Positions 1 through 64,000 of a stretch of 64,000 bases of DNA are shown here, one piece after another. This DNA comes from a candidate division WOR-3 bacterium. Lineage in GTDB: Bacteria; Hydrothermota; Tepidihabitantia; B3-TA06. The DNA is taken from assembly GCA_965649265.1 (NCBI GenBank), contig CBFGKC010000006.1, positions 114,975 to 178,974 of the forward strand. Direction: 5' to 3'. Both the position numbers and the translations under genes were made by a program. Within the stretch, counting starts at the first letter, position 1. Each line of letters begins with the position of its first letter. The notes under the pieces are model-generated. The model saw only the letters and a program-made list of their open reading frames with translations. It ran no database searches and was not told where the DNA came from.

Positions 1-915
1 AAGCGACGGGTTCATGGAGTACCCGGCCGCGTTCGAAACGCGCGATGGGCTCGACCAGGTCTCGCCGCGGTCCAGTGAATACTCGGTGAATATCTCGAAG
101 TTATAGTCAAACCGCCTGTCCATCCACGCGAGATAGATCACCGAATCCTGGACCTCTATCGTCGGCATCCACGAGCTTGCCGGGTCGTCCGTGAGGCGTG
201 TATCCTCGCTCCAGGTCATGCCCGCATCCGCCGAGCGCTTGAAATAAATCTCCCTCGAGCCCGAGCGCGCGTCCGACCAGACCACGTAGACGTTGGAATC
301 CTTTACCGCCACGCAGGGGAAGCATGAATCCGAAGGAATCTGTACGAGCCGCACATCCGCGTCCCAGGTCTGACCGGCATCCACCGATCGCTTGTAGTAA
401 ACCTCGTCCGTGGCGTTGCGGTTGTCCTCCCACACGACGTGGACGAAGGTGCCCGAAGCCGCCATCGAGCCGAAGCGCGAGCGCGCGGGGTCCGTCGTAA
501 GGCGGACCTCATCATCCCATGTCTGGCCGTCGTCCGAAGACCGGCGGAAGTACATCTCCAGGTTGCCGTCGCGCCAGTCCTGCCACAGGACGTACACGAG
601 GGAATCCTCGACCGCGATTGAAGGATATGCCGACCCGCTTGGCGTGAGGCTGACCTTCATTGCGTCGTTCCAGGTCACACCCTTATCGGCGGACCTGATG
701 TAGTAGAGGTTGTTCGGGGCCTCGGCCTCACCCCAGATGACGTGAACGGTTGCGTCCCATACCGCCATGCAGCGGGAGTTGTTGTATCCCAGGTACGACC
801 ATGTCGGTGTCTCGGAGAGCTGTTGTAACGGTTCCCAAAGAACCTCCGCGTCGAGTGTTCCGGTTCCTGAGATCGCGATAAGCAGCGAAATCATGACTGA
901 AAAGAAAGTCTTCAT
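1..915 (-). CDS. BNR/Asp-box repeat protein (sialidase-like beta-propeller), N-terminal part; ORF runs off the left window edge
   Basis: The reverse-strand frame is uninterrupted from the ATG at 913-915 (MKTFFSVMISLLIAISG, signal-like) to position 1. It carries five S-x-D-x-G-x-T-W Asp-box motifs (SADKGVTW, SSDDGQTW, SVDAGQTW, SADAGMTW, SLDRGETW). It is absent from the ORF track only because there is no stop in the window. It is a paralog of 978..2417. Confidence 0.6.
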   Translation of the reverse strand, partial: MKTFFSVMISLLIAISGTGTLDAEVLWEPLQQLSETPTWSYLGYNNSRCMAVWDATVHVIWGEAEAPNNLYYIRSADKGVTWNDAMKVSLTPSGSAYPSIAVEDSLVYVLWQDWRDGNLEMYFRRSSDDGQTWDDEVRLTTDPARSRFGSMAASGTFVHVVWEDNRNATDEVYYKRSVDAGQTWDADVRLVQIPSDSCFPCVAVKDSNVYVVWSDARSGSREIYFKRSADAGMTWSEDTRLTDDPASSWMPTIEVQDSVIYLAWMDRRFDYNFEIFTEYSLDRGETWSSPSRVSNAAGYSMNPSL

Positions 916-977
916 CCATTCCTCCTGAATGTTATTTTAAATCGAATCTGTAGAGAGACCACGGCCGTTGAAGCCAG

Positions 978-2417
978 TCAGCGTAAAACAATCAACTTGC
1001 GCGAAAGAATCCTGTCTCCGGATTCAAGAATGCACAAGTAGACGCCTTCCGGAGCCATGCTTCCGGTGATGTCGGTTCCGTCCCACGAGACCGTATGGCT
1101 GCCTTCGGGCACTCGCTCGCACAAGAGCGTCTTCACGAGTCTTCCGGAAGCGTCAAGCAGCTTCAACCGCACGCTGCCTGCCGCCGGTATGTCAAAGTAC
1201 ACCAGCGCCACGCCTGAATTTATGAGCGATATCTTTAACGCCGGTCCATCTGCGTGGGGTTTCTCGCTTGTCCCCGGTTCAGGCTTATGGGGGATTAGCG
1301 CTTTTTTGTAGTATATCTCGTGGTTGCCGCTTTCGTTGTCCTGCAGGATCATATGCAGGACAGAATCCGAGAGTGCAAGAAAAGGGCTGTAAGAAGTAGC
1401 GGTGTTATTGCTGAGATTGGTATCGGCGCTCCAGGTCGCGCCGAGGTCGGTCGAGTACTTGAAATAAATTTCGGCGTTGCCGTCGCGGAAATCGTACCAG
1501 GCGAGGTAGACGGCCGAATCGGACGTTACCATATACGGGGTGCGGGAGTGACCGGCGGCATCCGTGAGTCTTTGGTCAGGGCTCCAGGTTGTACCCGCAT
1601 CCAGCGAATGCTTGTAGTATATCTCGTGGTTGTTCCACGGGTCGTTGCGGTCGTCAGTCCATGCAACGTGAATGTTTGAGCCGTTGACCGCAATGGCAGG
1701 ATGCTCCGAGTTCTTGGGATCGTCCTCGATGCTTGCATTTTTATCCCAGCTTTGGCCTTTGTTTCCGGAATGCTTGTAGTAAATCTGTGTGCCTTCTACC
1801 CATACGATATAGACGTCTGAACCCTGTGATCGAACGGCGGGGAACGAAGAGCGGAGAACGGTTCCTGAAAGATTCGTGTCCGCACTCCACGTGGTTCCGT
1901 TATCGGTCGAACGCTTGTAATATACCTCCATGTTGCCGTCGCGGAAGTCCTGCCAGACAAGATGGAGCACCGAATCCGAAACCGCTATCGATGGATACAG
2001 CGAGGAGTCGGCGTCGAATGTCAGCCGCTGCTCTTCCGTCCAGGTGCTTCCGGAGTCCTCGGAGCGCGTGTAGTATATCTCGTTCCACGCGTTCTGCCAT
2101 ACCACGTGAACGAGCGCTCCCTCTGTCGCGATTGCAGGGTAGTCGGCGGCGCCCGGCGCGTGAGAGAGCACCGTATCCCCGAGCCACGTTTGGCCTTCGT
2201 CGAGCGAGCGGGCGTAGCGGATGTTATATGGACCGTACGCCTCGCCCCACACCGCGTGAAGGACCTTGCCCGAACGGACGAGCGACTGCGTGTTGTTGTA
2301 GCTGAGGTATGACCATGAGGGCGTGTTCGATATCTTTTGGCCGGGCTGCCACTGCGGCTGCGCCGCGAGCGTTGCCGCGAACACTAAAGCGATGACTGCT
2401 GAAAGAAGGTATTTCAT
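978..2417 (-). CDS. Secreted BNR/Asp-box repeat protein with T9SS C-terminal sorting domain
   Basis: The ORF 978..2459 is trimmed to the ATG at 2417 (MKYLLSAVIALVFAATLAA signal peptide, with GGAGG upstream). It has at least six SxDxGxTW motifs (SLDEGQTW, SEDSGSTW, STDNGTTW, SGNKGQSW, SLDAGTTW, STDLGATW). The C-terminus ...GVYLCILESGDRILSRKLIVLR matches the T9SS CTD pattern. Confidence 0.65.
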   Translation of the reverse strand: MKYLLSAVIALVFAATLAAQPQWQPGQKISNTPSWSYLSYNNTQSLVRSGKVLHAVWGEAYGPYNIRYARSLDEGQTWLGDTVLSHAPGAADYPAIATEGALVHVVWQNAWNEIYYTRSEDSGSTWTEEQRLTFDADSSLYPSIAVSDSVLHLVWQDFRDGNMEVYYKRSTDNGTTWSADTNLSGTVLRSSFPAVRSQGSDVYIVWVEGTQIYYKHSGNKGQSWDKNASIEDDPKNSEHPAIAVNGSNIHVAWTDDRNDPWNNHEIYYKHSLDAGTTWSPDQRLTDAAGHSRTPYMVTSDSAVYLAWYDFRDGNAEIYFKYSTDLGATWSADTNLSNNTATSYSPFLALSDSVLHMILQDNESGNHEIYYKKALIPHKPEPGTSEKPHADGPALKISLINSGVALVYFDIPAAGSVRLKLLDASGRLVKTLLCERVPEGSHTVSWDGTDITGSMAPEGVYLCILESGDRILSRKLIVLR

Positions 2418-2651
2418 CCGGACCTCCAGTTTTTTTCTCCGCCGTCCGGCGAAGTCCACAAAGATTGAGATAAGGATAATGTATGTCGAAAAGGCTCATT
2501 GTCAAGAGGGGGGAGGGGGCAGTGCCTGGAAGTTTGTTGCATCCGGTATTGACAACGCTTGGTCTCGGCCTATATTAAAGATGTAAACTTTGACTCCCCA
2601 CGGGGTCCCCACGCAGACGCGAAGTGGATGCGCAGGGTATAACATTCGGAG

Positions 2652-4340
2652 GTGAACGTGAAACGGTTAGTGCTTTTAATAGTAATCCCAATGATAATCT
2701 TTGCAGGGGATGGATGGGTGAGGACATATGGTGGAGGTGGAGGATGTTGTGTACAATTGACTGATGATGGTGGCTATATTATTGTTGGGGTAAATAGTGA
2801 GCATCTCTCGATTCTTAAAACTGATGGAAACGGTGATACATTGTGGACGAGTTTTTTTCCTGAAGGAATTTGGAGTATCGGGAAGAGCATTACAGAAACA
2901 AGTGATGGATGTTATATTGTAACTGGGTTATTACATGGTTCGGGGATAAATGAAGTCGGTCTTTGGTTAATTAAGGTGGATTCCGTAGGCAAAACATTGT
3001 GGTCATATGTCTACGGAAGTGAGGAAGGAGCTGACGGTGAGTGTGTACAAAAAACAAACGATGGAAACTATATAATTACTGGTATTGTTAAAGGTGATCT
3101 TTGGTTGCTTAAAGCCAACCCTCAAGGTGATACCATTTGGACGAAAAGATATGGCAGAGAGGGTTACGAGGATATCGGTTTATTCCTCGAACAAACAAAG
3201 GACGGTGGTTTCGTAATTACAGGCTATAAAGATTATTCTGTTGCTCTGGGAAGCGAACCTAATTTGTGGTTATTAAGGACTAATTCTCAAGGTGATACCC
3301 TGTGGACAAAAAACTATGGTGGTTTGGGTATTTGTAAAGGGACCTGTGTTCGTCAAACCGAAGATGAGGGGTTCATAGTTACTGGTATAAACCGTTCACT
3401 CAATGACCTATGGTTAATCAAAACCAATAACGCAGGAAACATTGTTTGGTCTAAGATATATGACTGCGGTGTTAACTGGGATGCATCACCTTGTATTCAG
3501 AAAACTATTGACGGGGGGTATATTTTAATAACTATGACTCTTGCTTTTGGTGCAGGTTCCGTAGATTTCTGGTTAGCTAGAACGAATATTGACGGCGACA
3601 CTTTATGGACACGAACCTATGGAGGAACCGGTATAGATTGGCCGTATTATGTACAACAAACAAATGACGAAGGGTACATTCTCGTAGGTTCGGGGATGGG
3701 AGGGCTTATTGTGATTAAGACAGATTCTTTAGGAGATATCGCGGTGGCTGTTTCTCCCACCGATATCGGTCGACCAGACAACGGTGGCGATTATTACGGG
3801 GTTAGACCAGGTGCATATTTTACAAATTGGGGAACATTTGAAGAAGCAAAAGGCTTCTATTGTCATTGTGAAATTGCAGATATCAATGATTCAACTTTAT
3901 TCTACCATGACAGCGTTTTAATCGCTGCTCCCATTAAACCTTGGGAAACAAGATACGTATCATTTGTTCAGTGGATTGCACCTGCGATATCCAGTTTCAC
4001 GGCAACATTCTATACAACAAAAGCCAATAATCCACAGAGAAAGTCAGTTTCCTTTCGTTGGAGCGGTATCGCTGAACCCGTAACACCCGTAAGGTACCAG
4101 GCTTCTCCAGAAATGGAGATATCCTCATCAATCGGTTCGACCATCACCCTTCGCTACTCGAACTGCGCCGACGGTTTCCGGGCGTCCGTCTACGACGCGT
4201 CTGGAAGAGAAATTGACGAGATAGAATCGTCCTCAACCTCAGGCACACTAGAATGGGGGGAGTGTTACGGGCCTGGAATGTACTTTATACTTGCCGAGGG
4301 CTCGAATAGAAGCCCGACAAAGGTCGTGCTGGTCAGGTAG
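2652..4340 (+). CDS. Secreted beta-propeller-like tandem-repeat protein with T9SS CTD
   Basis: There is an N-terminal signal/TM (LVLLIVIPMIIFAG). A repeat of about 50 aa recurs at least 6 times, marked by DGGYI(I/V)(V/T)G ... GDT(L/I)WT(K/R)xYGG. The C-terminus is GMYFILAEGSNRSPTKVVLVR. Paralogs lie at 11732..13069 and 23225..24547. Confidence 0.6.
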   Translation: MNVKRLVLLIVIPMIIFAGDGWVRTYGGGGGCCVQLTDDGGYIIVGVNSEHLSILKTDGNGDTLWTSFFPEGIWSIGKSITETSDGCYIVTGLLHGSGINEVGLWLIKVDSVGKTLWSYVYGSEEGADGECVQKTNDGNYIITGIVKGDLWLLKANPQGDTIWTKRYGREGYEDIGLFLEQTKDGGFVITGYKDYSVALGSEPNLWLLRTNSQGDTLWTKNYGGLGICKGTCVRQTEDEGFIVTGINRSLNDLWLIKTNNAGNIVWSKIYDCGVNWDASPCIQKTIDGGYILITMTLAFGAGSVDFWLARTNIDGDTLWTRTYGGTGIDWPYYVQQTNDEGYILVGSGMGGLIVIKTDSLGDIAVAVSPTDIGRPDNGGDYYGVRPGAYFTNWGTFEEAKGFYCHCEIADINDSTLFYHDSVLIAAPIKPWETRYVSFVQWIAPAISSFTATFYTTKANNPQRKSVSFRWSGIAEPVTPVRYQASPEMEISSSIGSTITLRYSNCADGFRASVYDASGREIDEIESSSTSGTLEWGECYGPGMYFILAEGSNRSPTKVVLVR

Positions 4341-4659
4341 AACCGGATGTTCGCTCGCATTGAGTGGGGGAGAGGGCTTTTGTGAAGGCGAAGAAGGTGG
4401 TTCTAGTCAGTTAAACTTCACCGCCCCCTCCCCCTCCGGATACCGGTGGAATTTTTTGTGCCCGGGACGAATGAGGCGATTGCCTCGGCCCATGCGCCTC
4501 CCAGTCGCTGTTTGTCCCACTTCTGACCCACACTTTGACCGACTGCCGTAAGGGGCGGCTGACCCTCCTTCGGAGTGTTTGAAGTTTGCCTCGATTTCAT
4601 TTTTCAGTAGGCATACTTCCCCGCAATAATCGAAATTTCGCCCTGAATATGCCATGAAA

Positions 4660-4780
4660 AAAACCCAAAATTGGCCATTTTGTCCATCTTTTGTCCCACT
4701 TTTGTCCAGCTTTTTTTACCCCAAAATAGTCGCATTTTCCTCAAGAACGGACTACAATTTTGTGGGGATTCCCGTTTTTT
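4660..4780. repeat. Dispersed noncoding repeat, copy 1 (core TTTGTCCATCTTTTGTCCCACTTTTGTCCAGCTTTTTTT)
   Basis: The core is near-identical to 49613..49665 over about 55 nt. The flanks CCCCAAAAT...CAATTTTG(T/C)GGGGA are also shared with the 49592..49765 copy. No reading frame is conserved between the two copies. Confidence 0.55.
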
Positions 4781-4885
4781 CACCCCGGACGTCCACTTCG
4801 CCTCGCTCGTATCAAGCGGACTCCCCGTTTACCCAGTTATAAAATGAGATTCCACAAGATTAAGCCTGACTTGTGCTTATGAACG

Positions 4886-7153
4886 TTATCTCAAAATCAC
4901 GAGCTTGGTTTTGTAGCGGAACGAGCTGCCTTTTGCTTCAACGAAATACACGCCGCCGGGCATAGGACGGTTGAGGTTGTCCTTCGTGTCCCAGGTGTAA
5001 CTTACGTTATTCGAATAGATTACGGAAAGAGGAACCTGTCTTACCACTTGTCCTGCGATGTTGTAAATCGTCAGATTGACCGTTTGTCCCGGATCGGCTG
5101 AAAACAAAATCTCGGTTTGATTATTGGTAATATTCGGAATACATTCGAGCCCGTCGATTGTCGAGGTCACACCTGTTTTAAGTATCGGTACTGTAACGAC
5201 ATGCGAATCGTTGTTCGAATGAGGCAGAATGATAAAAATACGTTTTCCCCTGATCTCATAACTTTGCAGTTTAACCCCGTCCATCCATAAGTTACCATTA
5301 ATTTTGTACTTGTCTGGATCGAATTCGATGACCAGGGTTTCGTCCCTGCTGAGTTTCCCGTTAAAGGAAAAGACCAGACCTATATATTTTGAATATGAGT
5401 AACTTATGTTGTGTATGTCCCGAAGCTCATCCATGAAATCGCCGTATTCGTCAGGAAACAGGTAATCGAGATGGGGAAAATCGGTTTCCATAGCGGTGAA
5501 AACCTTATTGATTTTATCGTATGCCGTATCAGAACCACCATCGAACCATGCCCATGGATGTCCAGCAGTCAGCACATATTTTCCTTTCTGCAATAATATC
5601 TTGACGGAATCATAATTATCTGGTGTATCGCCCGACCACGTTGAGGAAAGGAGCCATAGTCGATTACTAGGTGAATAAACGGGGCACACAAAAGTATTCA
5701 CTTTGGATTTCGCTCTTACGAAGGAATAATCACTGACTTTAAAACCGTGGCGGAGCAGTGAAGAAGTAAGGGAAGCGCACGTTTTGAATCCGGGGGGACG
5801 AATGAAACGCAAGGATTTGTTCGTCAGACCTAAGGAGTCGTACATCTTTTCGATTCTTACGAAAGTGGATTCAGCACCTATCGAATCGTTGTGCTCAAAC
5901 TCCCAGCCTGGCCCCAGAGAATCCGGCGTCGGATAGTCAGGCTCGCTGTCACTTGGGGTGTGGTGCAGACCGTGGCTGCCCAAACGCGCCTGGTCTTCGT
6001 AGCCGTAAATCAAGTTTGCGTTTTCTATGTTGCGCAGCCAGGCCCTGTATTCTTCAGTTGAATGGTAGAGGACATTCCTGTACTTACCGTTTACTCGCCA
6101 CCACCGGGTTTCTTCAGGGTTTTCTACCCAGGAGCTGTCCCTGACATAATTAAGCAAGATCAGCCATCCCTGTTTCATGCGAGGATGATCTTCCAACAAT
6201 CTTACCATGCAATGACTTATTGGAGTTGTCGTATCCTGTCCGGATTTAGGCACGAACCATGTGGGCGGCGATCCTGGTTTTTTAGGAACCTCAAAGGGGA
6301 TGTTGTCAAACATCATCATTACGATTTGCTCGTTCCCGTTGGGGAACGGGGAGAAGTATGCGAGAGGGCATTCGAGTGCTGTTTGAATTTCTTCTGAGGC
6401 GTTGCCTAAGACAAGTTCATAACTGCATTCGAGAACATCACCAGGGCCAAGAATGGAGTAAGATGCCGGGCCGGTCCATGAATTTATTTTTCTCAACAAC
6501 TCACTTTTTAGAGTCCATTCCTTTGAGTGTGAAATGTGGTTAAGATTCCACAATCCCCAATAAGGGTTTCTTGAGATTACCCATAACGTGGAGTAAAGAT
6601 TTCGGAATTCTAGTATAGGGAAAACACTCAAGGGAGATTTTTTTAAAGTATCAGTGTCGGAAAAAGAGTAGACTTCGCCTGTATGATTATAAGTCTTGAA
6701 AGATTCGAAAGTCGGTATCTTCGATGTGAGATCAAGCCCTTCGGGAAATTTTACCGTGTCGAGTGCCTCGAAGCGGTATTTCAAGAACAGATGATTTTCC
6801 ACAAGCGTCATTTCAATTTCTGTGGAGAGGTTAAGCGGGGTAGCACTCGAATTGGTGAATTGCGGAGAAAATATTTTAATCTTATTTGTGTCCAGTATTA
6901 CGACTTCTCCCGATGAAGGAAAGTAGTCGCCCGCCCTGAGGGCAAAAAAATCATTTGTTCCGTCAACGATCTTTTTTTCTCCGGCGGTAAGATTCAGGAT
7001 AGAACCGACAGGGGTTTTCAATTTCGTAACACTCGTAGTGACTTCAAATGAAGATGATCTTATTGACCATGTGCCGTCGAGATTATTGATTACTGTTGCG
7101 AAACCAAATCCACGGATCAATAAAAACGAAATTAAAACAAGAAAACGTTTCAT
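4886..7153 (-). CDS. Large secreted protein with T9SS CTD; possible CE4/NodB-like polysaccharide deacetylase core (weak)
   Basis: The ORF 4886..7207 is trimmed to the ATG at 7153 (MKRFLVLISFLLIRGFGFA signal). The C-terminus is GGVYFVEAKGSSFRYKTKLVILR. Motifs GSHGLHH, RFIRPPGF and LTAGHPWAWFD loosely resemble CE4 motifs 2, 3 and 5. Confidence 0.5.
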   Translation of the reverse strand: MKRFLVLISFLLIRGFGFATVINNLDGTWSIRSSSFEVTTSVTKLKTPVGSILNLTAGEKKIVDGTNDFFALRAGDYFPSSGEVVILDTNKIKIFSPQFTNSSATPLNLSTEIEMTLVENHLFLKYRFEALDTVKFPEGLDLTSKIPTFESFKTYNHTGEVYSFSDTDTLKKSPLSVFPILEFRNLYSTLWVISRNPYWGLWNLNHISHSKEWTLKSELLRKINSWTGPASYSILGPGDVLECSYELVLGNASEEIQTALECPLAYFSPFPNGNEQIVMMMFDNIPFEVPKKPGSPPTWFVPKSGQDTTTPISHCMVRLLEDHPRMKQGWLILLNYVRDSSWVENPEETRWWRVNGKYRNVLYHSTEEYRAWLRNIENANLIYGYEDQARLGSHGLHHTPSDSEPDYPTPDSLGPGWEFEHNDSIGAESTFVRIEKMYDSLGLTNKSLRFIRPPGFKTCASLTSSLLRHGFKVSDYSFVRAKSKVNTFVCPVYSPSNRLWLLSSTWSGDTPDNYDSVKILLQKGKYVLTAGHPWAWFDGGSDTAYDKINKVFTAMETDFPHLDYLFPDEYGDFMDELRDIHNISYSYSKYIGLVFSFNGKLSRDETLVIEFDPDKYKINGNLWMDGVKLQSYEIRGKRIFIILPHSNNDSHVVTVPILKTGVTSTIDGLECIPNITNNQTEILFSADPGQTVNLTIYNIAGQVVRQVPLSVIYSNNVSYTWDTKDNLNRPMPGGVYFVEAKGSSFRYKTKLVILR

Positions 7154-7437
7154 AGACTGTGTTAAAGGGCTTTGTTCAGCCAGGCAAGGAAAATTCCCGC
7201 CCTTCATGATTTTTAAAAGTAACCCGCACGGTTGATGGTATAAATATCACCACTACTACCTCTGAACAATACCCTTACCTCCTTTCATAAACAAATTATA
7301 ATATGAGGTGCGTGTTTGTCAAGGACTTATCGGAAAGAAGCATTTGTACTTTATATAGATAAGTTTGTTGTCCTTCATTCATGTCTTTTGTATTTTCTCT
7401 TGAAGCGGCACATATGATTTTTTTTGCAATGTACGAA

Positions 7438-8856
7438 TTAGCGTGTGACGGTAGACAAGTCAAAACGGGAAAACCCGGCGTCAGTGGCAATCCAGAGATA
7501 ACGATCTTGCAGAGCTACTGCGGTGACATTATCCGAAAGCAAACCGTCCTTTGATGTGAGGGAAAGCTGGTAGTTGGTTTCCGGATTGTATATGGTAACT
7601 CCGCCCTTGCCGCCGATTATTATGAGGCTGTCCGTTCCGGTTACCGAACGCTGCGGAACCGGCATAAATCCTGGGGTTACGTAATATGACCAGCCTGACC
7701 GCGATTGCTTGACCACAAGGGAGCCGGTCCAGAAATAGCGAGCGTTTTTGCCCCTAACTATCGCAAGTACGTCGTTTCGAACGAGTTTCATGCGTTCATC
7801 CTCAAGTGGAGCAGGAGAGCCTTTTGGTATTATTGCAAGCGTTATCCCATCCTCAGACGCAACGAAAAGCGAGTCTTTGTGAAAATCGACATCGTAAATT
7901 GTTTTTTGGGTGGTAATTGTTGACAGGGTTCTCGCCCCGAGATTATAAACGTCAATTTTCAGAGGGGCAAGAAGAAAGAGGTTTCCTTCTATAAGTCGAG
8001 CCTTATCATAGGTTGTCAGGCGGAGGTTCCCGGCGATGCCGTCGCTCCAGGCGGGCTGAGGACTGGTCGTGGTTCCCCAACGTGAAAATGCCCGAAATAC
8101 AGTACTTCCGTTTCTCTGAACTAACTGATCTACTCCGTTCGTACCGAAGGCGTAAAGCGAGGTATCCGAACTGAAAAAAGAACTTACATCTACAGCTCCA
8201 GGGCTTTGGTATCGTAAGAGCTCGCGCCAGGAGAGCGCGTCAAATACCAGATATCCATACCCCGGTACTGATACGTAGGCCCTGTTCCTGAATTTGAAAA
8301 CCATGGTGTAGGAGCGCTGCATGAGGGCATCATCGGTAAAAAACCACGGATTTAAATAAGGGTAACTGCGTGGTTTACTCTCAGGGGTATTCGGCCCGAA
8401 CCAGTGAGTTGTCGAATCAGGTTCAACGTTTTTCTCCTGGCCGGAGAGCTTCTCGACAGGCTGTACAAACGAGCCGTGGTCCAGAAACAGGTATTCGTTC
8501 GAGAGTCCAATTTTTGAGACAGGTGAGACTTTTGAAAGAATTATAGAACTTGTAATTCCACTCTGCGGTTGGAAAGTGTAAAGCCTGCCTTCTGTCGTGA
8601 CGACCCAAAACCCGATAATGCTGCGGTCGTATATCGCCATTGATATGTTTTGAGGCAGCCCCCTCTCTGCTCCAAATGTCTCTCCGGGCAGGTTAGTGGA
8701 GGCGTCAAGTGTTAGTATTGACGTCCTGGTTACGGCGTATACGCTGCCGAAGACGTCATCGGCCGTGAAATTTCTTATTTCGTACAGCTTCGGATACTGC
8801 TGCCAGTCCGAGGGATTAAAGAAGTATGCCAGAATCGAGAGCAGGATTGCGTTCAT
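7438..8856 (-). CDS. Hypothetical beta-propeller-like protein (C-terminal Reg_prop-like repeat)
   Basis: It is a 472-aa ORF. Its stop overlaps the nnr start at 8853..8856 (ATGA coupling). The C-terminus GLLSDNVTAVALQDRYLWIATDAGFSRFD resembles two-component-regulator propeller repeats. There is no clear signal peptide. Confidence 0.45.
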   Translation of the reverse strand: MNAILLSILAYFFNPSDWQQYPKLYEIRNFTADDVFGSVYAVTRTSILTLDASTNLPGETFGAERGLPQNISMAIYDRSIIGFWVVTTEGRLYTFQPQSGITSSIILSKVSPVSKIGLSNEYLFLDHGSFVQPVEKLSGQEKNVEPDSTTHWFGPNTPESKPRSYPYLNPWFFTDDALMQRSYTMVFKFRNRAYVSVPGYGYLVFDALSWRELLRYQSPGAVDVSSFFSSDTSLYAFGTNGVDQLVQRNGSTVFRAFSRWGTTTSPQPAWSDGIAGNLRLTTYDKARLIEGNLFLLAPLKIDVYNLGARTLSTITTQKTIYDVDFHKDSLFVASEDGITLAIIPKGSPAPLEDERMKLVRNDVLAIVRGKNARYFWTGSLVVKQSRSGWSYYVTPGFMPVPQRSVTGTDSLIIIGGKGGVTIYNPETNYQLSLTSKDGLLSDNVTAVALQDRYLWIATDAGFSRFDLSTVTR

Positions 8857-10445
8857 TTTTCATCCTTACAATGGCATTCATCACACTCTTCTTCATTATC
8901 ATCCTCTTCCAGTGACGCGAAGGCCTGAGGAAGATAGCGAAGCAGGTCGCCGGCAAGCAAGGAGTGTTCGCCGATGTCCTCTATCGCTATATCAGCCGCT
9001 TTACCGTGAAGCCAGACGCCGAGCCGCGCGGCGGGGGAGAGGGGCATTTTTTGTGCAACAAGGCCGGCTATTATCCCTGTCAGAACGTCGCCGGTTCCTC
9101 CCGATGCGAGTCCCGAGTTTCCGGTCGAGTTAACCCAGGTTTCTGAGGGGCATCCGGTAACCGTCGGCGCGCCTTTGAGTGCAAGCACCGTTCCCCATTT
9201 TTTTGCATACTCCTCTGAAAGATCAAGTCTTTTCGAATCCACTTGCTTCGCATCCATGTCGGTCAGTCTTCCGAACTCTCCGGGATGCGGTGTCAGAATA
9301 AGTGGGGGCTTCTTTCCTTCGAGTAATCCAGGCTCCGAGGCAATGGCGTTGATTCCGTCAGCATCGATAATCAACGGTTTCTTCCACTGCTTGAAGAGTT
9401 TCTTGACAAGTTCCACCGTTTCAGGATGAGTGCCGAGTCCTGGACCAATTGCCAGAACGTTCACGTCCTCCACCATTGACATTATTTCCTCTAGCGCTTT
9501 CGATGAGATGTGGCCGTCGCCTGTATCTGCCAATGGTTTTTTGACGACCTCCAGGAGAGAGGAATCGAATACGCCGCTCATGGTTGCCGGGAATCCGAGG
9601 TAAACGATTCCGGCGCCGGACCTTCCTGCCGCCTCGCAGGCAAGCCGCGCGGCGCCGCTCATGCCCTGGGAACCTGCAACAACGAGAACCTTGCCGAAGG
9701 TCGCCTTGTTTCCCCAGGGGACGCGAGAAGGAACTAGGAGGGAGGCGTCTTCGGACGTCATAAGTCGCAAATGCCCCTCGCCATCAAAGATCGCGCCAGG
9801 TATACCGATATCTGCAACCCACACCTCGCCGCAGTATTCCATGGTTGGATAAAGCACATGGCAGGGTTTCAGGTAAGCCATTGTGACCGTTACATCCGCT
9901 TGAACCGCAGTCCCTGGTTTTTCAAGCATGCCGTCAGCCTCGATTCCTGACGGCAAGTCGACGCTCACGACGAAACCCTCAGACTCGTTTACGAGTTCTA
10001 TCGCCTTTTGAGCGAGTTCATCAGGCTTACCCTTGAATCCTGTGCCGAGAATCGCGTCCACGACCACGTCAAACGAATCGATATCGTCAATCCACGAAGC
10101 CAGGCCGTCCTCATCCAAGACCTCGTCTATGGGCAATCCCATCTTCTCGGCTATTCTCGCATTGGTAAGGGCATCGCCTTTCAGGTCGTCCACCCTGGCA
10201 AGCAGAATGATTTCGACGAACGCACCCCTGTTGGCCAGGTGGCGGGCCACGACGAATCCGTCGCCGCCGTTGTTACCTTTTCCGCAAACCATAAGAGCCC
10301 TTAAGCCGTCCGTGCCCAGGTACTCCTCGATGGTTTCGGCGACCGCACGGCCCGCGTTTTCCATGAGTAAAATTGTGGGTATCCCGAACTCGCTGGACGC
10401 GCGTTCATCTATTCCGCGCATCTCGTCGCGTCTCACAATACGCAT
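8853..10445 (-). CDS. nnr: Bifunctional NAD(P)H-hydrate repair enzyme (epimerase + ADP-dependent dehydratase)
   Basis: The YjeF-N domain is visible (VCGKGNNGGDGFVVARHL). The carbohydrate-kinase-like C-domain is visible (GVLVVAGSQGMSGAARLA, GPGLG, TPHPGEFGRL, SGGTGDVLTGIIAGL). It ends in an unusual acidic Cys/His tail, EEDDNEEECDECHCKDEK. Confidence 0.85.
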   Translation of the reverse strand: MRIVRRDEMRGIDERASSEFGIPTILLMENAGRAVAETIEEYLGTDGLRALMVCGKGNNGGDGFVVARHLANRGAFVEIILLARVDDLKGDALTNARIAEKMGLPIDEVLDEDGLASWIDDIDSFDVVVDAILGTGFKGKPDELAQKAIELVNESEGFVVSVDLPSGIEADGMLEKPGTAVQADVTVTMAYLKPCHVLYPTMEYCGEVWVADIGIPGAIFDGEGHLRLMTSEDASLLVPSRVPWGNKATFGKVLVVAGSQGMSGAARLACEAAGRSGAGIVYLGFPATMSGVFDSSLLEVVKKPLADTGDGHISSKALEEIMSMVEDVNVLAIGPGLGTHPETVELVKKLFKQWKKPLIIDADGINAIASEPGLLEGKKPPLILTPHPGEFGRLTDMDAKQVDSKRLDLSEEYAKKWGTVLALKGAPTVTGCPSETWVNSTGNSGLASGGTGDVLTGIIAGLVAQKMPLSPAARLGVWLHGKAADIAIEDIGEHSLLAGDLLRYLPQAFASLEEDDNEEECDECHCKDEK

Positions 10446-10522
10446 GTTACCTCTCCCTTTGTGTATCTATTTTTTCTTCTTGTCCTGAAAATTCTTGCCT
10501 GTGCCGGATAGTGCAGAAAGGC

Positions 10523-11599
10523 TCATCCGTAGAAGTACTGGTAAGAGAGCGAGCGTATTACGTCTCCGGAACGATCCTTGCTTATCTCCTCCAGAATATG
10601 TCCCTTGTCATCGTAGCGTAGATCGACGAATCCGTAAGGCTTGTTGCGCTCGTCGTGCCAGATTATCTTTATAGGCTCCTTTCCTTCTTTATCGTACTTG
10701 TACTCCCATGATTTCGTACGCCTTTTGTTGCTGTCGTGCCATTCCTTTTTAAGAAGGCGGCCTTTGCGGTCGTACTGGAATTCAATCGTATTTAAAATCT
10801 CGTTCTGGGAGTTACGGGTAATTTCCTTGGTAATCTTTCCGTCCTTGCTTACTTCCCTGTCGAAAACCTGCAGGGTGACACCCGAACGATCTATGTGTAT
10901 TTCCTGAACCAGGACCCCGTCCTTGTCGTAAATCATCTGTTGTGTGCGGACAGGCTGTCCTGCGGTGTCGAAGAAAACCATTCTCGTGAGACGATCCCCG
11001 TCGTACTCGTAGCGGCATATCTCGTTTACGCGATCGTTGAGAACCGTGCGGCGTTCGACCAGTCGGTTGCCCGATCCCTTTGGAGGAGGGGGAGGGGGTG
11101 CTGAAAAAGAAGCCTGGCCTTGAGGCTGGGGTTGTGGAGAAGCGGTTCTTGTGTCCTTTGCTTGCGTTTTGGCCTGCGGCTGCAGCTGAGGCTCCGGAGC
11201 GCGCTGTTTGGCGGCAATGGCGGGCGAAAGCGTCGGCATGGCATCCCTGCGCGGATGTTCGTCTCCCTGTTTGAGCGATAAGCGAAGTCTGGATTCCAGA
11301 TGTGTTTCAAGATGATCTATGAGCTTTACGGCCTTTTCGAGGTCGTTGGACTCGATAACGGCCAGCGTAATTTCGTTAAGTATCTCGACCTGGAATTCGT
11401 GAGCGGCAATCTTGATAAGCTCGGGAGAAATGGATTCGCGCGCGGCCGCAAGATGCACTTCCACCCTCTGGCTGAGCTTGCGGTTTTCCTCAAGAAGATC
11501 CGCAATGCGTTTGGCCAGTTCTTCCTGTTCTTTTGCCAGGTCCTGGTACTTTAAATAATCTTTTTCGGGATCGTACTTAGAAGCCATGGATTGTCTCAC
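10523..11599 (-). CDS. Coiled-coil / Pro-Gln-rich linker / YD(RHS-type)-repeat protein, no signal peptide
   Basis: The N-terminal roughly 110 aa are heptad-rich (EQEELAKRIADLLEENRKLSQ). A low-complexity linker follows (PQPQPQGQASFSAPPPPPPKG). The C-terminal third carries YD repeats (RYEYDGDRL, IYDKDGVLV, QYDRKGRLL, KYDKEGK, RYDDKGHIL). Confidence 0.6.
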   Translation of the reverse strand: MRQSMASKYDPEKDYLKYQDLAKEQEELAKRIADLLEENRKLSQRVEVHLAAARESISPELIKIAAHEFQVEILNEITLAVIESNDLEKAVKLIDHLETHLESRLRLSLKQGDEHPRRDAMPTLSPAIAAKQRAPEPQLQPQAKTQAKDTRTASPQPQPQGQASFSAPPPPPPKGSGNRLVERRTVLNDRVNEICRYEYDGDRLTRMVFFDTAGQPVRTQQMIYDKDGVLVQEIHIDRSGVTLQVFDREVSKDGKITKEITRNSQNEILNTIEFQYDRKGRLLKKEWHDSNKRRTKSWEYKYDKEGKEPIKIIWHDERNKPYGFVDLRYDDKGHILEEISKDRSGDVIRSLSYQYFYG

Positions 11600-11691
11600 T
11601 GGTTGTTGTCATACGCTAACTATACCAAGCTTAAGTGCCCTTGTCAAGCTAAATAAAATGCCCCCTAAAAGTCGAATGACGACATTTAGGG

Positions 11692-11730
11692 ATCCCGAGA
11701 AGTCAGTTTCGGACTTCTCGGGGTCCCGGA
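11692..11730. repeat. Perfect 16-bp-stem inverted repeat (GGGATCCCGAGAAGTC-agtttcg-GACTTCTCGGGGTCCC)
   Basis: It is seen directly in the sequence. It lies between the start of the YD-repeat gene and the stop of 11732..13069. No U-tract follows it on either strand. Confidence 0.5.
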
Positions 11731-11731
11731 T

Positions 11732-13069
11732 TCATTTCACAATTATAACCTTGCAGATTCGGCAAGGATCTACATCGGGGACTATGAAATACACGCCTGC
11801 CTCGTGTCCTTTACCCCATTTGAAAGTGCCTTGTGTTTGAGATGGTTTTATTTTGTCCACCTTGCGGCCGGATGCGTCGTATACATCGGCTTGAAAACCG
11901 CTGGGATGTCCCGAGTATTGCAGCACTATCTCCTTACCGATGGGGGAGAGGAGTTGCCAGGCTGTTATTTGCTCGACAGCAGGTTTTTCCGCGACTCCTA
12001 CGTTGCCAAGGGAATCGGTCTTAATAAGACAGATTTTGTAAATACCGCTTTCCGAGGTCATAACCTCTCCGGTAATAATAAAACCCTTATCCTGGGTTTC
12101 CTGGACACTGAATCCTCTGTTCCATGAGTTTTCGCCGAATTGTTTTGTCCACTGAAAGTTTCCATTTTTATCTAACTTAAGGAGGAGCAGAAAAGTTCCG
12201 TGATCGGTCCTGAAAATTCCGGTTGCGGCTAAACCGCCGTCATATGTCTCATCACAATCATAGGCCTGCAGAGAATCTCTTGCAAAAGACCAGACTGTAT
12301 CCCCCAGTTCATCGAGCTTGAGTATCCATAAAGCCTGCCCGCCGTTTTTCCAGCCTGCAACATAGTACCCACCTTCGGTCTGGTGTATGGAGTAGCCCTT
12401 TTCTCCTTCCGTGGACAAGCCATGGCTTTTTGCCCAAAGGAGATTGCCCTTATCATCGGTCTTGACAACGCCCAGATGAAAGGCTGAATCTCTGCCTGTT
12501 ACAATAAAACCGTTATCTTCAGTTTTTGCGATACACAAACCTTCCAGCCCATACTGGTGCGTCCAGACCGTATCGCCGTTCTTGTCGAACTTCATGATAG
12601 TCCAGGGGGTGCCTGTTGCAGCATATCCGTCTGCCGTTTCGATTACACATTCGCCATAAGAAAAACCACTATTATTGCCAATCGCCTGAGTCCATAAAGT
12701 GTCGCCATAAGGGTTCGTTTTTATCAACCACAAATGAACCGTCTGCCAGCCACCCGCACAACTACCCACGAGCGTATATCCTTCGTCAGTTGTTTGGATG
12801 ACAGAAAGGCCTTTACCGCCGTAAGCTTTTGAATCCTTGTATGTTTTAGACCATTGGATTTCGCCCAAAGGATCGGTTTTCAGGAGGCAGGTTCCGGCTA
12901 CTATATATCCTCCATCCTTTGTTTGCTTGACGGAGTATCCTGAATTGAAATCAGCGTCACCGTAAGTTTTCATCCAGCCGGCAACACTCGACAGAGGGAA
13001 TATCAGCAACCCAAGAACCGTCAAGACTATGTTTGTCAGAGGATTAAACACTAACCTCGATTTTTCCAT
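11732..13069 (-). CDS. Secreted beta-propeller-like tandem-repeat protein with T9SS CTD (paralog of 2652..4340)
   Basis: There is a signal/TM (LTNIVLTVLGLLIFPLSSVAG). The repeats are DGGYIVAG ... GDTLWTQAIG / GDTVWTHQYG / GNLLWAKSHG. The C-terminus is GVYFIVPDVDPCRICKVIIVK. Confidence 0.6.
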   Translation of the reverse strand: MEKSRLVFNPLTNIVLTVLGLLIFPLSSVAGWMKTYGDADFNSGYSVKQTKDGGYIVAGTCLLKTDPLGEIQWSKTYKDSKAYGGKGLSVIQTTDEGYTLVGSCAGGWQTVHLWLIKTNPYGDTLWTQAIGNNSGFSYGECVIETADGYAATGTPWTIMKFDKNGDTVWTHQYGLEGLCIAKTEDNGFIVTGRDSAFHLGVVKTDDKGNLLWAKSHGLSTEGEKGYSIHQTEGGYYVAGWKNGGQALWILKLDELGDTVWSFARDSLQAYDCDETYDGGLAATGIFRTDHGTFLLLLKLDKNGNFQWTKQFGENSWNRGFSVQETQDKGFIITGEVMTSESGIYKICLIKTDSLGNVGVAEKPAVEQITAWQLLSPIGKEIVLQYSGHPSGFQADVYDASGRKVDKIKPSQTQGTFKWGKGHEAGVYFIVPDVDPCRICKVIIVK

Positions 13070-13157
13070 AAAACCTCCTCAAGGTTTTTTTGGCTTACGC
13101 CTCCTCATTAACGCCCAACAATTAAATTCTGGTCAAAAAACCTGCTTATCAAGCTCT

Positions 13158-14453
13158 CTAGCTCGCGTAAGGGAACAGGAACTTTAGCGATGCGCCGAAG
13201 CGGTAGAACTTTTCGGTATACAAATCTTCCTCCAGCCCGAACTTCTTGGACCAGGTCGCGTACTCGAAGGAACTGTTGAGGACAACATACGAAGAGATAG
13301 GTATGCCTATCCCTGCGGTTACACCTTTGAGATACTTTGGTGTGTGCTGGCCTGAGTCGGCCTGCGGGATCGCGTCAAAGTAGAAACCTCCGCGTACTAT
13401 CACAGGCGATACGAATTCGGCACCGAAGCGGAACGTGGAACCGTCGTTCACGCCGAGCCTTGAGCCTAAGGCCTCGACGGCAGTGAAGAAGCGAGTCTGG
13501 AATTCACCTGAAAGATTGAGGAAAGGCAAAATCTTCGACCGCAAACCGACGGTGAAGACGCCGGGCAACATGTAGGCTGTTGAGTCATCTACCTGGTGTT
13601 TTATCTGAATTCCATTAGTGTCCAATACAAGCGTTGAATCAAACCAAGTAATCTCCGTTCCGGAAAGGCTTTCCTCGCCCCATCTCCAGCCCCAGGCTAT
13701 AGGTGATCGATATGAGAAGCTTATACCCAACTGGGGAAAGGGTTCCGCAAACGCGCCTACAGTGAAAAAATTTCCTGTCGAGGAGAAGTTACCTTTGTAT
13801 CTTATTCGTGTTTCATCGTATATACCGGAGGTGTCCCCGTCTTCAATCTCAAGATCATCGTAAACGCTTACTTCGTAATAGCTGCTTTTGAGCTTCTCTA
13901 GTGCGCTGAAGCTGAAGGCCAGACCAATGGAGTAATTGTCCAGTATGCTCATTGCGATCGCCGGGGTTATTACCCTTAAACCGCCGGTTGCGGTATCGGT
14001 CATCTTATAACTTCCGTTTTCGAATTCCCAGTTAATCTCCCTGTTGACGGCATTATCAATATGTAGGTGATAGCCGAAAGCAGGATAGAGCACAGCGTAT
14101 TCCGCGATCTGGATGGGCAAAGCTAAAGAGACGTGTGTGAACTGGGGGATGGTGTTATATTTTGTGTAGTATTGCTCTTCTTGTATCTCTTCCTGGCCGA
14201 AACCCCAGTAAAGCCTTCCGCCGATCTCCATTTCAAGATAATCAGCGTCCAGCAAAAGAGCAGGATTGAAAAAGATGGCGTTCGAACCCTGAGCGCTGAC
14301 CGATCCGGTATTGCCCATGCCGCAGGAACGGACATCCACGACGGTGGGATTAATTGCGTCAACCATAAATGCATAAACGGTTGAATTTACGAAAAATAGC
14401 GGTAACAATACGACCAAAGTCTTAAAGGTCGCTTTTTTTTCAAATCCTGACAT
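13158..14453 (-). CDS. Outer-membrane beta-barrel protein, FadL/OmpP1-like superfamily (possibly PorV/PorQ-like)
   Basis: The ORF is trimmed to the ATG at 14453 (MSGFEKKATFKTLVVLLPLFFVNSTVYA signal). The mature N-terminus, VRSCGMGNTGSVSAQGSNAIFFNPALL, fits the R-x-x-G-M-G-x-x-G ... NPA motif of FadL-like barrels. It has an aromatic-rich C-terminus (FLFPYAS). Confidence 0.4.
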   Translation of the reverse strand: MSGFEKKATFKTLVVLLPLFFVNSTVYAFMVDAINPTVVDVRSCGMGNTGSVSAQGSNAIFFNPALLLDADYLEMEIGGRLYWGFGQEEIQEEQYYTKYNTIPQFTHVSLALPIQIAEYAVLYPAFGYHLHIDNAVNREINWEFENGSYKMTDTATGGLRVITPAIAMSILDNYSIGLAFSFSALEKLKSSYYEVSVYDDLEIEDGDTSGIYDETRIRYKGNFSSTGNFFTVGAFAEPFPQLGISFSYRSPIAWGWRWGEESLSGTEITWFDSTLVLDTNGIQIKHQVDDSTAYMLPGVFTVGLRSKILPFLNLSGEFQTRFFTAVEALGSRLGVNDGSTFRFGAEFVSPVIVRGGFYFDAIPQADSGQHTPKYLKGVTAGIGIPISSYVVLNSSFEYATWSKKFGLEEDLYTEKFYRFGASLKFLFPYAS

Positions 14454-14670
14454 GCACATACCTACCTCCAGGCTTGCCTTTTTTGTATCTATAGTGTATA
14501 CCGAAACATGTGATTTGTCAAGCCCTTCTGTGAGCTTCTGGTCATCTAAGTCAAGCCAAAAAAACATCTGTAACCGTCAGCCCTCTCAGTCATATCCCGG
14601 CATTGGTCTTACAGACTGAGTTAATTGGAATAATATCCAAATCACAAGCAGAGAAAGATGTGTTACTGAG

Positions 14671-14905
14671 TCCTCCTCAGAAACCTCCTCAGAGCTACCC
14701 CTCAGTCTTCCTTACATCCCCGGCGCTCCTCATTGGATCAGTAATAATGAAACAGCAGAAGCCGGAGGGTTCTGCCAATGCGCCTCCGGCGCTCCTCATT
14801 GGAGAGTAGAAGTAAAATGGCGGAAGCGGAGCTTGCGCCCAGCGCCTTCGAGGCGCTCGCTCTCCTCAGAAATACCCTGACACATGTCTGACACACTGAG
14901 CTAAT
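14671..14905. repeat. Composite noncoding repeat element, locus 1 (CCTCAG-type short tandem repeats + GCGCCTCCGGCGCT hairpin modules)
   Basis: Its roughly 85-bp core, atgcgcctccggcgct..ttgga..gtagaa.t.aaatggcggaagcg.agcttgcgcccagcgcc, is shared with two copies at 51946..52170. It is flanked by ACTGAG(T/C)TAAT at 14622 and 14893. Confidence 0.6.
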
Positions 14906-15040
14906 CTTAGCGGTATGTTTCTATTTATGAGCTATGAGGGAGAAGGGGGGGCAGGAGCCCTCCTCAGAGACCTCTCGGTGTCGATTTTACATAATTTTCT
15001 GAGCGGAGTATCTTTCTATTCACGACCAATGAGGGATGGT

Positions 15041-15096
15041 GTGTTACGGGGGGGGGACGGGTGTTACGGGTGGGTGTTACGGGTGGCGTTACGGGG
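15041..15096. repeat. Short tandem repeat (GTGTTACGGG x4, the reverse complement of CCCGTAACAC) overlapping the rSAM stop codon
   Basis: The sequence reads gtgttacggg ggggggacgg gtgttacggg tgggtgttacggg tggcgttacgggg. The rSAM stop codon (TAA at 15089..15091, minus strand) lies inside the last unit. The same unit recurs at 48003..48081 and 58790..58830. Confidence 0.6.
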
Positions 15097-16111
15097 CAGA
15101 GAGAATCTGGGCGACGAATGGTTCGGTACCACCGCATTCATTTGCGGCGGCCCGGCACGATGCCCGGCATGTCTCGATATCCTTGCACCCTCTGCACATC
15201 TCCGGTATATCCTCAATGAACTCCTTCCTTTCGGCGGAATCCATCAGCTCCCAGAAACTTTTTTCCCTGATATTCCCGAGAACGAGCGGGGTGTGGTTGC
15301 ACGGACGCAGATTGCCTATGGAATCCACCACCGGGTAGCACTCCTCGGTTCCCGCCGAGCAGAAACCGAAGCCGAGATGCGGGTAGTTCTTAATATCCAC
15401 GAGGCAGCAGGGGATAGGTATCGATACGCTTATGGGGAACCTCTTTTCTACCGCGAACCGCTCGGCTGTGTCGAGCATGAAGAGCACATCCTGGGGGGAG
15501 GGGGAGAGTTCGTCGAGATTCTCGAGTCCCCTTCCGCCGGGATTGAAGCGGTTGAGCATCACGCCGTGCGTACCGAGGCTCCTTGCGAACTCCAGGGTTT
15601 CCCAGAGCCTTGCGAGGTTGATCTTTGTGACGATCAGGGCGACTACAATCTTCGCCTTTGTCGAAAGCACGGCCTCTATCCCTCGAACTGATTTCTCGAA
15701 GCTTCCACTGCATCCCTGCAGGTATTCGTGCTCGTCTGGCCTGTCCGATAGAAGCTGGATCTCGAAAAGAGAGATTCCAGCCCTCACAAGCGTCTTTGCG
15801 AGTTTCTTGTCGAGCGCCTGGCCGTTCGTGATGATGTTGAGCTGAGCGCCCGAGAGTGCGGCCTGAAGCGAGATGTCCACGAGATCGGGTCTCAGAGTCG
15901 GTTCTCCGCCGCTTATCGTGAAGAGTGACGGCTTCGTCTCTTTTAAGAGCTTTGCCAGCATCTCGCGGGTTTCCTTTGGGTTCAAGTCCTCATGTACAGT
16001 TTCCGGATGCTTATGCCAGATGTTGTAGCAGAAGCGGCATTTGAGATTACATCTTTGGGTTACTTCGAAGATGAGGATTTTCTGGCGGCGGTCCCTTAAC
16101 GAATCGTTCAT
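15089..16111 (-). CDS. Radical SAM enzyme with C-terminal SPASM-type auxiliary cluster domain (peptide/protein-modifying maturase class)
   Basis: The N-terminal CNLKCRFCYN carries the CX3CX2C motif. The C-terminal Cys cluster is PCCLVD...FCSAGTEEC...RPCNH...CRGCKDIETCRASCRAAANECGG. It starts 1 nt after the stop of paralog 16113..16688, and an AAGGAAG Shine-Dalgarno site sits upstream. Confidence 0.75.
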   Translation of the reverse strand: MNDSLRDRRQKILIFEVTQRCNLKCRFCYNIWHKHPETVHEDLNPKETREMLAKLLKETKPSLFTISGGEPTLRPDLVDISLQAALSGAQLNIITNGQALDKKLAKTLVRAGISLFEIQLLSDRPDEHEYLQGCSGSFEKSVRGIEAVLSTKAKIVVALIVTKINLARLWETLEFARSLGTHGVMLNRFNPGGRGLENLDELSPSPQDVLFMLDTAERFAVEKRFPISVSIPIPCCLVDIKNYPHLGFGFCSAGTEECYPVVDSIGNLRPCNHTPLVLGNIREKSFWELMDSAERKEFIEDIPEMCRGCKDIETCRASCRAAANECGGTEPFVAQILSAP

Positions 16112-16112
16112 G

Positions 16113-16688
16113 CTAATTATCTTCCTTTTTCTCAGTTCCTGACGTATCCGGTTTGCTGACTATTAGTTTTGCCAGGTGAGAGGTTTCAGAATTAAGCGAG
16201 GATATTTTCATGAAGACCCTGACGGTTTCAGGCGGAAGGCCTCGAACATCCAGCCTCGCTTCCAGAAGTTCCGCGGAGCTGTCGAATTTCCCGTCGACCG
16301 GGTCGAGCGATATAATATAAGGTTCAGCATCCGGTCGGCTAACCGCGGCCGTAGCACTGTATATTATGTCACCAGGTATTTCTGTTCTTCCAAGAACCTT
16401 TATAGTTACGGAATCCGCACCCCTGGTCGGGTTGGGATAGATCAAAAGCGAGTCGACAATCTCATCTGCAGGCGGAGAAAAATGAACATAGTAGCAAGTA
16501 ATCGCCGGTTCATAGTGACGGTGTGTCAGACATCCTATGAGCGAAAGTAAGCCTCCTAGAAGAACCAGTTTAAAATGTCTGGTTGTTCTTGAAAATCGGT
16601 TCTTGCTCTCTAAAACCGAAAGAAGATGGAATACTAAACCTCCCGCTCGGCTCAACAACCCTGAGAGCCTATTACGCAACTTGATCAC
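16113..16688 (-). CDS. Array paralog 12/12: single-pass membrane protein with TCY/PNPTxGADSV ectodomain
   Basis: The architecture is MIKLRNRLSGLLSRAGGLVFHLLSVLE, then a TM helix (LVLLGGLLSLIGCL), then ITCYY...PNPTRGADSVTIKV. It is the last gene before the rSAM gene. Confidence 0.6.
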   Translation of the reverse strand: MIKLRNRLSGLLSRAGGLVFHLLSVLESKNRFSRTTRHFKLVLLGGLLSLIGCLTHRHYEPAITCYYVHFSPPADEIVDSLLIYPNPTRGADSVTIKVLGRTEIPGDIIYSATAAVSRPDAEPYIISLDPVDGKFDSSAELLEARLDVRGLPPETVRVFMKISSLNSETSHLAKLIVSKPDTSGTEKKEDN

Positions 16689-16717
16689 TGGTCAATATAC
16701 GGCTGATAGGGATGGTG

Positions 16718-17278
16718 TCAATCCTTTTCTTCCGTAGAGTCAGGGTCCGTCACGACAAGCATTAGTTGTTGCGTATACATGCCTGCCTGGGAGGTGTAGA
16801 AGGTCAGGTCCACCCATGTTGTTTCGGAGACAAGCCCTCCGATATAGAACCTCCCCTGAACGGCCTCAAGCGTGTCCGAAAAATCTCCGTCAACCGCATC
16901 GAGAGGCGTAAGAAGCGTGTCTGATGCCAGTTTTATCGTCGCGCCGGTAATGATGTTGCCTTCTATTCCCGGATCGTAAACCTTGGCCGTCGCCTTCACC
17001 GTTACCGTATCCGCGCCTTTTGTAGGATTCGGCGTAATAGCAGCCTCGGTGACTACCACGGGGTCAATTATGGCCATGTCGTAGCAGGTTGCTATGGGTG
17101 TCTCCGGCTGTGCCCTGAGCCAGCCTGCAACAGTCAGAACGAGACCTAAAACGAAGAGCTTGGTCCACCTCGCCGTCTTTTTAATAGTTCCCTCCTCCTC
17201 CCAGCTTGAAAGAACCGGAAGGAGTTTTGCTCCTATCCTCGTTATGAATGATGAAAGCGCGTTTCGAGTCTTAATCAT
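16718..17278 (-). CDS. Array paralog 11/12
   Basis: It reads MIKTRNALSSFITRIGAKLLPVLSSWEEEG, then a TM helix, then IATCYD...PNPTKGADTVTVKATAKV...DGDFSDTLEAVQGRFYIGGL...TDPDSTEEKD. Confidence 0.6.
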   Translation of the reverse strand: MIKTRNALSSFITRIGAKLLPVLSSWEEEGTIKKTARWTKLFVLGLVLTVAGWLRAQPETPIATCYDMAIIDPVVVTEAAITPNPTKGADTVTVKATAKVYDPGIEGNIITGATIKLASDTLLTPLDAVDGDFSDTLEAVQGRFYIGGLVSETTWVDLTFYTSQAGMYTQQLMLVVTDPDSTEEKD

Positions 17279-17307
17279 GTTTTACTGTACCTCACTTTTC
17301 CGGACTG

Positions 17308-17865
17308 TCAATCTTTTTCTGTCGAATCGGGTTCAGAAATCACAAGCTGCAGCCCTTCAACATTTATGCCTGCCTGCGGGGTGTAGAATGTGATGTAAAC
17401 CCGGGTGGTTTCGGGTCCAAGCCCGGTGACGCACAGACGGCCTTCAACTGTCTCGAGCGTGTCCGAAAACTTGCCGTCGACCGCACGGAGAGGGACAATA
17501 ACCGTATCGCCGCCAATTCTTGCATCCGCTCCGGAGATTATATTGCCTTCAAGTTTCGAATCGTAGACCCTTGCGGTCGCTCTCACCGTAACCGAGTCGG
17601 CGCCATTTGTGGGGTTAGGCGTAATAGCAGCCTCAGTGATTATTACCGGTTCAATGACGACCGGATCATAACAGGTCGCATACCCCCTGGTCTCTTGGGC
17701 CGAGAGCCAGCCTAGTAAGCCCAGGATGAAACCCAGAATGTAGATTTTTGCAAATCTCGCGAATCCCTTAAGAACCCCTTCCTCCTCCCACCTTGAGAGA
17801 AGCGGGAAGAGTTTTGCTCCAACATTGCTTACAAACGCCGCGAGCGAGCTGCGAGCTTTGGCCAT
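17308..17865 (-). CDS. Array paralog 10/12
   Basis: It reads MAKARSSLAAFVSNVGAKLFPLLSRWEEEG, then a TM helix, then YATCYD...PNPTNGADSVTVRATARV...DGKFSDTLETVEGRL...SEPDSTEKD. Confidence 0.6.
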   Translation of the reverse strand: MAKARSSLAAFVSNVGAKLFPLLSRWEEEGVLKGFARFAKIYILGFILGLLGWLSAQETRGYATCYDPVVIEPVIITEAAITPNPTNGADSVTVRATARVYDSKLEGNIISGADARIGGDTVIVPLRAVDGKFSDTLETVEGRLCVTGLGPETTRVYITFYTPQAGINVEGLQLVISEPDSTEKD

Positions 17866-17929
17866 AAAATTCCTCCTTGACTGCGACTACTCCTGTTATA
17901 CAGTTGCAGGTGCAATAAATTCCCTTAAC

Positions 17930-18469
17930 CTATTCGGTTATCTCGATATCTGAGCTGTCTTCGATTACCTTGTTCTTGCTTGTAGATATTCTGACATGGA
18001 CTTTTGCGTTTGCGGTATCGATACCCCTGATGCTTAACTTCGCCGAGATTTCCTCGTATGAACCGTCAAAAGCACTATCCGCAGCCAGCATCTCCACCGT
18101 GTCGGAATTTGCACCTTTCCCGGTAATGAAACACTGTGCCGATTTTACATAATTGTCCTTGGAGCCTGGGATTATATTGGCTCTGGCTTTGACCATAACC
18201 GAGTCGGCTCCAGCCGTAGGATCAGGCAAAACCTCGATATTATGAATGGGGGGAGGTACAGGCTCGTAGCACGTGACCGGGCAGCAGGCGGTCGAGCCGG
18301 CCGCTCCGGAAAGACCTAATCCTGAAACGAGTGCACTCAGGAATGAAAGCTTCATCCACCTTGCAAGCTTGGGTAGTACCCTGCGTTCCTCGCATCTTGA
18401 GTAGAAGTCAAAAAGCGCAAAACCGGCTTTCCTGAGAATCTCGAAAACAATGTGTCTTGCCTGAGCCAT
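17930..18469 (-). CDS. Array paralog 9/12
   Basis: The ORF is trimmed to the ATG at 18469 (MAQARHIVFEILRKAGFALFDFYSRCEERRVLP). A TM helix follows, then VTCYEP...PDPTAGADSVMVKARA. Confidence 0.55.
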   Translation of the reverse strand: MAQARHIVFEILRKAGFALFDFYSRCEERRVLPKLARWMKLSFLSALVSGLGLSGAAGSTACCPVTCYEPVPPPIHNIEVLPDPTAGADSVMVKARANIIPGSKDNYVKSAQCFITGKGANSDTVEMLAADSAFDGSYEEISAKLSIRGIDTANAKVHVRISTSKNKVIEDSSDIEITE

Positions 18470-18476
18470 GATACTG

Positions 18477-19016
18477 CTATTCTGATTCCGTGATGTACAA
18501 ATCCACTGTCGTGTAATCTCGCTCCCCTTTATTGGAGGTGGCCTCAATGTTTACACTGCAGGTATCGCCTGCGGCAAGATTGCCTACGTATAATCGAGCT
18601 TCTACGTCTTTCATTCCGTATGGATCGGTTTTCGTGACAATCATCGTTATGGTGTCGTCATTAAGAACACATATCACCTTATCCACATAATCTTCTTCTA
18701 TGCTTACTCCATTGGGGACATTTGCGCTCGCTTCAACGGTTACTGAATCTGAGCCTGACGTCGGATTAGGGGTTATTGAGCAGGTTGCGATTTGAGGTTT
18801 CGGGTACTCCATCGGTGCGTAACACGTTATGCAGTTGAGCATGCTGGCCGCACTCAATGCGGTAATTCCTGTCACGAAGGCTCCGAGGAAGGTCGTTTTT
18901 ACCCACCTGGAAGCCCTTGGCAGTATCCCGCAATCCTCACAGTGGGAGAAGAAGTTGAAGAGTGATGTTCCCATTCTCCTCAAGGTTTCAAAGAAGAGGT
19001 AGCGGCTACTGGCCAT
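18477..19016 (-). CDS. Array paralog 8/12
   Basis: It reads MASSRYLFFETLRRMGTSLFNFFSHCEDCGILPRASRWVKTTFLGAFVTGITAL, then ITCYAP...PNPTSGSDSVTVEASA. The N-terminal 50 aa are near-identical to paralog 7. Confidence 0.55.
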   Translation of the reverse strand: MASSRYLFFETLRRMGTSLFNFFSHCEDCGILPRASRWVKTTFLGAFVTGITALSAASMLNCITCYAPMEYPKPQIATCSITPNPTSGSDSVTVEASANVPNGVSIEEDYVDKVICVLNDDTITMIVTKTDPYGMKDVEARLYVGNLAAGDTCSVNIEATSNKGERDYTTVDLYITESE

Positions 19017-19031
19017 TGTGCCTCCGGTGAT

Positions 19032-19547
19032 TTATTCAGTTATCTCGAGGTCGATTGTTGTATCCGCTCGCTGGTCTTCATTGTCGTATTCTGTGATTTG
19101 TATGGTTACTGTATCGGGCTCGAGGTCTCCTATATACAACTTCGCGTTCACGGCATATTCATTCGTGTAGTCTCCAGGCTCTATCTTCATGACGGTGGTG
19201 TCATTCTCGAGGATACATATCACCTTTTTCAATTCAATCCCGTTATCGGCAATTGCCTTGGCGGAAACGCTAACAGTGTCGGCCCCTGCCGTAGGATTTG
19301 GTGCCACGGAGGCGTTTTCGATTCGAGGTGATTCAATTGGCAAGTAGCAGCCGGTGGGGATACAGTTGATCATGCTGGCCGCGCTCAACGCGGTAATTCC
19401 TGTCACGAAGGCTCCGAGGAAGGTCGTTTTTACCCACCTGGAAGCCCTTGGCAGTACCCCGCATTCCTCACAGCGAGAGAAGAAGTTAAAGAGTGAGGTG
19501 CCTATCCTCCTCAAGGATTCAAAGAAAAAAAACTTTGTTCTAGCCAT
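19032..19547 (-). CDS. Array paralog 7/12
   Basis: The ORF is trimmed to the ATG at 19547 (MARTKFFFFESLRRIGTSLFNFFSRCEECGVLPRASRWVKTTFLGAFVTGITAL). A TM helix follows, then PTGCYLP...PNPTAGADTVSVSAKA. Confidence 0.55.
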   Translation of the reverse strand: MARTKFFFFESLRRIGTSLFNFFSRCEECGVLPRASRWVKTTFLGAFVTGITALSAASMINCIPTGCYLPIESPRIENASVAPNPTAGADTVSVSAKAIADNGIELKKVICILENDTTVMKIEPGDYTNEYAVNAKLYIGDLEPDTVTIQITEYDNEDQRADTTIDLEITE

Positions 19548-19629
19548 GGTTCCTCCTTTCACTGTATTAAATATAATCAACTTGCTCGGATTGTCAATCC
19601 ATGAAAATCACCTGAAATCCTGGCAGGTG

Positions 19630-20157
19630 TTATTTATCAGTAACGCGGAGAACGGTCGAGCCTATGCCCCAGCCTGAGGTTTTTGAATCGACTTTTACAA
19701 AGACCTGAGTGCTGTCCGTTTTGATTTTCTTCACGTATATGCGCCCGATGAGTTCCTCATTATTCTCGTCGAATGCGCCGTCCCTCGCTATCATCCGGAT
19801 GGTGTCTCCATCGACTATGCACTGGGCTGAGGCTATTATTTCGAGATCGCTTGCGTTTTCAAGTCTGGCTTTGGCGGTAACGGTCACCGAGTCGGCGCCT
19901 TTCGTCGGGTTAGGCTTGACTACTATCTCCGAAACCCTGGGATATACGGCCACAGGTTCGTAGCAGGTCACGAGCCCCTGATCCAGCGGAGGTTTTTTGG
20001 CGCATGCCGCAATGATGGTCAGCCACGCTCCAGCAAGCGCGAGCTTGAGCCAGCGTGATATCCTTGGCAGAGCGCTTCGTTCCTCACACCCGGTCAGAAT
20101 GGAGAACAGTGCCGAGCCTGTTCTCCTCAAAAACCTTGACAGTAACTCTCGCTTCAT
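19630..20157 (-). CDS. Array paralog 6/12
   Basis: It reads MKRELLSRFLRRTGSALFSILTGCEERSALPRISRWLKLALAGAWLTIIAACA, then VTCYEP...PNPTKGADSVTVTAKA. Its start overlaps the upstream stop by 4 nt (20154..20157). Confidence 0.6.
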   Translation of the reverse strand: MKRELLSRFLRRTGSALFSILTGCEERSALPRISRWLKLALAGAWLTIIAACAKKPPLDQGLVTCYEPVAVYPRVSEIVVKPNPTKGADSVTVTAKARLENASDLEIIASAQCIVDGDTIRMIARDGAFDENNEELIGRIYVKKIKTDSTQVFVKVDSKTSGWGIGSTVLRVTDK

Positions 20158-20726
20158 AACGAGTCCTTTTCAGTGATAAATAGCGGTAATGAAACCAGTG
20201 CTTCTTCACCCTTGGAAGTGGCCGCGTGCACGTAGACGAAGGTGGTCCCGGGTTTAAGACCCGCGACGCTGATGCGTGCCTCAATCATCTCGACGGTATC
20301 CGAGAAGCGGCCGTCCACAGGGTACATCCGGATTTTCCTTGACGTATCAATGGCCATTACGAGCCAAGCATCCGACACGTAATTGTTCTCAAGGCCAGGT
20401 TCCAGCACCCTTGCGGTGCCCGTTATCTTGACAGTGTGCACGCCCCTTGTCGGGTTCGGGCTTGCCTGAACTACTGAGATTTCGGGATCCATCCTTCTCA
20501 TCATGTAACATGTGTGGACAGGACCGTCGCCGTCTCCTCCTGGTCCGGGTCTTGCCTTTTTCCCGCACGAGGCTATCAGGGCGACAACGAGCCCGAGTAG
20601 CGAAACCTTCAAAAAGCGCGCGGTCTTTGAAAATATTGGAGTATCCTGGCATCTCGATAGCGCATTAAACACCAGATTACCTGCATTTCTGAGAACTGCA
20701 ATCAAGCTCTTTCTCATCTTTGCCAT
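20154..20726 (-). CDS. Array paralog 5/12
   Basis: It reads MAKMRKSLIAVLRNAGNLVFNALSRCQDTP, then a TM helix, then a Gly/Asp-rich insert (PGPGGDGDGP), then VHTCYMM...PNPTRGVHTVKITGTARV. Confidence 0.6.
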   Translation of the reverse strand: MAKMRKSLIAVLRNAGNLVFNALSRCQDTPIFSKTARFLKVSLLGLVVALIASCGKKARPGPGGDGDGPVHTCYMMRRMDPEISVVQASPNPTRGVHTVKITGTARVLEPGLENNYVSDAWLVMAIDTSRKIRMYPVDGRFSDTVEMIEARISVAGLKPGTTFVYVHAATSKGEEALVSLPLFITEKDSL

Positions 20727-20745
20727 TCTGCCTCTCCTATCTCGT

Positions 20746-21288
20746 TTAATCTGGTTCAGTAATCACCAGTTCTAAAGATTCAATTTCAATTTGACCGGAA
20801 GAATTTTCTACCTCTAAGTATATCCATGTCGTTTCCGGCTCAAGGTCTCCAACGTAAAGTCGGCCGACTATTCTCTCCGAAGCGGCGTCGAATTTCCCGT
20901 CAATCGCCCGCATGGGGTAATATATTGTATCTCCATCCATTCTCATGCGGGCTGAGCTTATCGTGCTTTCGCCGCTGTAGTGATCGCTAATCTTTGCCGT
21001 GGCCTTGACGGTTACCGAATCGGCGCCCCTTGTAGGGTTAGGCCTTACGGAAAGTTTGGATAGTTCTATGAGGGGAGGGGGGGCGGGCTTGTAGCACATT
21101 ATGACGTCTTCCTTTGCTTCGAGCGAGAGAGCGCTCACGAGTGCCACGAAAAATCCGAGGAATGTGAGCTTCAACCATCTTGCCGCCCCGGGGAGGATGC
21201 GGCGTTCCTCGAATCCGGAAAACGTTCCGAAAAGCCTTCCGCCAATCCTTGCAAAAAAGTCTGCCAGGCGTTTTCTGAGTTCAGGCAT
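20746..21288 (-). CDS. Array paralog 4/12
   Basis: It reads MPELRKRLADFFARIGGRLFGTFSGFEERRILPGAARWLKLTFLGFFVALVSAL, then IMCYKP...PNPTRGADSVTVKATAKI. Confidence 0.6.
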   Translation of the reverse strand: MPELRKRLADFFARIGGRLFGTFSGFEERRILPGAARWLKLTFLGFFVALVSALSLEAKEDVIMCYKPAPPPLIELSKLSVRPNPTRGADSVTVKATAKISDHYSGESTISSARMRMDGDTIYYPMRAIDGKFDAASERIVGRLYVGDLEPETTWIYLEVENSSGQIEIESLELVITEPD

Positions 21289-21289
21289 A

Positions 21290-21859
21290 TCAATCCTCCT
21301 TATTCTCGTTGCTGTCCGCTTCCGGTGCGGTGATGATTAATTGCCTCCAGGTGCTTTCCGCGTTGCCTGAGTTTGTCCTCACCACTATGTAAATCCAGGT
21401 GGTCTCCGGCTTGTGATCCCCGACGTAGAGACGGCCTTCGACTGTTTCAAGGGTATCGCCGAACTTACCGTCAACCGCTTTCATCGGATATAAAAGGGTA
21501 TCTCCGGTAAGCTGCATAATTGCTTCGGAAACAGCGGTGTCACCTGAGCAATAATATGCAGATTCCAATTTTGCGGTTGCCTTGACTGTAACGGTGTCTT
21601 TTCCTGCAGTGGGGTTCGGTGTTGCCGAGACATCGAAGATACTTAAGTGAGGTTCCTCAATAGGCACGTAGCACATGATGATATCGTCGTCCGCCTTGAG
21701 CGCTGGCGCGCCCAGCAGGGTTACCAGCAATCCCAGAACCGAAAGCTTTAGCCATCTTGCCGGTCTGCGTAGGATACCGCGTTCCTCCAATCCGGACAGT
21801 ATCCCGAATAAGGAGCCGCCTATCCGTGAAGAGATGCGGGCCAGTAAGCCTTTTGTCAT
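21290..21859 (-). CDS. Array paralog 3/12
   Basis: It reads MTKGLLARISSRIGGSLFGILSGLEERGILRRPARWLKLSVLGLLVTLLGAPAL, then IMCYVP...PNPTAGKDTVTVKATAKL. Confidence 0.6.
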   Translation of the reverse strand: MTKGLLARISSRIGGSLFGILSGLEERGILRRPARWLKLSVLGLLVTLLGAPALKADDDIIMCYVPIEEPHLSIFDVSATPNPTAGKDTVTVKATAKLESAYYCSGDTAVSEAIMQLTGDTLLYPMKAVDGKFGDTLETVEGRLYVGDHKPETTWIYIVVRTNSGNAESTWRQLIITAPEADSNENKED

Positions 21860-22435
21860 CTACTCCTCCCTGGCAGCGCTCGAATCAGCTGCGAGCGAAT
21901 CAATCCTTGTTACGGTGTAGGACTGCCAAAGAATCTCTTCATCTTCTCTGGAACTCGTCACGTCTATAAAGAACCAGTGGGTGCCGGTATCCAGGTCGCC
22001 TGTGTAAAACATGGCCTCAAGAACCTCAAGAGTGTCGTTAAGCTTGCCGTCCACGGCCTTCATGGGAATCCTCAGGGTGTCACGCTGCCTGGAAAGCCAG
22101 GCGTTTCGGATGTAATTGTTCTCAAGGGTCGGGTCCAGAACTTTTGCAGTTACCTTTACTTTTACCGAGTCCGCTCCTCGAGTCGGATTTGGTGTGATGG
22201 ACACATCCGAAATCTTTACCTCCGGCATCCTCATGGCTACGTAACAGGTCTTAATTGTTTCTACCTCGGCGGAAAGTGCTCCGATGGCTGCGGTAAGAAA
22301 TCCAAGCAGTGAGAGCTTTAACCAGCGCGAAGCGCTGGGCACAATCCCGCGCTCTTCGAATCGCGACAGGAGTGAAAAGAGACCTCCTCCCAGCACTTCA
22401 AGAATCCTTACGACGAACCCTTTCGTTCTCGCCAC
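21860..22435 (-). CDS. Array paralog 2/12 (GTG start)
   Basis: The track ORF 21860..22654 carries a non-homologous 73-aa N-terminal extension. The paralog alignment starts at the GTG at 22435 (VARTKGFVVRILEVLGGGLFSLLSRFEERGIVP), preceded by GGTGGAG. The start lies 1 nt after the stop of paralog 1. The ectodomain reads KTCYVA...PNPTRGADSVKVKVTAKV. Confidence 0.55.
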   Translation of the reverse strand: MARTKGFVVRILEVLGGGLFSLLSRFEERGIVPSASRWLKLSLLGFLTAAIGALSAEVETIKTCYVAMRMPEVKISDVSITPNPTRGADSVKVKVTAKVLDPTLENNYIRNAWLSRQRDTLRIPMKAVDGKLNDTLEVLEAMFYTGDLDTGTHWFFIDVTSSREDEEILWQSYTVTRIDSLAADSSAAREE

Positions 22436-22436
22436 G

Positions 22437-23009
22437 TCACTCCACCTTTGTCGAATCAGTCCTGATAGAATCAGGCTCCGAGACTTCAAAATAAAACCAG
22501 CTCGCTTCCAGTGCATCCTGGGATGTCTGGACGAGCATTGAGATCGAGTACTGGCCCGGTTCAAGATTTCCAACGTAAACCGTACCCTCGAGCACCTCGA
22601 GCGTGTCGTCCATCTTGCCGTCAAGTGCTTTGACCTTGAACCTCGTCGTATCACCGTCCCAGGAGAGCCAGGCGTCCTTTATGAAGTTATCCTTGATATT
22701 CGAGTACATCACCTTGGCCTGGGCCTTCACTTTCACCGAATCCGCTCCCTTCGTGGTATCAGGGGTTACGGACTTCTCTGTTATGATGACGTCGGGAATC
22801 CTCGCGACGATGTAGCAGGTGACTTCCGGATCCCTGGCTTGAAGTGAGAGTGTCGCGACTAGCGAGGCTATGATTCCCAGGGTCGAGATCTTTATCCATC
22901 TCGCGGCACGCGGCATGACGCCTTTTTCTTCTATCATTGTCAGAAAATGGAAAATTGCATCTCCCAGTTTCCCTAACAGCCTGGATAAGAGGTTGCGTGT
23001 CTTGGCCAT
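22437..23009 (-). CDS. Array paralog 1/12 (first gene of operon)
   Basis: The ORF is trimmed to the ATG at 23009 (MAKTRNLLSRLLGKLGDAIFHFLTMIEEKGVMPRAARWIKISTLGIIASLVATL), preceded by AAAGGAG. The ectodomain reads VTCYIV...PDTTKGADSVKVKAQAKV. Confidence 0.6.
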   Translation of the reverse strand: MAKTRNLLSRLLGKLGDAIFHFLTMIEEKGVMPRAARWIKISTLGIIASLVATLSLQARDPEVTCYIVARIPDVIITEKSVTPDTTKGADSVKVKAQAKVMYSNIKDNFIKDAWLSWDGDTTRFKVKALDGKMDDTLEVLEGTVYVGNLEPGQYSISMLVQTSQDALEASWFYFEVSEPDSIRTDSTKVE

Positions 23010-23059
23010 CGTCGCTCCTTTAATTCTCAATACAAGAAAACATCTCAAATATTCCCCAC

Positions 23060-23088
23060 AATATAAGCCCCAAAAGACAGGTGTCAAG
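23060..23088 (-). promoter_or_regulatory. Candidate sigma70 promoter for the 12-paralog/rSAM operon
   Basis: On the minus strand it reads TTGACA-N16/17-TATATT (the plus strand shows tgtcaa at 23083..23088 and aatata at 23060..23065). It lies about 50 nt upstream of the first paralog's start. Confidence 0.4.
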
Positions 23089-23111
23089 CATATCTTACGG
23101 GCGGATACTCA

Positions 23112-23140
23112 TTGACAAAGATGCAGCATTTCTCTATAAT
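23112..23140 (+). promoter_or_regulatory. Consensus sigma70 promoter (TTGACA-17-TATAAT)
   Basis: ttgaca is at 23112..23117, a 17-nt spacer follows, and tataat is at 23135..23140. It is divergent from the array promoter and upstream of the gene at 23225. Confidence 0.6.
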
Positions 23141-23224
23141 AAAACATGGGAAAGAACAGGGAGTTTCCAATGAAAAAAAAAAGGTTTGTGATAGTTCCGA
23201 GTCATTTTACAGGGAGAGATTGAG

Positions 23225-24547
23225 ATGCATCCATTTCTGGTTTTCTGTTGTTGTTTGATTTCATCTTTGACTTGGAATAGACATTATGATTTTCGGTTTA
23301 GTGACCACTGTAGCGCGCTTGTGCCGGTAGAGGACGGTTACGTGATTACGGGTAACACTATGCGGTATCTATTCGTGCAGAAGGTCGATACTCTGGGAAA
23401 TCAAGTCGGTTACAAAGAGTGGTATAAGGCCGAAGGTTATGACATAGAGAGAATGTCTGATGGTTATATTATTCTTGCGTACAAAGACGAATCTCCCAGG
23501 CACGGGATTTGGTTGGTAAGAACAGATAGCGATTTTGACACACTTTGGAGTAGAAGCTATGGATATAATAATGGAATTATGGCAAAATCTCACTCATTTG
23601 ATTTAACAGATGACAGTGGTTTAGTGATGGTCGGTGAGTGCGGCACGGGTCTTATTGTCTTTAAAACCGATAGTCTTGGTGATAGCTCCTGGGTAAAAAA
23701 ATATTTTCAGTCTGTCTCGATGCGCGCTGGGAATTTTATTGAAGAAACATCTGATCAAGGTTTTATTGTTACGGGAGTTTGTGAGGAACGTTTTTTTGCA
23801 CTGAAATTGGATGAGAATGGGGATTCCTTATGGTGTAAGAAATATTTTGAGGAAAAAACAGGTGAAGGTCTTTGTATAAGAGAAACCTCCGACAAAGGCT
23901 TTATAGTATTGGCTAGGATAAGGTATGGTAGTTCGGATTCCTTGCTTCTCATCAAGACGGATTCTTTTGGAAACGCTTTGTGGGTGAGAAAATTCAATTC
24001 GATGTCTCATTGGACTAGAACATGTTATATTGAGGTTCTGGATGATGGTTATGTTATGATTTCAGGGTCACAAGAAGGTCCATTAGTCAGGAAATTTGAC
24101 GAGTCTGGGAATGTCCTTTGGACAAAGACCTACAATCGTAATTTCGGTTATTTTTCCGGATTTGAAGGCACATGTATTCATTACACATCGGATAAAGGTT
24201 TTATTATTGGCACCGCTTTGGATATATCTCCATACGGATCAGACCTCTGGCTGGTGAAAACCGACAGCCTAGGAAACACGGTTCCTCTTGAATCCGTGAT
24301 AGAGCCAACGGAGACTGCCGTTAGCGAAGTTCATCTGAGTGTTTTGAATTCAGCTGTTGCATATTCCTTACCTGCTGGCGAGCGTTGTTTGTTGAAAATC
24401 TATGATGTTAGTGGAGTATTGAAAAAAGGAGAAATTGTTTGTGGCCGCGGAGAGATGCGACTAAAAGAATTCCCTGTAGGGGTTTATTTCGCTGAGTTAC
24501 AGTTCATGCGAAGTGCTGAAATCAAAAAGGTATTAGTTTTTCCCTAG
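23225..24547 (+). CDS. Secreted beta-propeller-like repeat protein with T9SS CTD (paralog of 2652..4340 and 11732..13069)
   Basis: The repeats are SDGYIILAYKD ... GDSSWVKKYF / GDSLWCKKYF / GNALWVRKFN / GNVLWTKTYN. The C-terminus is VGVYFAELQFMRSAEIKKVLVFP. An AGGGAGAG Shine-Dalgarno site sits upstream. Confidence 0.55.
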   Translation: MHPFLVFCCCLISSLTWNRHYDFRFSDHCSALVPVEDGYVITGNTMRYLFVQKVDTLGNQVGYKEWYKAEGYDIERMSDGYIILAYKDESPRHGIWLVRTDSDFDTLWSRSYGYNNGIMAKSHSFDLTDDSGLVMVGECGTGLIVFKTDSLGDSSWVKKYFQSVSMRAGNFIEETSDQGFIVTGVCEERFFALKLDENGDSLWCKKYFEEKTGEGLCIRETSDKGFIVLARIRYGSSDSLLLIKTDSFGNALWVRKFNSMSHWTRTCYIEVLDDGYVMISGSQEGPLVRKFDESGNVLWTKTYNRNFGYFSGFEGTCIHYTSDKGFIIGTALDISPYGSDLWLVKTDSLGNTVPLESVIEPTETAVSEVHLSVLNSAVAYSLPAGERCLLKIYDVSGVLKKGEIVCGRGEMRLKEFPVGVYFAELQFMRSAEIKKVLVFP

Positions 24548-24576
24548 TCGAAAATAGTTTTCGTTGACTAACTCTT

Positions 24577-25017
24577 TTGTTCAAGTACAATCCCCGCGTG
24601 AAGCAGCTCTTATCGGACTGGCGGGTGCTTTCGGCGATCGCGATACTCGGATGGGGGACCTGGGGCATACTCTCAAAGATTGCCCTGAAACAGGTTGACT
24701 GGCGGGTCATGATGCTGATTACGTCCGTAGCCGCCCTTCCTCTGGCTTTCATACTCGGGATTCCGAATTTCGACTGGAAGTTTAACCGCTACATCCTTCT
24801 CGCTTTTTTTGCAGGAATCGGAGCCGAGGTCGCGACGCTCTCCTTCAACCGCGCGATTCAAAAGGGCGGACCCGCGAACGTCGTGGTCCCACTCACCTCA
24901 CAGTACGTGCTCGTCATAGTGCTTTTTTCGACCATTTTCCTAAAAGAGCCTATAACGTGGCAGAGAATCGTCGGCATCGTTGCCGCGCTCATAGCAATTG
25001 TGATGCTTTCGCTGTGA
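24577..25017 (+). CDS. Small DMT/EamA-like membrane protein (4 TM)
   Basis: Hydrophobic segments are visible (VLSAIAILGWGTWGIL, VMMLITSVAALPLAFILG, YILLAFFAGIGAEV, YVLVIVLFSTIFLKEPITWQRIVGIVAALIAIVMLSL). The last segment fits the EamA C-terminal pattern. Confidence 0.5.
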   Translation: MFKYNPRVKQLLSDWRVLSAIAILGWGTWGILSKIALKQVDWRVMMLITSVAALPLAFILGIPNFDWKFNRYILLAFFAGIGAEVATLSFNRAIQKGGPANVVVPLTSQYVLVIVLFSTIFLKEPITWQRIVGIVAALIAIVMLSL

Positions 25018-25322
25018 TATTTTTCCTTATCGAATGAGTGCAAATCGAACCACCTCTTTCGTACTCTCCTTCTTACCCCCGGGATAGTATTGAGGGCGTC
25101 ATTGCGTTGTTCACAGGATTACTGATATGGTTTTGCATGCAGAATTGCAAAGAATACTATATTTAAGAAAACACCCGATTTTCAGGCGAAGTTAAAGATA
25201 CAAATCGAAAATCATTACGGCGGCGACAATCATTGCGAATCAACGCTATAATCCCTAATGCACAATTGATGAATTTCCTGTGACTTGATACGGTGGCCTT
25301 CGGCAAAAGCCGAAATCTACTG

Positions 25323-25538
25323 TTATTTCCTTGAAGCTTTGTTCAGTTCTTGCAGAACTTTTTCAGGCTCGGCAATATTGTAGCGGTCCATAAGCTCACC
25401 AACGGTTCCCCAGGCTGGTTCGCCGCAAACAAAGCAAGGCATACCAAACGCTATGAAAACCTCGACCGTTTCAGGATATTTCGAAATCACCTCTTCGATG
25501 ACGGATTCCCTCGAAATCTCAAAGTCTCCTTTATTCAT
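25323..25538 (-). CDS. DUF1858-domain small redox/disulfide protein
   Basis: The sequence VISKYPETVEVFIAFGMPCFVCGEPAWGTVGEL matches the DUF1858 pattern (YPETVEVF...HCxGCxxA) seen in hybrid-cluster-associated proteins. Confidence 0.6.
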   Translation of the reverse strand: MNKGDFEISRESVIEEVISKYPETVEVFIAFGMPCFVCGEPAWGTVGELMDRYNIAEPEKVLQELNKASRK

Positions 25539-25578
25539 TATAATCTCCTTAAGTTATGTTAGTTATAATAACAAATAC

Positions 25579-25607
25579 TTGACAATTCGGTGATTCTTTA
25601 GCATAAT
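25579..25607 (+). promoter_or_regulatory. sigma70-like promoter (TTGACA-17-CATAAT) for 25631..26005
   Basis: ttgaca is at 25579..25584 and cataat at 25602..25607. An AGGAGGA Shine-Dalgarno site is followed by the GTG at 25631. Confidence 0.5.
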
Positions 25608-25630
25608 TATACGGACTATAGGAGGATGCA

Positions 25631-26005
25631 GTGAATTTATCTCGTGCCGAGCGAATACAAGAATTACTCAACGATATCCGCAGGATTGATCCTGATATAG
25701 AAGGTACAGCCGTTGCGACAAATGAAGGCCTTGTCATTGCTTCTTCCCTTAACGAGAATCTTGACGAAGAAAGACTTTCGGCCGTATGTGCAGCAGTAAA
25801 CGAGGCCATTCGCAGGACGGCGGAGGAACTGGATAAAGGCAGGCCAACAGAGGTTCTCATTCATGCCCCGCAAGGCTACATTTTCATCATGAAGGCAGGA
25901 GCGGCTTCGCTTCTTGTTGCCGTCACACGGCGTACGGCGAATGTCGGACTCATCCTGTTGGACATGCGTAAGATAGCACGCGAAGTAACACCTATCCTCG
26001 ACTAA
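25631..26005 (+). CDS. Roadblock/LC7 (MglB-like) domain protein
   Basis: The sequence EGTAVATNEGLVIASSLNENLDEERLSAVCAAVNEAIRRTAEEL ... GYIFIMKAGAASLLV follows the Roadblock/LC7 fold. It starts with GTG. Confidence 0.6.
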   Translation: MNLSRAERIQELLNDIRRIDPDIEGTAVATNEGLVIASSLNENLDEERLSAVCAAVNEAIRRTAEELDKGRPTEVLIHAPQGYIFIMKAGAASLLVAVTRRTANVGLILLDMRKIAREVTPILD

Positions 26006-26006
26006 A

Positions 26007-26630
26007 TCAATTTCCGCTCGTTCGGAAGTACACCTTGAAATCGCTCCAGTCCTTGGGTGTCTGGAGAGGAGGAAATGTGTCAATTTCTTTTGTATCTGTA
26101 CTGTCAACAGGTAAGTGGGGGAGAAAGATTGTTTCGGCCGCCACGTCTTTCCAATTTGATATATACCAGTAGTTGCCCCGTTTTATAATCTCGAGCTTCA
26201 TTCCACCTGCAAGGGTTTCGTAGCCGTCGATGGCTGTAAGAATCAGGTAGTTTGCGTCAAGGTAGGCCATGGTATCGTTTGCGGAGAAAGAAGTAGTGTC
26301 CATTTGAAGCAGAAGGGGGGGGATCTGTCTGGACGTGGCGAGCTGGTTGAACATCTTCTGGGTGAGCCTTGATTCGGCCGAGTCCTCCCACGGGGTATAC
26401 GCGGTTCCTCTTGTGGAATCCTCGGGGTTGAACTTGAAGCTGAAGGTATCCAGACACAGAAAGAATTTTTCGAAATCAAGCGTGTTGTAGGAATCCACAA
26501 GATTGTGAATGACGGCCATGGAATCAATGGGAGTCAATTCCCTTGCATAGTCGCGGGGGTCAAAAAACTCGCAGCCAGCCGCCAGAAGTACTAAAATAAA
26601 ACCCAAAATCACGCAAAAGAACTTTTTCAC
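26007..26630 (-). CDS. Hypothetical lipoprotein
   Basis: The signal peptide ends in a lipobox (LVLLAAGC). The product is 207 aa with no recognisable domain. Confidence 0.5.
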   Translation of the reverse strand: MKKFFCVILGFILVLLAAGCEFFDPRDYARELTPIDSMAVIHNLVDSYNTLDFEKFFLCLDTFSFKFNPEDSTRGTAYTPWEDSAESRLTQKMFNQLATSRQIPPLLLQMDTTSFSANDTMAYLDANYLILTAIDGYETLAGGMKLEIIKRGNYWYISNWKDVAAETIFLPHLPVDSTDTKEIDTFPPLQTPKDWSDFKVYFRTSGN

Positions 26631-26684
26631 GGTAACTCCTTGTTATTCAAATTTCGATTCGTCTGCGGTTCATACGAGGTGAGT

Positions 26685-28460
26685 CTAAAAAGAACCGTAG
26701 ATCGACAAAGAAGCTTCGAGTGGTGCCTCATAGTCGCTTCTGATAAACTTGAAACCGCCGCTTATGGTCAGATACGGCCACGGGTAGTAGTTTGCCTCAA
26801 TGCCTGCAAAATGGCTGGACTGTGTCAGCGCTTGCCCGTCGGAAGGGAATAGCTTTTGTTTGAGTCCCACGAAACCGGTGATTGTCAACCACTGTCTGGA
26901 CCACCAACCGGGTTGATACCATTTTGGAGCCTCCTCTTTTCTCAGGGATATGTAAGAGAGGCTGTAGCGCTGCTCAATCTCGTCGCGAATAGCGCTTTGT
27001 TTGAGGTCGCCGGAAATCATGCGCCAGTTTTCGTATCTCTTCCAACTCACTCTTGCATCAGGTCTCAAGCACTCTTTCGGAAAAAGAGTCAATTCAAAAA
27101 TATCGGACCAGGTTCTATCGGCGCGGTTGTTGGAAGAGTCTGTATAATATTCGGTCCAGTCAAAAGAAAGACTGGCAGAATTCGCAATGGACGAAAAACT
27201 CAGTATATTAAGATCGCAGTCCCATGCAGCCTGGCTTGAACGGCGAAGGTTTGAACTTGCAGCATAGGCCGGTCTTACATAGTGCGTGCGAGTAACAGAA
27301 TGGTTGAGCTTGAAGTTTGTCGTAAAGTCGGTCCAGAGGTTGAGGGAGGTGGAGAGGTTTGCCTTTTCCGTGAACTTGTCATGGTCCAGATTGTTGAGGG
27401 TATCGGGCGTGTCAAAGCGTTCCAAAGAAATGGTGTGGGAGAAATACATGGATCCGGGAGATAGGGGGCGGGCCTCGCTGCCTGTGCTTCTGGCGTAGGA
27501 AGGTCTTCTCGTGAAATTGTGGTTTATTGTGCTGGTGAATGTGTTAAGTGTTTTGTTGTAATCGTAGTAACTTTCACTTTGGTCGTGCAAGGTGTTGTCA
27601 GTAGAGAAAAGAAGGCGCAGGGAAGTATACCGCAAAACCTGGTAAAGCATGGTTGCGTCAAGATTGCGTTCGGTTTCCTTGTAGCTGGAACTCATGAAGG
27701 AATTGTTCACGAGCGTATCGATTGAATAGTTCGCGGAAAAATCAAGTTTAATACGCGGAGATAATGAAAGGGTATCTCTGATCCAGGCAAGAGCGCCCAG
27801 CTCGTCATAATCCGAAAAACCCCTTGCTTCGCGCTTGCCGAATGATGCTCCCGAAAGGAAGCCGCTTTTAAAAAACGGCAGCGATGACAAGGAAATTTCA
27901 AAGGTGTCTCCCTTATCGCTCCAGTTTGAATGAATTTCTCTATTGTGATAAAAACTCAAGGTGCAAGGTGCGGTACGAACCATAAAAAGCGCATAGTCCT
28001 GCATAGTCGTATCGAAAGACCATCCGGCACCCGGTCCGTAAAGAGCGACTCTTTCATTTCCGTAACTGGCTTTGAAGTGTGTATAGAGGAGGTCCTTTGT
28101 GGTTACCGTATTTAAATAAGCGTAGGATGCGTGGCGTTCGTATCCTTCCGTACCGTCGGACTCGGTGGTAAGGGTTTTGGAACCATTAATTCCTGTGGTC
28201 AGGGAAAACCAGTCAACGGGACGATATGTGAGATCGACGACGCCGTAGTTAATCCTGTTAAGATTCTTGGAAAGCGAGTCCCAGTTGGAGGAACTCCACT
28301 GGCTCAGGGATACTCCTAACTGGCTGGAAAGCATGCGCTCAAAGTATGCACTTTCCCAAAACCCTCTGGTCAAGACGGTATTGTATCCGGAACTTTGAAC
28401 TATTACCGTGTCTGCGTTGAAGGCGCTAGGCAATAATATCAATAAGCTTAACATAATCAC
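26685..28460 (-). CDS. Putative outer-membrane beta-barrel protein
   Basis: It has an N-terminal signal (MIMLSLLILLPSAFNA). Amphipathic beta strands alternate throughout. It ends in Phe (SLSIYGSF), as is typical of OMP barrels. Its start overlaps the 3' end of rsmA. Confidence 0.4.
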   Translation of the reverse strand: MIMLSLLILLPSAFNADTVIVQSSGYNTVLTRGFWESAYFERMLSSQLGVSLSQWSSSNWDSLSKNLNRINYGVVDLTYRPVDWFSLTTGINGSKTLTTESDGTEGYERHASYAYLNTVTTKDLLYTHFKASYGNERVALYGPGAGWSFDTTMQDYALFMVRTAPCTLSFYHNREIHSNWSDKGDTFEISLSSLPFFKSGFLSGASFGKREARGFSDYDELGALAWIRDTLSLSPRIKLDFSANYSIDTLVNNSFMSSSYKETERNLDATMLYQVLRYTSLRLLFSTDNTLHDQSESYYDYNKTLNTFTSTINHNFTRRPSYARSTGSEARPLSPGSMYFSHTISLERFDTPDTLNNLDHDKFTEKANLSTSLNLWTDFTTNFKLNHSVTRTHYVRPAYAASSNLRRSSQAAWDCDLNILSFSSIANSASLSFDWTEYYTDSSNNRADRTWSDIFELTLFPKECLRPDARVSWKRYENWRMISGDLKQSAIRDEIEQRYSLSYISLRKEEAPKWYQPGWWSRQWLTITGFVGLKQKLFPSDGQALTQSSHFAGIEANYYPWPYLTISGGFKFIRSDYEAPLEASLSIYGSF

Positions 28461-29301
28461 CTGGAGAAAGTTCTTGCGGTCTTACATTTGACAAATGTCC
28501 GGTATTTTCGATAACCATTGCCGGGGAGGGTACACCGATCATTTTCAGGTTATTGGCGAGGGTTTTTCGCCTGTGAGCGAAACACTGCCTGACAAGCCTA
28601 GAGAAGGTTGCGGGGTCGTCGGGCCACAAGGGCTTTTCCAGCGGTTCGACTTTTATCGTTATCGAACGAACCTTGGGCACGGGCGCAAACGCGCGCGGGT
28701 CAATCTCAAAGAGTTTCTGGGTTTTCAGGAAAGCCTGCGCGACCACGGAAAGAGCCGAATAGTCATGAGAACCAAGCTGGGCCGTCAACCGCTCGGCAAA
28801 CTCCGCCTGAACCGTAAGCACGGCTTTCTTCCAGAATTTCCTCCTGTCGAGCAGCCAGAAGAGTATCTCCGCCGACAGGTGATACGGAAGATTTCCCAGT
28901 ACCCCGTCCACACATCCATAGCGATCAATATCAAGTTCTCTGACATCCGAAAGGAAAAGCTCGAGATTCTTGTGGAGGTCGGCAAGAACCCGGAGAGTCG
29001 GGAAGCATGTCTCGTCCACTTCCACCGCTACTATTCTCGATACCCTGTCGACAATCAAGCGGGTCAGCTCGCCGGTTCCCGCACCTATCTCGATTACCGT
29101 ATCTTCTTTTTTTGCGCCAAGACTGTCAACGATTCTTTCACCCACCTCTTTCCATCGCAAGAAGTGCTGACCCAGGCGCTTCTTGGGGTGAACATGGATA
29201 ATACCCCCATCTAATTTACTGCGTAAATTAGATGGGGACCCGCTATCCACGGGCACGGTTCTGGTACTTGAATCTCCGTGCAAGGTTTTCCTCTTACCCA
29301 A
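28426..29301 (-). CDS. rsmA: 16S rRNA (adenine1518-N6/adenine1519-N6)-dimethyltransferase
   Basis: The KsgA motifs are present (LGQHFL, VIEIGAGTGELT, LGNLPYHLSAEIL). The ORF has an N-terminal extension of about 40 aa, so the true start may be internal. Confidence 0.8.
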   Translation of the reverse strand: MGKRKTLHGDSSTRTVPVDSGSPSNLRSKLDGGIIHVHPKKRLGQHFLRWKEVGERIVDSLGAKKEDTVIEIGAGTGELTRLIVDRVSRIVAVEVDETCFPTLRVLADLHKNLELFLSDVRELDIDRYGCVDGVLGNLPYHLSAEILFWLLDRRKFWKKAVLTVQAEFAERLTAQLGSHDYSALSVVAQAFLKTQKLFEIDPRAFAPVPKVRSITIKVEPLEKPLWPDDPATFSRLVRQCFAHRRKTLANNLKMIGVPSPAMVIENTGHLSNVRPQELSPGDYVKLIDIIA

Positions 29302-30046
29302 GGAACAGCTCCTTGCCGTTGCGTTCGGTAAGTGCCGCTATATCCTCAGCAGGTTTGACTAGAATTTCGGCCGCCTTCTCCACAACATATCGGACATATG
29401 CGGGTTCGTTACGTTCCCGGCGATGGGGTTCGGGCGTCAGGTAGGGACAATCGGTCTCCACTAGAAGCCGCTCGAGTGGTGCATTGCCTAGCCAGCGTCG
29501 GGTTCTCAGAGCGTCATAAGTTATGGTTCCGTTCAGACCGAGGTAGAAGCCGAGTTCGACTATTCTGTCCACCTGATTCGAATCGGCGGACACCGAATGG
29601 AACACACCCCAGTAGTAGCCGATTTCCTCTACCGTTCGTATGGTATCGTCCATCGCCTCCCTGGTGTGAATAACTATCGGTAGCTTAACGGACTCGGCGA
29701 GTTCTATCTGCTCGGCAAACACCCGGCGCTGGACGTCGCGCGGGGAGAGGTCCCTGTAGAAATCTAACCCTATTTCTCCAATGGCCTTGACCTTCTCGTG
29801 TCTTGTCAATTCCTCAAGTCTGATTAAATAGTCAGGAGGTGTGTTACGGGAGTCGTGAGGATGATAACCCACGGCAACCCATACCCCGTCGTGTCTTTCC
29901 GCGAAGCCAATGGCATCCTCGCACGATCGCAGGTCCCAGCCCACCTCAAGCATGAGCGTGACACCCTCCCCCCTGGCCCGTTCTAAGACTCTCTCCCTGT
30001 CATTAGCGAAACGTTTGTGGCATATATGGGTGTGGGTATCGAACAT
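29294..30046 (-). CDS. tatD: TatD-family metal-dependent hydrolase/DNase
   Basis: It starts MFDTHTHICH and carries the conserved His/Asp/Glu residues of TatD (LMLEVGWD, AIGEIGLDFY, IVIHTREA, LVETDCPYL). It overlaps rsmA by 8 nt. Confidence 0.8.
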   Translation of the reverse strand: MFDTHTHICHKRFANDRERVLERARGEGVTLMLEVGWDLRSCEDAIGFAERHDGVWVAVGYHPHDSRNTPPDYLIRLEELTRHEKVKAIGEIGLDFYRDLSPRDVQRRVFAEQIELAESVKLPIVIHTREAMDDTIRTVEEIGYYWGVFHSVSADSNQVDRIVELGFYLGLNGTITYDALRTRRWLGNAPLERLLVETDCPYLTPEPHRRERNEPAYVRYVVEKAAEILVKPAEDIAALTERNGKELFLG

Positions 30047-30062
30047 CTTCCCCCTTCATTCC

Positions 30063-30386
30063 TTAAGTCAGTCTTGAACCCGGTTCCGCTTCCTTGTCCA
30101 TCGTTGCAAGGATAATCTTTCCCTCGCTTGTCGCTGCAAGAAGCATTCCCTGCGACTCTATTCCTCTGATTACCGCAGGTTCAAGATTGGCGACCACTAT
30201 AATTTGTTTGTCAAGGAGTTCCTCAGGCGCATAATGCTGGGCTATACCCGCTACAAGCTGACGTTCTTCGATGCCCACGGTGATTTTCAACTTCAGGAGC
30301 TTGTCAGCGCCTTCAACTCGTTCCGCCGCGAGTACTTTTGCGACTCTCAGATCTACCTTCCTGAAATCATCAATGGAGATGGCCAA
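30063..30386 (-). CDS. csaA: tRNA-binding (Myf/EMAP-type, CsaA-like) domain protein
   Basis: The sequence FRKVDLRVAKVLAAERVEGADKLLKLKITVGIEERQLVAGIAQHYAPEELLDKQIIVVANLEPAVIRG matches the OB-fold tRNA-binding domain of CsaA and the MetG C-terminus. Confidence 0.7.
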   Translation of the reverse strand: MAISIDDFRKVDLRVAKVLAAERVEGADKLLKLKITVGIEERQLVAGIAQHYAPEELLDKQIIVVANLEPAVIRGIESQGMLLAATSEGKIILATMDKEAEPGSRLT

Positions 30387-30489
30387 TTCTCCTCCTTGAA
30401 TTAATTTTTAGTGTAGGATACTCATGAGACTCGTTCTGTCAACGATATGAATTTTTTCGCGTAAAGAAATTGGCAATAATTGGCCGGTT

Positions 30490-32526
30490 TTAATTAACCA
30501 GGATAATCTTTCTTATGGATATTTCGTCGGTAGTTAATGTTCTTAAGAAGTATACGCCGGTTGAAAGGTTTTGAGGCCAGTGTATTTCCATTTCACCGTT
30601 AATTACTTGCAGTGGAAGGATTTCTTCTATCCTTCTGCCGCCAATATCGTAGAGTTCCATTCTGGCGAGCGTCCGGTAGGGCAGATTGAGTTTGAACGGC
30701 ACGCGGCTGTCCATTACCACGGGAAGGCTAAGGAGCCTGGAAACGGCACTGTCACGGGGCAGTATTTGTTCCTCGATGCTCAGTCTCAAGACCGGTTTGG
30801 CAGCAACAGGCTTGCACCTGCGGAACATTGCATCGATGGTGTTGCTGTCTGCAGCGTAAGATAAAAGAGTAATCTCATCGACGATTCCCTCTACAGAGTG
30901 GAGCTTATTGTTCTGACTGCCGACAAAGAAAGGCCAGTCTTGGTTTTGGTCTTTACCGGGGCGGCCGACCCAGATAGAATCCTGCAATACTGAATTTCGG
31001 TAGAAACGAATTATTTCCCCGTCATATGTAGCCGCCAGAAACATCCAATGATCAAGATTCTCCTGCGGATCCCCGGTCAAACGAAAGAAAGACTTCGATC
31101 GCGATTCGGTTGTGGTCCAGAGCGTGTCGTGCAAGAACGCAAGGTCCTCCGGCAGCAAGGGCTCGGAACAGAACGAAACGAATCCGGCTCTGTAATCTTC
31201 GAAAGCCGCGGCTTTTTCGAGATCGAATTTGATGAGACTTGCGTTGCCCGATTCCCAGACGTACTTACCGTCAAAATCCAGACCCTGAGAAGAGCCGGCG
31301 TTTCTGTATCGTCCTAAAATCTTCGGCTGGCCGGTGGCAAGAGAGGTCTTTTCGTCAACGATGTATGTGTAATGATTGACTCCCCAGGTGGAAATAAGAA
31401 GGCGTGACGTATCACCAAACGGAGCAAAACAGCATGCGGATAAGCTGTCTTGGTTGATAGAGAACGTACCGATGATGTTCGCGGAATGCGTTTCGTATGA
31501 TTTATGATAATCGATCGCGTAAATCATATTGGATTTGAAATCCGAGGCCCACAAGATATCGGATACCGAATCGTATGCCAGTCCTGACGTATGTTTGGCC
31601 TCGGGCGGCATATCGAACCAGCCGGTGCGTGACAGGTCGGCAGGATTGATCCTCCATACTTGAGAGGGTTGATTCGGATCGAGGTCAACGGCAAGAAAAA
31701 GCTCTTCCCCGACCGATGTAAGCCCCTGGGGAATAAATTTTTCTGAAACAAGGGGGCTTCCTACCCTTTCCCAGCCGAATGGAGGCATCATGCACGTAGA
31801 GGTTGTTGCCGCGTGGGATACCGAAAAGCAGAGATTCCCGCTTTGGAGCCAAATTTTGAAAAAATCGCTCACTTCGGCAATGATTCGCTGCGAAGCGGAG
31901 TATGCAAGGTTGCTCGAAGTGTCAAGCTTGAGCCATAAGGCGACTGTAAATGAATCCCTCAACGAATTCACGGGAATATCTGCCATTGCATAAGTACCTT
32001 TAGAAAAACACAAAGCCGAGCCCGATGAAAATGTCAAATCTTCCCTGTTTTGCCATCCTCCGCCGTCCCCTTCCTTCCAGGATGTTCCGTTAAGAGTAAG
32101 ACAACCGTTATGTTCCTCATAGTATGTCGAGTTCCCCAGGCCTTCGTCGCAGTGGAAAACCCAGCCTTGACCCGGGTCGACGGATATTTTTGTAAATACC
32201 GAATCGAAGTTTGGCCCAGTGTTTTCTTCATTTGCATAATATAAATCAAGGAAATCTTCGCCGGGTAAGAGAGTATCCATCTTGAGCCAGATGCTGGTTG
32301 AATTGGTTTGAATAGTATCCTCAATCCAGTACGGGATAAGATTATTATGGTGATAAAAGCGCAGCGAGTACGCCTCCGGATCGAGCTTTCCCTGGTCAAT
32401 TAGGTCGCGGGTATCCAGATTTAAATGAACCTGAACGTCTACAGCCGGGGTATCCGCAGGATTGCTTACTGTAATCTTGCGCTCGTATATATTCGACGCG
32501 AAGAGGTATAAAATCAAAAGCCCCAC
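30490..32526 (-). CDS. Secreted LamG/concanavalin-like domain protein with T9SS CTD
   Basis: A LamG-like stretch is present (SFTVALWLKLDTSS...IIAEVSDFFKIWLQSGNLCF). The C-terminus is GVYFLRTLTTDEISIRKIILVN. Confidence 0.5.
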   Translation of the reverse strand: MGLLILYLFASNIYERKITVSNPADTPAVDVQVHLNLDTRDLIDQGKLDPEAYSLRFYHHNNLIPYWIEDTIQTNSTSIWLKMDTLLPGEDFLDLYYANEENTGPNFDSVFTKISVDPGQGWVFHCDEGLGNSTYYEEHNGCLTLNGTSWKEGDGGGWQNREDLTFSSGSALCFSKGTYAMADIPVNSLRDSFTVALWLKLDTSSNLAYSASQRIIAEVSDFFKIWLQSGNLCFSVSHAATTSTCMMPPFGWERVGSPLVSEKFIPQGLTSVGEELFLAVDLDPNQPSQVWRINPADLSRTGWFDMPPEAKHTSGLAYDSVSDILWASDFKSNMIYAIDYHKSYETHSANIIGTFSINQDSLSACCFAPFGDTSRLLISTWGVNHYTYIVDEKTSLATGQPKILGRYRNAGSSQGLDFDGKYVWESGNASLIKFDLEKAAAFEDYRAGFVSFCSEPLLPEDLAFLHDTLWTTTESRSKSFFRLTGDPQENLDHWMFLAATYDGEIIRFYRNSVLQDSIWVGRPGKDQNQDWPFFVGSQNNKLHSVEGIVDEITLLSYAADSNTIDAMFRRCKPVAAKPVLRLSIEEQILPRDSAVSRLLSLPVVMDSRVPFKLNLPYRTLARMELYDIGGRRIEEILPLQVINGEMEIHWPQNLSTGVYFLRTLTTDEISIRKIILVN

Positions 32527-32566
32527 GCGCTCCTGCCTTTCTTAGAGTGAGTGGGGCTTTCGAATA

Positions 32567-32929
32567 TCATGAACTCATGAAGTTTTGATAGATAATCCCG
32601 TAGCGCGTCCTGACCGGTTCGTTGGAGCCCATTCTTGCGACCCAGCCGTTCTGAACGACTTGCCAGGTGCCGGGCTTGACGCCCTTTGATTCCACGAACG
32701 CGTTCACGGCCTCGGGGCCCATGATGCTATTCTTGCCCATCAGCGCCGTTATCTCGGCGTACTTATCCAGGGTGATGCCCTCGATAGGCGCCCACATGGG
32801 GTCATTGAAGTCCACCGGCTGCGAAGCCTTCTGCTGATCTTCCGCGGCCTTTGCCTGCATATCCTGGGATTTTTTTATCGCATCGTTGGCGTTCTTCATC
32901 ATGTTGTCGAAATCCTTAAACATGCCCAT
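32567..32929 (-). CDS. Hypothetical protein
   Basis: It is a 120-aa ORF with good coding appearance and no recognisable domain. Confidence 0.4.
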   Translation of the reverse strand: MGMFKDFDNMMKNANDAIKKSQDMQAKAAEDQQKASQPVDFNDPMWAPIEGITLDKYAEITALMGKNSIMGPEAVNAFVESKGVKPGTWQVVQNGWVARMGSNEPVRTRYGIIYQNFMSS

Positions 32930-33373
32930 GGTTCCTCCTTTGGTTTTGGCATACGTTGGCAGTATAGACAGCCGGTTAAAGTTGTCAATACGGAATTTTC
33001 CGGGTGTACTTAGGTAGAATAGAGGATGTCCTCCTTATCGAGAGGGGGTACTACCCCTCTTCGTTCTTGGATGAGGCTGCGCTTCAAGGAAGCGCCGGGT
33101 GAGGGTTCCTCACTAACTGGAAGGGGGGAGGGGGAATCACTTTCTTCCTACCTTGGTGGAGGGGGCGGGGCGACCTCGTAGGGGCTTACGTGGATGCTTC
33201 TGCATCCGCTTCGCGTTAGGTGAGCCCGCAAAAAAACGGGCTGACCTGAAGGTCGGCTCCTGCACTTTGCGAGGCTGCGCCCGTTAAAGAATTTGATATT
33301 GCAGAGTAAACCTAATTGCTTTGATAATCCTCGATTATCTTCCCATGATCGAAACAAATGTCACCCCAAGTAA

Positions 33374-33793
33374 TTACTTCGTAATTTCTTGGGGACCCCG
33401 ATTGATGTAATCACGGATGATTGTTGAGTGATCAAACGTAATCTGTTCCGGTAATGTATCCAGCTTAAAGACGCGGGCGAGCTTCGCGTCGTCGCCTTCG
33501 CGTAACACACCCTTGCCGTCGGCGGTGAAGACGACGGATACGGTATGGAAGCGGGGATCGCGCGAGGGTTCGGAGTAGACGTGGAACTGCTCGAGATTGT
33601 CCAAATCGAGTCCGGTCTCCTCCTTCATCTCCCTGCGCACGGCCTGCTCGACCGTCTCGCCTATCTCGACGAACCCGCCCGGCAGCGCCCACCCCGGGGG
33701 AGGGTAGCGTCTCTCGACAAGGATAATCCCGCCTTCGTACCGGATGATGCAGTCAACGGTCAGGTATGGGGTTTTGGGCGGCGACCAGGTCAT
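33374..33793 (-). CDS. NUDIX hydrolase
   Basis: The Nudix box is present (LPGGFVEIGETVEQAVRREMKEETGL). Confidence 0.8.
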   Translation of the reverse strand: MTWSPPKTPYLTVDCIIRYEGGIILVERRYPPPGWALPGGFVEIGETVEQAVRREMKEETGLDLDNLEQFHVYSEPSRDPRFHTVSVVFTADGKGVLREGDDAKLARVFKLDTLPEQITFDHSTIIRDYINRGPQEITK

Positions 33794-33810
33794 ACGCTGT
33801 CAGTAATGCA

Positions 33811-33957
33811 ACAATCGTTTTGTTGCCGCAATGACACGGTCATTGCACTCCACACGGACTTGTTGCCGCAATGACACGGTCATCGCACTCCACACGGACT
33901 TGTTGCCGCAATGACGCGGTTATCGCACTCCACACAGACTTTGTTGCCGCAATGGCG
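33811..33957. repeat. Tandem 40-bp repeat x3.6, each unit with an 8-bp-stem hairpin (GCAATGAC-acg-GTCATTGC)
   Basis: The units tgttgccgcaatgacacggtcattgcactccacacggact sit at 33811, 33851 and 33891, with a partial fourth. The copies degenerate from 5' to 3'. It lies between the polA stop and the NUDIX start. Confidence 0.7.
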
Positions 33958-33998
33958 CGGTCATAATCGATCTGCGTAGTTCTTGAATCAAATAATCC

Positions 33999-36530
33999 CT
34001 AATGCGCTTCGCCCCAGTTATCGCCCGAACCTATCTCGACCTCCAGGGGCACCGAGAGCTTCCACGCCGATTCCATGTCGCGCTTGACTATCTCCATCGC
34101 GCGGTCTACCTTTTTTTCAGGAACCTCGAACAGAAGCTCGTCGTGTATCTGCAGGAGCATTCCTGGCTCTATGCCTTCGTCCGTAAGACTCTTTTCGACC
34201 TTTATCATCGCGGCCTTGATGATGTCGGCTGCGGAGCCTTGCACGGGCGCGTTGATGATCGCGCGCTCGGCGACGTCGGCGCGATTGGGAACCTGCGGCA
34301 CGCGGCGCACACGTCCCGCAATCGTGGAGACGTAGCCTTTCTCCACCGCCTCCTGCACAATGCGCTCCCGCCAGGCCGATACGCCCGGGAACGACGCGAG
34401 GTAGTGATCGATGAAGTGCGCGGCCTCCTCGGTCGAGACGCCCATGCGGCGGGCGAAGCCGTAGGGACCCATGCCGTAGATGATTCCGTAGTTGATGGCC
34501 TTCGACATGCGGCGGTGGTCCGCCGTGATCTCCGATTCTTTTACCCCGAACACGCGCATGGCGGTCTCGGTGTGCACGTCGCGGTGGGCGTGGAAGATTT
34601 CTGTAAGCGCATCGTCGGCTGCGATATCGGCAAGCACGCGAAGCTCTATCTGGGAGTAGTCCGCCGACAAAAGCTTGTTGCCTGCAGCGGCCACGAAGCC
34701 CTTGCGCATCGCCGGCCCGCGCTCGCCCCTTATCGGAATATTTTGCAGGTTAGGGTTGGCGGTCGAAAGCCTGCCGGTCGAAGCGCCGGTCTGGTCGAAG
34801 GTGGTGTGAATCCTCGAATCGGAATCCACGAGCGTGACGAGCGGCCTCAGATACGTTGAAAGCAACTTGGAGAACTCCCGCCACTCGAGAATCTTCGGGA
34901 TGACCGGGTGCGCGTCCACCATCTCCTCAAGCACGTCCGCCGAGGTCGAATAGCCCGTCTTCGTGCGCCTGCGCGGCCTGATGCCTAAATCCTTGAAGAG
35001 AATTTGCTGCAGCTGCTTAGGCGAGCCTATGGTGAACTTCGTTCCGGCAAGCTCGTAAATATCGGTCTCGAGTTTTGCGAGTTCGTCCTCCCACTCGTCC
35101 GTCAACTTACCGAAATACTCAGTATCGAGCCTGACTCCGCGCTCTTCCATCTTCGCAAGAACAGGGATGAGGGGCACCTCCATCTCTTCGTAGACCTTGA
35201 GTGCGCTCACTTCCTTTAGCTCCATCTCGTAATGCTCGCCCGCATCGTGCATGAGGCTTACGGCGTCGGCCGGCGATGCCAGCGGCCTTCCTGCCGCGTG
35301 CACGAGAACGCGCTCGAGCGTTCTCAGGGAGAGATCGGAGTTTTCCACGAACGCCATAAGATGCAAATCCCAAAGCTTGCCTTTGATCTCAAACCCCAGC
35401 TTGATCAGCGGTTTGGCGTCCCAGAGAATCTTGGGAAAAGCTTTGTTCGAAAGCAACTCCCGAACTTGTTCCTCCTTGACCTCGGCAATCGTGAATCCGT
35501 CGGATGCTAGAACCCTTTCGTAGCATCCTCCGATGCAGCCTTTCTCGTCGGAAAACATGTCGGCCTGACCCGTTTTCTCCTCGAACAGGAAGGAAAGGGG
35601 GTCACCCTTCTTCGGCGCAAACTCAGCCTTCGAAATCTCGAGCGTTCCCTTCTTCTTGTCCTTCGGTTTCATGTGCGAAAGGCGCGAGGTGAAGCCGAGC
35701 TCGTTGTAGACGGCCTGCAGCGCCCCTTCGTCCTCGCTTCCGCAACGCAGGTCCTCATCCTTGATCTTCAAGGGTACGTCCTTGTGAAGCTGAACGAGTT
35801 CGTAAGAGAGCGTTGCTATCTGTCTGTGTTCTGCCAGCTTCTCGTCCTTTTCGAGCGCGGTCGCGAGGTTACCGTACTTCTCGATAAGAGCGAGCGCACG
35901 TTTTGGACCGATGCCGGGAACGCCCGGTATGCCGTCCGACGAGTCGCCCATGAGTGCGAGGAGGTCCGTTACCTTTTCGGGCGTCACTCCCATCTTCGTC
36001 TTCACTCCCTTTGAGTCGAACTCCTCGTCCTTGTAGGTGTCGTAAACGACTACATTATCTCCCACCAGTTGCGTCAAATCCTTGTCGCCCGAGACAATCA
36101 CGATCTTCGTGAACTTTTCCCTGAAACGCTCCGTTATCGTGGCCATGATATCGTCGGCCTCGTAACCCTCGAGTAAAAAGACGGGCAGGCCCTGCATCTT
36201 GGCGATTTCAGCGATCATGGGAACCTGCCAGATAAGCTCGTCTGGCGTCTCGGGTCTGTCCTTCTTGTAGTCTCGGAACTTTTCGTGCCTGAATACTTCT
36301 CTTCCTGCGTCGAACGTGATGACAATGGAATCCGTCGGGTAGCGTTCCCTTATCTTGTCCATGGCCTGAAGGAACCCGTAAATCGCCGAGGTGTTGCGAC
36401 CTTTTGTGTCTCTCAGGGGGTTGCGGATAAGGGCGAAGTACGAGCGGTAGGCTATGGAGTGGCCATCAATCAGGACAAGTATCACGCCCCCCTCCCAGCC
36501 TTCCTCGCCCTCCTCGCCCTCCTCAGGCAC
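33999..36530 (-). CDS. polA: DNA polymerase I
   Basis: The 5'-3' exonuclease N-terminus is visible (LVLIDGHSIAYRSYFAL). Polymerase motifs A (DYSQIELRVLA), B (RRMSKAINYGIIYGM) and C (QIHDELLFEV) are present. The acidic MPEEGEEGEEGWEGG extension is probably upstream of the true GTG start near 36485. Confidence 0.85.
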   Translation of the reverse strand: MPEEGEEGEEGWEGGVILVLIDGHSIAYRSYFALIRNPLRDTKGRNTSAIYGFLQAMDKIRERYPTDSIVITFDAGREVFRHEKFRDYKKDRPETPDELIWQVPMIAEIAKMQGLPVFLLEGYEADDIMATITERFREKFTKIVIVSGDKDLTQLVGDNVVVYDTYKDEEFDSKGVKTKMGVTPEKVTDLLALMGDSSDGIPGVPGIGPKRALALIEKYGNLATALEKDEKLAEHRQIATLSYELVQLHKDVPLKIKDEDLRCGSEDEGALQAVYNELGFTSRLSHMKPKDKKKGTLEISKAEFAPKKGDPLSFLFEEKTGQADMFSDEKGCIGGCYERVLASDGFTIAEVKEEQVRELLSNKAFPKILWDAKPLIKLGFEIKGKLWDLHLMAFVENSDLSLRTLERVLVHAAGRPLASPADAVSLMHDAGEHYEMELKEVSALKVYEEMEVPLIPVLAKMEERGVRLDTEYFGKLTDEWEDELAKLETDIYELAGTKFTIGSPKQLQQILFKDLGIRPRRRTKTGYSTSADVLEEMVDAHPVIPKILEWREFSKLLSTYLRPLVTLVDSDSRIHTTFDQTGASTGRLSTANPNLQNIPIRGERGPAMRKGFVAAAGNKLLSADYSQIELRVLADIAADDALTEIFHAHRDVHTETAMRVFGVKESEITADHRRMSKAINYGIIYGMGPYGFARRMGVSTEEAAHFIDHYLASFPGVSAWRERIVQEAVEKGYVSTIAGRVRRVPQVPNRADVAERAIINAPVQGSAADIIKAAMIKVEKSLTDEGIEPGMLLQIHDELLFEVPEKKVDRAMEIVKRDMESAWKLSVPLEVEIGSGDNWGEAH

Positions 36531-36591
36531 ACCCTTCTCAGCCTCATCTGTCTGATTAAAGGACGTTTCAATCGAGGGAGTCTTGCTCGAT

Positions 36592-37350
36592 TCATGGTGT
36601 ACTCTGCCGCTTTTCTTTTGCTTGTTGAAGAGACTTTTTCACCAGCTCAGTTGCTCTGTACAGCGATTCGAAGGTGCCCGCATCCGTCCACCAGCCCGAA
36701 AGCTTTGCCCAGCGCATCTGGCCCCAGGAGATATAGGTGTTGTTCACGTCCGTTATCTCGAGTTCATTTCTTCCTGATGGCGAGAGCCCTTTAACGATCT
36801 CGAACACACGTTTGTCGTACATGTAGATTCCGGTCACAGCCAGGTTGGATTCCGGTTTCTTCGGCTTCTCCACAATCCTGGCGACGTGTGCACCTTCCAC
36901 GGTCGCAACGCCGAAGCGCTGGGCGTCCTTCACTTCCTTCAGAAGAATCATCGCGCCGGTTCCGGCGGCCTCGAACTTCTTGATGTAGGGGAGGAGGGGG
37001 GCGGAAAAAATGTTGTCTCCGAGAATCACCACAACCGGCTGGCCCTCCGAGAAATCCTCGGCGAGCGATAGCGCTTCCGCGATGCCGCCGTGACCGTCCT
37101 GGTAGGTGTAGTGCAGACCCTTGATGCCGAACTTCCTTCCGTTTCCCAAAAGCCTCAAAAAGTCACCCGCGAATTCGCCGCCCGTGACCAAAAGTATCTC
37201 CTCGATTCCGGCCTCGACTAATTTCTCAATAGGATAAAGCACCATCGGTTTGTCGTAGACAGGCAAAAGGTGTTTGTTGGTCACCTCAGTCAGCGGCGCG
37301 AGCCTGGTGCCCATGCCGCCCGCAAGTATCACGCCTTTCTTCAATTTCAT
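36592..37350 (-). CDS. Sugar-phosphate nucleotidyltransferase, RmlA-like (glucose-1-phosphate thymidylyl/uridylyltransferase type)
   Basis: The sequence GVILAGGMGTRLAPLTEVTNKHLLPVYDKPMVLYPIEKL closely follows the RmlA N-terminal signature. Confidence 0.7.
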   Translation of the reverse strand: MKLKKGVILAGGMGTRLAPLTEVTNKHLLPVYDKPMVLYPIEKLVEAGIEEILLVTGGEFAGDFLRLLGNGRKFGIKGLHYTYQDGHGGIAEALSLAEDFSEGQPVVVILGDNIFSAPLLPYIKKFEAAGTGAMILLKEVKDAQRFGVATVEGAHVARIVEKPKKPESNLAVTGIYMYDKRVFEIVKGLSPSGRNELEITDVNNTYISWGQMRWAKLSGWWTDAGTFESLYRATELVKKSLQQAKEKRQSTP

Positions 37351-37409
37351 TCGCTATCTTACAGCAGGAGAGGGGAGGAGTCAAGGGAGTAAATGATTAC
37401 ACGCAAAGT

Positions 37410-37438
37410 TTGACACTATAAGACGGTTTTCTTATAAT
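37410..37438 (+). promoter_or_regulatory. Consensus sigma70 promoter (TTGACA-17-TATAAT)
   Basis: ttgaca is at 37410..37415 and tataat at 37433..37438. An AAAGGAGGAAAAG Shine-Dalgarno site is followed by the ATG at 37472. Confidence 0.6.
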
Positions 37439-37471
37439 GCAAACAGAGGATACAAGCCAAAGGAGGAAAAG

Positions 37472-38683
37472 ATGAAGCGTTGCTTTCTCGCAGTTGTGTT
37501 CGCAGTGCTTTTGTTCGTTTATTGCTCTCTGCCGAAGTATCACGGCGAGCCTCTCTGGACTTTTGAGGCCAAAGGGAGGATATGTTCCTCGGCTCTCGGC
37601 CAGGATGGAACTATTTATTTTACCATGAATTACAAAGATACCGCAAGTCTTTATGCGCTGAACCCCGACGGCGACATTAAATGGAAGTACACGTCAATTA
37701 GCACAAAGGATACTTTGAGGAGCTTTGATTTCCTGTCGATAAGAAGCGACGGGACAATCTATGTCGGCGGCGAGAGTGTTCTTTTCGCGCTGAATCCGGA
37801 CGGAAGTCTCTTATGGAGTTATGAAGATGTTTGTCAGGTCGGCGGAATGCTAATCGGGACTGAAGGGGCGTTGTACATTCTCGACAGCGGTATTCTCATC
37901 GCATTAAACGAGAGTGGAGAAAAGCTATGGGAATCTGATTTGGACATTATTCTTCTGGGATGCATTTCAGCCGATGGATCGGTATATGTTTATGAGAGCA
38001 GCCTTAGTTCTCCGATTGAAAATGCTGTTTCCTTGTATCCAGACGGCACTTTAAAGTGGCGGCGTGATTGCACAATTGGATTTCCTTGTCCCTATCCTAG
38101 TCCAGCTGTTGGCGAGGACGGAACAATCTACGATGCACAGATGTATCTCATGGCCATTTCGGACAATGGGGATTGCTTATGGAATTACAAGGATTGTTTT
38201 AATCCGTCAATAGGCTCAGATGAAAGCATATATGCCGTTGGGTATTACAACAATGCCAAAAAGAACAAAGTTATAGCGTTTGACGATTCGGGTAAAGTGG
38301 CATGGGAATACAAGATTCCGGGGGAAAAAAGAACAGTGGGTTATATTTCGCCTGTGGTTGGTGCAGACGGGACGATCTATGTGGGTGAATGTTTTTACTT
38401 CTTTTGGGGTTGGACTCCTGAAGAAGACTACTATCTTTACGCGCTGGATAATACCGGCAGGCTTTTGTGGACATATAGTATTGACGGGTTTCTCTCGAAT
38501 CCTCCTCTGCTTGCCCAGGACGGGACGCTCTACTTATGCACGAATTCTTCACTCGAAAGCGACGGTGCTAATTCAAAAGTAAAAATAACCGCCCTTCAAA
38601 CCGAGTCAATGGGTCTTGCCTCCTCCTCCTGGCCGCGGGCCGGGCACGACAACCAGAACACGGGCCGCGCGAGTGGGCATTAG
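37472..38683 (+). CDS. Lipoprotein with PQQ-like beta-propeller repeats
   Basis: The signal peptide has a lipobox (LLFVYCS). The repeated theme DGTIYF/V...LYALNPDGxxKW recurs. The C-terminus has a WPRAGHDNQNTG motif. A tandem paralog lies at 38767..39960. Confidence 0.55.
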   Translation: MKRCFLAVVFAVLLFVYCSLPKYHGEPLWTFEAKGRICSSALGQDGTIYFTMNYKDTASLYALNPDGDIKWKYTSISTKDTLRSFDFLSIRSDGTIYVGGESVLFALNPDGSLLWSYEDVCQVGGMLIGTEGALYILDSGILIALNESGEKLWESDLDIILLGCISADGSVYVYESSLSSPIENAVSLYPDGTLKWRRDCTIGFPCPYPSPAVGEDGTIYDAQMYLMAISDNGDCLWNYKDCFNPSIGSDESIYAVGYYNNAKKNKVIAFDDSGKVAWEYKIPGEKRTVGYISPVVGADGTIYVGECFYFFWGWTPEEDYYLYALDNTGRLLWTYSIDGFLSNPPLLAQDGTLYLCTNSSLESDGANSKVKITALQTESMGLASSSWPRAGHDNQNTGRASGH

Positions 38684-38692
38684 GAAAGTACT

Positions 38693-38720
38693 TGACAGTG
38701 TAGAATTTCCTTTTATTATT
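38693..38720 (+). promoter_or_regulatory. sigma70-like promoter (TTGACA-16-TATTAT)
   Basis: ttgaca is at 38693..38698 and tattat at 38715..38720. It lies upstream of a TAGGAGGATAAC Shine-Dalgarno site and the ATG at 38767. Confidence 0.45.
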
Positions 38721-38766
38721 TATATGTGGTCAAACCCTGCGAGGCGGGAAAATCTAGGAGGATAAC

Positions 38767-39960
38767 ATGAAGCGTGTGTACGTTATCTCCATAGCCGCGG
38801 CAGTCGTCCTTACAACCTGTTCCTTTCCTGAATACAAAGGTGAAGCACTCTGGACTTACGAGGTCTCAGGACACCTGGGTTCCACAGCGCTGGGCAACGA
38901 CGGTACAATCTATTTTACCGTCGACTACGTCTCCGATACTTTTAATGTTGACAGCGCCAGCCTTGTTGCCTTGAATCCTGACGGCTCACTGAAGTGGAGT
39001 CGTACCGAGAAATACGATGCCGGAACCTACAACGGAATGGGGGCCTTATCCATCGGTTCGGACGGCACCCTTTACATCGCAGGCAAGTTACTTTATGCGT
39101 TATCTCCCGAGGACAGCGTTCTATGGATGTATGAGCCGGAACAATACATATACCAGATTCTTGTCGGTGCGGATGGCACCCTTTATATCCTTGTCAATCG
39201 CACCCTCTGTGCTGTAACCGGCGAGGGGCAGCTTTTGTGGAAATCTCCCTTGAACCTGTGGAGACTCTACGGCGTGACTTCCGACGGAACCGTCTACGCC
39301 GCGGAAATAGATAATACTTTCTCCAATATTGCGGTGAACGCGGACGGGTCTCTCAAGTGGCGCTACGACCGGGGAACGTCGAGCAACTGTCAGTATGCGG
39401 CAATCGGCGAAGACGGCTCAACCTACTGCAGCGGTTTTGCGCTTAAGCCTGACGGAAGCCTGAAGTGGAAGTACGCCGGAATGTACGAGCCTTCTTTAGG
39501 AACGGATGACAACGTCTGCTCAGGCTCCTACATAGAAGAAAATAAGAGAGGGATCATTACCCTTGATACGAGCGGAAATCTTCTCTGGGAATACGAGATT
39601 CCGGGAAAGAGCTATGTTTCGGGGTTGAACCCGCCTGCTATCGGCGCCGACGGAACAATCTACATCGGTGAGTATTACATATCTATGGGCATAGGAAGCG
39701 ACCCCGGCGTGGTCCCTCACGATTATTACCTCTACGCGGTTGACAAGACCGGAAAATCGCTGTGGAAGTATAATACCGACGGCCAGGCTGCAGGCTCTCC
39801 GCTTATCGCACCCGACGGGACGCTTTACCTCTGGTCCGAAACGTATTTGTCTGAGCTCGGCTACAAACTTCACGCGATAAAGACGGAGTCCATGGGGCTT
39901 GCCGCCTCTTCATGGCCCCGCCCTGGTCACGACAACCGGAATACGGGCTGCGTGCAATAA
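38767..39960 (+). CDS. Lipoprotein with PQQ-like beta-propeller repeats (tandem paralog)
   Basis: It has a lipobox (VLTTCS). The same DGTIYF / LVALNPDGSLKW repeat theme is present. The C-terminus reads SWPRPGHDNRNTGCVQ. Confidence 0.55.
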   Translation: MKRVYVISIAAAVVLTTCSFPEYKGEALWTYEVSGHLGSTALGNDGTIYFTVDYVSDTFNVDSASLVALNPDGSLKWSRTEKYDAGTYNGMGALSIGSDGTLYIAGKLLYALSPEDSVLWMYEPEQYIYQILVGADGTLYILVNRTLCAVTGEGQLLWKSPLNLWRLYGVTSDGTVYAAEIDNTFSNIAVNADGSLKWRYDRGTSSNCQYAAIGEDGSTYCSGFALKPDGSLKWKYAGMYEPSLGTDDNVCSGSYIEENKRGIITLDTSGNLLWEYEIPGKSYVSGLNPPAIGADGTIYIGEYYISMGIGSDPGVVPHDYYLYAVDKTGKSLWKYNTDGQAAGSPLIAPDGTLYLWSETYLSELGYKLHAIKTESMGLAASSWPRPGHDNRNTGCVQ

Positions 39961-40018
39961 TCTTTTCCGGTCCACTTGGAGGTTTAATACGGTCGCGCGG
40001 CAGTACCCGGTATTTTAG

Positions 40019-40047
40019 TTGACAGATCGCGAAGCGCACCTTATAAT
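40019..40047 (+). promoter_or_regulatory. Consensus sigma70 promoter (TTGACA-17-TATAAT) abutting the start codon
   Basis: ttgaca is at 40019..40024 and tataat at 40042..40047. The ATG at 40053 sits only 5 nt after the -10 element, which makes this a leaderless candidate. Confidence 0.5.
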
Positions 40048-40052
40048 GAAGG

Positions 40053-41186
40053 ATGAAGCGTTTGCTTATCCTTCTGGTCGCGGCGGCGTTGCTTGCAGGT
40101 TGCGCGTCCCAGTCGGTAAAAAAAGGTAAAACCGGGCTCGAACTGCTCTATATCGCGGACGTACCGGCCGACGATGCCGGGTGTTCGGCGCTCTACTCTA
40201 CAATCAAGGGGTTCGAAAATCCCCTCGTCGTAGTTGATGATCCAACGTTCTCCACTATCTCCGATCTTGCCTGGTGGGAGGGGCAAAGGGAGCTTTTTCT
40301 CCTCGACTCTCTGGGTGTGGGACTTTTTTTCCTTCCTTCCTCCTGGATGCTTCTCGGTGCGGACAAGCTCAAGGAACTCTCGAACGAGGCCGATTTCTTC
40401 ATGCCAGCGATGAATCTTGCCGACAACTCGCTGCGCTACATTTTGCCTCGCTACATGATACGCAGGCAGGGTTCGTATCGTCTGGCCTTCTCTGCGGCGG
40501 TCAGACCGGAGAAACAAGCGTTTCTCATTAAAGGAGAGAATCTTCTTAATGTGGATTCGCTTCTGCCCGTGACCGCTACTTACCTGGCCATGCAGTCCGA
40601 TTTCTTCTTCTTTTTCAATGATGATTCGACCGGAAAGGTTTCATCGGGGATCAACTCCATTCCGCGTGGTGCCGGTTCTCGTCAGCTTTCCTTAAGCTTC
40701 CGCAGCACGACGGAATTCAAGCTTAACCAGAAGCCCTTGAGACTTGCGGCCGCGTCTGCGACCAATCCATGCGCGCTGTGGCAGCAGAAGGCTGATTCCA
40801 TCGACTTGGAGCTTCTGGGCGCGAGTTCTGAAGGCGTTTCCACGGACTCGCTGCGGCAGCTGGCAGCGAAGGCTCTTGGCTCAAGCGAGAGCGTAATGGT
40901 TTATCTCGGCGATGGGTTCATAAAAGATTCGCTGCCCGCCGGTCAAATAACATTCGGCAAGATGCGCAGAGTTCTCGCCCCCGAGATTTTCGTCGCAGTT
41001 CCAAGACAGGATTTCGTCAACGCTTTCCCGCGAGAGGGGGAGGGGGTATCTCAAAAAATAAAGGAAGTGATTTTACCTTCATCTCTTTTCATCGCCGATG
41101 AGGCTTTAGGAAGCACTCACGCGAAGCCGACAGGATTGACTTCGGCTTCGCTGGTTCGTAAGATGTTTTCAAAGGAGGAGAAGTGA
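40053..41186 (+). CDS. Hypothetical lipoprotein
   Basis: The signal peptide has a lipobox (LLVAAALLAGCAS). The product is 377 aa. Its stop overlaps the next gene's start (41183..41186). Confidence 0.5.
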   Translation: MKRLLILLVAAALLAGCASQSVKKGKTGLELLYIADVPADDAGCSALYSTIKGFENPLVVVDDPTFSTISDLAWWEGQRELFLLDSLGVGLFFLPSSWMLLGADKLKELSNEADFFMPAMNLADNSLRYILPRYMIRRQGSYRLAFSAAVRPEKQAFLIKGENLLNVDSLLPVTATYLAMQSDFFFFFNDDSTGKVSSGINSIPRGAGSRQLSLSFRSTTEFKLNQKPLRLAAASATNPCALWQQKADSIDLELLGASSEGVSTDSLRQLAAKALGSSESVMVYLGDGFIKDSLPAGQITFGKMRRVLAPEIFVAVPRQDFVNAFPREGEGVSQKIKEVILPSSLFIADEALGSTHAKPTGLTSASLVRKMFSKEEK

Positions 41187-41866
41187 CAGCTCAAGAAGCA
41201 ACCATCAAAAAGGAACAAAAAACACGTGGTATTCGCTGGGGCAGGCTTATCTGGACGCTGTTCGTCGTCCTCTACCTCATAAACTTCGCAAAGAACCTCT
41301 TCGGCGACGTCGCTCAGAATGAAGCCGCAATACCCATAATCTACTTCATCGTATGGCTTTGCTGGCTCGGAGTGGAGTTTTACCTTGGGGCGCTCTTTTT
41401 CCAGTCGAGCCTTGTGATGAACTTTAATCCATGGCTCAAGGCCGGTTTTGCCCTTTTCTTTTACGCCATGCAGGGGCTTGCTCCATGGGACGCATTCGCA
41501 AGCACACATATCCGCTTCGCATACCCCGTGTTCAACATCCTCGGGCTTCTCCTGTTCGGTCTCGGGATTTTTATACGCATCTGGTCGCTTATAGTCTTTA
41601 AACGCGCTAAAAACCCGAGGGACGTTCTGAAAACGAGGCCGTGGCTGATGTCGAGGCACCCGCGTTACATCGGCATGCTTCTCGTGATGTTTGCAATACC
41701 TCTCGTGTTCTTTTCGCCGTGGGCCATGCTTGCGACCGTCGTAATCGGGCTGCCCTTGTGGTATCTTGAAACGAGATTCGAGGAGAAAAAACTTGCGGAA
41801 GAATGGGGCGAAACTTACAGGGATTATTGCGCACGCACTCCCCTGGCTCCTCGTCTTAAGCCTTAG
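41183..41866 (+). CDS. Isoprenylcysteine carboxyl methyltransferase (ICMT/PEMT) family membrane methyltransferase
   Basis: It has multiple TM segments. The C-terminal motif is RPWLMSRHPRYIGMLL...EEKKLAEEWGETYRDYCARTPLAPRLKP (compare RHPxY...EE..L...FG..Y..Y). Confidence 0.65.
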   Translation: MTAQEATIKKEQKTRGIRWGRLIWTLFVVLYLINFAKNLFGDVAQNEAAIPIIYFIVWLCWLGVEFYLGALFFQSSLVMNFNPWLKAGFALFFYAMQGLAPWDAFASTHIRFAYPVFNILGLLLFGLGIFIRIWSLIVFKRAKNPRDVLKTRPWLMSRHPRYIGMLLVMFAIPLVFFSPWAMLATVVIGLPLWYLETRFEEKKLAEEWGETYRDYCARTPLAPRLKP

Positions 41867-42650
41867 TTCCTGTTCGCCGGCCGGGCATAAAGAAAAGGTC
41901 GTGGGCACACCTCGGAAAGTGGTGTCGCTCGTTCCCAGCATCACCGAGATAGTATACGCGCTTGGGGAGGATTCTAAACTTGTCGGCGTGACTACGTTCT
42001 GTGATTATCCGCCGCAGGTCAAGGAGAAATCTGTAGTCGGCGATTTTCTTCATCCCGATCCCGAGAAACTCAAGTCGCTGAAACCGGATATCGTTCTTCT
42101 GACAACCCCGACACAGGCTCAGCTGGCATCCGACCTGCGCGCCTCTGGATACAGGGTGGCCGTATTCGAGGACCCGGCGACGCTCGAGGGCGTATTCGCG
42201 CAAATCCAGGCACTCGCCGACACGCTCGGAGTCGGTTCCAAAGGCCGCAAACTCGCCGACAGCCTTCGTGCGAGCGTTACCGCCATCGGCGCAAGGGAAA
42301 GCCTTTCCTGCTACGTTGAAATCTCGGACGCTCCGCTGGTTGCGGCAGGCGCGTCCTACCTATCGGACGCGCTCGCGCACATAGGGCTTTTTAATATCTT
42401 TTCCGACCGCAGAGGATATCCTGCAATAGACCCGGAGGAAGTCGCCAAACGCCAGCCGCAGGTGGTTCTGCTGCTTTATCCCAATGCGTCCGGGGCAAAG
42501 GTCTCCTCGCGCATCGGCTGGGCAAAAGTTCCTGCCGTCCAGAACCGTATGGTTTTTTCGAATCTTCCTCTTGACGAACTCATGCGTCCCGGGCCGAGGC
42601 TCATCCACGCTCTCATCGAAACCGATTCCGTAATACGTGATGCGCGCTAG
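41766..42650 (+). CDS. ABC transporter periplasmic substrate-binding lipoprotein, BtuF/FecB-like (TroA cluster)
   Basis: It has a lipobox (LVLSLSSCS). The sequence VVSLVPSITEIVYALGEDSKLVGVTTFCDYPPQVKEKSVVGDF...LKPDIVLL matches the BtuF signature. The start is more likely the internal TTG at 41793. It overlaps the ICMT gene. Confidence 0.7.
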   Translation: MKRDSRRKNLRKNGAKLTGIIAHALPWLLVLSLSSCSPAGHKEKVVGTPRKVVSLVPSITEIVYALGEDSKLVGVTTFCDYPPQVKEKSVVGDFLHPDPEKLKSLKPDIVLLTTPTQAQLASDLRASGYRVAVFEDPATLEGVFAQIQALADTLGVGSKGRKLADSLRASVTAIGARESLSCYVEISDAPLVAAGASYLSDALAHIGLFNIFSDRRGYPAIDPEEVAKRQPQVVLLLYPNASGAKVSSRIGWAKVPAVQNRMVFSNLPLDELMRPGPRLIHALIETDSVIRDAR

Positions 42651-43584
42651 ACTGGGTTGGGCCCTCCTCCTCATCCTGCTTCTCATACTCGTTTCTCTCT
42701 CCCTCCTTATCGGTCCGGCGGGGCTTTCCTTCGGCCTGATTCTGTCTCGCCTGCCGAGAACCTTTCTCACACTCTTTGCAGGCGGCATCCTCGCTCTCGT
42801 CGGCGCGGCGCTTCAGGGGCTTTTGGAGAATCCGCTCGTCGATCCCTACATCATAGGCTCCTCATCAGGCGCAGGTGTCGGTGTTGCCCTTGCCTTGCTC
42901 ACCGGCTGGACATCGGTGTACGGCAGACCCTTGTTCGCATTCGCAGGCGCAATGGGTGCGCTTCTTCTCGTATACTTCTTTGCCCGCATGAAGGGCCGTA
43001 TCTCACGTCTCTCCCTTATCCTATCCGGGGTCGCGGTCGGCTTCGTGGGTTCGAGTCTCGTAATGATTCTTATGGTGCTTTCCCGCTCCGAACTCTCCCA
43101 GATCATCTACCTCCTTATGGGTTCCACCAACATCATCTTCACCCCTCAGGAGTTCTGGACCTTTGTTATCTCCGCATTTCTCTCCATAGTCCTTTGCACC
43201 TGGCTTATCACGCGCTGGCGCTCACTCGACATACTTTCCGCAAACATCGAGTCCGCCGAATCGCTCGGGGTCAACACCCAGCGACTGACGACCGAGGTTT
43301 TCATCATTTCAGCCGTGCTCGTGGGCGTTGTGGTCGCGTTTGCGGGCGCCGTCAGCTTCGTGGGTCTGATAGTTCCCCACATCGCCAGATTCATATTCGG
43401 TCCAAGGCATTTGCGCGTGCTGCCTGCAAGCTTTCTTGCCGGCGCGTCCTTGTTACTTCTTTCAGACATCATCCTCAGGCTTTTTGCCATGCTCACGAAC
43501 GTCTACCTGCCTTTGTCCGTCATCACCACTCTCGCAGGCGTGCCGTTCTTTCTTTTCATCATGAGAAGGAAGTCGAATGTTTGA
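42637..43584 (+). CDS. ABC transporter permease, FecCD/BtuC family
   Basis: It has about 9 TM segments. The FecCD-type conserved loop GAxxxxxGxxQ is present (AGGILALVGAALQGLLENPLVDPYIIGSSSGAG). Confidence 0.75.
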   Translation: MMRARLGWALLLILLLILVSLSLLIGPAGLSFGLILSRLPRTFLTLFAGGILALVGAALQGLLENPLVDPYIIGSSSGAGVGVALALLTGWTSVYGRPLFAFAGAMGALLLVYFFARMKGRISRLSLILSGVAVGFVGSSLVMILMVLSRSELSQIIYLLMGSTNIIFTPQEFWTFVISAFLSIVLCTWLITRWRSLDILSANIESAESLGVNTQRLTTEVFIISAVLVGVVVAFAGAVSFVGLIVPHIARFIFGPRHLRVLPASFLAGASLLLLSDIILRLFAMLTNVYLPLSVITTLAGVPFFLFIMRRKSNV

Positions 43585-44344
43585 GGTTCGTTCTCTTTCC
43601 TTTTCCTATCCCAGACGCCCGCTGTTCGAGAACCTTTCCGTCGGCATCGAAAAAAACGAGTTCGTCTCGGTCGTCGGTCCTAATGGGGCGGGCAAGAGCA
43701 CGTTCGTCAAGCTTCTGGCTAGGCTTCTTTATCCCTCATCCGGCAAGATACTGTTCGAGAAGCGATCCCTCGCCTCTTATCCCCGCCGCGAACTCGCAAG
43801 GCGAGTGGCGTACGTTCCGCAGGAGAGCCATTTTTCCCTCGACTTCACCGTTCTCGAGACCGTGCTTCAGGGACGCCATCCCTATCTGGGCGCGCTCGAA
43901 TTGTATCGCTCTTCCGACTACGCGCTCGCGCGCTCGTCGCTCGAAAGGCTCGGGATACTCCATCTCGCCGGGAAGAACATCAACAATATCTCCTCTGGTG
44001 AGCGCCAGCTTGCCGTCATATGCCGCTCGCTCGTGCAGGAGCCGTCGATCATCCTTCTTGACGAGCCCCTCAATCACCTCGACCTGCACCACCAGCTAGA
44101 AGTCCTTGTCCTTCTCAGGTCCCTTAACCGGGAGGGGATAGGTATCGTTCTCGTCGCCCATGACCTCAATCACGCAGCGCTCTGCTCGAACCGCATGCTC
44201 ATCTTCGCCCAGGGCCGTCTTGCGGAGGATAATTCTCCAGACGTTCTTCTCAATCCGGATATCATCGAACGCTACTGGGGCATCAGACCTCTCGAAGGCC
44301 GCCACCCTGAAACCGGCAAGCGCCAGATATTCCTGCCACTGTAG
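43577..44344 (+). CDS. ABC transporter ATP-binding protein (BtuD/FepC-like)
   Basis: The Walker A motif is GPNGAGKST. The signature/Walker B is LSSGERQLAVICRSLVQEPSIILLDEPLNHLD. It overlaps the permease gene by 8 nt. Confidence 0.8.
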   Translation: MFEVRSLSFSYPRRPLFENLSVGIEKNEFVSVVGPNGAGKSTFVKLLARLLYPSSGKILFEKRSLASYPRRELARRVAYVPQESHFSLDFTVLETVLQGRHPYLGALELYRSSDYALARSSLERLGILHLAGKNINNISSGERQLAVICRSLVQEPSIILLDEPLNHLDLHHQLEVLVLLRSLNREGIGIVLVAHDLNHAALCSNRMLIFAQGRLAEDNSPDVLLNPDIIERYWGIRPLEGRHPETGKRQIFLPL

Positions 44345-44644
44345 ATTACCCCAAAATAATACTCCGTATTCTTTTGGGGACCCCGTAAGACACGAAAGCG
44401 CGAATCCCACACAAGCCCCTTCAGATTTTCCTCAGCCCTCCTCAGCCCCCCTCACTCTCCCCTCAACTCGCCTCAGTTCCCCTCAGCCTTCCTCGGTTCT
44501 TTACGTATTGGCATCGCGCGTGATTTGTAAATTTGTCGTCGATCGCGAACAATCAATCTCTTAATTATTTCTAACCCTTTTATTTGTCGCGGCTGATTAT
44601 TTTTATGAGGATGTGAATCGCAGGCGTAGTTGTGGAAGAAGGGG

Positions 44645-44703
44645 TACCCCGCAAAGATGCCGGGTCTCTTTGCGGGGTATTTAAAGGGCGGCTTTCGCCG
44701 CCC
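44645..44703 (-). terminator. Candidate terminator hairpins downstream of 44725..46359
   Basis: There is a 12-bp-stem inverted repeat, ACCCCGCAAAGA-N9-TCTTTGCGGGGT (44645..44679). A second hairpin, GGGCGGC-tttc-GCCGCCC (44686..44703), is followed on the minus strand by TTTAAAT. Confidence 0.4.
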
Positions 44704-44724
44704 CACAGTCTGTCCCTGAACGAC

Positions 44725-46359
44725 TTACTTTACGATAGTTACCTTTGCGGTCCTGGTACCCGCGCCGTTGTCGAGCCTGACGAAATAGACTCCTGTTGGA
44801 ACATGACGTCCCACATCGTCCGTGCGATTCCAGGAGAGCGTGTGATTGCCAGCGCTCGCCTCGGTGCTCGCAAGCATCCGCACCAGCCTGCCCGACGCGT
44901 CGAATACGGAAAGTGTCATGCTTCCGGCCTTCGGCAATTGGTAGTTGATGCGGACGCTGCCCGATGCCGACATATCGTTCACCGAAAGACTCAGCTCGCG
45001 AACCATCTCCATTGTTTGCGATTGCGGGGTCTCAACCTCGTTGCTTGAGGGGGGGAGGGGTATTGTCGAAAGTCCGAGAAGCTTCTGTGAGGTCTCGAGC
45101 TTCCGTATCTTTTCCGTGACCGCCTTGTAATCGGTCTTCTGCTCCCTGCCCTTTACACGCGCGATGGCCATCCAGCTGAAGGTCGCGTTGAGGTCGCCTA
45201 CCTCGGATACCGCGGTGAATCCTCTTGTCGTCACGTCCTTCACGTATATGCCCGAGTAGGATCCCTCGGGTGTCACTATCACTTTGATCGGTATCTGACT
45301 CGATATCACCTGCGGGTACGGTTCCTCGAACTCTATCCTTGCAATGCCGTTGGAAAGCTTCGTGCGTCCCGATATGGTGTATTCGGGATACGGTGCTTCG
45401 GTGGCCGACATGGTCACCCAGGTGCCGTCGTCCATCTTGATCACGTTGTCCTTGTCGCCCGTTACGTAAAGGTCACCCTGTATAAGGACGTCTCCTAAAA
45501 AGTTGCCTGCATAGGGGGTGCCGACGATTTCGATTCCGGCATTCGCGGTTCCGATATATACGTAGTTCGATCCAAGTCCTTTGATGTATGCGCCCCAGTT
45601 GCTGCCTGCAAGGGCTGCTTCGGAGCCGTTTACGTGAAGGAATTGTCCCGCCAGAGAGCTTGTAGATGCCGCGTAAGCGTACAACCCCCTGGTCGAACTG
45701 CCCAGGTATGCGTTGTTGCCGTTATTATTTCGACCGAACACTCCGTAACTTGCGGAACCTATATATCCGTAGTTGCCCGATGAGCTTCTGCCGTATACCC
45801 CGTAGGAAGAATGACCCAGTATCCCGTAATTCGAATTTGAATTCGCTCCGTATGCGCCGTAAGTCGAGGAGCCAAGATAGGCGTAATTCCCGTTGCCGTT
45901 CGCGGCATAGGCAGCGTAGTCATTCGAACCTATATATCCATAGTTGTTGCTCGAGGAATCCTTGCCATAGACCCCGTAGTCGGTGGAAGCCAGATAACCG
46001 TAGTTGCCCAGGTTATGACTGCCGTATGCCCCATAGCTGAAGGAACCCAGATATCCGAGATTCCCTGATGAGTACTTGCCGTATGCGCCGTAGCCGATTG
46101 AAGCGATGTGCCCCTGGTTTCCCGAATAGTGCTCGCCGTACACGCCGAACAAGGTGTATCCCAGATAACCCAGGTTTCCGTTCGCGTTCTCTCCATACGC
46201 GCCGAAGTAGAAGTGACCCAGATATCCAACAGTCGAGGACAGTGTAGAGGTTCCTTTTACTCCCCAGTAATCACCTGAACCTTCCACCTGTACGGCGAAA
46301 AGGTTTATGCAGGCGAGCATTACACTCGCGATGACGACGAGTTTTTTTATTGTGGACAT
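44725..46359 (-). CDS. Secreted Tyr/Gly-rich tandem-repeat protein with T9SS CTD
   Basis: The signal peptide is MSTIKKLVVIASVMLACINLFA. About 11 consecutive units of roughly 15 aa follow (GYLGSFSYGAYGSHNLGNY / GYIGSNDYAAYAANGNGNY ...). The C-terminus is GVYFVRLDNGAGTRTAKVTIVK. Confidence 0.65.
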   Translation of the reverse strand: MSTIKKLVVIASVMLACINLFAVQVEGSGDYWGVKGTSTLSSTVGYLGHFYFGAYGENANGNLGYLGYTLFGVYGEHYSGNQGHIASIGYGAYGKYSSGNLGYLGSFSYGAYGSHNLGNYGYLASTDYGVYGKDSSSNNYGYIGSNDYAAYAANGNGNYAYLGSSTYGAYGANSNSNYGILGHSSYGVYGRSSSGNYGYIGSASYGVFGRNNNGNNAYLGSSTRGLYAYAASTSSLAGQFLHVNGSEAALAGSNWGAYIKGLGSNYVYIGTANAGIEIVGTPYAGNFLGDVLIQGDLYVTGDKDNVIKMDDGTWVTMSATEAPYPEYTISGRTKLSNGIARIEFEEPYPQVISSQIPIKVIVTPEGSYSGIYVKDVTTRGFTAVSEVGDLNATFSWMAIARVKGREQKTDYKAVTEKIRKLETSQKLLGLSTIPLPPSSNEVETPQSQTMEMVRELSLSVNDMSASGSVRINYQLPKAGSMTLSVFDASGRLVRMLASTEASAGNHTLSWNRTDDVGRHVPTGVYFVRLDNGAGTRTAKVTIVK

Positions 46360-46702
46360 TGTTGCCTCCTATGGTCGTTTTTTATGGAGACAGGGAAACA
46401 CCGACATTGTGCCCCGGAAAATCACGTTGTGTTTTTCCGCTCGTCCCGCCCATACTGCTTGACTCGATGCCAGCAATGGGACCTCCTGCTATCCACAAAT
46501 CCTCCTGCGGTCGAACGAAAGCGGCGCACGACGCTGGTTCGACCCGGCGCCATCCGGGCGCGTCCTAAAAATAACGGAAGTAACACTTCCGCCAGGCGCC
46601 TTCCGGGCGCAAGCCCTCCTTGCTGTCTCGCAAGTTTATGGTATACCTGCAATACAGCCGCCGCAGGATTTTATTCCATTTAATTAGACCGGGCCGCACA
46701 AG

Positions 46703-46730
46703 TTGACCTCGTTTCCAAAGCCCGTATAAT
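46703..46730 (+). promoter_or_regulatory. sigma70-like promoter (TTGACC-16-TATAAT) abutting the start codon
   Basis: ttgacc is at 46703..46708 and tataat at 46725..46730. The ATG at 46739 sits 8 nt after the -10 element, which makes this a leaderless candidate. Confidence 0.45.
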
Positions 46731-46738
46731 CGAGCGTT

Positions 46739-47998
46739 ATGGAGCACATCCCACTCCTTGCGAAGCTCGGAATTATCTTCGGCGTCATCATCGTCGTCAT
46801 GGTATTCAGGCTGCCCACGTTCGTGCCAATCCTTTTGGGCGCTGTCGTCACCGGCGTCCTCTTCACCATGCCCGCGCTCGATATCGGAAGAACATTCCTC
46901 GACAGCGTAATAGACTTCTACACCATTGACACCATCCTCATCGTCTGCTTCATCGAGATTCTCGGCAAGATGATGAAGGAGCGCGGCATCCTCTCGCGAT
47001 TCGCCGGCGGCGCCGACTACCTTCTGCGGGGCTCTCGCGTGAGCGTGGTCACGATCCCCATGTTCGTCGGCCTCCTGCCAATGCCGGGCGGCGCCTACTT
47101 CACCGCACCCATGACCGAGGAGCAGATAAAACCCTACGGAATAAAGCCCGGGCTCGCGGTCTACATCAACTACTGGTTCCGGCACGTGTGGGAGTACTTC
47201 TGGCCGCTTTACCCCGGCCTCATCGTGGGCTTCGCCATCCTCAAGGACGTCACCGTCGGCTCCGTCATCATCCACCAGTCGTTCGTGACACTGCTCGCGA
47301 TTGCGGCGGGCGCCGTCATCATCTTTGCCTTCGTCAAGCGCAGGGTGGTGCGGCCGGAGCGTCTTGCGGGCAAGGGTCGTTCTTCCACAAAAGACGTGCT
47401 CTACGGCGCGTTCCCTCTACTCATCATCGTCGTCCTCATCGTGGTCACGCAGGCGCTTGGCTCCATAGTCAAGATTCCCGTTTCCTCCGTCATGCTGATC
47501 GTGCTGGTCTCTTCGTGGATATTCTACAAGGTTCCATTGAAAGGTTCAGGCAAGCTCATTCTTTCCGCGCTCGACTGGCGCGTGATCTCGCTCATGGCGT
47601 CGGTCATGTTCTTCAAGTACATGCTCGACCGTTCGTCCGCGCTGACCGGGCTCGGCCCGATGCTTGCAGGGGCCCCCTCCTCCCTCATCATCGCCATGAT
47701 AATGTTTCTTCCCTTCGTGGTCGGACTCCTCGTGGGACTCAACCAGGCGTACGTTGCCACGACGTTTCCCCTGCTCGCGCCCTTCATCGGCCATGACCCC
47801 GGACTCGTCATGCTCGCGTACGCGTTCGGGTTCTTCGGCGTGATGCTCTCGCCCTCGCACCTCTGCCTTGCCTTATCGCGCGAGTACTTCAAGGCGAGCT
47901 GGGGCTCGGTGTACAAGTGGTTGGTGCCCTCAGTGATCGCGGTCGCCGTCGTGACGTTCGCCGTGTGGTTCTTCCTGTTCCCGCATCCTAAACTATAG
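46739..47998 (+). CDS. Polytopic membrane transporter-like protein (DUF401/ion-transporter-superfamily-like)
   Basis: It is 419 aa with about 10-12 hydrophobic helices. Internal two-fold similarity is apparent. The family assignment is tentative. Confidence 0.45.
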   Translation: MEHIPLLAKLGIIFGVIIVVMVFRLPTFVPILLGAVVTGVLFTMPALDIGRTFLDSVIDFYTIDTILIVCFIEILGKMMKERGILSRFAGGADYLLRGSRVSVVTIPMFVGLLPMPGGAYFTAPMTEEQIKPYGIKPGLAVYINYWFRHVWEYFWPLYPGLIVGFAILKDVTVGSVIIHQSFVTLLAIAAGAVIIFAFVKRRVVRPERLAGKGRSSTKDVLYGAFPLLIIVVLIVVTQALGSIVKIPVSSVMLIVLVSSWIFYKVPLKGSGKLILSALDWRVISLMASVMFFKYMLDRSSALTGLGPMLAGAPSSLIIAMIMFLPFVVGLLVGLNQAYVATTFPLLAPFIGHDPGLVMLAYAFGFFGVMLSPSHLCLALSREYFKASWGSVYKWLVPSVIAVAVVTFAVWFFLFPHPKL

Positions 47999-48002
47999 AT
48001 AC

Positions 48003-48081
48003 CCCCCGTAACACCCCCCCCCGTAACACCCCTCCCGTAACACACCCCCGTAACACACCCCGTAACATGCTCCGTAACACG
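48003..48081. repeat. Short tandem repeat, CC(C)CGTAACAC x6
   Basis: The unit cgtaaca sits at 48007, 48022, 48036, 48049, 48061 and 48073, separated by C-rich spacers. The array lies immediately after the transporter stop at 47998. Confidence 0.65.
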
Positions 48082-48294
48082 CCAACGTCATCCTGAGAAC
48101 CGCAGATGCGGGGCGAAAGGATCGCCTTCAGAAGGCAGTTTCTTTGAACACATGGGATCATTTATGTCTAAGGCGATGGCTTTGCTTGCTCGAAGCAGCC
48201 GTGCAAAGACACCCTCGTCCCACTTTCCCAGAGGGCAGGGGGTGTCCCACTTCGATAGGGGGGAGGGGGGGATTAATGTTTTGAGGGGGTCAGG

Positions 48295-48996
48295 CTAGTG
48301 AATCACCACTAACTTTGAGGTGTAGTCAATGTAGAACGAGCTGTCGGGAACGATGAATCTCGTAAAATAGATGCCAGCAGGCAAGGTCGAGAAGTCTTTC
48401 TGTATTGAGTGTGAACCTGCGCAGTAATTACCACTTAGTATTGTCTCGATTAACGCTCCCCGGAAATCGTAGAGAGCCAGGTGAACTACCATGGGTTTCG
48501 GTATCGCGTAGTTCAAACCGGCAGTTCCTGAGACTATTGAAGGGAAGTGCGGCGGTCTTTCTAACCGCAACTTTCGCGATGCGGTGTCGTTTCTTGCAAC
48601 GGTATCGTATGGATTCGAGACCCGCGCGAAAATCATGAAGGAATCAACGTCTTGAGAAGAGAAAGGCTTGTGAGAGTAGACGACCGTCTTTCCGGGCGCA
48701 AGCGCGTTTACGTACAACGTGTCTGTGTAAACCACCTGGTTTGTGGTAAGAGATGTTATCGTGAAGTAAAAATCGGCATAGGTGTGATGCGAGCTGAAAC
48801 TCTCTACGGTGCATCCGATCTTGATCTTACTATCAGGATACAAGTCATAGGCATAAAGACTACCAGCATAATTGATACTTGTTATCCAGAGGTCAAGGCT
48901 GTCGCCTGCCTGCAAACCTCTCTCAGGCGTGTTCGCTGCATTCATCGCGCTTGCTGAGACAAGAAGAAGTGTCGCTGTCAGAATTTTATTTCCCAT
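48295..48996 (-). CDS. Secreted protein with T9SS CTD
   Basis: The signal peptide is MGNKILTATLLLVSASAMNA. The C-terminus is AGIYFTRFIVPDSSFYIDYTSKLVVIH. Confidence 0.5.
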   Translation of the reverse strand: MGNKILTATLLLVSASAMNAANTPERGLQAGDSLDLWITSINYAGSLYAYDLYPDSKIKIGCTVESFSSHHTYADFYFTITSLTTNQVVYTDTLYVNALAPGKTVVYSHKPFSSQDVDSFMIFARVSNPYDTVARNDTASRKLRLERPPHFPSIVSGTAGLNYAIPKPMVVHLALYDFRGALIETILSGNYCAGSHSIQKDFSTLPAGIYFTRFIVPDSSFYIDYTSKLVVIH

Positions 48997-49141
48997 TCGG
49001 TTTCATATCCTCTCCATTTTGAAGCCGCGGGTATTCCCACTCTGGATAATCAGCATATTCAATAACGCCGTTCAGTCAACCTTGCAGGCTCGACGTTAAC
49101 GCCTCAAGCGTTTGCGTGAGTCAGGTCAGCCCGAATGGTGC

Positions 49142-49535
49142 GGGCCGACCTAAAGGTCGGCCCCTACGTTGTGTTAGTCATAAGGTGCATTTGTACCCTT
49201 CGTTCGCCCTTCGGTGGCTTCGTAGCCACTCGGGGTTGCATGTGCGGAACTACGTTCCACGAAGACTATTTCCAATTAAGGAGTATCGCCAGGGGTGATT
49301 TCGTCATCTTCGATTGCGGAAGGAACTTCCGCCCATGCGGATTCCATCCGCTCGCTCGCCAACGACAATCTAATGAATCCCCCTTGCCTTTCGGGCGTTC
49401 CCCCTTAATAAGGGGGATGTTACGGCCCCCCTTCGATAAGGGGGGAGCGGGGGGATTCTCCCGGTCTTCGTCTCTCGTTTAATGGGAGGGAAAGTCAACC
49501 CCTCCTCTTAATCCTCTTCGCAAGGGGGAGGAGGT
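49142..49535. other. Cluster of perfect GC-clamped hairpins in noncoding DNA
   Basis: The hairpins are GGGCCGACC-taaa-GGTCGGCCC (49142..49163), GTGGCT-tcgt-AGCCAC (49214..49229), CCCCCTTA-at-AAGGGGG (49400..49416), CCCCCCTT-cgat-AAGGGGGG (49426..49445) and CCTCCTC...GAGGAGG (about 49501..49535). Confidence 0.55.
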
Positions 49536-49591
49536 TTTACTTTCAGTCGGTAAATTTCCATAATTTTCCTCCCGAGACCGTCCGTTTTTTG

Positions 49592-49765
49592 CCCCCAAAA
49601 TGCCCTCAAAACCCCGGTTTTGTCCATCTTTTGTCCCACTTTTGACCAGCTTTTTTTTCACGAAAATTGCCCCAAAATGCCCGATTTGTCCATCTTTTGA
49701 CCATCTTTTGTCCCACTTTTTTTATGCCCCACAAAATTGCTGCGCAATTTTGCGGGGACCCCATT
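49592..49765. repeat. Dispersed noncoding repeat, copy 2 (TTTGTCCATCTTTTGTCCCACTTTTGACCAGCTTTTTTT plus internal partial duplication)
   Basis: The core matches 4666..4727. It carries an extra half-copy (TTTGTCCATCTTTTGACCATCTTTTGTCCCACTTTTTTT) and ends in the hairpin CCCCACAAAATTGC-tgc-GCAATTTTGCGGGG followed by ACCCC. Confidence 0.55.
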
Positions 49766-49803
49766 AGAGAGATATGAATTCTAAAACATAAGTGATTGTA
49801 AAA

Positions 49804-50007
49804 GAATATCTTAAACAAATTCAAGTCGCCTTATTGGCGTCTGAGGGATGAAATCCCTGGGCTTAAGTTATTCTATAACTTCAAGATTGAAATAACTTAA
49901 ACAAGAGGTGTCACTTATTGTGACTTATGAAACAGAGTTTCATCGGCTTAAGTTGTTACATAACTTTATAATTTGAATAACTTAAGCAAATCGCCGCCAC
50001 TTATTGT
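49804..50007. repeat. Three tandem modular palindromic units (about 65 bp each)
   Basis: Each unit has a long hairpin bounded by GCTTAAGTT...AACTTAAGC. A second hairpin follows with a conserved loop CTTATTG and a variable stem (GTCGCC / GTCAC / GCCGCCAC). A small third hairpin completes each unit. Confidence 0.55.
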
Positions 50008-50098
50008 GGCGGCGATAGCTCGCATATACGCGGAGTCTTTGTGCTCATTGGGCCATCCGCGGGGGCCGACTCCATAACCCCTTGTCGGATGGTAAGTT

Positions 50099-51097
50099 CT
50101 ATTCGTTGTATCGGATGTCGTAATCCCTCGATGGCTTCGTCTCCTGCTCTGGGAACAGGTCGGTATGCACCAAAATTCCGTCCGCAAGCAGCGCCGAACC
50201 CTGCGAGTCGTGACCGTCGACTTCGTATAAGTCGCCTGATCCCGGAGTATACGCGTCATCGAGGTCGGCCTTGGTGTACACCGCTAAGAGTTCCTTGGCC
50301 TTCTGCCACGAAACGGAGCCGTGCTCCTCGCCCTGCATTGCTTCAACTATATAGGATTCCAATAACTTATGCCAATAACTCTTCATCATCGTGTGGGAGC
50401 TGAAGAGGTCGATGCCCACAACCTGGTCGCCCACGCAAACGATTACGCCTTTCATGTTTGTATTGTTTGCCGCAAGGCCTTCGAGCTTTTTCCAGTATTT
50501 GTCGCGGTCACCTTTGTAGGAACTGGAAGTGTAAATATCGTTAAATGCGCCGGTTGATGAAGTCTCGCCCATCACTTTTTCCTGGTTTTCCGCGACCTTG
50601 TTCCAGACTTCGGACTGGCTCTTGTTCGCGCGCGCGTTGGCCCTGACAGACGGAGAAACGTTGATGTCGGCCTTCGCGAACTCCTTTGAGGAACCCGACC
50701 AGCGTCCGTGCTCGGTGCAGTACACGGAAACCTCCAGCCAGCCTGAACTTGGAGGAAGGATCAGGTCGTTTTCAATCATCCGGTCCTGCTTTGCGCCGAG
50801 TATTACCTCGCCCGCCATCGCGAACACCGGGTTAGAACTTTTGTTCTTTACGAGGACGGTGTTAACCTCGCCCTCGTTTTTTTCCTTGACGACCACAAGA
50901 CCCTTATCAAGCGCGTCCTTGAGGATCATAAAGCTTTCCGCGTCGCCGGTGTAAGAGAGGGGGTAGATACGTAAGTTCTCGGCTTCAGCATAGTTAAGAA
51001 TCGTGACCTTGCCAGGAATGGCGTTTACCACAGACTCGTCTCCTGAGGTGGACCCCAGGAGAGCGAGCGCTAAAGGTATGAGAAATTTCATTTCCAA
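50099..51097 (-). CDS. Hypothetical secreted protein
   Basis: The signal peptide is MEMKFLIPLALALLGSTSG. The product is 332 aa with no T9SS CTD and no recognisable domain. Confidence 0.45.
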   Translation of the reverse strand: MEMKFLIPLALALLGSTSGDESVVNAIPGKVTILNYAEAENLRIYPLSYTGDAESFMILKDALDKGLVVVKEKNEGEVNTVLVKNKSSNPVFAMAGEVILGAKQDRMIENDLILPPSSGWLEVSVYCTEHGRWSGSSKEFAKADINVSPSVRANARANKSQSEVWNKVAENQEKVMGETSSTGAFNDIYTSSSYKGDRDKYWKKLEGLAANNTNMKGVIVCVGDQVVGIDLFSSHTMMKSYWHKLLESYIVEAMQGEEHGSVSWQKAKELLAVYTKADLDDAYTPGSGDLYEVDGHDSQGSALLADGILVHTDLFPEQETKPSRDYDIRYNE

Positions 51098-51102
51098 CCT
51101 CC

Positions 51103-51738
51103 TTAGTTATCGGTAAGTTTGAAATTTACGGGAACCGAAATCTTGACGGCCAGCGGTTTTTCGCCCTGCATTGCCGGTGTAAAGCGCGCGTTGCGAACGG
51201 CTTCCTCCGCGGCGTTATCAAGCTCTTCATATCCGGAACTCTTCAATATTTGTGTGTCGAAGACAAGCCCTTGTTCGTCCAGTGCCGCACCGACTATGAC
51301 CAATCCCTCAACTTCCAATTTACGCATCCGTTCAGGATACTTGATATCCATTCCCCCGATAAGTTGCGGTTTTTTTGCACTTGCAGGTAAAAAGGGGACA
51401 TCGTTGATGGTTCTGATGATTCTGTCGCCGCCGATGATTCCGGGGTCAATCAAATTTGTATTTCCAGGGAGAATGGAATCAGCGGTCTGGCCAGGTGCAG
51501 CTTTCTCAATCTGGACCACTTTGTTGTCGATGGGAGGAGGAGTGTTGGGGTAGTTCTCGACGGTGATTCCGCCCCAGTCGATGATATCGCTGCCTGAAAC
51601 CGGTTTAACGTTCAGGGGTTTGATCGTAAAGCTTCCAAGGAACGCGAAAATTAGTATAGACGCTCCCAGCGCTCCAATCACTCCCACTTGCAGTCTTTCG
51701 GTTGCATGTTCGCGGATGGTGGCAATTTTTGCTTGCAT
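51103..51738 (-). CDS. tonB: TonB-family energy transducer (C-terminal TonB domain)
   Basis: The ORF is trimmed to the ATG at 51738 (MQAKIATIREH), preceded by AAGGAGG. A TM anchor is present (VGVIGALGASILIFAFLGSF). The C-terminal domain reads IGGMDIKYPERMRKLEVEGLVIVGAALDEQGLVFDTQILKSSGYEELDNAAEEAVRNARFTPAMQGEKPLAVKISVPVNFKL. Confidence 0.7.
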   Translation of the reverse strand: MQAKIATIREHATERLQVGVIGALGASILIFAFLGSFTIKPLNVKPVSGSDIIDWGGITVENYPNTPPPIDNKVVQIEKAAPGQTADSILPGNTNLIDPGIIGGDRIIRTINDVPFLPASAKKPQLIGGMDIKYPERMRKLEVEGLVIVGAALDEQGLVFDTQILKSSGYEELDNAAEEAVRNARFTPAMQGEKPLAVKISVPVNFKLTDN

Positions 51739-51827
51739 TTCATCCTCCTTTGCATTGTTATACATCTTGTCCCAAGGTTTATTCCGCTCTCCATGATTTG
51801 TAATCGTGAATCGCATAAGCTTATGCA

Positions 51828-52178
51828 AATGCGCCCCCGGCGCTAGCCCTCCTCAGACCCCCTCAGACCCTCCTCAGACCCTCCTCAGACTATCCTCAGA
51901 CTATCCTCAGACTATTGGGGGCTCAACACCTTGCAGAATTCTATTCTGCGCATGCGCCTCCGGCGCTAGCCCTTTGGATAAGTAGAAATGAAATGGCGGA
52001 AGCGCAGCTTGCGCCCAGCGCCTCCGGCGCTCCTCCTTAGATCGGTAATAGTGAAATCGCAGAAACCCCATGGGCTTCTGCGCATGCGCCTCCGGCGCTA
52101 GCCCTTTGGATAAGTAGAAATGAAATGGCGGAAGCGCAGCTTGCGCCCAGCGCCTCCGGCGCTAGCCCTGACTCAACA
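51828..52178. repeat. Composite noncoding repeat element, locus 2 (6x CC(C/T)xCCTCAGA units, then 2.5 copies of the GCGCCTCCGGCGCT-containing module of about 85 bp)
   Basis: The CCTCAG-type units lie at 51848..51917. The modules at 51946..52030 and 52086..52170 are near-identical to 14766..14850. It sits in the divergent region between tonB and the SBBP gene. Confidence 0.65.
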
Positions 52179-52260
52179 CACAGTCGAAACAATCTGAATA
52201 GCATCTTCCTAAGTCATCTATAATATGCGGAGCTTTTTTTGTAAGTATTTATGCCGCATA

Positions 52261-52288
52261 TTGACAAATTACCCTTACATCGTATCAT
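52261..52288 (+). promoter_or_regulatory. sigma70-like promoter (TTGACA-16-TATCAT) preceded by an 8-bp inverted repeat overlapping the -35 element
   Basis: ttgaca is at 52261..52266 and tatcat at 52283..52288. The inverted repeat ATATGCGG (52223..52230) / CCGCATAT (52254..52261) flanks it. An AAGGAGGAG Shine-Dalgarno site precedes the ATG at 52314. Confidence 0.45.
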
Positions 52289-52313
52289 TTTGCAAACGAG
52301 AAGGAGGAGTATT

Positions 52314-53723
52314 ATGAAACCTATGTGTTTTCTTTCAATAACGTTTTCGTGTATATTTTTTTTCCTCTCCACGGTCGTACGCGCCGAGGATGTTCCCGTT
52401 AACGTCTGGAACAAGGTCTATGATTCAGGCAAGAACGACGTACCTTACGCTATTGCGGTGGATGATTCGGGCTACGTTTACGTCGCGGGACTTTATTACA
52501 ATGGTGAGAACAGCGATTTCAGAACCATAAAATTCGACCCGGACGGGGAGATTGCATGGAACAAAACATTCGGGCCTGCAACCGAAGATATTGCCTGGGC
52601 GGTTGCGGTCAGCAGTACGGGTTCGGTATACGTTGCAGGTGAATCCAAGGATGCCTACGAACTGGTCAAATATGACTCGAAAGGAACCGAACTCTGGAAC
52701 AAATCATACGAATCCCAGTATAAATATTCGGACGCGGCGTACGGGATAGCCCTGGATGAGGATAACGGTTTTTGTTACCTTACCGGCAAGGTTCACAACA
52801 CGGCTACCGGAAACAACGATTACAGGACAATAAAATGCGATACATCCGGCAACAAGAAATGGGACAACAAATACGATTCGGGCGCAGATGACTGCGCATA
52901 CGGGGTGACAGTAGACAAAGACGGTAACGCTTACGTGACAGGCGGCATCAACTCCGACACGAGTGTGATGACCGTCAAGTATGGTCCTACCGGAAATACC
53001 GTCTGGAAAAAAACATACTCCGGAGGCGATAAAAATGTTGGATATTCCATAATAACAGATAATGGCGGTTCTTTTTATGTCGCCGGAATGTCGAAAAGCA
53101 GTGCCGGGAATATGGATTATCGCACCGTCAAATACGATCTTGCCGGAAATATGAAATGGGAGAAGCTATATGGATCGAGTAACAATGAGTTTGCCTGTGA
53201 TGTTGCGCTTGATGACAAGGGTTTCTTGTACGTAACAGGTTCATATTACGAGGGGTCATATCCTTTCTCCAGAACCATGAAGTACGATTCTCTTGGAAAC
53301 ATCCAGTGGGAGTTTGCTTATGATCAAGGCTCGAGGGAAGAAAGCGAGGGCGTAGCCGTGGATGCTGACGGGAACATCTACATCATCTGTAAATCTTACA
53401 ACGGCAAGGATAACGATTTCAGGCTTTTAAAATATCGGCAGTCTTCAGGGATAGCGGAAACGTTTTTTAAACCTGAAGATATGAATCTGGAACTTGAAAA
53501 TAAAGGATCCTTTTGGACTGTAGCCTACTCTCTTGTGGATTCCGGCCCAATAGAGCTGTCGATTTTTGATGTCAGAGGTACGAGGGTTGCAACGTTAGAT
53601 CACGGTTTTCGAAGCTCAGGCACACACTCTCTTGTCTGGATTCCGGAGGTAAATGGGGTATATTTCCTTAAGCTTTCGAAAGGGGCGAGCGTCGAAAACA
53701 GGAAAGTAGTGGTAATTCGCTAG
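52314..53723 (+). CDS. Secreted SBBP-type beta-propeller repeat protein with T9SS CTD
   Basis: The ORF is trimmed to the ATG at 52314 (MKPMCFLSITFSCIFFFLSTVVRA). The repeats follow the pattern YDSG..D.AYAIAVDDSGYVYVAG......DF.TIKYD.DG...W. The C-terminus is GVYFLKLSKGASVENRKVVVIR. Confidence 0.65.
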   Translation: MKPMCFLSITFSCIFFFLSTVVRAEDVPVNVWNKVYDSGKNDVPYAIAVDDSGYVYVAGLYYNGENSDFRTIKFDPDGEIAWNKTFGPATEDIAWAVAVSSTGSVYVAGESKDAYELVKYDSKGTELWNKSYESQYKYSDAAYGIALDEDNGFCYLTGKVHNTATGNNDYRTIKCDTSGNKKWDNKYDSGADDCAYGVTVDKDGNAYVTGGINSDTSVMTVKYGPTGNTVWKKTYSGGDKNVGYSIITDNGGSFYVAGMSKSSAGNMDYRTVKYDLAGNMKWEKLYGSSNNEFACDVALDDKGFLYVTGSYYEGSYPFSRTMKYDSLGNIQWEFAYDQGSREESEGVAVDADGNIYIICKSYNGKDNDFRLLKYRQSSGIAETFFKPEDMNLELENKGSFWTVAYSLVDSGPIELSIFDVRGTRVATLDHGFRSSGTHSLVWIPEVNGVYFLKLSKGASVENRKVVVIR

Positions 53724-53887
53724 TTTCCAAACAGGGGCTTTATAATAACTATTAATCGGTGCGAAGCTAAGCCGATTTTTTAGTCACGGAGGCCTTGACT
53801 AAATGCTGAATGTTGGTATATTTTCAAGAGTAATCTAGTCGTGTTGGGAATAAGAGGGCCAGAAAACAATAAAACTTTGGAGGTTAT

Positions 53888-55546
53888 ATGTCAAAAAACA
53901 AGTTTTTGTTACTGTGCATAGTTACCCTCGTGACAATGAGTTCCGGGTATGCTGTTTTGCCTCCGGAGGAGGTTTGGAACGTACCATACAGCTCAGGGGA
54001 CTTCGTGAGAGGTTATGATCTCGCAGTTGATGCACAGGGAAATGTATTCGTCGCAGGCGAGTACGATAACGGCATGGATAATGATTTTCTTATCATCAAA
54101 TATGACCCTTCAGGTACGGTATTGTGGTACAGGATTTTCGACTCCGGTGGAAATGATGAACCGCAGTCGATAATCCTTGACGCCGGCGGTAACGTTTACG
54201 TCTGCGGCTCTTTCGTGGATACTCTCGTACCCGGAACCGTTCACGCAAGACTTCTTAAGTACAATTCCGCCGGGGACAGCCTTTTAAACGCATCGTACGG
54301 TTTTTCGGCTTTCACCAGGCTGTACGCCGTAACCATTGATAAATCGGGCGGCCTTTATCTGGCCGGCTACACGACGAATCCATCGAACTCGGATTTTCTA
54401 TTCATGCAATGCGATACGATTACCGGCGACACTCTCTGGACAAAAGTTTATGATTCAGGAAGGGAAGAGAGTGTCTACGGTATTGCGGTCGATACGCTCG
54501 GTAACATTTTCGTGACCGGGACTGCAGGAGCAGATGCCGATACCACGGACGTAAGGACCATTAAATACGGTCCTACTCGCACTATTTTGTGGAACGAGCT
54601 CTACAACTCCGGCAGCTACGATGACGCCGGGGATCTTTCGCTTGACGGACAGGGCAACGTTTACGTCGGCCTTTCGAGCTACAACTCGTCAGGGAATGCC
54701 GACTATAGATTAATCAAGTACGACTCCGGCGGTGGTATTGTCTGGAACAAATATTATGACGCCGGCTCCGAGGACTGGCTGAATGACGTGATTTGCGATG
54801 AATCGGGTAACGCCTACATAACCGGTATGTCACTAAGCGGGCCGACCAACAGTGACATAAGAACCATGAAATATACACCTGACGGGGATATCGAATGGTA
54901 TAAGGTCTACGACTCTGGAACCCGTTTCAACGCCTTGTTAGGAGATGGTGCCAGTGGCATTGTTCTTGACGGACTCGGCTATGTTTATGTTACTGGTTAC
55001 TACGCGACACCAGGCAGCGTGAGTATCCGCACAATAAAGTACAGGCAGTTTTTTACCATAGCCGGTAAAACAAGTCAGCCCTATGCTACCTTGAATCTTG
55101 ATGGAGCCGTTACTGCCCAGACAATGTCCGATTCGAACGGCTACTACCAGTTTCTCGATCTTTCTTGCGGAAAGGATTACACGGTTACACCCAGTCTTGA
55201 TGGTTATACCTTTGAACCGTCATACAGGAAATATTCTCCTCTTATAAGCCACATGTTTCTTGAGGATTACACTGCTACACCGACTGGAATTGAAGACCTT
55301 TCGCAAATACGAGCAATTTCGCTCGAGGTATCCGCAAATAATGTAAGATACACTATCGATGAGCCCGGATTCGTAAAGCTTAGCGTTTACGATGCATGCG
55401 GCCGCAATGTTGCGTCCCTTTTCGAAGGCATCCTTTCACCGGGAGAGTTCAATGCCGACTGGAAACCACAGGCTGCCGGGGTCTACTTCGTCAAGTTGGA
55501 CGTGTCGAACAAATCGGTAACAAAAAAGATAACTTTCATAAAGTAA
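53888..55546 (+). CDS. Secreted SBBP-repeat protein with CarboxypepD_reg-like domain and T9SS CTD
   Basis: A GGAGG site is followed by the ATG. SBBP-like repeats are present (GYDLAVDAQGNVFVAG ... DFLIIKYDPSG). A carboxypeptidase-regulatory-like segment follows (YQFLDLSCGKDYTVTPSLDGYTFEP). The C-terminus is GVYFVKLDVSNKSVTKKITFIK. Confidence 0.65.
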   Translation: MSKNKFLLLCIVTLVTMSSGYAVLPPEEVWNVPYSSGDFVRGYDLAVDAQGNVFVAGEYDNGMDNDFLIIKYDPSGTVLWYRIFDSGGNDEPQSIILDAGGNVYVCGSFVDTLVPGTVHARLLKYNSAGDSLLNASYGFSAFTRLYAVTIDKSGGLYLAGYTTNPSNSDFLFMQCDTITGDTLWTKVYDSGREESVYGIAVDTLGNIFVTGTAGADADTTDVRTIKYGPTRTILWNELYNSGSYDDAGDLSLDGQGNVYVGLSSYNSSGNADYRLIKYDSGGGIVWNKYYDAGSEDWLNDVICDESGNAYITGMSLSGPTNSDIRTMKYTPDGDIEWYKVYDSGTRFNALLGDGASGIVLDGLGYVYVTGYYATPGSVSIRTIKYRQFFTIAGKTSQPYATLNLDGAVTAQTMSDSNGYYQFLDLSCGKDYTVTPSLDGYTFEPSYRKYSPLISHMFLEDYTATPTGIEDLSQIRAISLEVSANNVRYTIDEPGFVKLSVYDACGRNVASLFEGILSPGEFNADWKPQAAGVYFVKLDVSNKSVTKKITFIK

Positions 55547-55684
55547 CTGTTTTTTCTAAACACAAGGATTTGAGCAGGGGCGTTCATGAACCGCCCCTGT
55601 CTCTTTTTGTACTGAAACGGTATCTTCTTGGAATTTCTGCACGACCAGGGACGTAAGGCGCATTTCGTTTTTTAATAGATTCTG

Positions 55685-55713
55685 TTGACACTGCGTATGC
55701 AATACATATAATC
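55685..55713 (+). promoter_or_regulatory. Consensus sigma70 promoter (TTGACA-17-TATAAT) abutting the atpC start
   Basis: ttgaca is at 55685..55690 and tataat at 55708..55713. The ATG at 55722 sits 8 nt after the -10 element, which makes this a leaderless candidate. Confidence 0.5.
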
Positions 55714-55721
55714 TTTTTAAG

Positions 55722-56708
55722 ATGGTCGGCTATACCCCCTCTGAAGACCCGCGTTACGCATTTGTCATCGGTCGCGTAAGATCGCGGGAAGCTCGTATGT
55801 TGAATCGCCAGCAGTTCGACAGGCTGCTCGAGGCTCGTACCGAGAGTCAGATGCTTTCAAATCTAGCGGATACACCCTACTCGGAAACTCGCGCCGAAGA
55901 CATTGAAACCATGCTTATGCGTGCCGCGTCAGAGGAGGAGGCGTTCTTCTACCGGTATCTTGAAAATGAAAGGATACTTGACTTTTTTAAGGCACCTGAT
56001 AGAGCCTCTAATCTTAAATTTGCGTTGAGACGCAAGTACCGGGGGGAGGTGGAGGATTCACTTTTTATTTCTGACGCTCCTTCCTCAATGGAGGTGTTAG
56101 CCAGGTATCTTGAAGGAGAGTCCGTTATAGTCCCTGACTGGATGCGCGCTGCGGCCGGGAAAGTGGTCGCGGCGAATATCGAAAAAATCGATCCATCGAG
56201 CATAGATGTGATTGTGGATTCGGCTCTGATTATGCATCAACATACCCTTTCAGAGGGGTCTTCTTTTCTTGAGAAGCTGCTGTCGTTAAGGGTCGATTTT
56301 GCCAACCTTCTTGCTTTTTTACGAATAAAGGTTTCAGGGGAGGAGGGGGATGAATTCTCGAAAACGTTTCTTCCTTACGGTACGATTTCAATCGCTCGTT
56401 TCAACTCATGGTCGCAGCTGGGTTGGGATTCCTTGCCGCGGGAGGTAAAAAAAACAGAGATTTTCAAAAAACTAGAAGAAGGATTAAAGGAACTGCCGGA
56501 TAGTTTTCTTTTACTCGAACGTGAAATCAAGGAGGAGGAACTCTCATACCTTTTGTCGACAAGACGATTGGTTTTTGGATATGAACCCCTGGTGGGTTAC
56601 AGTCTTCTCAAGAGAGAAGAGCGCCGCAACATTCAAAGGGTAGCTACAGGTTTGCGGTACGGTCTTGAAAAAGAAACAATAAGGAAGTCCATTGCCTGGT
56701 TTGACTGA
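55722..56708 (+). CDS. atpC: V-type ATP synthase subunit C
   Basis: The product is 328 aa. The N-terminal YAFVIGRVRSREARML matches the subunit C signature (YAYVNARVR...). It lies immediately upstream of the F-A-B-D genes. Confidence 0.7.
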   Translation: MVGYTPSEDPRYAFVIGRVRSREARMLNRQQFDRLLEARTESQMLSNLADTPYSETRAEDIETMLMRAASEEEAFFYRYLENERILDFFKAPDRASNLKFALRRKYRGEVEDSLFISDAPSSMEVLARYLEGESVIVPDWMRAAAGKVVAANIEKIDPSSIDVIVDSALIMHQHTLSEGSSFLEKLLSLRVDFANLLAFLRIKVSGEEGDEFSKTFLPYGTISIARFNSWSQLGWDSLPREVKKTEIFKKLEEGLKELPDSFLLLEREIKEEELSYLLSTRRLVFGYEPLVGYSLLKREERRNIQRVATGLRYGLEKETIRKSIAWFD

Positions 56709-57018
56709 AATTTGTGTCCTTGGCCCGGAGGAGCTTCTGGAACCATTCAGGGCCGTCGGGCTTGCCGGTTCGGTTGCGGACAAGAGCAGCGCCCTCGAAC
56801 GGGCAAGAACGCTCGCACAGAGTGAGTACAAGATAGTTTTTTATGACGAGGAATTCTATCCGCTCCTCAAGGATTTTCTCCTTAAGCGACCTGGCGGGGT
56901 TTTCCCAACCTACATCCCCGTTCCCTCTCTTTCCGGAGGAGAACGATACGCCATGGAGCGGCTGAGAGAGTTAATAAAAAAGGCCATAGGAGTTGACGTC
57001 TACTTGGAGGCCAAGTGA
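56692..57018 (+). CDS. atpF: V-type ATP synthase subunit F
   Basis: The product is 108 aa ([20 protein letters not shown]). It has a TTG start. It is coupled to atpC by a 17-nt overlap and to atpA by a 4-nt overlap. Confidence 0.65.
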
Positions 57019-58787
57019 GAAAAGAAGAAACTGGTCGAATAGTAAAGGTATCGGGCCCGCTGGTCATTGCCGAGGGTATGAGTACCTCAAAGATGTACGA
57101 CGTGGTTAAAGTGTCGGACAAGCGTCTTGTTGGTGAAATTATTGGATTGTCAGGCACTCGTGCCTCGATACAGGTTTACGAGGAGACAGGCGGTATCGGC
57201 CCCGGTGAACCCGTATATCCGACATACGAACCCCTTTCCGTGGAGCTTGGTCCGGGTCTTATTGAGGCCATTTACGACGGGATTCAGCGTCCCCTGTCAG
57301 ATATAGCGGATAAAACGGGAGCCTTCATATCCCGAGGTGTTGAAGTGCCTGCGCTGCCGCGCGACAAGAAATGGGATTTCGTCCCCTCCCTCAAGAAGGG
57401 CGACAAGGTTGGGCCTGGCGATGTGCTCGGAACGGTCAAGGAAACGATACTCATCGAGCACCGTATACTGGTTCCACCGGGTGTATCCGGCGAAATCGTA
57501 GAAATATCAAAAGGCTCGTTTAACGTGGAGTCGACCGTTGCCGTCATCAAATCACCCGAAGGTAAAAGCATCGAAGTCGCAATGATGCAGCGCTGGCCGG
57601 TCAGAAAACCCCGTCCGTATATGCGCAAATATTCGCCATTTGAGATTCTATCCACGGGGCAGCGCGTTGTGGACACGTTCTTCCCGCTCGGAAAGGGTGG
57701 AACCGCATGCGTTCCAGGGCCGTTCGGATCGGGCAAGACCGTCATCCAGCATCAGCTGGCCAAGTGGGCGGATGCCGAAGTGATCGTCTACGTGGGCTGC
57801 GGCGAGCGCGGAAACGAGATGACCGATGTGCTCATAGAGTTCCCGGAACTCAAGGACCCCAAATCGGGCGAGCCCCTTATGAAACGCACGGTGCTCATCG
57901 CCAACACATCGAACATGCCGGTTGCCGCACGGGAAGCGTCGGTCTACACCGGTATTACGATAGCCGAGTACTTCCGTGACATGGGGTATTCGGTTGCCCT
58001 CATGGCCGACTCAACCTCGCGCTGGGCCGAGGCCATGCGAGAGATTTCCGGACGCCTCGAGGAGATGCCCGGTGAAGAAGGTTATCCTGCATATCTTTCC
58101 GCTCGCATCGCCGAGTTCTACGAACGCGCTGGACTTGTCGAATGTCTGGGCTCGACCTCGAAAAGAGGGGCCCTGTCCGTTATCGGCGCCGTGTCCCCTC
58201 CGGGCGGCGACCTTTCGGACCCGGTCGTTCAAGCCACCTTGCGCGTCGTAAAGGTTTTCTGGTCGCTAGAGGACAAACTGGCCTACGCCCGCCATTTTCC
58301 TGCAATTTCCTGGTTGCGCTCTTACTCCTTATATGTCGATTCGATCTCGGCAAAGCTGCGTGAAGAGATAGGAACTAACTTCCTTGAGGATACGAAGGAA
58401 GCCATGAGACTCTTGCAGGAGGAGGCCGATCTGACCGAGATAGTCCGACTCATCGGCATTGACGCACTTTCACCTAACGAACGCCTCATTATGGAAGCGG
58501 CGCGTTCGATTCGCGAGGACTTTCTGCACCAGAACGCGTTCCACGAGATTGACACGTACGCCAGCCTTGATAAACAGGCACGTATGCTTTCCCTTGTTCT
58601 CTGCTACTACAAAGAAACCAAGAAGGCACTCGAACAGGGAGCACTTCTTGAAGATCTCGTCAGCCTCCAGGTTCGTGAAAAGATTGCCCGAGCTCGCTAC
58701 CTGCCTGAGAGCGAGCGCGAAACCATCACTAAAACCGAGGAGGAGGTTATCGCTGAAATCGCTTCCTTAAAGAAGGAGGTCTCCTGA
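57015..58787 (+). CDS. atpA: V-type ATP synthase catalytic subunit A
   Basis: The Walker A motif is GPFGSGKTV. The sequence [13 protein letters not shown] and the A-type non-homologous insert are present. The product is 590 aa. Confidence 0.9.
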
Positions 58788-60295
58788 TGCCCCGTAACAC
58801 CCGTAACACACCCAATCCCTCCCATAACACCTCCCAAACTCTTGAGGAAACCTCTGGTTTAAAGCCTACTGTGGAAGATAAACCCAAGGGTATAATCGAT
58901 TACCAGACGATTACCTCTGTTTCTGGTCCACTCCTTCTCGTTGAGGGAGTCGAAGGAGTCAAGTATGAGGAGCTTGTTGAGATATTCCTTCCCTCAGGCG
59001 AACGCCGCAGGGGAAGGGTGCTTGAGGTTAACCAGGACAAGGCGCTCATACAGATATTTGAGGGTTCCTCGGGAATCGAGATAGGCCAGACAAGGGTACG
59101 CTTTCTTGGCAAGGGCATAACCTTGGGGGTCTCCGAGGAACTTCTCGGCCGCGTATTCGACGGCCTGGGCCGCCCGCGCGACAGCTCACCCGAGCTTATC
59201 CCTGAAGAATTTCGCGACATCAACGGTCTTCCAATCAATCCCTTCGCTCGCAGCTACCCCAACGAGTTTATCGAGACAGGCATCTCCGCTATAGACGGAT
59301 TGAACACGCTAGTACGTGGGCAGAAGCTTCCTATCTTCTCCGGTTCCGGTTTGCCGCACAACCGCATGGCGGCTCAGATAGCGCGTCAGGCAAAAGTACT
59401 CGGCGCAGCGGAGGAGTTTGCGGTGGTGTTCGGCGCAATGGGCATCACGTTCGAGGAAGCCCAGTTCTTTATCGATGATTTCCGCCGTACAGGGGCCCTT
59501 GAGCGCGCGGTACTCTTTCTTAACCTTGCGGACGACCCTGCAATCGAGCGAATCGCGACACCGCGTGTTGCGTTCACCGCAGCGGAGTATCTCGCCTTTA
59601 CGAAGAATTATCACGTCCTCGTTATCCTCACAGACCTGACCAATTACTGCGAGGCCCTTCGTGAGATATCCGCCGCCCGAAAGGAGATTCCCGGTCGGCG
59701 CGGTTACCCCGGCTATCTATACACCGATCTTGCCACCATCTACGAGCGATCAGGCCGCATCAAGGATTCGACCGGTTCCATAACCCTCGTTCCCATTCTC
59801 ACCATGCCCGAGGACGACAAGACCCACCCTATTCCAGACCTTACCGGGTATATCACCGAGGGGCAGATCATCCTTTCCCGCGTACTCAATAACAAGAACG
59901 TCGCTCCGCCGGTAGACGTACTCCCCTCCCTCTCCCGTCTCAAGGACAAGGGTATAGGCAAGGGAAAAACTCGCGAGGATCACGCGGATTCGTTTAACCA
60001 GCTTTACGCCGCGTATGCACGAGGCAAGGAAGCCCAGGAACTGGCCGTGATTCTCGGTGAGGCGGCGTTGACCGATATCGACAAGCTTTACATGAAATTT
60101 GCCGAGGCGTTCGAGCGCCGCTACATTTCCCAGGGCGAGTACGAGGCTCGCAGCATCGAGGAGACACTTGATTTGGGTTGGGAGCTTTTGACCAGTCTTC
60201 CGCGTTCGGAGATGAAGCGCGTTCGGGACGAAAACCTTGCAAAGTATTACGATACCGCGTTCGCAAAATTCCAGAAGACCGGGGAGAAATCATAA
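58787..60295 (+). CDS. atpB: V-type ATP synthase subunit B
   Basis: The product is 502 aa and closely follows the B-subunit pattern ([20 protein letters not shown]). It starts in an ATGA overlap with atpA. Its first roughly 30 codons are an N-terminal extension ([15 protein letters not shown]...) that is partly encoded by CCGTAACAC repeats. Confidence 0.85.
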
Positions 60296-60374
60296 TCGCC
60301 ATCGATTTCTGTAGTGCTTTGAGGGCGCCTGTCAACCTCGCATATGATTACAGAAAACAACTCGGAGGTAAGCG

Positions 60375-60992
60375 ATGAGGCTTAACGTGAATGCGACCAG
60401 AATGGAGCTTCTTAAGCTTCGTCGCAGGCTTGTCATAGCAGAGCGTGGATACAAGTTGCTGAAGGACAAGCTTGAAGAACTCATGCGTAATGTTTATTCG
60501 CTTGTGGACGAGATTCAAGCACTCAGAAAAGAAGTAGAGGAATCCCTTCGCAAGGCAGTTGCCCGTTACGCACTTGCAAAGAATCAGAGAGTACCGAACT
60601 CGACAAGGATAGCCACTTCGCTGCCTTCGGTCAAGCTTTCAGTTGAATCAGGAACAAAACGAATCCTTAACGTGAAGACTCCTACTTTCAAACCCAAGCT
60701 CGAGGGGCGCATTCGTTGTTATGGGTTTCTTGAAACCTCTGGAGAACTTGACCTTTCACTTGCTTCTCTCTATAAGGTTCTCGAAAAGATGGTGCTGCTG
60801 GCCGAAAAGGAAAACACCCTTGAACTCGTCGCTCAAGAAATAGAACGTACTCGCCGCAGGGTCAACGCCCTCGAGTACGTCGTCATTCCGAACATCAAAG
60901 AGACCATTTCTTACATAAACCTGAAGCTGGCCGAAATGGAGAGGGGTAATCTTACACGTCTCATGCGGATTAAGGAAATCATCAGGGGTTAA
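60375..60992 (+). CDS. atpD: V-type ATP synthase subunit D
   Basis: The N-terminus MRLNVNATRMELLKLRRRLVIAERGYKLLKDK is the canonical subunit D start. A GGAGGT Shine-Dalgarno site sits upstream. Confidence 0.8.
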   Translation: MRLNVNATRMELLKLRRRLVIAERGYKLLKDKLEELMRNVYSLVDEIQALRKEVEESLRKAVARYALAKNQRVPNSTRIATSLPSVKLSVESGTKRILNVKTPTFKPKLEGRIRCYGFLETSGELDLSLASLYKVLEKMVLLAEKENTLELVAQEIERTRRRVNALEYVVIPNIKETISYINLKLAEMERGNLTRLMRIKEIIRG

Positions 60993-60993
60993 G

Positions 60994-61326
60994 TTGAAGC
61001 GACAACACGTATATCTGATAGTTTGGGGAGTGTTTCTTATCAGTCTTTCGCTGATTCCGGGAAGGATATCGATTGTCAATAAGTTTCCCATGGACAAGGT
61101 GCTTCACTTTTTCGCCTTCAGTTATCTGGGTTTTCTTTCAGGACGTTCTTTGGGTTGGTGGGGTGTTTTAGTCGTTCTGGTTTTCGGTGTGGGAAATGAA
61201 TTTTTGCAGTATTTGACTCCGGGGAGGAATGTGGCTTTTTTTGATATAGCGTCAAACGAACTCGGTATAATTGTCGGGTTTATTATCGGATACGCCAGAA
61301 GGAAACGTGCGGTTTCAGAGAGTTAA
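60994..61326 (+). CDS. VanZ-like small membrane protein
   Basis: The sequence LHFFAFSYLGFLSGRSL...GVGNEFLQYLTPGRNVAFFDIASNELGIIVGF follows the VanZ pattern. It starts with TTG. Confidence 0.55.
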   Translation: MKRQHVYLIVWGVFLISLSLIPGRISIVNKFPMDKVLHFFAFSYLGFLSGRSLGWWGVLVVLVFGVGNEFLQYLTPGRNVAFFDIASNELGIIVGFIIGYARRKRAVSES

Positions 61327-62596
61327 GGGCACGCGCGACGTGCTCCCACTGGAGATGATGGCTCGCAAAGAGCTTGAGGAAATCGCTTTCGCGCATTTTT
61401 CGAAAGCGGGTATCCTGCCTGTTCTTACTCCCACATTTGAAGCCTACGAGATGTATGAACGCTCAACGGGCGAATCCTCCGATATAGTTATAAAAGAGAT
61501 GTACAAGTTCAGGGATATGGGTGACCGTGAATTGGCCCTGCGACCAGAGGGAACACCATCCATCATCCGCGCGGTCCTCGAGAATAATATCAAATTGCCG
61601 GCGCGTCTCTGGTATATGATGCCCATGTTCAGGCAGGATAAGCCGCAAAAAGGCCGCTATCGTGAGCATACCCAGATCGGCGTCGAAATAATCGGAGAAG
61701 CCGAGCCTGAGACCGATGTCGAACTCATAAAACTCGGTTTCGATCTTTTCACCAATATCGGTATGGATGGTCTCTATCTCGAACTCAACTCGATCGGCTG
61801 CAGGGAATGCAGAACTTTGTATATGAAAGAATTGAACTCCTTCCTTTCCCTGCATCGCGATAAACTTTGCTCGGATTGTAAGGTTCGCATGGAACGTAAC
61901 GCCCTGAGGGTTTTCGACTGCAAGGTGCCGAATTGTCAGGAGATTTTAAAAGATGCGCCTTCTCAATCGTCGTATCTTTGCCCGGAATGCTCCGTCCATT
62001 TCTCCAGGGTCAAGGAAGGACTTGTATACTTCAATATCCCATTCAAGGAGAACCCGAGGCTGGTGCGTGGACTTGACTACTATTCACGAACGGTCATTGA
62101 ATTCAAATCCTCGTCCCTTGGCGCACAGGATACGGTGTGCGGAGGAGGTCGTTATGATTACCTCATGGAAGAGATGGGCGGCCCGCCAACTCCCGGTGTA
62201 GGATTCGCATTCGGAGTCGAGCGTGCTCTTCTTGCCTCAAAAGGGGAGGAGGTGCTTGAATATTCAGGAGCATCAATTCCGCTTGTTCTGCTTCCTCTCG
62301 GAGAGAAAGCACGGTCTGCCTCTTGCGGGTACGTTTTTAAACTCAGGGAATCAGGTATAACGTCTCTCGTCGAGTACCGGTCAGGGAACCTTTCAAAACA
62401 GCTCAAGCGAGCTTCCTCTCGGAATGCCTTAAGGGTTCTCATTATCGGCGATGACGAGTTGGCCTCGGGCAAACTAATTTTGAGAGACATGAAAACGGGA
62501 GAGCAAAGGGAAGTAACCTTGGAGGAGCTTTGCATGATACAAGAACTTAAGACACCCGCTTTTTTGTTGACAAGCGGTGATAATTCAATAACATAA
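61271..62596 (+). CDS. hisS: Histidine--tRNA ligase
   Basis: The HisS motifs are present (GTRDVLP, LRPEGTPSIIRAV, MFRQDKPQKGRYREHTQIGVE). The start is probably the GTG at 61307. A Cys-rich insertion of about 70 aa carries 8 Cys. Confidence 0.85.
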   Translation: MSGLLSDTPEGNVRFQRVKGTRDVLPLEMMARKELEEIAFAHFSKAGILPVLTPTFEAYEMYERSTGESSDIVIKEMYKFRDMGDRELALRPEGTPSIIRAVLENNIKLPARLWYMMPMFRQDKPQKGRYREHTQIGVEIIGEAEPETDVELIKLGFDLFTNIGMDGLYLELNSIGCRECRTLYMKELNSFLSLHRDKLCSDCKVRMERNALRVFDCKVPNCQEILKDAPSQSSYLCPECSVHFSRVKEGLVYFNIPFKENPRLVRGLDYYSRTVIEFKSSSLGAQDTVCGGGRYDYLMEEMGGPPTPGVGFAFGVERALLASKGEEVLEYSGASIPLVLLPLGEKARSASCGYVFKLRESGITSLVEYRSGNLSKQLKRASSRNALRVLIIGDDELASGKLILRDMKTGEQREVTLEELCMIQELKTPAFLLTSGDNSIT

Positions 62597-62599
62597 AGA

Positions 62600-63355
62600 A
62601 TGCGAAGGATTGCCATAGTCAATCAAAAGGGCGGAGTCGGTAAGACTACCACGGCAATAAACCTTTCGGCGGCCCTGGCAGTAGCGGAGAAGCGGGTATT
62701 GCTTATTGATGTTGATGCCCAGGCGAACGCCACTTCGGGACTCGGTCTTGAAAATCGCGAATCCAACCACTCCACATACGAGATTTTCATTAATCCTTCC
62801 AACATCAAGGAGACTATCCGCGCGACCTCCGTTAAATATCTGGATGCGGTGCCTGCATCCCTGGATCTTGCAGGTCTTGAGATTGAACTCATCGATACGG
62901 AGGGCAGGGAGTCTAGACTTCGACAGGCAATGTCTTACATTGATTCGTACGATTACGTTATAATGGACGCCCCCCCCTCCCTCGGTCTCCTGACGCTTAA
63001 CGCTCTTGTTGCCGCAGACAGTGTTCTCATTCCGGTTCAGTGCGAATACTATTCCCTTGAGGGCATAAGCAAGCTCACTGATACTCTTAACAGGGTAAGG
63101 AGCTTTCTTAATCCGTCCCTCGAAATTTTCGGAGTCCTCCTGACCATGTATGACCCAAGAACGAATCTGGCCGATCAGGTTGCGGAGGAGATTAGAAAAC
63201 ATTTCCCTGAAAAAGTTTTCAGGGCGATGATTCCGCGAAACGTGCGTCTTGCCGAAGCGCCCAGTTTCGGCCAGACCATTCTTCATTACGACATCAATTC
63301 CCGCGGCGCCCAGGCTTACCTTGAGCTTGCGAGCGAGGTGATGGCTCGTGGCTAG
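62600..63355 (+). CDS. parA: Chromosome-partitioning ATPase ParA/Soj
   Basis: The deviant Walker A motif is present (IAIVNQKGGVGKTTTAINLSAALA). Confidence 0.9.
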   Translation: MRRIAIVNQKGGVGKTTTAINLSAALAVAEKRVLLIDVDAQANATSGLGLENRESNHSTYEIFINPSNIKETIRATSVKYLDAVPASLDLAGLEIELIDTEGRESRLRQAMSYIDSYDYVIMDAPPSLGLLTLNALVAADSVLIPVQCEYYSLEGISKLTDTLNRVRSFLNPSLEIFGVLLTMYDPRTNLADQVAEEIRKHFPEKVFRAMIPRNVRLAEAPSFGQTILHYDINSRGAQAYLELASEVMARG

Positions 63356-64000
63356 GAAAGCGCTGGGCAAAGGTATCGACGCGCTTATTCCGGCGTCAAC
63401 GGTCGAGGATAAAGGTTCCTTCATTACCATACCTGTGACCTTGATAGCCGAGAATCCATATCAGCCGCGAAAGGTCACAGGCCAGGAGGTTCAGGATCTT
63501 GCTTCCTCTATAAAGGAACACGGATTGCTGCAGCCTATAGTGGTCCGTCGACACGGCGCAGGCTACCAGCTTGTCGCAGGTTCGCGTCGTCTCAAGGCTT
63601 CCCAGCTGGCAGGCCTTAAGGAAGTGCCTGTAATCATTCGCGAGGCGGATGATCGCCAGATGTTAGCCCTGGCACTCGTTGAGAATCTCCAGCGTGAGAA
63701 TCTTAATCCGATAGAATCTGCACTTGCATACAAAGAACTCAGCGAGGCGTTCGGGATGACCCAGGAAGATATATCAAGGGTCGTTGGAAAGGATCGTTCT
63801 ACGATCGCCAACACGCTGCGCCTTCTCTCCCTGCCTCGCAAAGCCAGGCTTTATCTTGAGGAAGAAAAGATATCCGAGGGCCATGCAAGGGCACTGCTCC
63901 AGATAGCCTCACTTTCACTCGTTGAAAAGATATGCGACAGGATATTAAACGAGGGACTTACTGTACGTGCCGTCGAAAAAATGGCCCAGGCATCTAAGAA
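63348..64000 (+). CDS. parB: ParB/Spo0J partition protein, 5' portion; ORF runs off the right window edge
   Basis: The GTG at 63348 overlaps the parA stop. The sequence VARKALGKGIDALIP...LVAGSRRLKASQLAGLKEVPVIIRE...LVENLQRENLNPIE follows the ParB box and HTH pattern. The frame is open to position 64000. Confidence 0.8.
   Translation, partial: MARKALGKGIDALIPASTVEDKGSFITIPVTLIAENPYQPRKVTGQEVQDLASSIKEHGLLQPIVVRRHGAGYQLVAGSRRLKASQLAGLKEVPVIIREADDRQMLALALVENLQRENLNPIESALAYKELSEAFGMTQEDISRVVGKDRSTIANTLRLLSLPRKARLYLEEEKISEGHARALLQIASLSLVEKICDRILNEGLTVRAVEKMAQASK

Follow-up and report, generated by a model that had tools for sequence, protein, structure and literature searches.

A modular BOX/BIME-like mosaic repeat of WOR-3 bacteria, built around helically phased 11-bp arrays and possibly acting at the DNA level

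In model bacteria, small interspersed repeats such as the REP/BIME, BOX, ERIC and Correia elements influence transcription, the stability of mRNA and the plasticity of the genome. Iteron and centromere arrays (for example parC, with its protein ParR, in plasmid R1, and the DnaA boxes of oriC) are head-to-tail repeats set at helical-turn spacing that carry cooperative protein filaments. For the uncultured WOR-3/Stahlbacteria lineage, our literature search found nothing comparable.

Here we describe a repeat family of this lineage, starting from two copies in a 64,000-nt stretch of a WOR-3 contig (hereafter, the window). The family is noncoding, its arrays are devoid of RNA structure, and dozens of intergenic copies occur across related uncultured WOR-3/Stahlbacteria genomes. 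We propose, with a probability of about 0.5, that it is a lineage-specific modular mosaic repeat of the BOX/BIME kind, acting at the DNA level through a static bend and probably as a protein platform. On our best reading, the element is neither an sRNA nor a classical MITE, and it is not tied to the T9SS.

A repeat search of the window returned three 66-nt units, at 4653-4718, 49593-49658 and 49659-49724, with pairwise identities of 76-79% and nhmmer E values of 7e-19 to 2e-18. The 27-mer TTTTGTCCATCTTTTGTCCCACTTTTG is found exactly at 4678-4704 and 49618-49644 (0 matches expected by chance) and occurs a third time, with two mismatches, at 49695-49721. With this exact core and such E values, well above chance, the two look-alike stretches that had drawn attention to the locus are genuine copies. 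The nhmmer scan of the window added a single degenerate piece, at 4511-4535 (E = 0.09).

Each unit is made of a C/A-rich leader followed by three head-to-tail 11-bp units (TTTTG-W-CC-A-N-C) and a T-run (Table 1). TRF resolves the core as an 11-bp tandem repeat, with 3.4 repeats at 4678-4714 and 49618-49654 and 2.6 at 49685-49713. An internal half-duplication of copy 2 had been reported earlier; the duplication is real, but it is the whole 66-nt unit that is doubled in tandem (TRF period 66, 1.9 copies).

Table 1. Modules of the two copies and other members of the family within the window
Feature	Position	Strand	Basis
Degenerate three-unit array (GTTTGTCCCAC TTCTGACCCAC(A) CTTTGACCGAC), 135 nt 5' of copy 1	4510..4543	+	Array scan; nhmmer 4511-4535, E = 0.089
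Copy 1 leader (CATGAAAAAAACCCAAAATTGGCCA), A-tracts roughly phased with the array	4653..4677	+	Sequence; within 66-nt repeat; nhmmer E = 8e-19
Copy 1 array, three 11-bp units TTTTGTCCATC TTTTGTCCCAC TTTTGTCCAGC	4678..4710	+	Array scan; TRF period 11, 3.4 copies
Copy 1 T7 run at array end, the next in-phase T-tract	4711..4717	+	Sequence; most family arrays end in a T-run
Copy 1 decayed hairpin module CCCCAAAAT ... ATTTTGTGGGG + ATTCCCG, with ~30-nt loop insertion	4719..4774	.	Sequence; fold z -0.5 (+), -0.3 (-)
Copy 2a leader (TTTTTTGCCCCCAAAATGCCCTCAAAACCCCGG), 11-periodic within 49590-49611	49585..49617	+	Sequence; TRF period 11, 2.0 copies
Copy 2a array TTTTGTCCATC TTTTGTCCCAC TTTTGACCAGC	49618..49650	+	Array scan; TRF
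T8 run closing array 2a	49651..49658	+	Sequence
Copy 2b leader (CACGAAAATTGCCCCAAAATGCCCG)	49659..49683	+	66-nt tandem duplication, TRF period 66, 1.9 copies
Copy 2b array ATTTGTCCATC TTTTGACCATC TTTTGTCCCAC	49684..49716	+	Array scan; TRF
T7 run closing array 2b	49717..49723	+	Sequence
Copy 2 REP-like hairpin (CCCCACAAAATTGC-TGC-GCAATTTTGCGGGG) and constant ACCCC flank	49727..49762	-	Fold -21.7 kcal/mol on - strand, z -3.3; hairpin-family member
Stand-alone family hairpin, 57 nt past stop of TatD gene (29294-30046, -)	29205..29237	-	Hairpin scan
Stand-alone family hairpin overlapping stop of NUDIX gene (33374-33793, -)	33364..33394	-	Repeat search and hairpin scan
Stand-alone family hairpin, 5 nt past stop of ORF 43577-44344 (+); distance from ORF list, greedy gene set chose another ORF there	44349..44379	.	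Repeat search and hairpin scan; ORF list

The 3' motif CAATTTTG(T/C)GGGGA is common to both copies, as had been proposed for a shared terminal hairpin region, but a significant fold is confined to copy 2. There, positions 49727-49757 reach -18.5 kcal/mol on the plus strand and -21.7 kcal/mol on the minus strand (z about -3.4), the latter with 14 unbroken pairs and a GCA triloop. The corresponding region of copy 1 (4719-4767) is decayed: it holds an insertion of ~30 nt and folds no better than shuffles (z -0.5).

The hairpin belongs to a family with the pattern CCCC-N23-GGGG-ACCCC, in which the ends are constant and the stem is hypervariable. Among 100 GGGGAYCC anchors, 57 hairpins qualified. 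Paired cells make up 92.3% of their alignment, against 42-48% in slid controls, a fraction somewhat inflated by the choice of the set for pairing. Both sides of the stem have changed in 103 cells, spread across 8 of the 14 pairs; the pairing is kept through compensatory changes. The complementary strand gains 25 G-U pairs and presents a C-GNA-G loop in 28 of 37 hairpins, GCGNAGC being the consensus of an extra-stable DNA mini-hairpin (PMC13037366, PMC3201870). Many family hairpins lie 4-57 nt 3' of stop codons. Identical 31-nt hairpins were seen at separate loci of one genome (L045 and L088, for instance, or L022 and L092). Where a hairpin is present in L004 and L035 and missing in L088, CCCCG stands on either side of it; no clean empty site was captured among these loci.

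When related genomes were scanned with the family pattern, at least 62 loci among the 106 matches listed came from six Ca. Stahlbacteria/WOR-3 MAGs, and 15 further metagenome contigs matched as well. All these loci lie outside the window, the closest match listed being WOR-3 MAG095, at 74% identity. The element is thus a dispersed multi-copy family, as the earlier note supposed, with abundant further copies in related genomes. The remaining 44 listed loci, from Clostridia, Bacteroidaceae, Pseudomonas and others, carry 11-bp arrays that look like unrelated tandem repeats. One such array adjoins phage-type genes, suggesting a prophage end.

Across the family we counted 83 arrays of 2-9 units each. 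The order of the modules is fixed (leader, with few alternatives; 11-bp array; T-run; hairpin; and, in some genomes, a 30-nt box), as is the head-to-tail polarity of the composite. The box, GTGACGAGTGCNATGTAAACCTGACGAGTT, is frequent after arrays elsewhere and was not found in the window. Within the unit, positions 1-4 are T in 95-98% of cases, and the logo has high information at G5, C7, C8, A9 and C11. The first and last units differ: the first has GTCC in 73% of arrays, while the last is mostly ..AGC followed by the T-run. The sites are intergenic, and at least 10 are no more than 300 nt from the end of a contig, as repeats that break assemblies should be.

At one orthologous locus, whose downstream gene we take, from reading it by eye, to be fumarase-like, L038 has 54-60% identity at fourfold sites to the three other genomes. 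Despite this ~40-46% divergence, all four genomes still hold consensus units there. At the other extreme, a fourfold-site identity of 89% between genomes already goes with different unit numbers and leaders and with hairpins that one genome has and another lacks, and leaders are swapped between unrelated modules at orthologous loci. The unit consensus is therefore maintained over a large neutral divergence, whereas unit number and adjoining modules are reshuffled fast.

Array DNA is predicted to bend sharply. In a wedge model, run with parameters from the literature, no other 76-mer of the window bends as strongly as those at the two loci (134 and 97 degrees; the 99th percentile is 64); control sequences gave the expected result and the degrees are approximate. 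By the same model, 59 of the 65 arrays elsewhere are at or above the 99th percentile for their own locus, and 42 of the 65 rank first. The arrays qualify as phased A-tract DNA, with at least three A/T tracts of 4 nt or more at ~10-11 bp spacing and a TRF period of 11, and their modelled bend stands above background. An alternative type of leader, AAATTTGCATTTTGA, is ~8-periodic by eye and out of helical phase, so that not every module can be put down to selection for curvature.

The surroundings of the element are varied. Arrays have the same orientation as the downstream gene in 31 cases and the opposite one in 28, and their sites fall between convergent (13), divergent (11) or tandem (17) genes. 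Convergent intergenic sites are enriched (13/41 versus 40/237 in the background, odds ratio 2.3, p = 0.03). The upstream gene is co-oriented with the array at 28 sites and opposite at 17 (p = 0.14). In the same genomes and with the same gene calls, arrays of a control family, CCGTAACAC, gave a 15:1 co-orientation with the upstream gene, implying that the method detects polarity where it is present. Arrays sharing a contig had the same orientation in 4 of 4 pairs. Over 60 loci there was no relation between array orientation and GC skew or coding-strand bias, and a replication-linked polarity was rejected.

The idea of a regulon was also discarded, the downstream genes being functionally unrelated: judging by eye from their N-termini, flanking genes elsewhere are presumably MetRS, SmpB, fumarase and urocanase, and a tRNA gene flanks the element too. 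Both window copies had been described as lying next to T9SS cargo genes. This holds for copy 1, whose neighbour at 4886-7207 passes TIGR04183 (the other, 2652-4340, is under the cut-off), but not for copy 2, which has an ARPP-1 gene on one side and an unknown gene on the other and is 2.5 kb from the closest T9SS-tail gene. The window contains at least four genes above the T9SS tail cut-off, which makes closeness to the element unremarkable. As unrelated genes adjoin the element elsewhere, the link is coincidental.

Taken together, the mixed orientation of the arrays, their failure to fold better than shuffles and the polarity recovered in the CCGTAACAC control argue for an action at the DNA rather than the RNA level. 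One T4 tract per helical turn, always on the same face, would produce a static bend of ~90-130 degrees per 66-nt unit, as modelled. The invariant non-T positions (G5, C7, C8, A9, C11) may form a head-to-tail platform for cooperative binding of a putative sequence-specific protein; the candidates are an architectural protein of the host and the enzyme responsible for copying the element. Slippage would lengthen and shorten the arrays, and copying from one locus to another would keep them homogeneous. The folded form of the hairpin is probably single-stranded DNA, or RNA, of the complementary strand; where it stands alone, it is often found at gene 3' ends, as REP elements are.

Readings at the RNA or protein level fare worse. 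The earlier note suggested a family of small regulatory RNA genes, and a strong hairpin does close copy 2; weak promoter-like hexamers (9/12 matches) lie 20-25 nt 5' of both leaders (4601-4630 and 49536-49564), and the sequence 5' of the leaders shows a marginal extra similarity whose score was matched by 12 of 300 shuffles. However, these promoter-like sites do not exceed chance, neither strand has a U-tail after the hairpin, and no promoter-plus-terminator pair framing the element was found. The hairpin is decayed in copy 1, and leader plus array fold no better than shuffles on both strands (z >= -0.44). Length varies with unit number, orientation is mixed, unrelated leader modules replace one another at orthologous loci, and Rfam gave no match at the gathering score, with noise only at E <= 5. 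We consequently regard the sRNA reading as hardly credible. A small-protein gene has next to no chance of being the answer. Contrary to what had been stated, the copies do share a reading frame: ORFs 4654-4842 (62 aa) and 49600-49767 (55 aa) both begin with ATG, run in the same frame through the core, where they have FCPSFVPLL[ST]SFF in common, and the 66-nt duplication preserves that frame. The conclusion that the element is noncoding nevertheless stands, because only 35-40% of 65 other arrays leave a given forward frame open and unit number modulo 3 is uniform (20, 22 and 23 arrays); moreover, neither ATG is preceded by a Shine-Dalgarno sequence, while AGGAGG is seen at neighbouring genes in the lineage, and the products are wholly divergent outside the repeat. 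It is also very unlikely that the element works as an RNA-level terminator, in which leader and array, read on the T-rich strand, would be an idealised Rho-utilisation site and the hairpin a pause site. RhoTermPredict looks for a C/G ratio above 1 over 78 nt, cytosines every 11-13 nt, little structure and a pause hairpin within 150 nt (PMC6407284), and the window copies have this type of sequence. With C in excess of G, one YC per 11 nt and roughly six to eight repeats for the hexamer, they reach 2.75-3.0 for C/G over their best 78 nt, which is the 99th percentile within the window, are nearly structureless (-10.9 kcal/mol over 141 nt) and have a hairpin at most 150 nt downstream; a co-oriented gene precedes copy 1. 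Across the family, however, the pooled C/G is 1.64 over 69 arrays, with 32% exceeding 2, co-orientation with the upstream gene is the weak excess given above, and 11 sites lie between divergent genes. The true upstream neighbour of copy 2 (48295-48996) is on the other strand, the co-oriented plus-strand ORF 49135-49482 being built of repeat modules and giving no Pfam match.

Among readings at the DNA level, we find very little probability in known initiator or partition boxes, whether DnaA-titrating clusters or centromere-like sites of a ParR-type protein. Head-to-tail nine-mers with a 2-bp spacing have the geometry of DnaA oligomer arrays, the direct repeats of plasmid R1 parC are similar 11-bp ones, and the actinobacterial DnaA box TTGTCCACA is matched by unit TTGTCCACC at 8 of 9 positions. 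Yet the commonest units, TTGACCAGC and TTGTCCAGC, break that consensus at 2-3 positions, and GGGT and GGGG units do not fit. With the query used, no dnaA gene was found in the 121 fetched loci or the window; with the poor fit, this led us to reject a DnaA-box/oriC identity. No par or rep genes stand beside the window copies. A plasmid iteron or phage site was rejected as well, the search returning one weak match to a Leptospira plasmid (E = 3e-3) and no phage match. A purely selfish, non-autonomous repeat of the BOX/REP/MITE sort, spread by transposition or gene conversion, grown by slippage and bending DNA as a by-product with no host function, is a more serious contender, though we still doubt it. 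It would account for the insertion in either orientation beside unrelated genes, the identical hairpins within one genome, the fast module turnover among close relatives and the sites near contig ends. The convergent-gene enrichment is of the kind used as an argument for the pneumococcal BOX, RUP and SPRITE elements (PMC3049150). RAYT/REP systems do exist in the phylum: an HUH-motif filter led to one RAYT, in L025 (PF01797, 29.9 bits). On the other hand, this RAYT and three fetched homologues are flanked by other REPs, and no cognate RAYT flanked by the family hairpin turned up in these fetched loci. No terminal inverted repeats bracket the window copies or are common to them, no clean target-site duplication or empty site was found, and the window ORFs scanned include no transposase; the description 'mobile miniature element' thus applies loosely, for the quick turnover and repeated hairpins. 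Arrays also persist at orthologous loci over the divergence described above. Admittedly, the strict unit consensus could also arise, with no function for the host, if loci keep being copied onto one another. A purely symmetric role in DNA shape, for its part, does not predict the shared orientation of arrays on one contig. A bolder version of the platform model, which we consider unlikely, is that the arrays are chromosomal sites of a putative lineage-specific filament-forming protein. They would then mark a system for nucleoid organisation or segregation in WOR-3/Stahlbacteria that has not been known before; at dozens of intergenic loci, each turn of the pre-bent helix would dock one subunit, and the hairpin would be a copying or anchoring module of the REP kind.

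Returning to the modular repeat with DNA-level action, its design is unusual: the minisatellite unit equals one helical turn, and hence a change in copy number keeps the phase and only lengthens the static bend. If a protein reads the arrays, they are direct bait sequences for its discovery; if none does, they represent a clean natural case of selfish DNA making strongly curved intergenic DNA. In practical terms, the family explains assembly breaks in WOR-3 MAGs, and TTTTGWCCANC arrays together with CCCC-N23-GGGGACCCC hairpins provide a contig marker for the lineage.

Several described systems share features with the WOR-3 element. Like iteron and centromere arrays, its arrays are head-to-tail direct repeats at one-helical-turn spacing; unlike them, they are spread over the chromosome at dozens of loci, lack a cognate gene in the vicinity, fit the DnaA box poorly and have no meaningful plasmid or phage match. 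The excess of C over G, the cytosines every 11-13 nt, the unstructured sequence and the downstream hairpin recall Rho-utilisation sites (PMC6407284), but the arrays are inconsistently oriented to upstream genes and the family-wide C/G is modest. With intrinsically bent phased A-tract DNA of the kinetoplast type (PMC3940949, PMC3431218, PMC4132750) they have in common T4-T8 tracts every 11 bp on one helix face. They differ in that their tandem repeats are exact, come in discrete unit types and conserve non-A/T positions, within a mobile-looking mosaic, and differ also from prokaryotic A-tract periodicity, which is a diffuse statistical signal.

The arrangement of BOX in Streptococcus pneumoniae, boxA-boxB(n)-boxC (PMC3049150), is similar in that fixed end modules enclose a variable number of internal tandem units, and BOX too is intergenic, found in either orientation, over-represented between convergent genes and surrounded by functionally unrelated neighbours. 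The WOR-3 internal unit, however, is 11 bp long rather than 45 nt and builds helically phased T-tract DNA, in another phylum; leader and tail do not pair, our folds contain no long stem-loop, and no sequence resemblance to BOX is evident by eye. Compared with the REP/BIME elements of Enterobacteria and Pseudomonas, the WOR-3 hairpin does not have the conserved 5' GTAG-type tetranucleotide of REPs and, rather than alternating as in BIMEs, keeps one orientation relative to the arrays. It is nonetheless, like them, an imperfect palindrome of 31-33 nt with constant ends and a variable stem, multi-copy and extragenic, often placed just 3' of stop codons and combined with short motifs into mosaics, and one WOR-3 genome has a RAYT with its own REPs.

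The 27-mer TTTTGTCCATCTTTTGTCCCACTTTTG has exact occurrences at 4678-4704 and 49618-49644 and one with two mismatches at 49695-49721, against none expected by chance. A repeat search of the window resolved these matches into three copies of a 66-nt repeat (76–79% pairwise identity), and a profile built from the three recovered the same copies (E = 7e-19 to 2e-18), its sole additional match in the window being a degenerate piece at 4511-4535. TRF reads the core as a tandem repeat of 11 bp and shows, at the second locus, a tandem duplication of the whole 66-nt unit; the internal duplication described in the earlier note is thus real, albeit not limited to half of the unit. By local alignment, the similarity stretches over 4602-4734 and 49541-49674 (score 101; shuffles, 26.8 ± 2.9), and is only marginal upstream of the leaders. 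The hairpin of the second locus (49727-49757) folds strongly on both strands; its counterpart in the first is interrupted by an insertion, and its fold is no stronger than that of shuffles. With the third copy and the occurrences in relatives' genomes described below, the claim of a core dispersed over two loci is confirmed and extended.

The first locus lies between the convergent genes 2652-4340 and 4886-7207, and the second, between 48295-48996 and 50099-51097, in a 1.1-kb intergenic patchwork that also contains, toward the ARPP-1 gene and after its stop on the minus strand, two AT-rich imperfect hairpins of ~45 nt each (GCTTAAGTTATT...AATAACTTAAGC). The gene content is that of an ordinary chromosome (polA, a V-type ATPase operon, hisS, ksgA, tatD, a NUDIX gene), and no transposase was found among the window ORFs scanned. 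Since at least four window genes score over the T9SS tail cut-off, and several others just under it, proximity of the copies to such genes is expected by chance, and the proposed link to T9SS cargo genes was not borne out.

Positions of the repeats and neighbouring features
Feature	Sequence	Position	Strand
66-nt repeat, three copies	window	4653-4718, 49593-49658, 49659-49724	
SBBP-like protein gene, T9SS tail under cut-off	window	2652-4340	+
Gene with T9SS tail over cut-off	window	4886-7207	-
Gene without family match	window	48295-48996	-
ARPP-1 gene	window	50099-51097	-
AT-rich hairpins	window	49855-49990	
CCCCC(T)-TTNATAA-GGGGG hairpins	window; many loci, e.g. L064, L069, L014	49378-49534, 48240-48290, 4366-4434 (window)	
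GGGCCGACC-loop-GGTCGGCCCCTAC hairpin	window; L043, L101, L109	49137-49165 (window)	
(C)CCGTAACAC(C) arrays	window	15033-15096, 48001-48080, 58791-58830	C-rich on -, +, +
C-rich, G-poor arrays	window	51847-51912, 44430-44488, 14670-14700	
64-132-nt repeats	window	51809-52169, 14720-14855	
TTGTTGCCGCAATGACACGGTCATCGCACTCCACACGGAC tandem repeat	window	33820-33964	
34-mer related to TTGTTGCCGCAATGACACGGTCATCGCACTCCACACGGAC	window	62983-63016	
Tandem ORFs	window	16113-23087	-
Radical SAM/SPASM gene	window	15089-16111	
RAYT gene	L025 (WOR-3 MAG Zod_Metabat.887)	126-674	
REPs	L025	84-112, 676-935, 5415-5699	
Co-oriented array pair	window	4678, 49618	
Co-oriented array pair	SOJW01000057	L031, L049	
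Co-oriented array pair	SOJW01000035	L046, L075	
Co-oriented array pair	SOJW01000020	L077, L102	

When one genome per species was scanned with a degenerate two-unit pattern, at least 106 stretches matched, where ~1 was estimated by chance for random sequence of equal size. At least 62 of the matches listed come from six MAGs labelled Ca. Stahlbacteria (which NCBI places in phylum Ca. Stahliibacteriota) or candidate division WOR-3, and a narrower pattern matched 15 metagenome contigs. The window itself is absent from both scanned sets; with 74% identity over 4 kb to a WOR-3 MAG, and the gene order shared, it stems from a relative. Short tandem runs (two to three) of TTTTGTCCCAC-type 11-mers are also present outside WOR-3, in Clostridia, Bacteroidaceae, Moraxellaceae and others (L001, L012, L100, L015, L018, L103 and further retrieved loci). 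Those of Clostridium sp. ASF356 separate aroA from a block of phage-type genes (methylase, amidase, holin-like, called by eye from N-termini), which suggests a prophage end.

Viewed in array orientation, all sites have the same module order: a leader of one of three alternating kinds (G-poor and CAAAA-rich, as in the window; AAATTTGCATTTTGA...GCGACGCAGTCGCGC; or a GCCGTCAGCTGT repeat), the 11-mer array, a T6-T8 run, often a hairpin ACCCCA...GGGGACCCCG and sometimes (16 of 68 sites) a box TTGTGACGAGTGCAATGTAAACCTGACGAGTT. When element and next gene have the same orientation, the element is followed by a good TTGACA-N17-TAnnAT promoter, though only at about half of the sites. The 83 arrays at loci among the matches listed have 2–9 units, most commonly 4–5. 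Their 313 units give the consensus TTTTG-W-CC-A-N-C, free only at positions 6 and 10; the detection rule pre-sets part of it, but does not bias A9 (88%) or the free position 10. The arrays are polar, with a GTCC opening unit in 73% (its tail ATC or ACC), GGGT and GGGG units internal, and a closing unit that is mostly G(A/T)CCAGC before the T-run.

Several pieces recur around the arrays. A conserved 30-nt box, TTGTGACGAGTGC(A/G)ATGTAAACCTGACGAGTT, with two TGACGAGT direct repeats 20 nt apart, is absent from the window and lies immediately 3' of arrays or hairpins in L004, L006, L022, L038, L046, L064, L074-L076, L082, L088, L090, L101, L102 and others, often ahead of a sigma-70-type promoter (in one case for a tRNA gene). 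GC-rich CCCCC(T)-TTNATAA-GGGGG hairpins, followed by GGGGGATT..., recur upstream of CAAAA-type leaders and are probably a further module of the same mosaic. The GGGCCGACC-loop-GGTCGGCCCCTAC hairpin also recurs near arrays, and partly composes a spurious-looking ORF (49135-49482).

The arrays are predicted to be strongly bent. We used a dinucleotide wedge model (Bolshoy/Trifonov parameters; values in degrees approximate), whose controls behaved as expected (phased A6 tracts, 92–143 degrees; 16-bp spacing, 3 degrees). Of 12,785 overlapping 76-mers in the window, those with the strongest bends start at 49581 and 4711, with 134 and 97 degrees, respectively (99th percentile, 64 degrees), and the three units are predicted at 90–134 degrees versus 28–30 ± 15 for shuffles. 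Elsewhere, 59 of 65 arrays bend at or over the 99th percentile for the locus in which they lie, and 42 bend more than any non-array segment there. The CAAAA-type leader carries on the 11-bp phasing (TRF at 49590-49611); no phasing is apparent by eye in the AAATTTGCATTTTGA-type leader, so that curvature cannot account for every module.

The hairpin module, CCCC...GGGG, is present at 57 of 100 GGGGAYCC anchors. In an ungapped alignment of 37 distinct 31-nt hairpins, 92.3% of cells are paired versus 42–48% with slid partners, and 8 of 14 pairs show both-sided changes (103 cells); the set was chosen for pairing, which somewhat inflates the paired fraction and leaves the compensatory pattern unaffected. 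Neither the four terminal C-G pairs nor the flank GGGGU/ACCCC varies. The better-paired strand is the complement of the T-rich one in the array (34 G-U and 40 mismatches vs 9 and 65), and it has a C-GNA-G loop in 28 of the 37. Because GCGNAGC is the consensus of an extraordinarily stable DNA mini-hairpin (PMC13037366, PMC3201870), this loop is a hint that the module folds as single-stranded DNA. When they stand alone, hairpins are often found 4–57 nt past stop codons in either orientation (in the window, after tatD and at the NUDIX stop); with no U-run following on either strand, a canonical intrinsic terminator is ruled out.

The element probably does not act at the RNA level. The earlier note's view that it is noncoding holds, even though ORFs 4654-4842 and 49600-49767 do read the core in one common frame, contrary to what had been stated: neither has a Shine-Dalgarno sequence, each forward frame is open in just 35–40% of 65 arrays elsewhere, and unit number modulo 3 is uniform, so we rejected a small protein. 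The suggested sRNA gene family is not supported, as neither strand of leader or array is structured, Rfam gave no match, promoter- and terminator-like matches do not exceed chance, and orientation is mixed (31 same and 28 opposite relative to the downstream gene; 28 vs 17 relative to the upstream gene, site level, p = 0.14; 13 convergent, 11 divergent and 17 tandem sites). The same gene calls in the same genomes can detect polarity: arrays of CCGTAACAC, an internal positive control, show a 15:1 bias, the C-rich strand being that of the upstream gene, whose stop is often no more than 10 nt away. Rho utilisation would fit the window copies, with their C/G of 2.75–3.0, cytosines every 11 nt and a downstream hairpin, as RhoTermPredict expects of rut sites (PMC6407284), but it is a minor rival because C/G across the family is 1.64 and the orientations misfit.

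As the main rival we retain a purely selfish repeat, which we consider rather unlikely. Hairpins are identical at non-orthologous loci within one genome, and at least 10 sites are no more than 300 nt from a contig end. The mobile miniature element proposed earlier draws loose support from such identical hairpins. The REPs of the one RAYT that a motif filter found in 512 ORFs of the loci (L025; PF01797, 29.9 bits) are CGCACCCTGAGAGGGTACGCTAC, unlike the element's hairpin. This protein has hundreds of homologues, which bear the source name 'REP element-mobilizing transposase RayT'; the REPs flanking three retrieved homologues are also unlike the hairpin, and none of these REPs occurs in the window. 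Six further CGCACCCTGAGAGGGTACGCTAC REPs cluster ~90 nt upstream of an 11-mer array in L025, meaning that arrays share intergenic mosaics with classical REPs.

At an orthologous locus upstream of a gene judged fumarase-like by eye, four of four genomes have consensus-unit arrays, with L038 only 54–60% identical to the other three at fourfold-degenerate sites of the adjacent gene; in a pair with 89% identity at such sites, unit number, unit types, leader type and hairpin presence all differ. Judging from these comparisons, the unit sequence is maintained, by selection or continual copying, while architecture turns over fast, and the family is not a neutral relic.

The element is best described as a lineage-specific modular interspersed repeat, with sequence-constrained units and an array modelled as strongly bent DNA. 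The most likely mechanism, to which we assign a probability of about one half, is a role at the DNA level: the array would form a static bend and serve as a docking platform for protein, and would be altered by slippage and by copying between loci. Four contigs, among the matches listed, carry two array loci far apart; in each, the arrays are co-oriented and 40–49 kb apart. The sample is too small, but a symmetric DNA-shape role leaves this unexplained.

Several unrelated repeats with a period of about one helical turn occur in this genome, including C-rich, G-poor intergenic arrays with 10–11-nt periods (CCCTCCTCAGA, 6.1 copies; CCTCAGCCCC, 5.8). The (C)CCGTAACAC(C) family (period 9–14, C/G 4–8; one array between the V-ATPase A and B genes; besides the window, ~16 arrays in L004, L020, L031, L088, L101, L115 and others) is strongly polar (15 of 16 co-oriented with the upstream gene), unlike the 11-mer arrays, and may be a 3'-UTR or rut-like signal. 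Tandem 64-132-nt repeats (GCGCCTCCGGCGCT...GGATAAGTAGAAATGAAATGGCGGAAGC...) lie upstream of 52251-53723 and recur at 14.7 kb, 52076-52163 being 100% identical to 51944-52031. A 40-nt tandem repeat, TTGTTGCCGCAATGACACGGTCATCGCACTCCACACGGAC (3.6 copies, 93% identity), closely follows the polA stop (33999). Directly adjoining the radical SAM/SPASM gene, ~10–12 tandem ORFs (~175–265 aa, spaced ~545–610 nt) have in common a repeated 51-nt segment (61–76% identity); the three tested had no Pfam match, and they may be a multi-copy substrate or paralogue array.

Literature searches turned up no account of these repeats in WOR-3/Stahlbacteria, and plasmid and phage collections gave no meaningful relative. 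In its 11-bp head-to-tail geometry, the array matches iteron and centromere arrays and DnaA oligomer sites; these readings were rejected, as the units fit DnaA boxes poorly and cognate genes are not nearby. The element is alike in kind to REP/BIME mosaics, and resembles pneumococcal BOX in its end modules, variable number of internal units, unrelated neighbours and enrichment between convergent genes (PMC3049150; here, odds ratio 2.3, p = 0.03). It differs in unit size, lack of end-to-end pairing, helical phasing and lineage.

Follow-up and report, generated by a model that had tools for sequence, protein, structure and literature searches.

A modular double-hairpin intergenic repeat family with variable copy number in an uncultivated relative of the WOR-3/TA06 candidate divisions

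Introduction

To our knowledge, small interspersed repeats have been characterised almost solely in proteobacteria, firmicutes and cyanobacteria. REP and BIME elements are known to stabilise transcript ends or terminate transcripts and to provide sites for DNA-topology proteins. REPs number tens to hundreds of copies per genome and flank the gene of a RAYT. In REPINs, two REPs in inverted orientation fold together into a single long hairpin, and a RAYT transposase is required (PMC3116915, PMC3337134); compensatory changes are found in their hairpins (PMC3116915). The BOX elements of Streptococcus pneumoniae are composed of boxA-boxB(n)-boxC, and their length varies between strains with the number of internal tandem modules. 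Stem-loops are predicted in BOX, slippage or unequal crossover has been proposed for the change in length and effects on the expression of neighbouring genes have been reported (PMC3049150). The end modules of BOX carry terminal inverted repeats, and target duplications are made (PMC3049150).

Here, we describe a repeat family in a 64-kb stretch of DNA (the window, meaning the whole stretch that was analysed). The window carries PolA, V-type ATPase, HisRS, KsgA, TatD and other housekeeping genes and is chromosomal; many secreted beta-propeller proteins with T9SS sorting tails are also encoded. The names on homologues of the window genes are candidate division TA06 or WOR-3, and the host lineage is an uncultivated relative of these divisions. 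The family is newly described and belongs to a known kind, the modular stem-loop intergenic repeats, of which it provides a worked example from an uncultivated lineage near WOR-3/TA06.

Like BOX, the window family is composite and modular, and the number of units at one spacer differs (one in the relative L029, two in the relative L027 and five in the window); it differs from BOX in having neither inverted ends nor a duplication, in having two hairpins per unit and in showing no sequence similarity. With REP and BIME it shares short GC-rich extragenic palindromes, two alternating sub-types arranged in mosaics, conserved linkers and hairpins kept through compensatory changes. In contrast to REPINs, all units have the same, direct orientation on a single strand, and no RAYT was seen in the 64 kb. 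The family resembles MITEs (Correia/NEMIS, RUP) in being small, non-coding, dispersed between genes and polymorphic for presence or absence among relatives, but terminal inverted repeats, a target-site duplication and a clean empty site are lacking and growth is mainly tandem. Some units (A-type and DUF401-type) recall Rho-independent terminators, with a GC-rich stem-loop followed by a T-rich tract on the minus strand, and one of the repeat blocks (locus 1) lies just after a radical-SAM operon. However, most units have no proper T run, each has a second, invariant hairpin and, at two of the four sites, the flanking genes diverge and leave no transcript to be terminated.

Results

Extent and setting of the family

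A preliminary description of the sequence had reported a composite, hairpin-bearing repeat at two distant loci. All of its listed sequence features are present in 51500-52700 and 14400-15200, and the observation is borne out by self-blastn and by a covariance model (CM). The model, R1 (seven units, 14 base pairs), was run with filters off over the whole window and identified nine units in the 64 kb, all on the plus strand and all intergenic. They occupy four sites: 14733-14863 (locus 1), 46569-46617, 49295-49358 and 51792-52169 (locus 2). In the rest of the 64 kb, the model found nothing at E<0.2 except an echo of the palindrome. The preliminary description had named the two main loci and a pair of related hairpins at 46.5 kb and had missed the unit at 49295-49358; the pair does belong to the same family, with true positions of 46547-46561 and 46596-46610 instead of 46537 and 46592.

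Six copies of the motif GCGCC-N3-GGCGC are found in the window, where dinucleotide shuffles predict 0.06, an approximately 100-fold enrichment. With loops of 3-5 nt, there are nine GCGCC-GGCGC hairpins, intergenic throughout and starting at 14780, 14842, 46547, 46596, 51831, 51954, 52018, 52086 and 52150. The GCGCATGCGC palindrome is located at 51948 and 52080, and the core GGCGGAAGCG(C/G)AGCTTGCGCC at 14819, 51995 and 52127.

Locus 2 has tonB (51103-51738, minus strand; TonB_C, E 1e-21) on one side and a plus-strand SBBP/T9SS gene on the other. Locus 1 is situated between the end of a minus-strand radical-SAM/SPASM gene and the promoter of a 432-aa outer-membrane-type protein (OMP). The unit at 46.5 kb is flanked by a FlgD_ig/T9SS cargo gene (minus) and DUF401 (plus), and next to the 49.3-kb unit is an uncharacterised gene. 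Both main loci had been placed upstream of envelope genes; TonB is confirmed, but the OMP shows only a sub-threshold match to FadL/Toluene_X (E 0.03). A Pfam scan of the window ORFs gave no transposase or recombinase domain. RAYT (IS200/IS605-like Y1 transposase) is absent both from the window ORFs (Pfam) and from the gene tables of the relatives' loci, and no mobilising enzyme for the units was found. No candidate regulator gene lies beside any repeat block.

Anatomy of the unit

The unit is 64-68 nt long and consists, in this order, of a leader, hairpin 1, a spacer, hairpin 2 and a tail (Table 1). The leader is AT-rich, TT(T/A)GGAT..GTA(A/G)..TGAAAT. Hairpin 1 has a stem of 7-10 bp and a loop of 3-5 nt; its sequence is variable with pairing kept. 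After a spacer of 2-4 nt comes hairpin 2, GCGCC-NCC-GGCGC, whose sequence is nearly invariant in 11 of the 12 distinct units (per-pair table), and the unit closes with a TAGCCCT or TCCTCCT tail. The units alternate between two sub-types, A and B, with GGCGgAAGC/GCTTgCGCC as hairpin 1 in type A and GCAGAA.../...TTCTGC in type B. They are diverged copies of one unit, as seen from alignment and from the period-64 array that TRF detects at 51954-52169 (3.3 copies, 72% matches).

The units are joined to companion modules (CCCTCCTCAGA arrays and GTGTTACGG arrays) in differing orders. The tail TAGCCCT runs directly into the CCCTCCTCAGA arrays (TAGCCCT-CCTCAGA...), which extend the hairpin-2 tail. Degenerate CCTCAG arrays had been noted before both loci and are found there, three units at 14675-14705 and six copies with an 11-nt period at 51847-51912.

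A repeat common to loci 1 and 2 does exist, but it consists of a dimer, B+A, with a length of about 132 nt (131-135 nt), and not of the 85-bp module first proposed. The self-blastn alignment pairs 14720-14850 with 52024-52158 (82% identity over 135 nt, E 1e-28). The tandem arrangement reported for locus 2 is also real, with a period of 132 nt, although the units at 51792-51850 and 51931-51973 had been overlooked. Positions 51944-52031 and 52076-52163 are 100% identical, so the duplicate within locus 2 is exact over 88 nt as compared to the 82% identity between the loci. The segment 14814-14866 matches 46568-46620 at 72% (self-blastn). No terminal inverted repeats bound either block and no inverted repeats of at least 12 nt span the blocks.

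Table 1. Coordinates and parts of the repeat units and companion modules in the window
Feature	Position	Strand	Parts	Evidence and remarks
Unit W1, B-type	51792..51850	+	leader GATTTGTAATCGTGAATC; hairpin 1 GCATAAGCTTATGC (51813-51826); AAAT; hairpin 2 GCGCCCCCGGCGC (51831-51843); TAGCCCT	CM R1 53.7 bits, E 1e-11; adjoins tonB promoter; orthologous to the single unit of L029 and the first unit of L027
CCCTCCTCAGA array	51847..51912	+	six 11-nt copies	TRF period 11, 6.1 copies, 92% matches; continues hairpin-2 tail
Unit W2, B-type without leader	51931..51973	+	hairpin 1 GCAGAAT-TCT-ATTCTGC; GCAT; hairpin 2; TAGCCCT	CM R1 35.2 bits; from 51944 identical to the B unit from 52076 on
Unit A, locus 2	51974..52036	+	leader TTGGATAAGTAGAAATGAAAT; hairpin 1 GGCGGAAGC-GCA-GCTTGCGCC (51995-52015), one G.G mismatch; CA; hairpin 2 (52018-52030); TCCTCCT	CM R1 72.9 bits
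Unit B, locus 2	52037..52105	+	leader TAGATCGGTAATAGTGAAATC; hairpin 1 GCAGAAACCC-CAT-GGGCTTCTGC (52059-52081); GCAT; hairpin 2 (52086-52098); TAGCCCT	CM R1 82.9 bits
Second unit A, locus 2	52106..52169	+	ends TAGCCCT; flank after it GACTCAACAC...	CM R1 79.5 bits; recent duplicate of 51974-52031; flank common to and collinear with L029
CCTCAG units before locus 1	14670..14706	+	three, degenerate
Truncated hairpin 2	14720..14732	+	3' half and tail CCGGCGCTCCTCA	left edge of the copied dimer (blastn)
Unit B, locus 1	14733..14799	+	hairpin 1 GCAGAAGCC-GGA-GGGTTCTGC (14755-14775); hairpin 2 (14780-14792)	CM R1 76.1 bits
Unit A, locus 1	14800..14863	+	hairpin 1 (14819-14839); hairpin 2 variant GCGCCT-TCG-AGGCGC (14842-14856); tail TCGCTCT	CM R1 40.5 bits
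Companion module	14956..15096	+	AGCCCTCCTCAG...ATCTTTCTA...GAGGGATGG, then GTGTTACGG(G) array (15033-15096)	TRF; local alignment to L027 tonB-SBBP spacer
Lone hairpin 2	46547..46561	+	GCGCC-ATCCG-GGCGC	just upstream of unit 46569..46617; kept in L030
DUF401-site unit	46569..46617	+	hairpin 1 CGGAAGT-AAC-ACTTCCG; CCAG; hairpin 2 GCGCCT-TCC-GGGCGC; tail AAGCCCT	CM R1 21.7 bits, E 0.002; kept in L030, L031, L032 and L034
Diverged unit	49295..49358	+	GCGGAAG-GAA-CTTCCGC; CCAT; GCGGAT-TCC-ATCCGC; TCGCTCG	CM R1 19.2 bits, E ~0.01, marginal; hairpin-2 stem altered on both sides
Free-standing 10-nt CCTCAG(C/N) array	44416..44488	+	no hairpin unit	TRF; blastn to 51845-51888, 82%; absent from the equivalent place in L030

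Maintenance of the hairpins

Pairing was tested on 12 distinct units. The alignment was registered by hand and fitted to the structure and its rows are paralogous copies, so that the pair counts lean towards structure: 95% of the hairpin cells hold standard pairs (88.5% in the shuffles), and both-sided changes are seen in 6 of 16 pairs, a number reached by 0 of 500 shuffles, whose mean is 1.5. In slid registers, just 33-51% of the cells are paired. RNAalifold recovers the bases of both stems (hairpins 1 and 2) from an unguided alignment. The both-sided changes include A-U to G-C at stem position 3 (GCAGAA/TTCTGC versus GCGGAA/TTCCGC), G-C to U-A in the tonB-proximal unit of the window (GCATAA/TTATGC) as compared to its orthologues in L029 and L027 and an entirely different hairpin-2 stem at 49315. 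Template switching in quasi-palindromes could yield such symmetric changes without selection. The non-Watson-Crick pairs are two wobbles on the plus strand and three on the minus strand; as there is no strand preference, the hairpins could matter in DNA, RNA or both. Folding of the element had been suggested as a check, and the energies of whole regions are not exceptional (z −0.3 to −2.0, no better than shuffles). The folding signal is meaningful for the local hairpins alone.

Orthologous loci in relatives

The contigs of the closest relatives are only about 1-2 kb long. A search of 215 kb of relatives' DNA for the units gave matches at the tonB and DUF401 sites only. Comparison of orthologous intergenic regions, also proposed in the preliminary description, revealed differences among relatives in the presence or absence of units and in their copy number. 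The tonB spacer contains one unit in L029 (TonB 82% identical), two in L027 (95%) and five in the window, with 0, 2 and 6 copies of the CCTCAG array, respectively. In L029, the single B-type unit is followed by GACTCA..., the sequence that stands after the last unit of the window (52169). L027 has B+A, then CCTCAG twice, then the GTGTTACGG-array module; its unit copies are decaying, with mismatches in both hairpins. The window has about 320 extra nt bounded on both sides by GCGCCNCCGGCGCTAGCCCT, and both flanks are collinear. Neither L030 (TonB 62%) nor L052 (57%) has units in the tonB spacer or SBBP genes; in both, tonB and the V-ATPase operon are immediate, divergent neighbours with a spacer of 137-145 nt between them. 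The upstream DNA of L028 and L051 is too short for this comparison.

At locus 1, the radical-SAM-to-OMP spacer of L036-L041 (OMP 91% identical) is 143 nt long and has no units. With respect to L036, about 570 nt of repeat modules in the window (14525 to ~15090) replace about 90 unrelated nt, and the homology ends exactly at the −35 hexamer of the OMP promoter (window 14524). The difference would be compatible with gain and with loss alike. The module AGCCCTCCTC...GAGGGATGG with its GTGTTACGG array is found at locus 1 in the window but in the tonB spacer in L027.

At the DUF401 site, the arrangement hairpin 2, leader, hairpin 1, hairpin 2 is kept in L030-L034 (DUF401 93% identical), and the window and L030 show strong conservation across the block 46530-46745 despite a TonB identity of just 62%. 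Lineages with DUF401 at ≤86% identity have neither the FlgD_ig gene nor the hairpins. These comparisons (tonB spacer, locus 1, DUF401 and the shuffled module) show a real family, mostly of young copies, that varies in copy number and is shuffled by recombination. The copies nearest tonB and at DUF401 are older. The conservation of the DUF401 unit at 62% TonB identity and the retention of the tonB-proximal unit in three lineages are more easily reconciled with a selected function than with passenger DNA alone.

Promoters and terminators

No sigma-70-like promoter is present inside the units of loci 1 and 2. The tonB core promoter (GGAATAA-N16-GTATwA, then AAAGGAGG and ATG) is located between the first unit and tonB and is invariant in five lineages, with or without units. 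The OMP promoter (TTGACA-17-TACACT, 14521-14493) is also conserved and abuts the repeat block. At both genes, the units are upstream of the core promoter, abutting it without overlap. Since the same promoters are conserved in relatives without units, the units are upstream passengers rather than leaders, and dispensable for the neighbouring minus-strand genes. The link to envelope genes looks incidental, as the units lie upstream of the core promoters and relatives with the same promoters have fewer units or none.

Read on the minus strand, the unit has the order hairpin 2, hairpin 1, T-rich tract. In A units, a one-mismatch stem is followed by ATTTCATTTCT or ATTTTACTTCT on this strand, which the B units do not have. 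A terminator scan passes one unit, the DUF401 unit on the minus strand (46594-46572 and TTATTTTT); at loci 1 and 2 no unit qualifies. Only locus 1 and the 49.3-kb site are located downstream of a minus-strand operon, and termination or 3'-end protection would make sense there. At the two divergent-promoter sites, the units could merely stop stray antisense transcription or absorb supercoiling.

Database searches and other candidates

Rfam gave no matches for the whole window at the gathering threshold, and in 51700-52350 matches at E up to 10 were at chance level only. An exact scan with the 21-mer core of the A unit, GGCGGAAGCGNAGCTTGCGCC, returned 14 matches among GTDB representative genomes and 12 among JGI metagenomes, each a single chance match with unrelated flanks. 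As this pattern is so strict that even the A unit of L027 fails by its last base, the scan weakly suggests that the family may be restricted to this lineage and absent elsewhere. Hairpin 2 with its tail has no match in viral contigs, and blastn of the repeat block against plasmids and phages gave none. For the TonB and SBBP proteins of the window, no identical protein was on record. A literature search with the hairpin-2 13-mer returned only an unrelated Chlamydomonas paper.

Several other assignments were rejected. The intervals between hairpin-2 copies themselves repeat (A, B, A) and Pfam scans of the window ORFs gave no cas domains, which excludes a CRISPR array; an integron attC array was discarded for the same repetition of the 'spacers' and for having no integrase. 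Small ORFs (e.g., ATGAAATGGCGGAAG...) differ in frame between the loci, have no ATG in L027 and no Shine-Dalgarno sequence, and in L030 indels that are not multiples of three disrupt the ORF 46384-46683. The leader matches a Fur box poorly by eye. The units do not mark the borders of inserted T9SS-cargo cassettes: the other cassette edges (7208-7437, 53724-53887 and 55547-55721) have no units, and the orientation of the units with respect to the cargo genes is inconsistent.

Discussion

The best explanation of the data is probably that these small, non-coding intergenic repeats of modular build form a lineage-specific family, REP/BIME- or BOX-like, which would expand through recombination or slippage from one hairpin-2 copy to another. 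The orthologous loci provide good evidence that tandem expansion and contraction and module shuffling have occurred. Blocks would grow and shrink via unequal recombination or replication slippage between the repeated 20-mers formed by hairpin 2 and its tail. Occasionally, a B+A dimer may have been copied into unlinked intergenic DNA, through ectopic recombination, template switching or a putative trans-acting enzyme. By analogy with REP/BIME and BOX (PMC3049150, PMC3116915), stable hairpins or cruciforms in the minus orientation might end or buffer transcription entering the next promoter. The hairpins may also protect 3' ends, as in REP/BIME and BOX elements.

The orthologous loci are direct evidence for fast gain, loss, tandem expansion and module shuffling between loci. 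Repeat blocks of this kind break short-read assemblies, can pass for sRNAs, CRISPR-like arrays or MITEs and could serve as strain markers. If the hairpins terminate or insulate beside tonB and outer-membrane genes, a change in copy number would be a cheap source of variation in surface-gene expression. A bolder reading, which we regard as doubtful, makes the double-hairpin unit an active copy-and-paste module, of a so far undescribed kind, recognised by its structure. Hairpin 2 and the tail would be the recognition and joining site of a trans-acting enzyme, new units and arrays would be laid upstream of promoters and copy number would tune or insulate surface and uptake genes (tonB, OMP, T9SS cargo). 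If true, this would be a contingency-type switch in an uncultivated phylum.

Functional readings of the unit itself have to be weighed against a modular repeat of variable copy number. The units could be a transcribed regulatory RNA, either a minus-strand sRNA or leader terminator-attenuator, with the DUF401/FlgD_ig copy as the original, or a plus-strand C-rich (CCUCC) anti-Shine-Dalgarno RNA, the other copies being duplicates that place their neighbours under the same control. The conservation of 46530-46745 in L030 at 62% TonB identity is consistent with such an RNA, as are hairpin 1 of that unit, which passes the terminator scan on the minus strand with its TTATTTTT tract, the T-rich tracts after hairpin 1 of the A-type units on that strand and the upkeep of both stems through both-sided changes. 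However, Rfam has no match, whole regions fold no better than shuffles and no sigma-70-like promoter is positioned for such a transcript at loci 1 and 2, where the units stand upstream of the conserved tonB and OMP promoters and thus outside the leaders. Copy number ranges from 0 to 5 in close relatives with the flanking genes unchanged, the L027 copies are decaying and the wobbles have no strand bias, and we judge a regulatory RNA unlikely. A little less likely still is a role of hairpin 2 (GCGCC-N3-GGCGC) as the palindromic operator of a dimeric DNA-binding protein, with the phased 10-13-bp arrays as more binding sites and the blocks as clusters of regulatory sites upstream of the promoters of cell-surface genes. 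The near-invariance of the hairpin-2 sequence in 11 of 12 distinct units would suit an operator, every block abuts the promoter of a minus-strand gene, the array period of 10-11 bp is about one helical turn and the neighbours encode TonB, the OMP and T9SS cargo proteins. Against this, the differing hairpin-2 stem of the 49295 unit still pairs (GCGGAT/ATCCGC), which argues for a readout of structure rather than sequence, and hairpin 1 varies freely with pairing kept; moreover, close relatives have the same promoters without units and no block has a candidate regulator gene beside it.

The preliminary description had favoured a MITE-like, non-autonomous transposon with ACTGAG(T/C)TAAT as an 11-bp target-site duplication. 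Both 11-mers exist, at 14615 and 14895, and the element is present at locus 1 of the window and absent in a close relative. Their interpretation as a target-site duplication is unsupported, as 11% of shuffles give a 10-of-11 match between the flanks and the window shows no enrichment of the pattern (2 observed versus 1.5 expected, one mismatch allowed). The empty locus of L036 restores no single ACTGAGYTAAT and offers no clean junction; all of 14525-15090 differs and the homology stops at the OMP −35 hexamer. With terminal inverted repeats also absent, we regard a MITE-like origin as very improbable. The structure of both blocks also speaks against an inserted transposon: the copied stretch starts in the middle of hairpin 2 (14720), and locus 2 is a tandem expansion between direct repeats rather than an insertion.

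Repeats and hairpins at gene ends

The arrays with an 11-nt unit, TTTTGTCCAnC, are each followed by a run of T and the hairpin GCCCCA...TGGGGACCCC. In contrast to the double-hairpin units, the intergenic repeat family whose copy number varies between close relatives, these arrays occupy the same gene-end positions in distant relatives, and the conserved placement suggests that array, T run and hairpin may together form conserved composite terminators. Hairpins of a second family, ACCCCAA...TTGGGGACCCCG, lie directly 3' of stop codons (for example, that of the ABC_tran gene at 44344) and are probably the usual terminator-type hairpins of the lineage.

Repeat arrays and gene insertions in the window and in loci of relatives (L030, with tonB and DUF401; L036, OMP locus)
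Feature	Sequence	Positions	Remark
TTTTGTCCAnC array	window	4653-4718	
TTTTGTCCAnC array	window	49593-49724	66-nt block present twice
TTTTGTCCAnC array	L030	12090-12129	
TTTTGTCCAnC array	L036	17179-17196	
ACCCCAA...TTGGGGACCCCG hairpins	window	11692-11729, 33363-33400, 44348-44385, 49726-49763	
GTGTTACGGG(G) / CCCCGTAACAC array, 12-14-nt unit	window	15033-15096	
GTGTTACGGG(G) / CCCCGTAACAC array, 12-14-nt unit	window	48001-48080	
GTGTTACGGG(G) / CCCCGTAACAC array, 12-14-nt unit	window	58791-58809	
T9SS-tailed protein gene insertion	window	52251-55546	missing in L030 and L052
T9SS-tailed protein gene insertion	window	44725-46359	missing in L042-L050
T9SS-tailed protein gene insertion	window	4886-7207	missing in L036

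In the GTGTTACGGG(G) / CCCCGTAACAC arrays, the G3 tracts are spaced in a way compatible with a G-quadruplex motif. The array at 58791 falls within the N-terminal part of V-ATPase subunit B as annotated, where it encodes (P/T)RNT repeats in the window and in L030 alike. About 12 paralogous genes of 175-205 amino acids each are arranged in tandem at 16113-23087, with a period of approximately 575-587 nt, immediately upstream of the radical-SAM/SPASM gene at 15089-16111; this order is kept in L036, and a Pfam scan of one paralogue gave no match. The interval between the NUDIX gene and polA carries a 40-nt tandem repeat (33820-33964; 3.6 copies, 93% identity).

Promoters of DUF401 and tonB

Only 8 nt separate the end of the DUF401 promoter, TTGACC-16-TATAAT (46703-46739), from the ATG, which implies that the mRNA would be leaderless or nearly so; the arrangement is also kept in L030 and L042. 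Upstream of tonB (51739-51795 and orthologues), GGAATAA-N16-GTAT(A/T)A is followed by AAAGGAGG and then the ATG. The whole motif is invariant in five lineages, with TonB protein identity down to 57%, and GGAATAA-N16-GTAT(A/T)A is likely the tonB promoter, with an unusual -35 element.

Insertions of secreted-protein genes

Compared with relatives that are otherwise syntenic, the window carries inserted genes for secreted proteins with T9SS sorting tails (two SBBP and two FlgD_ig).
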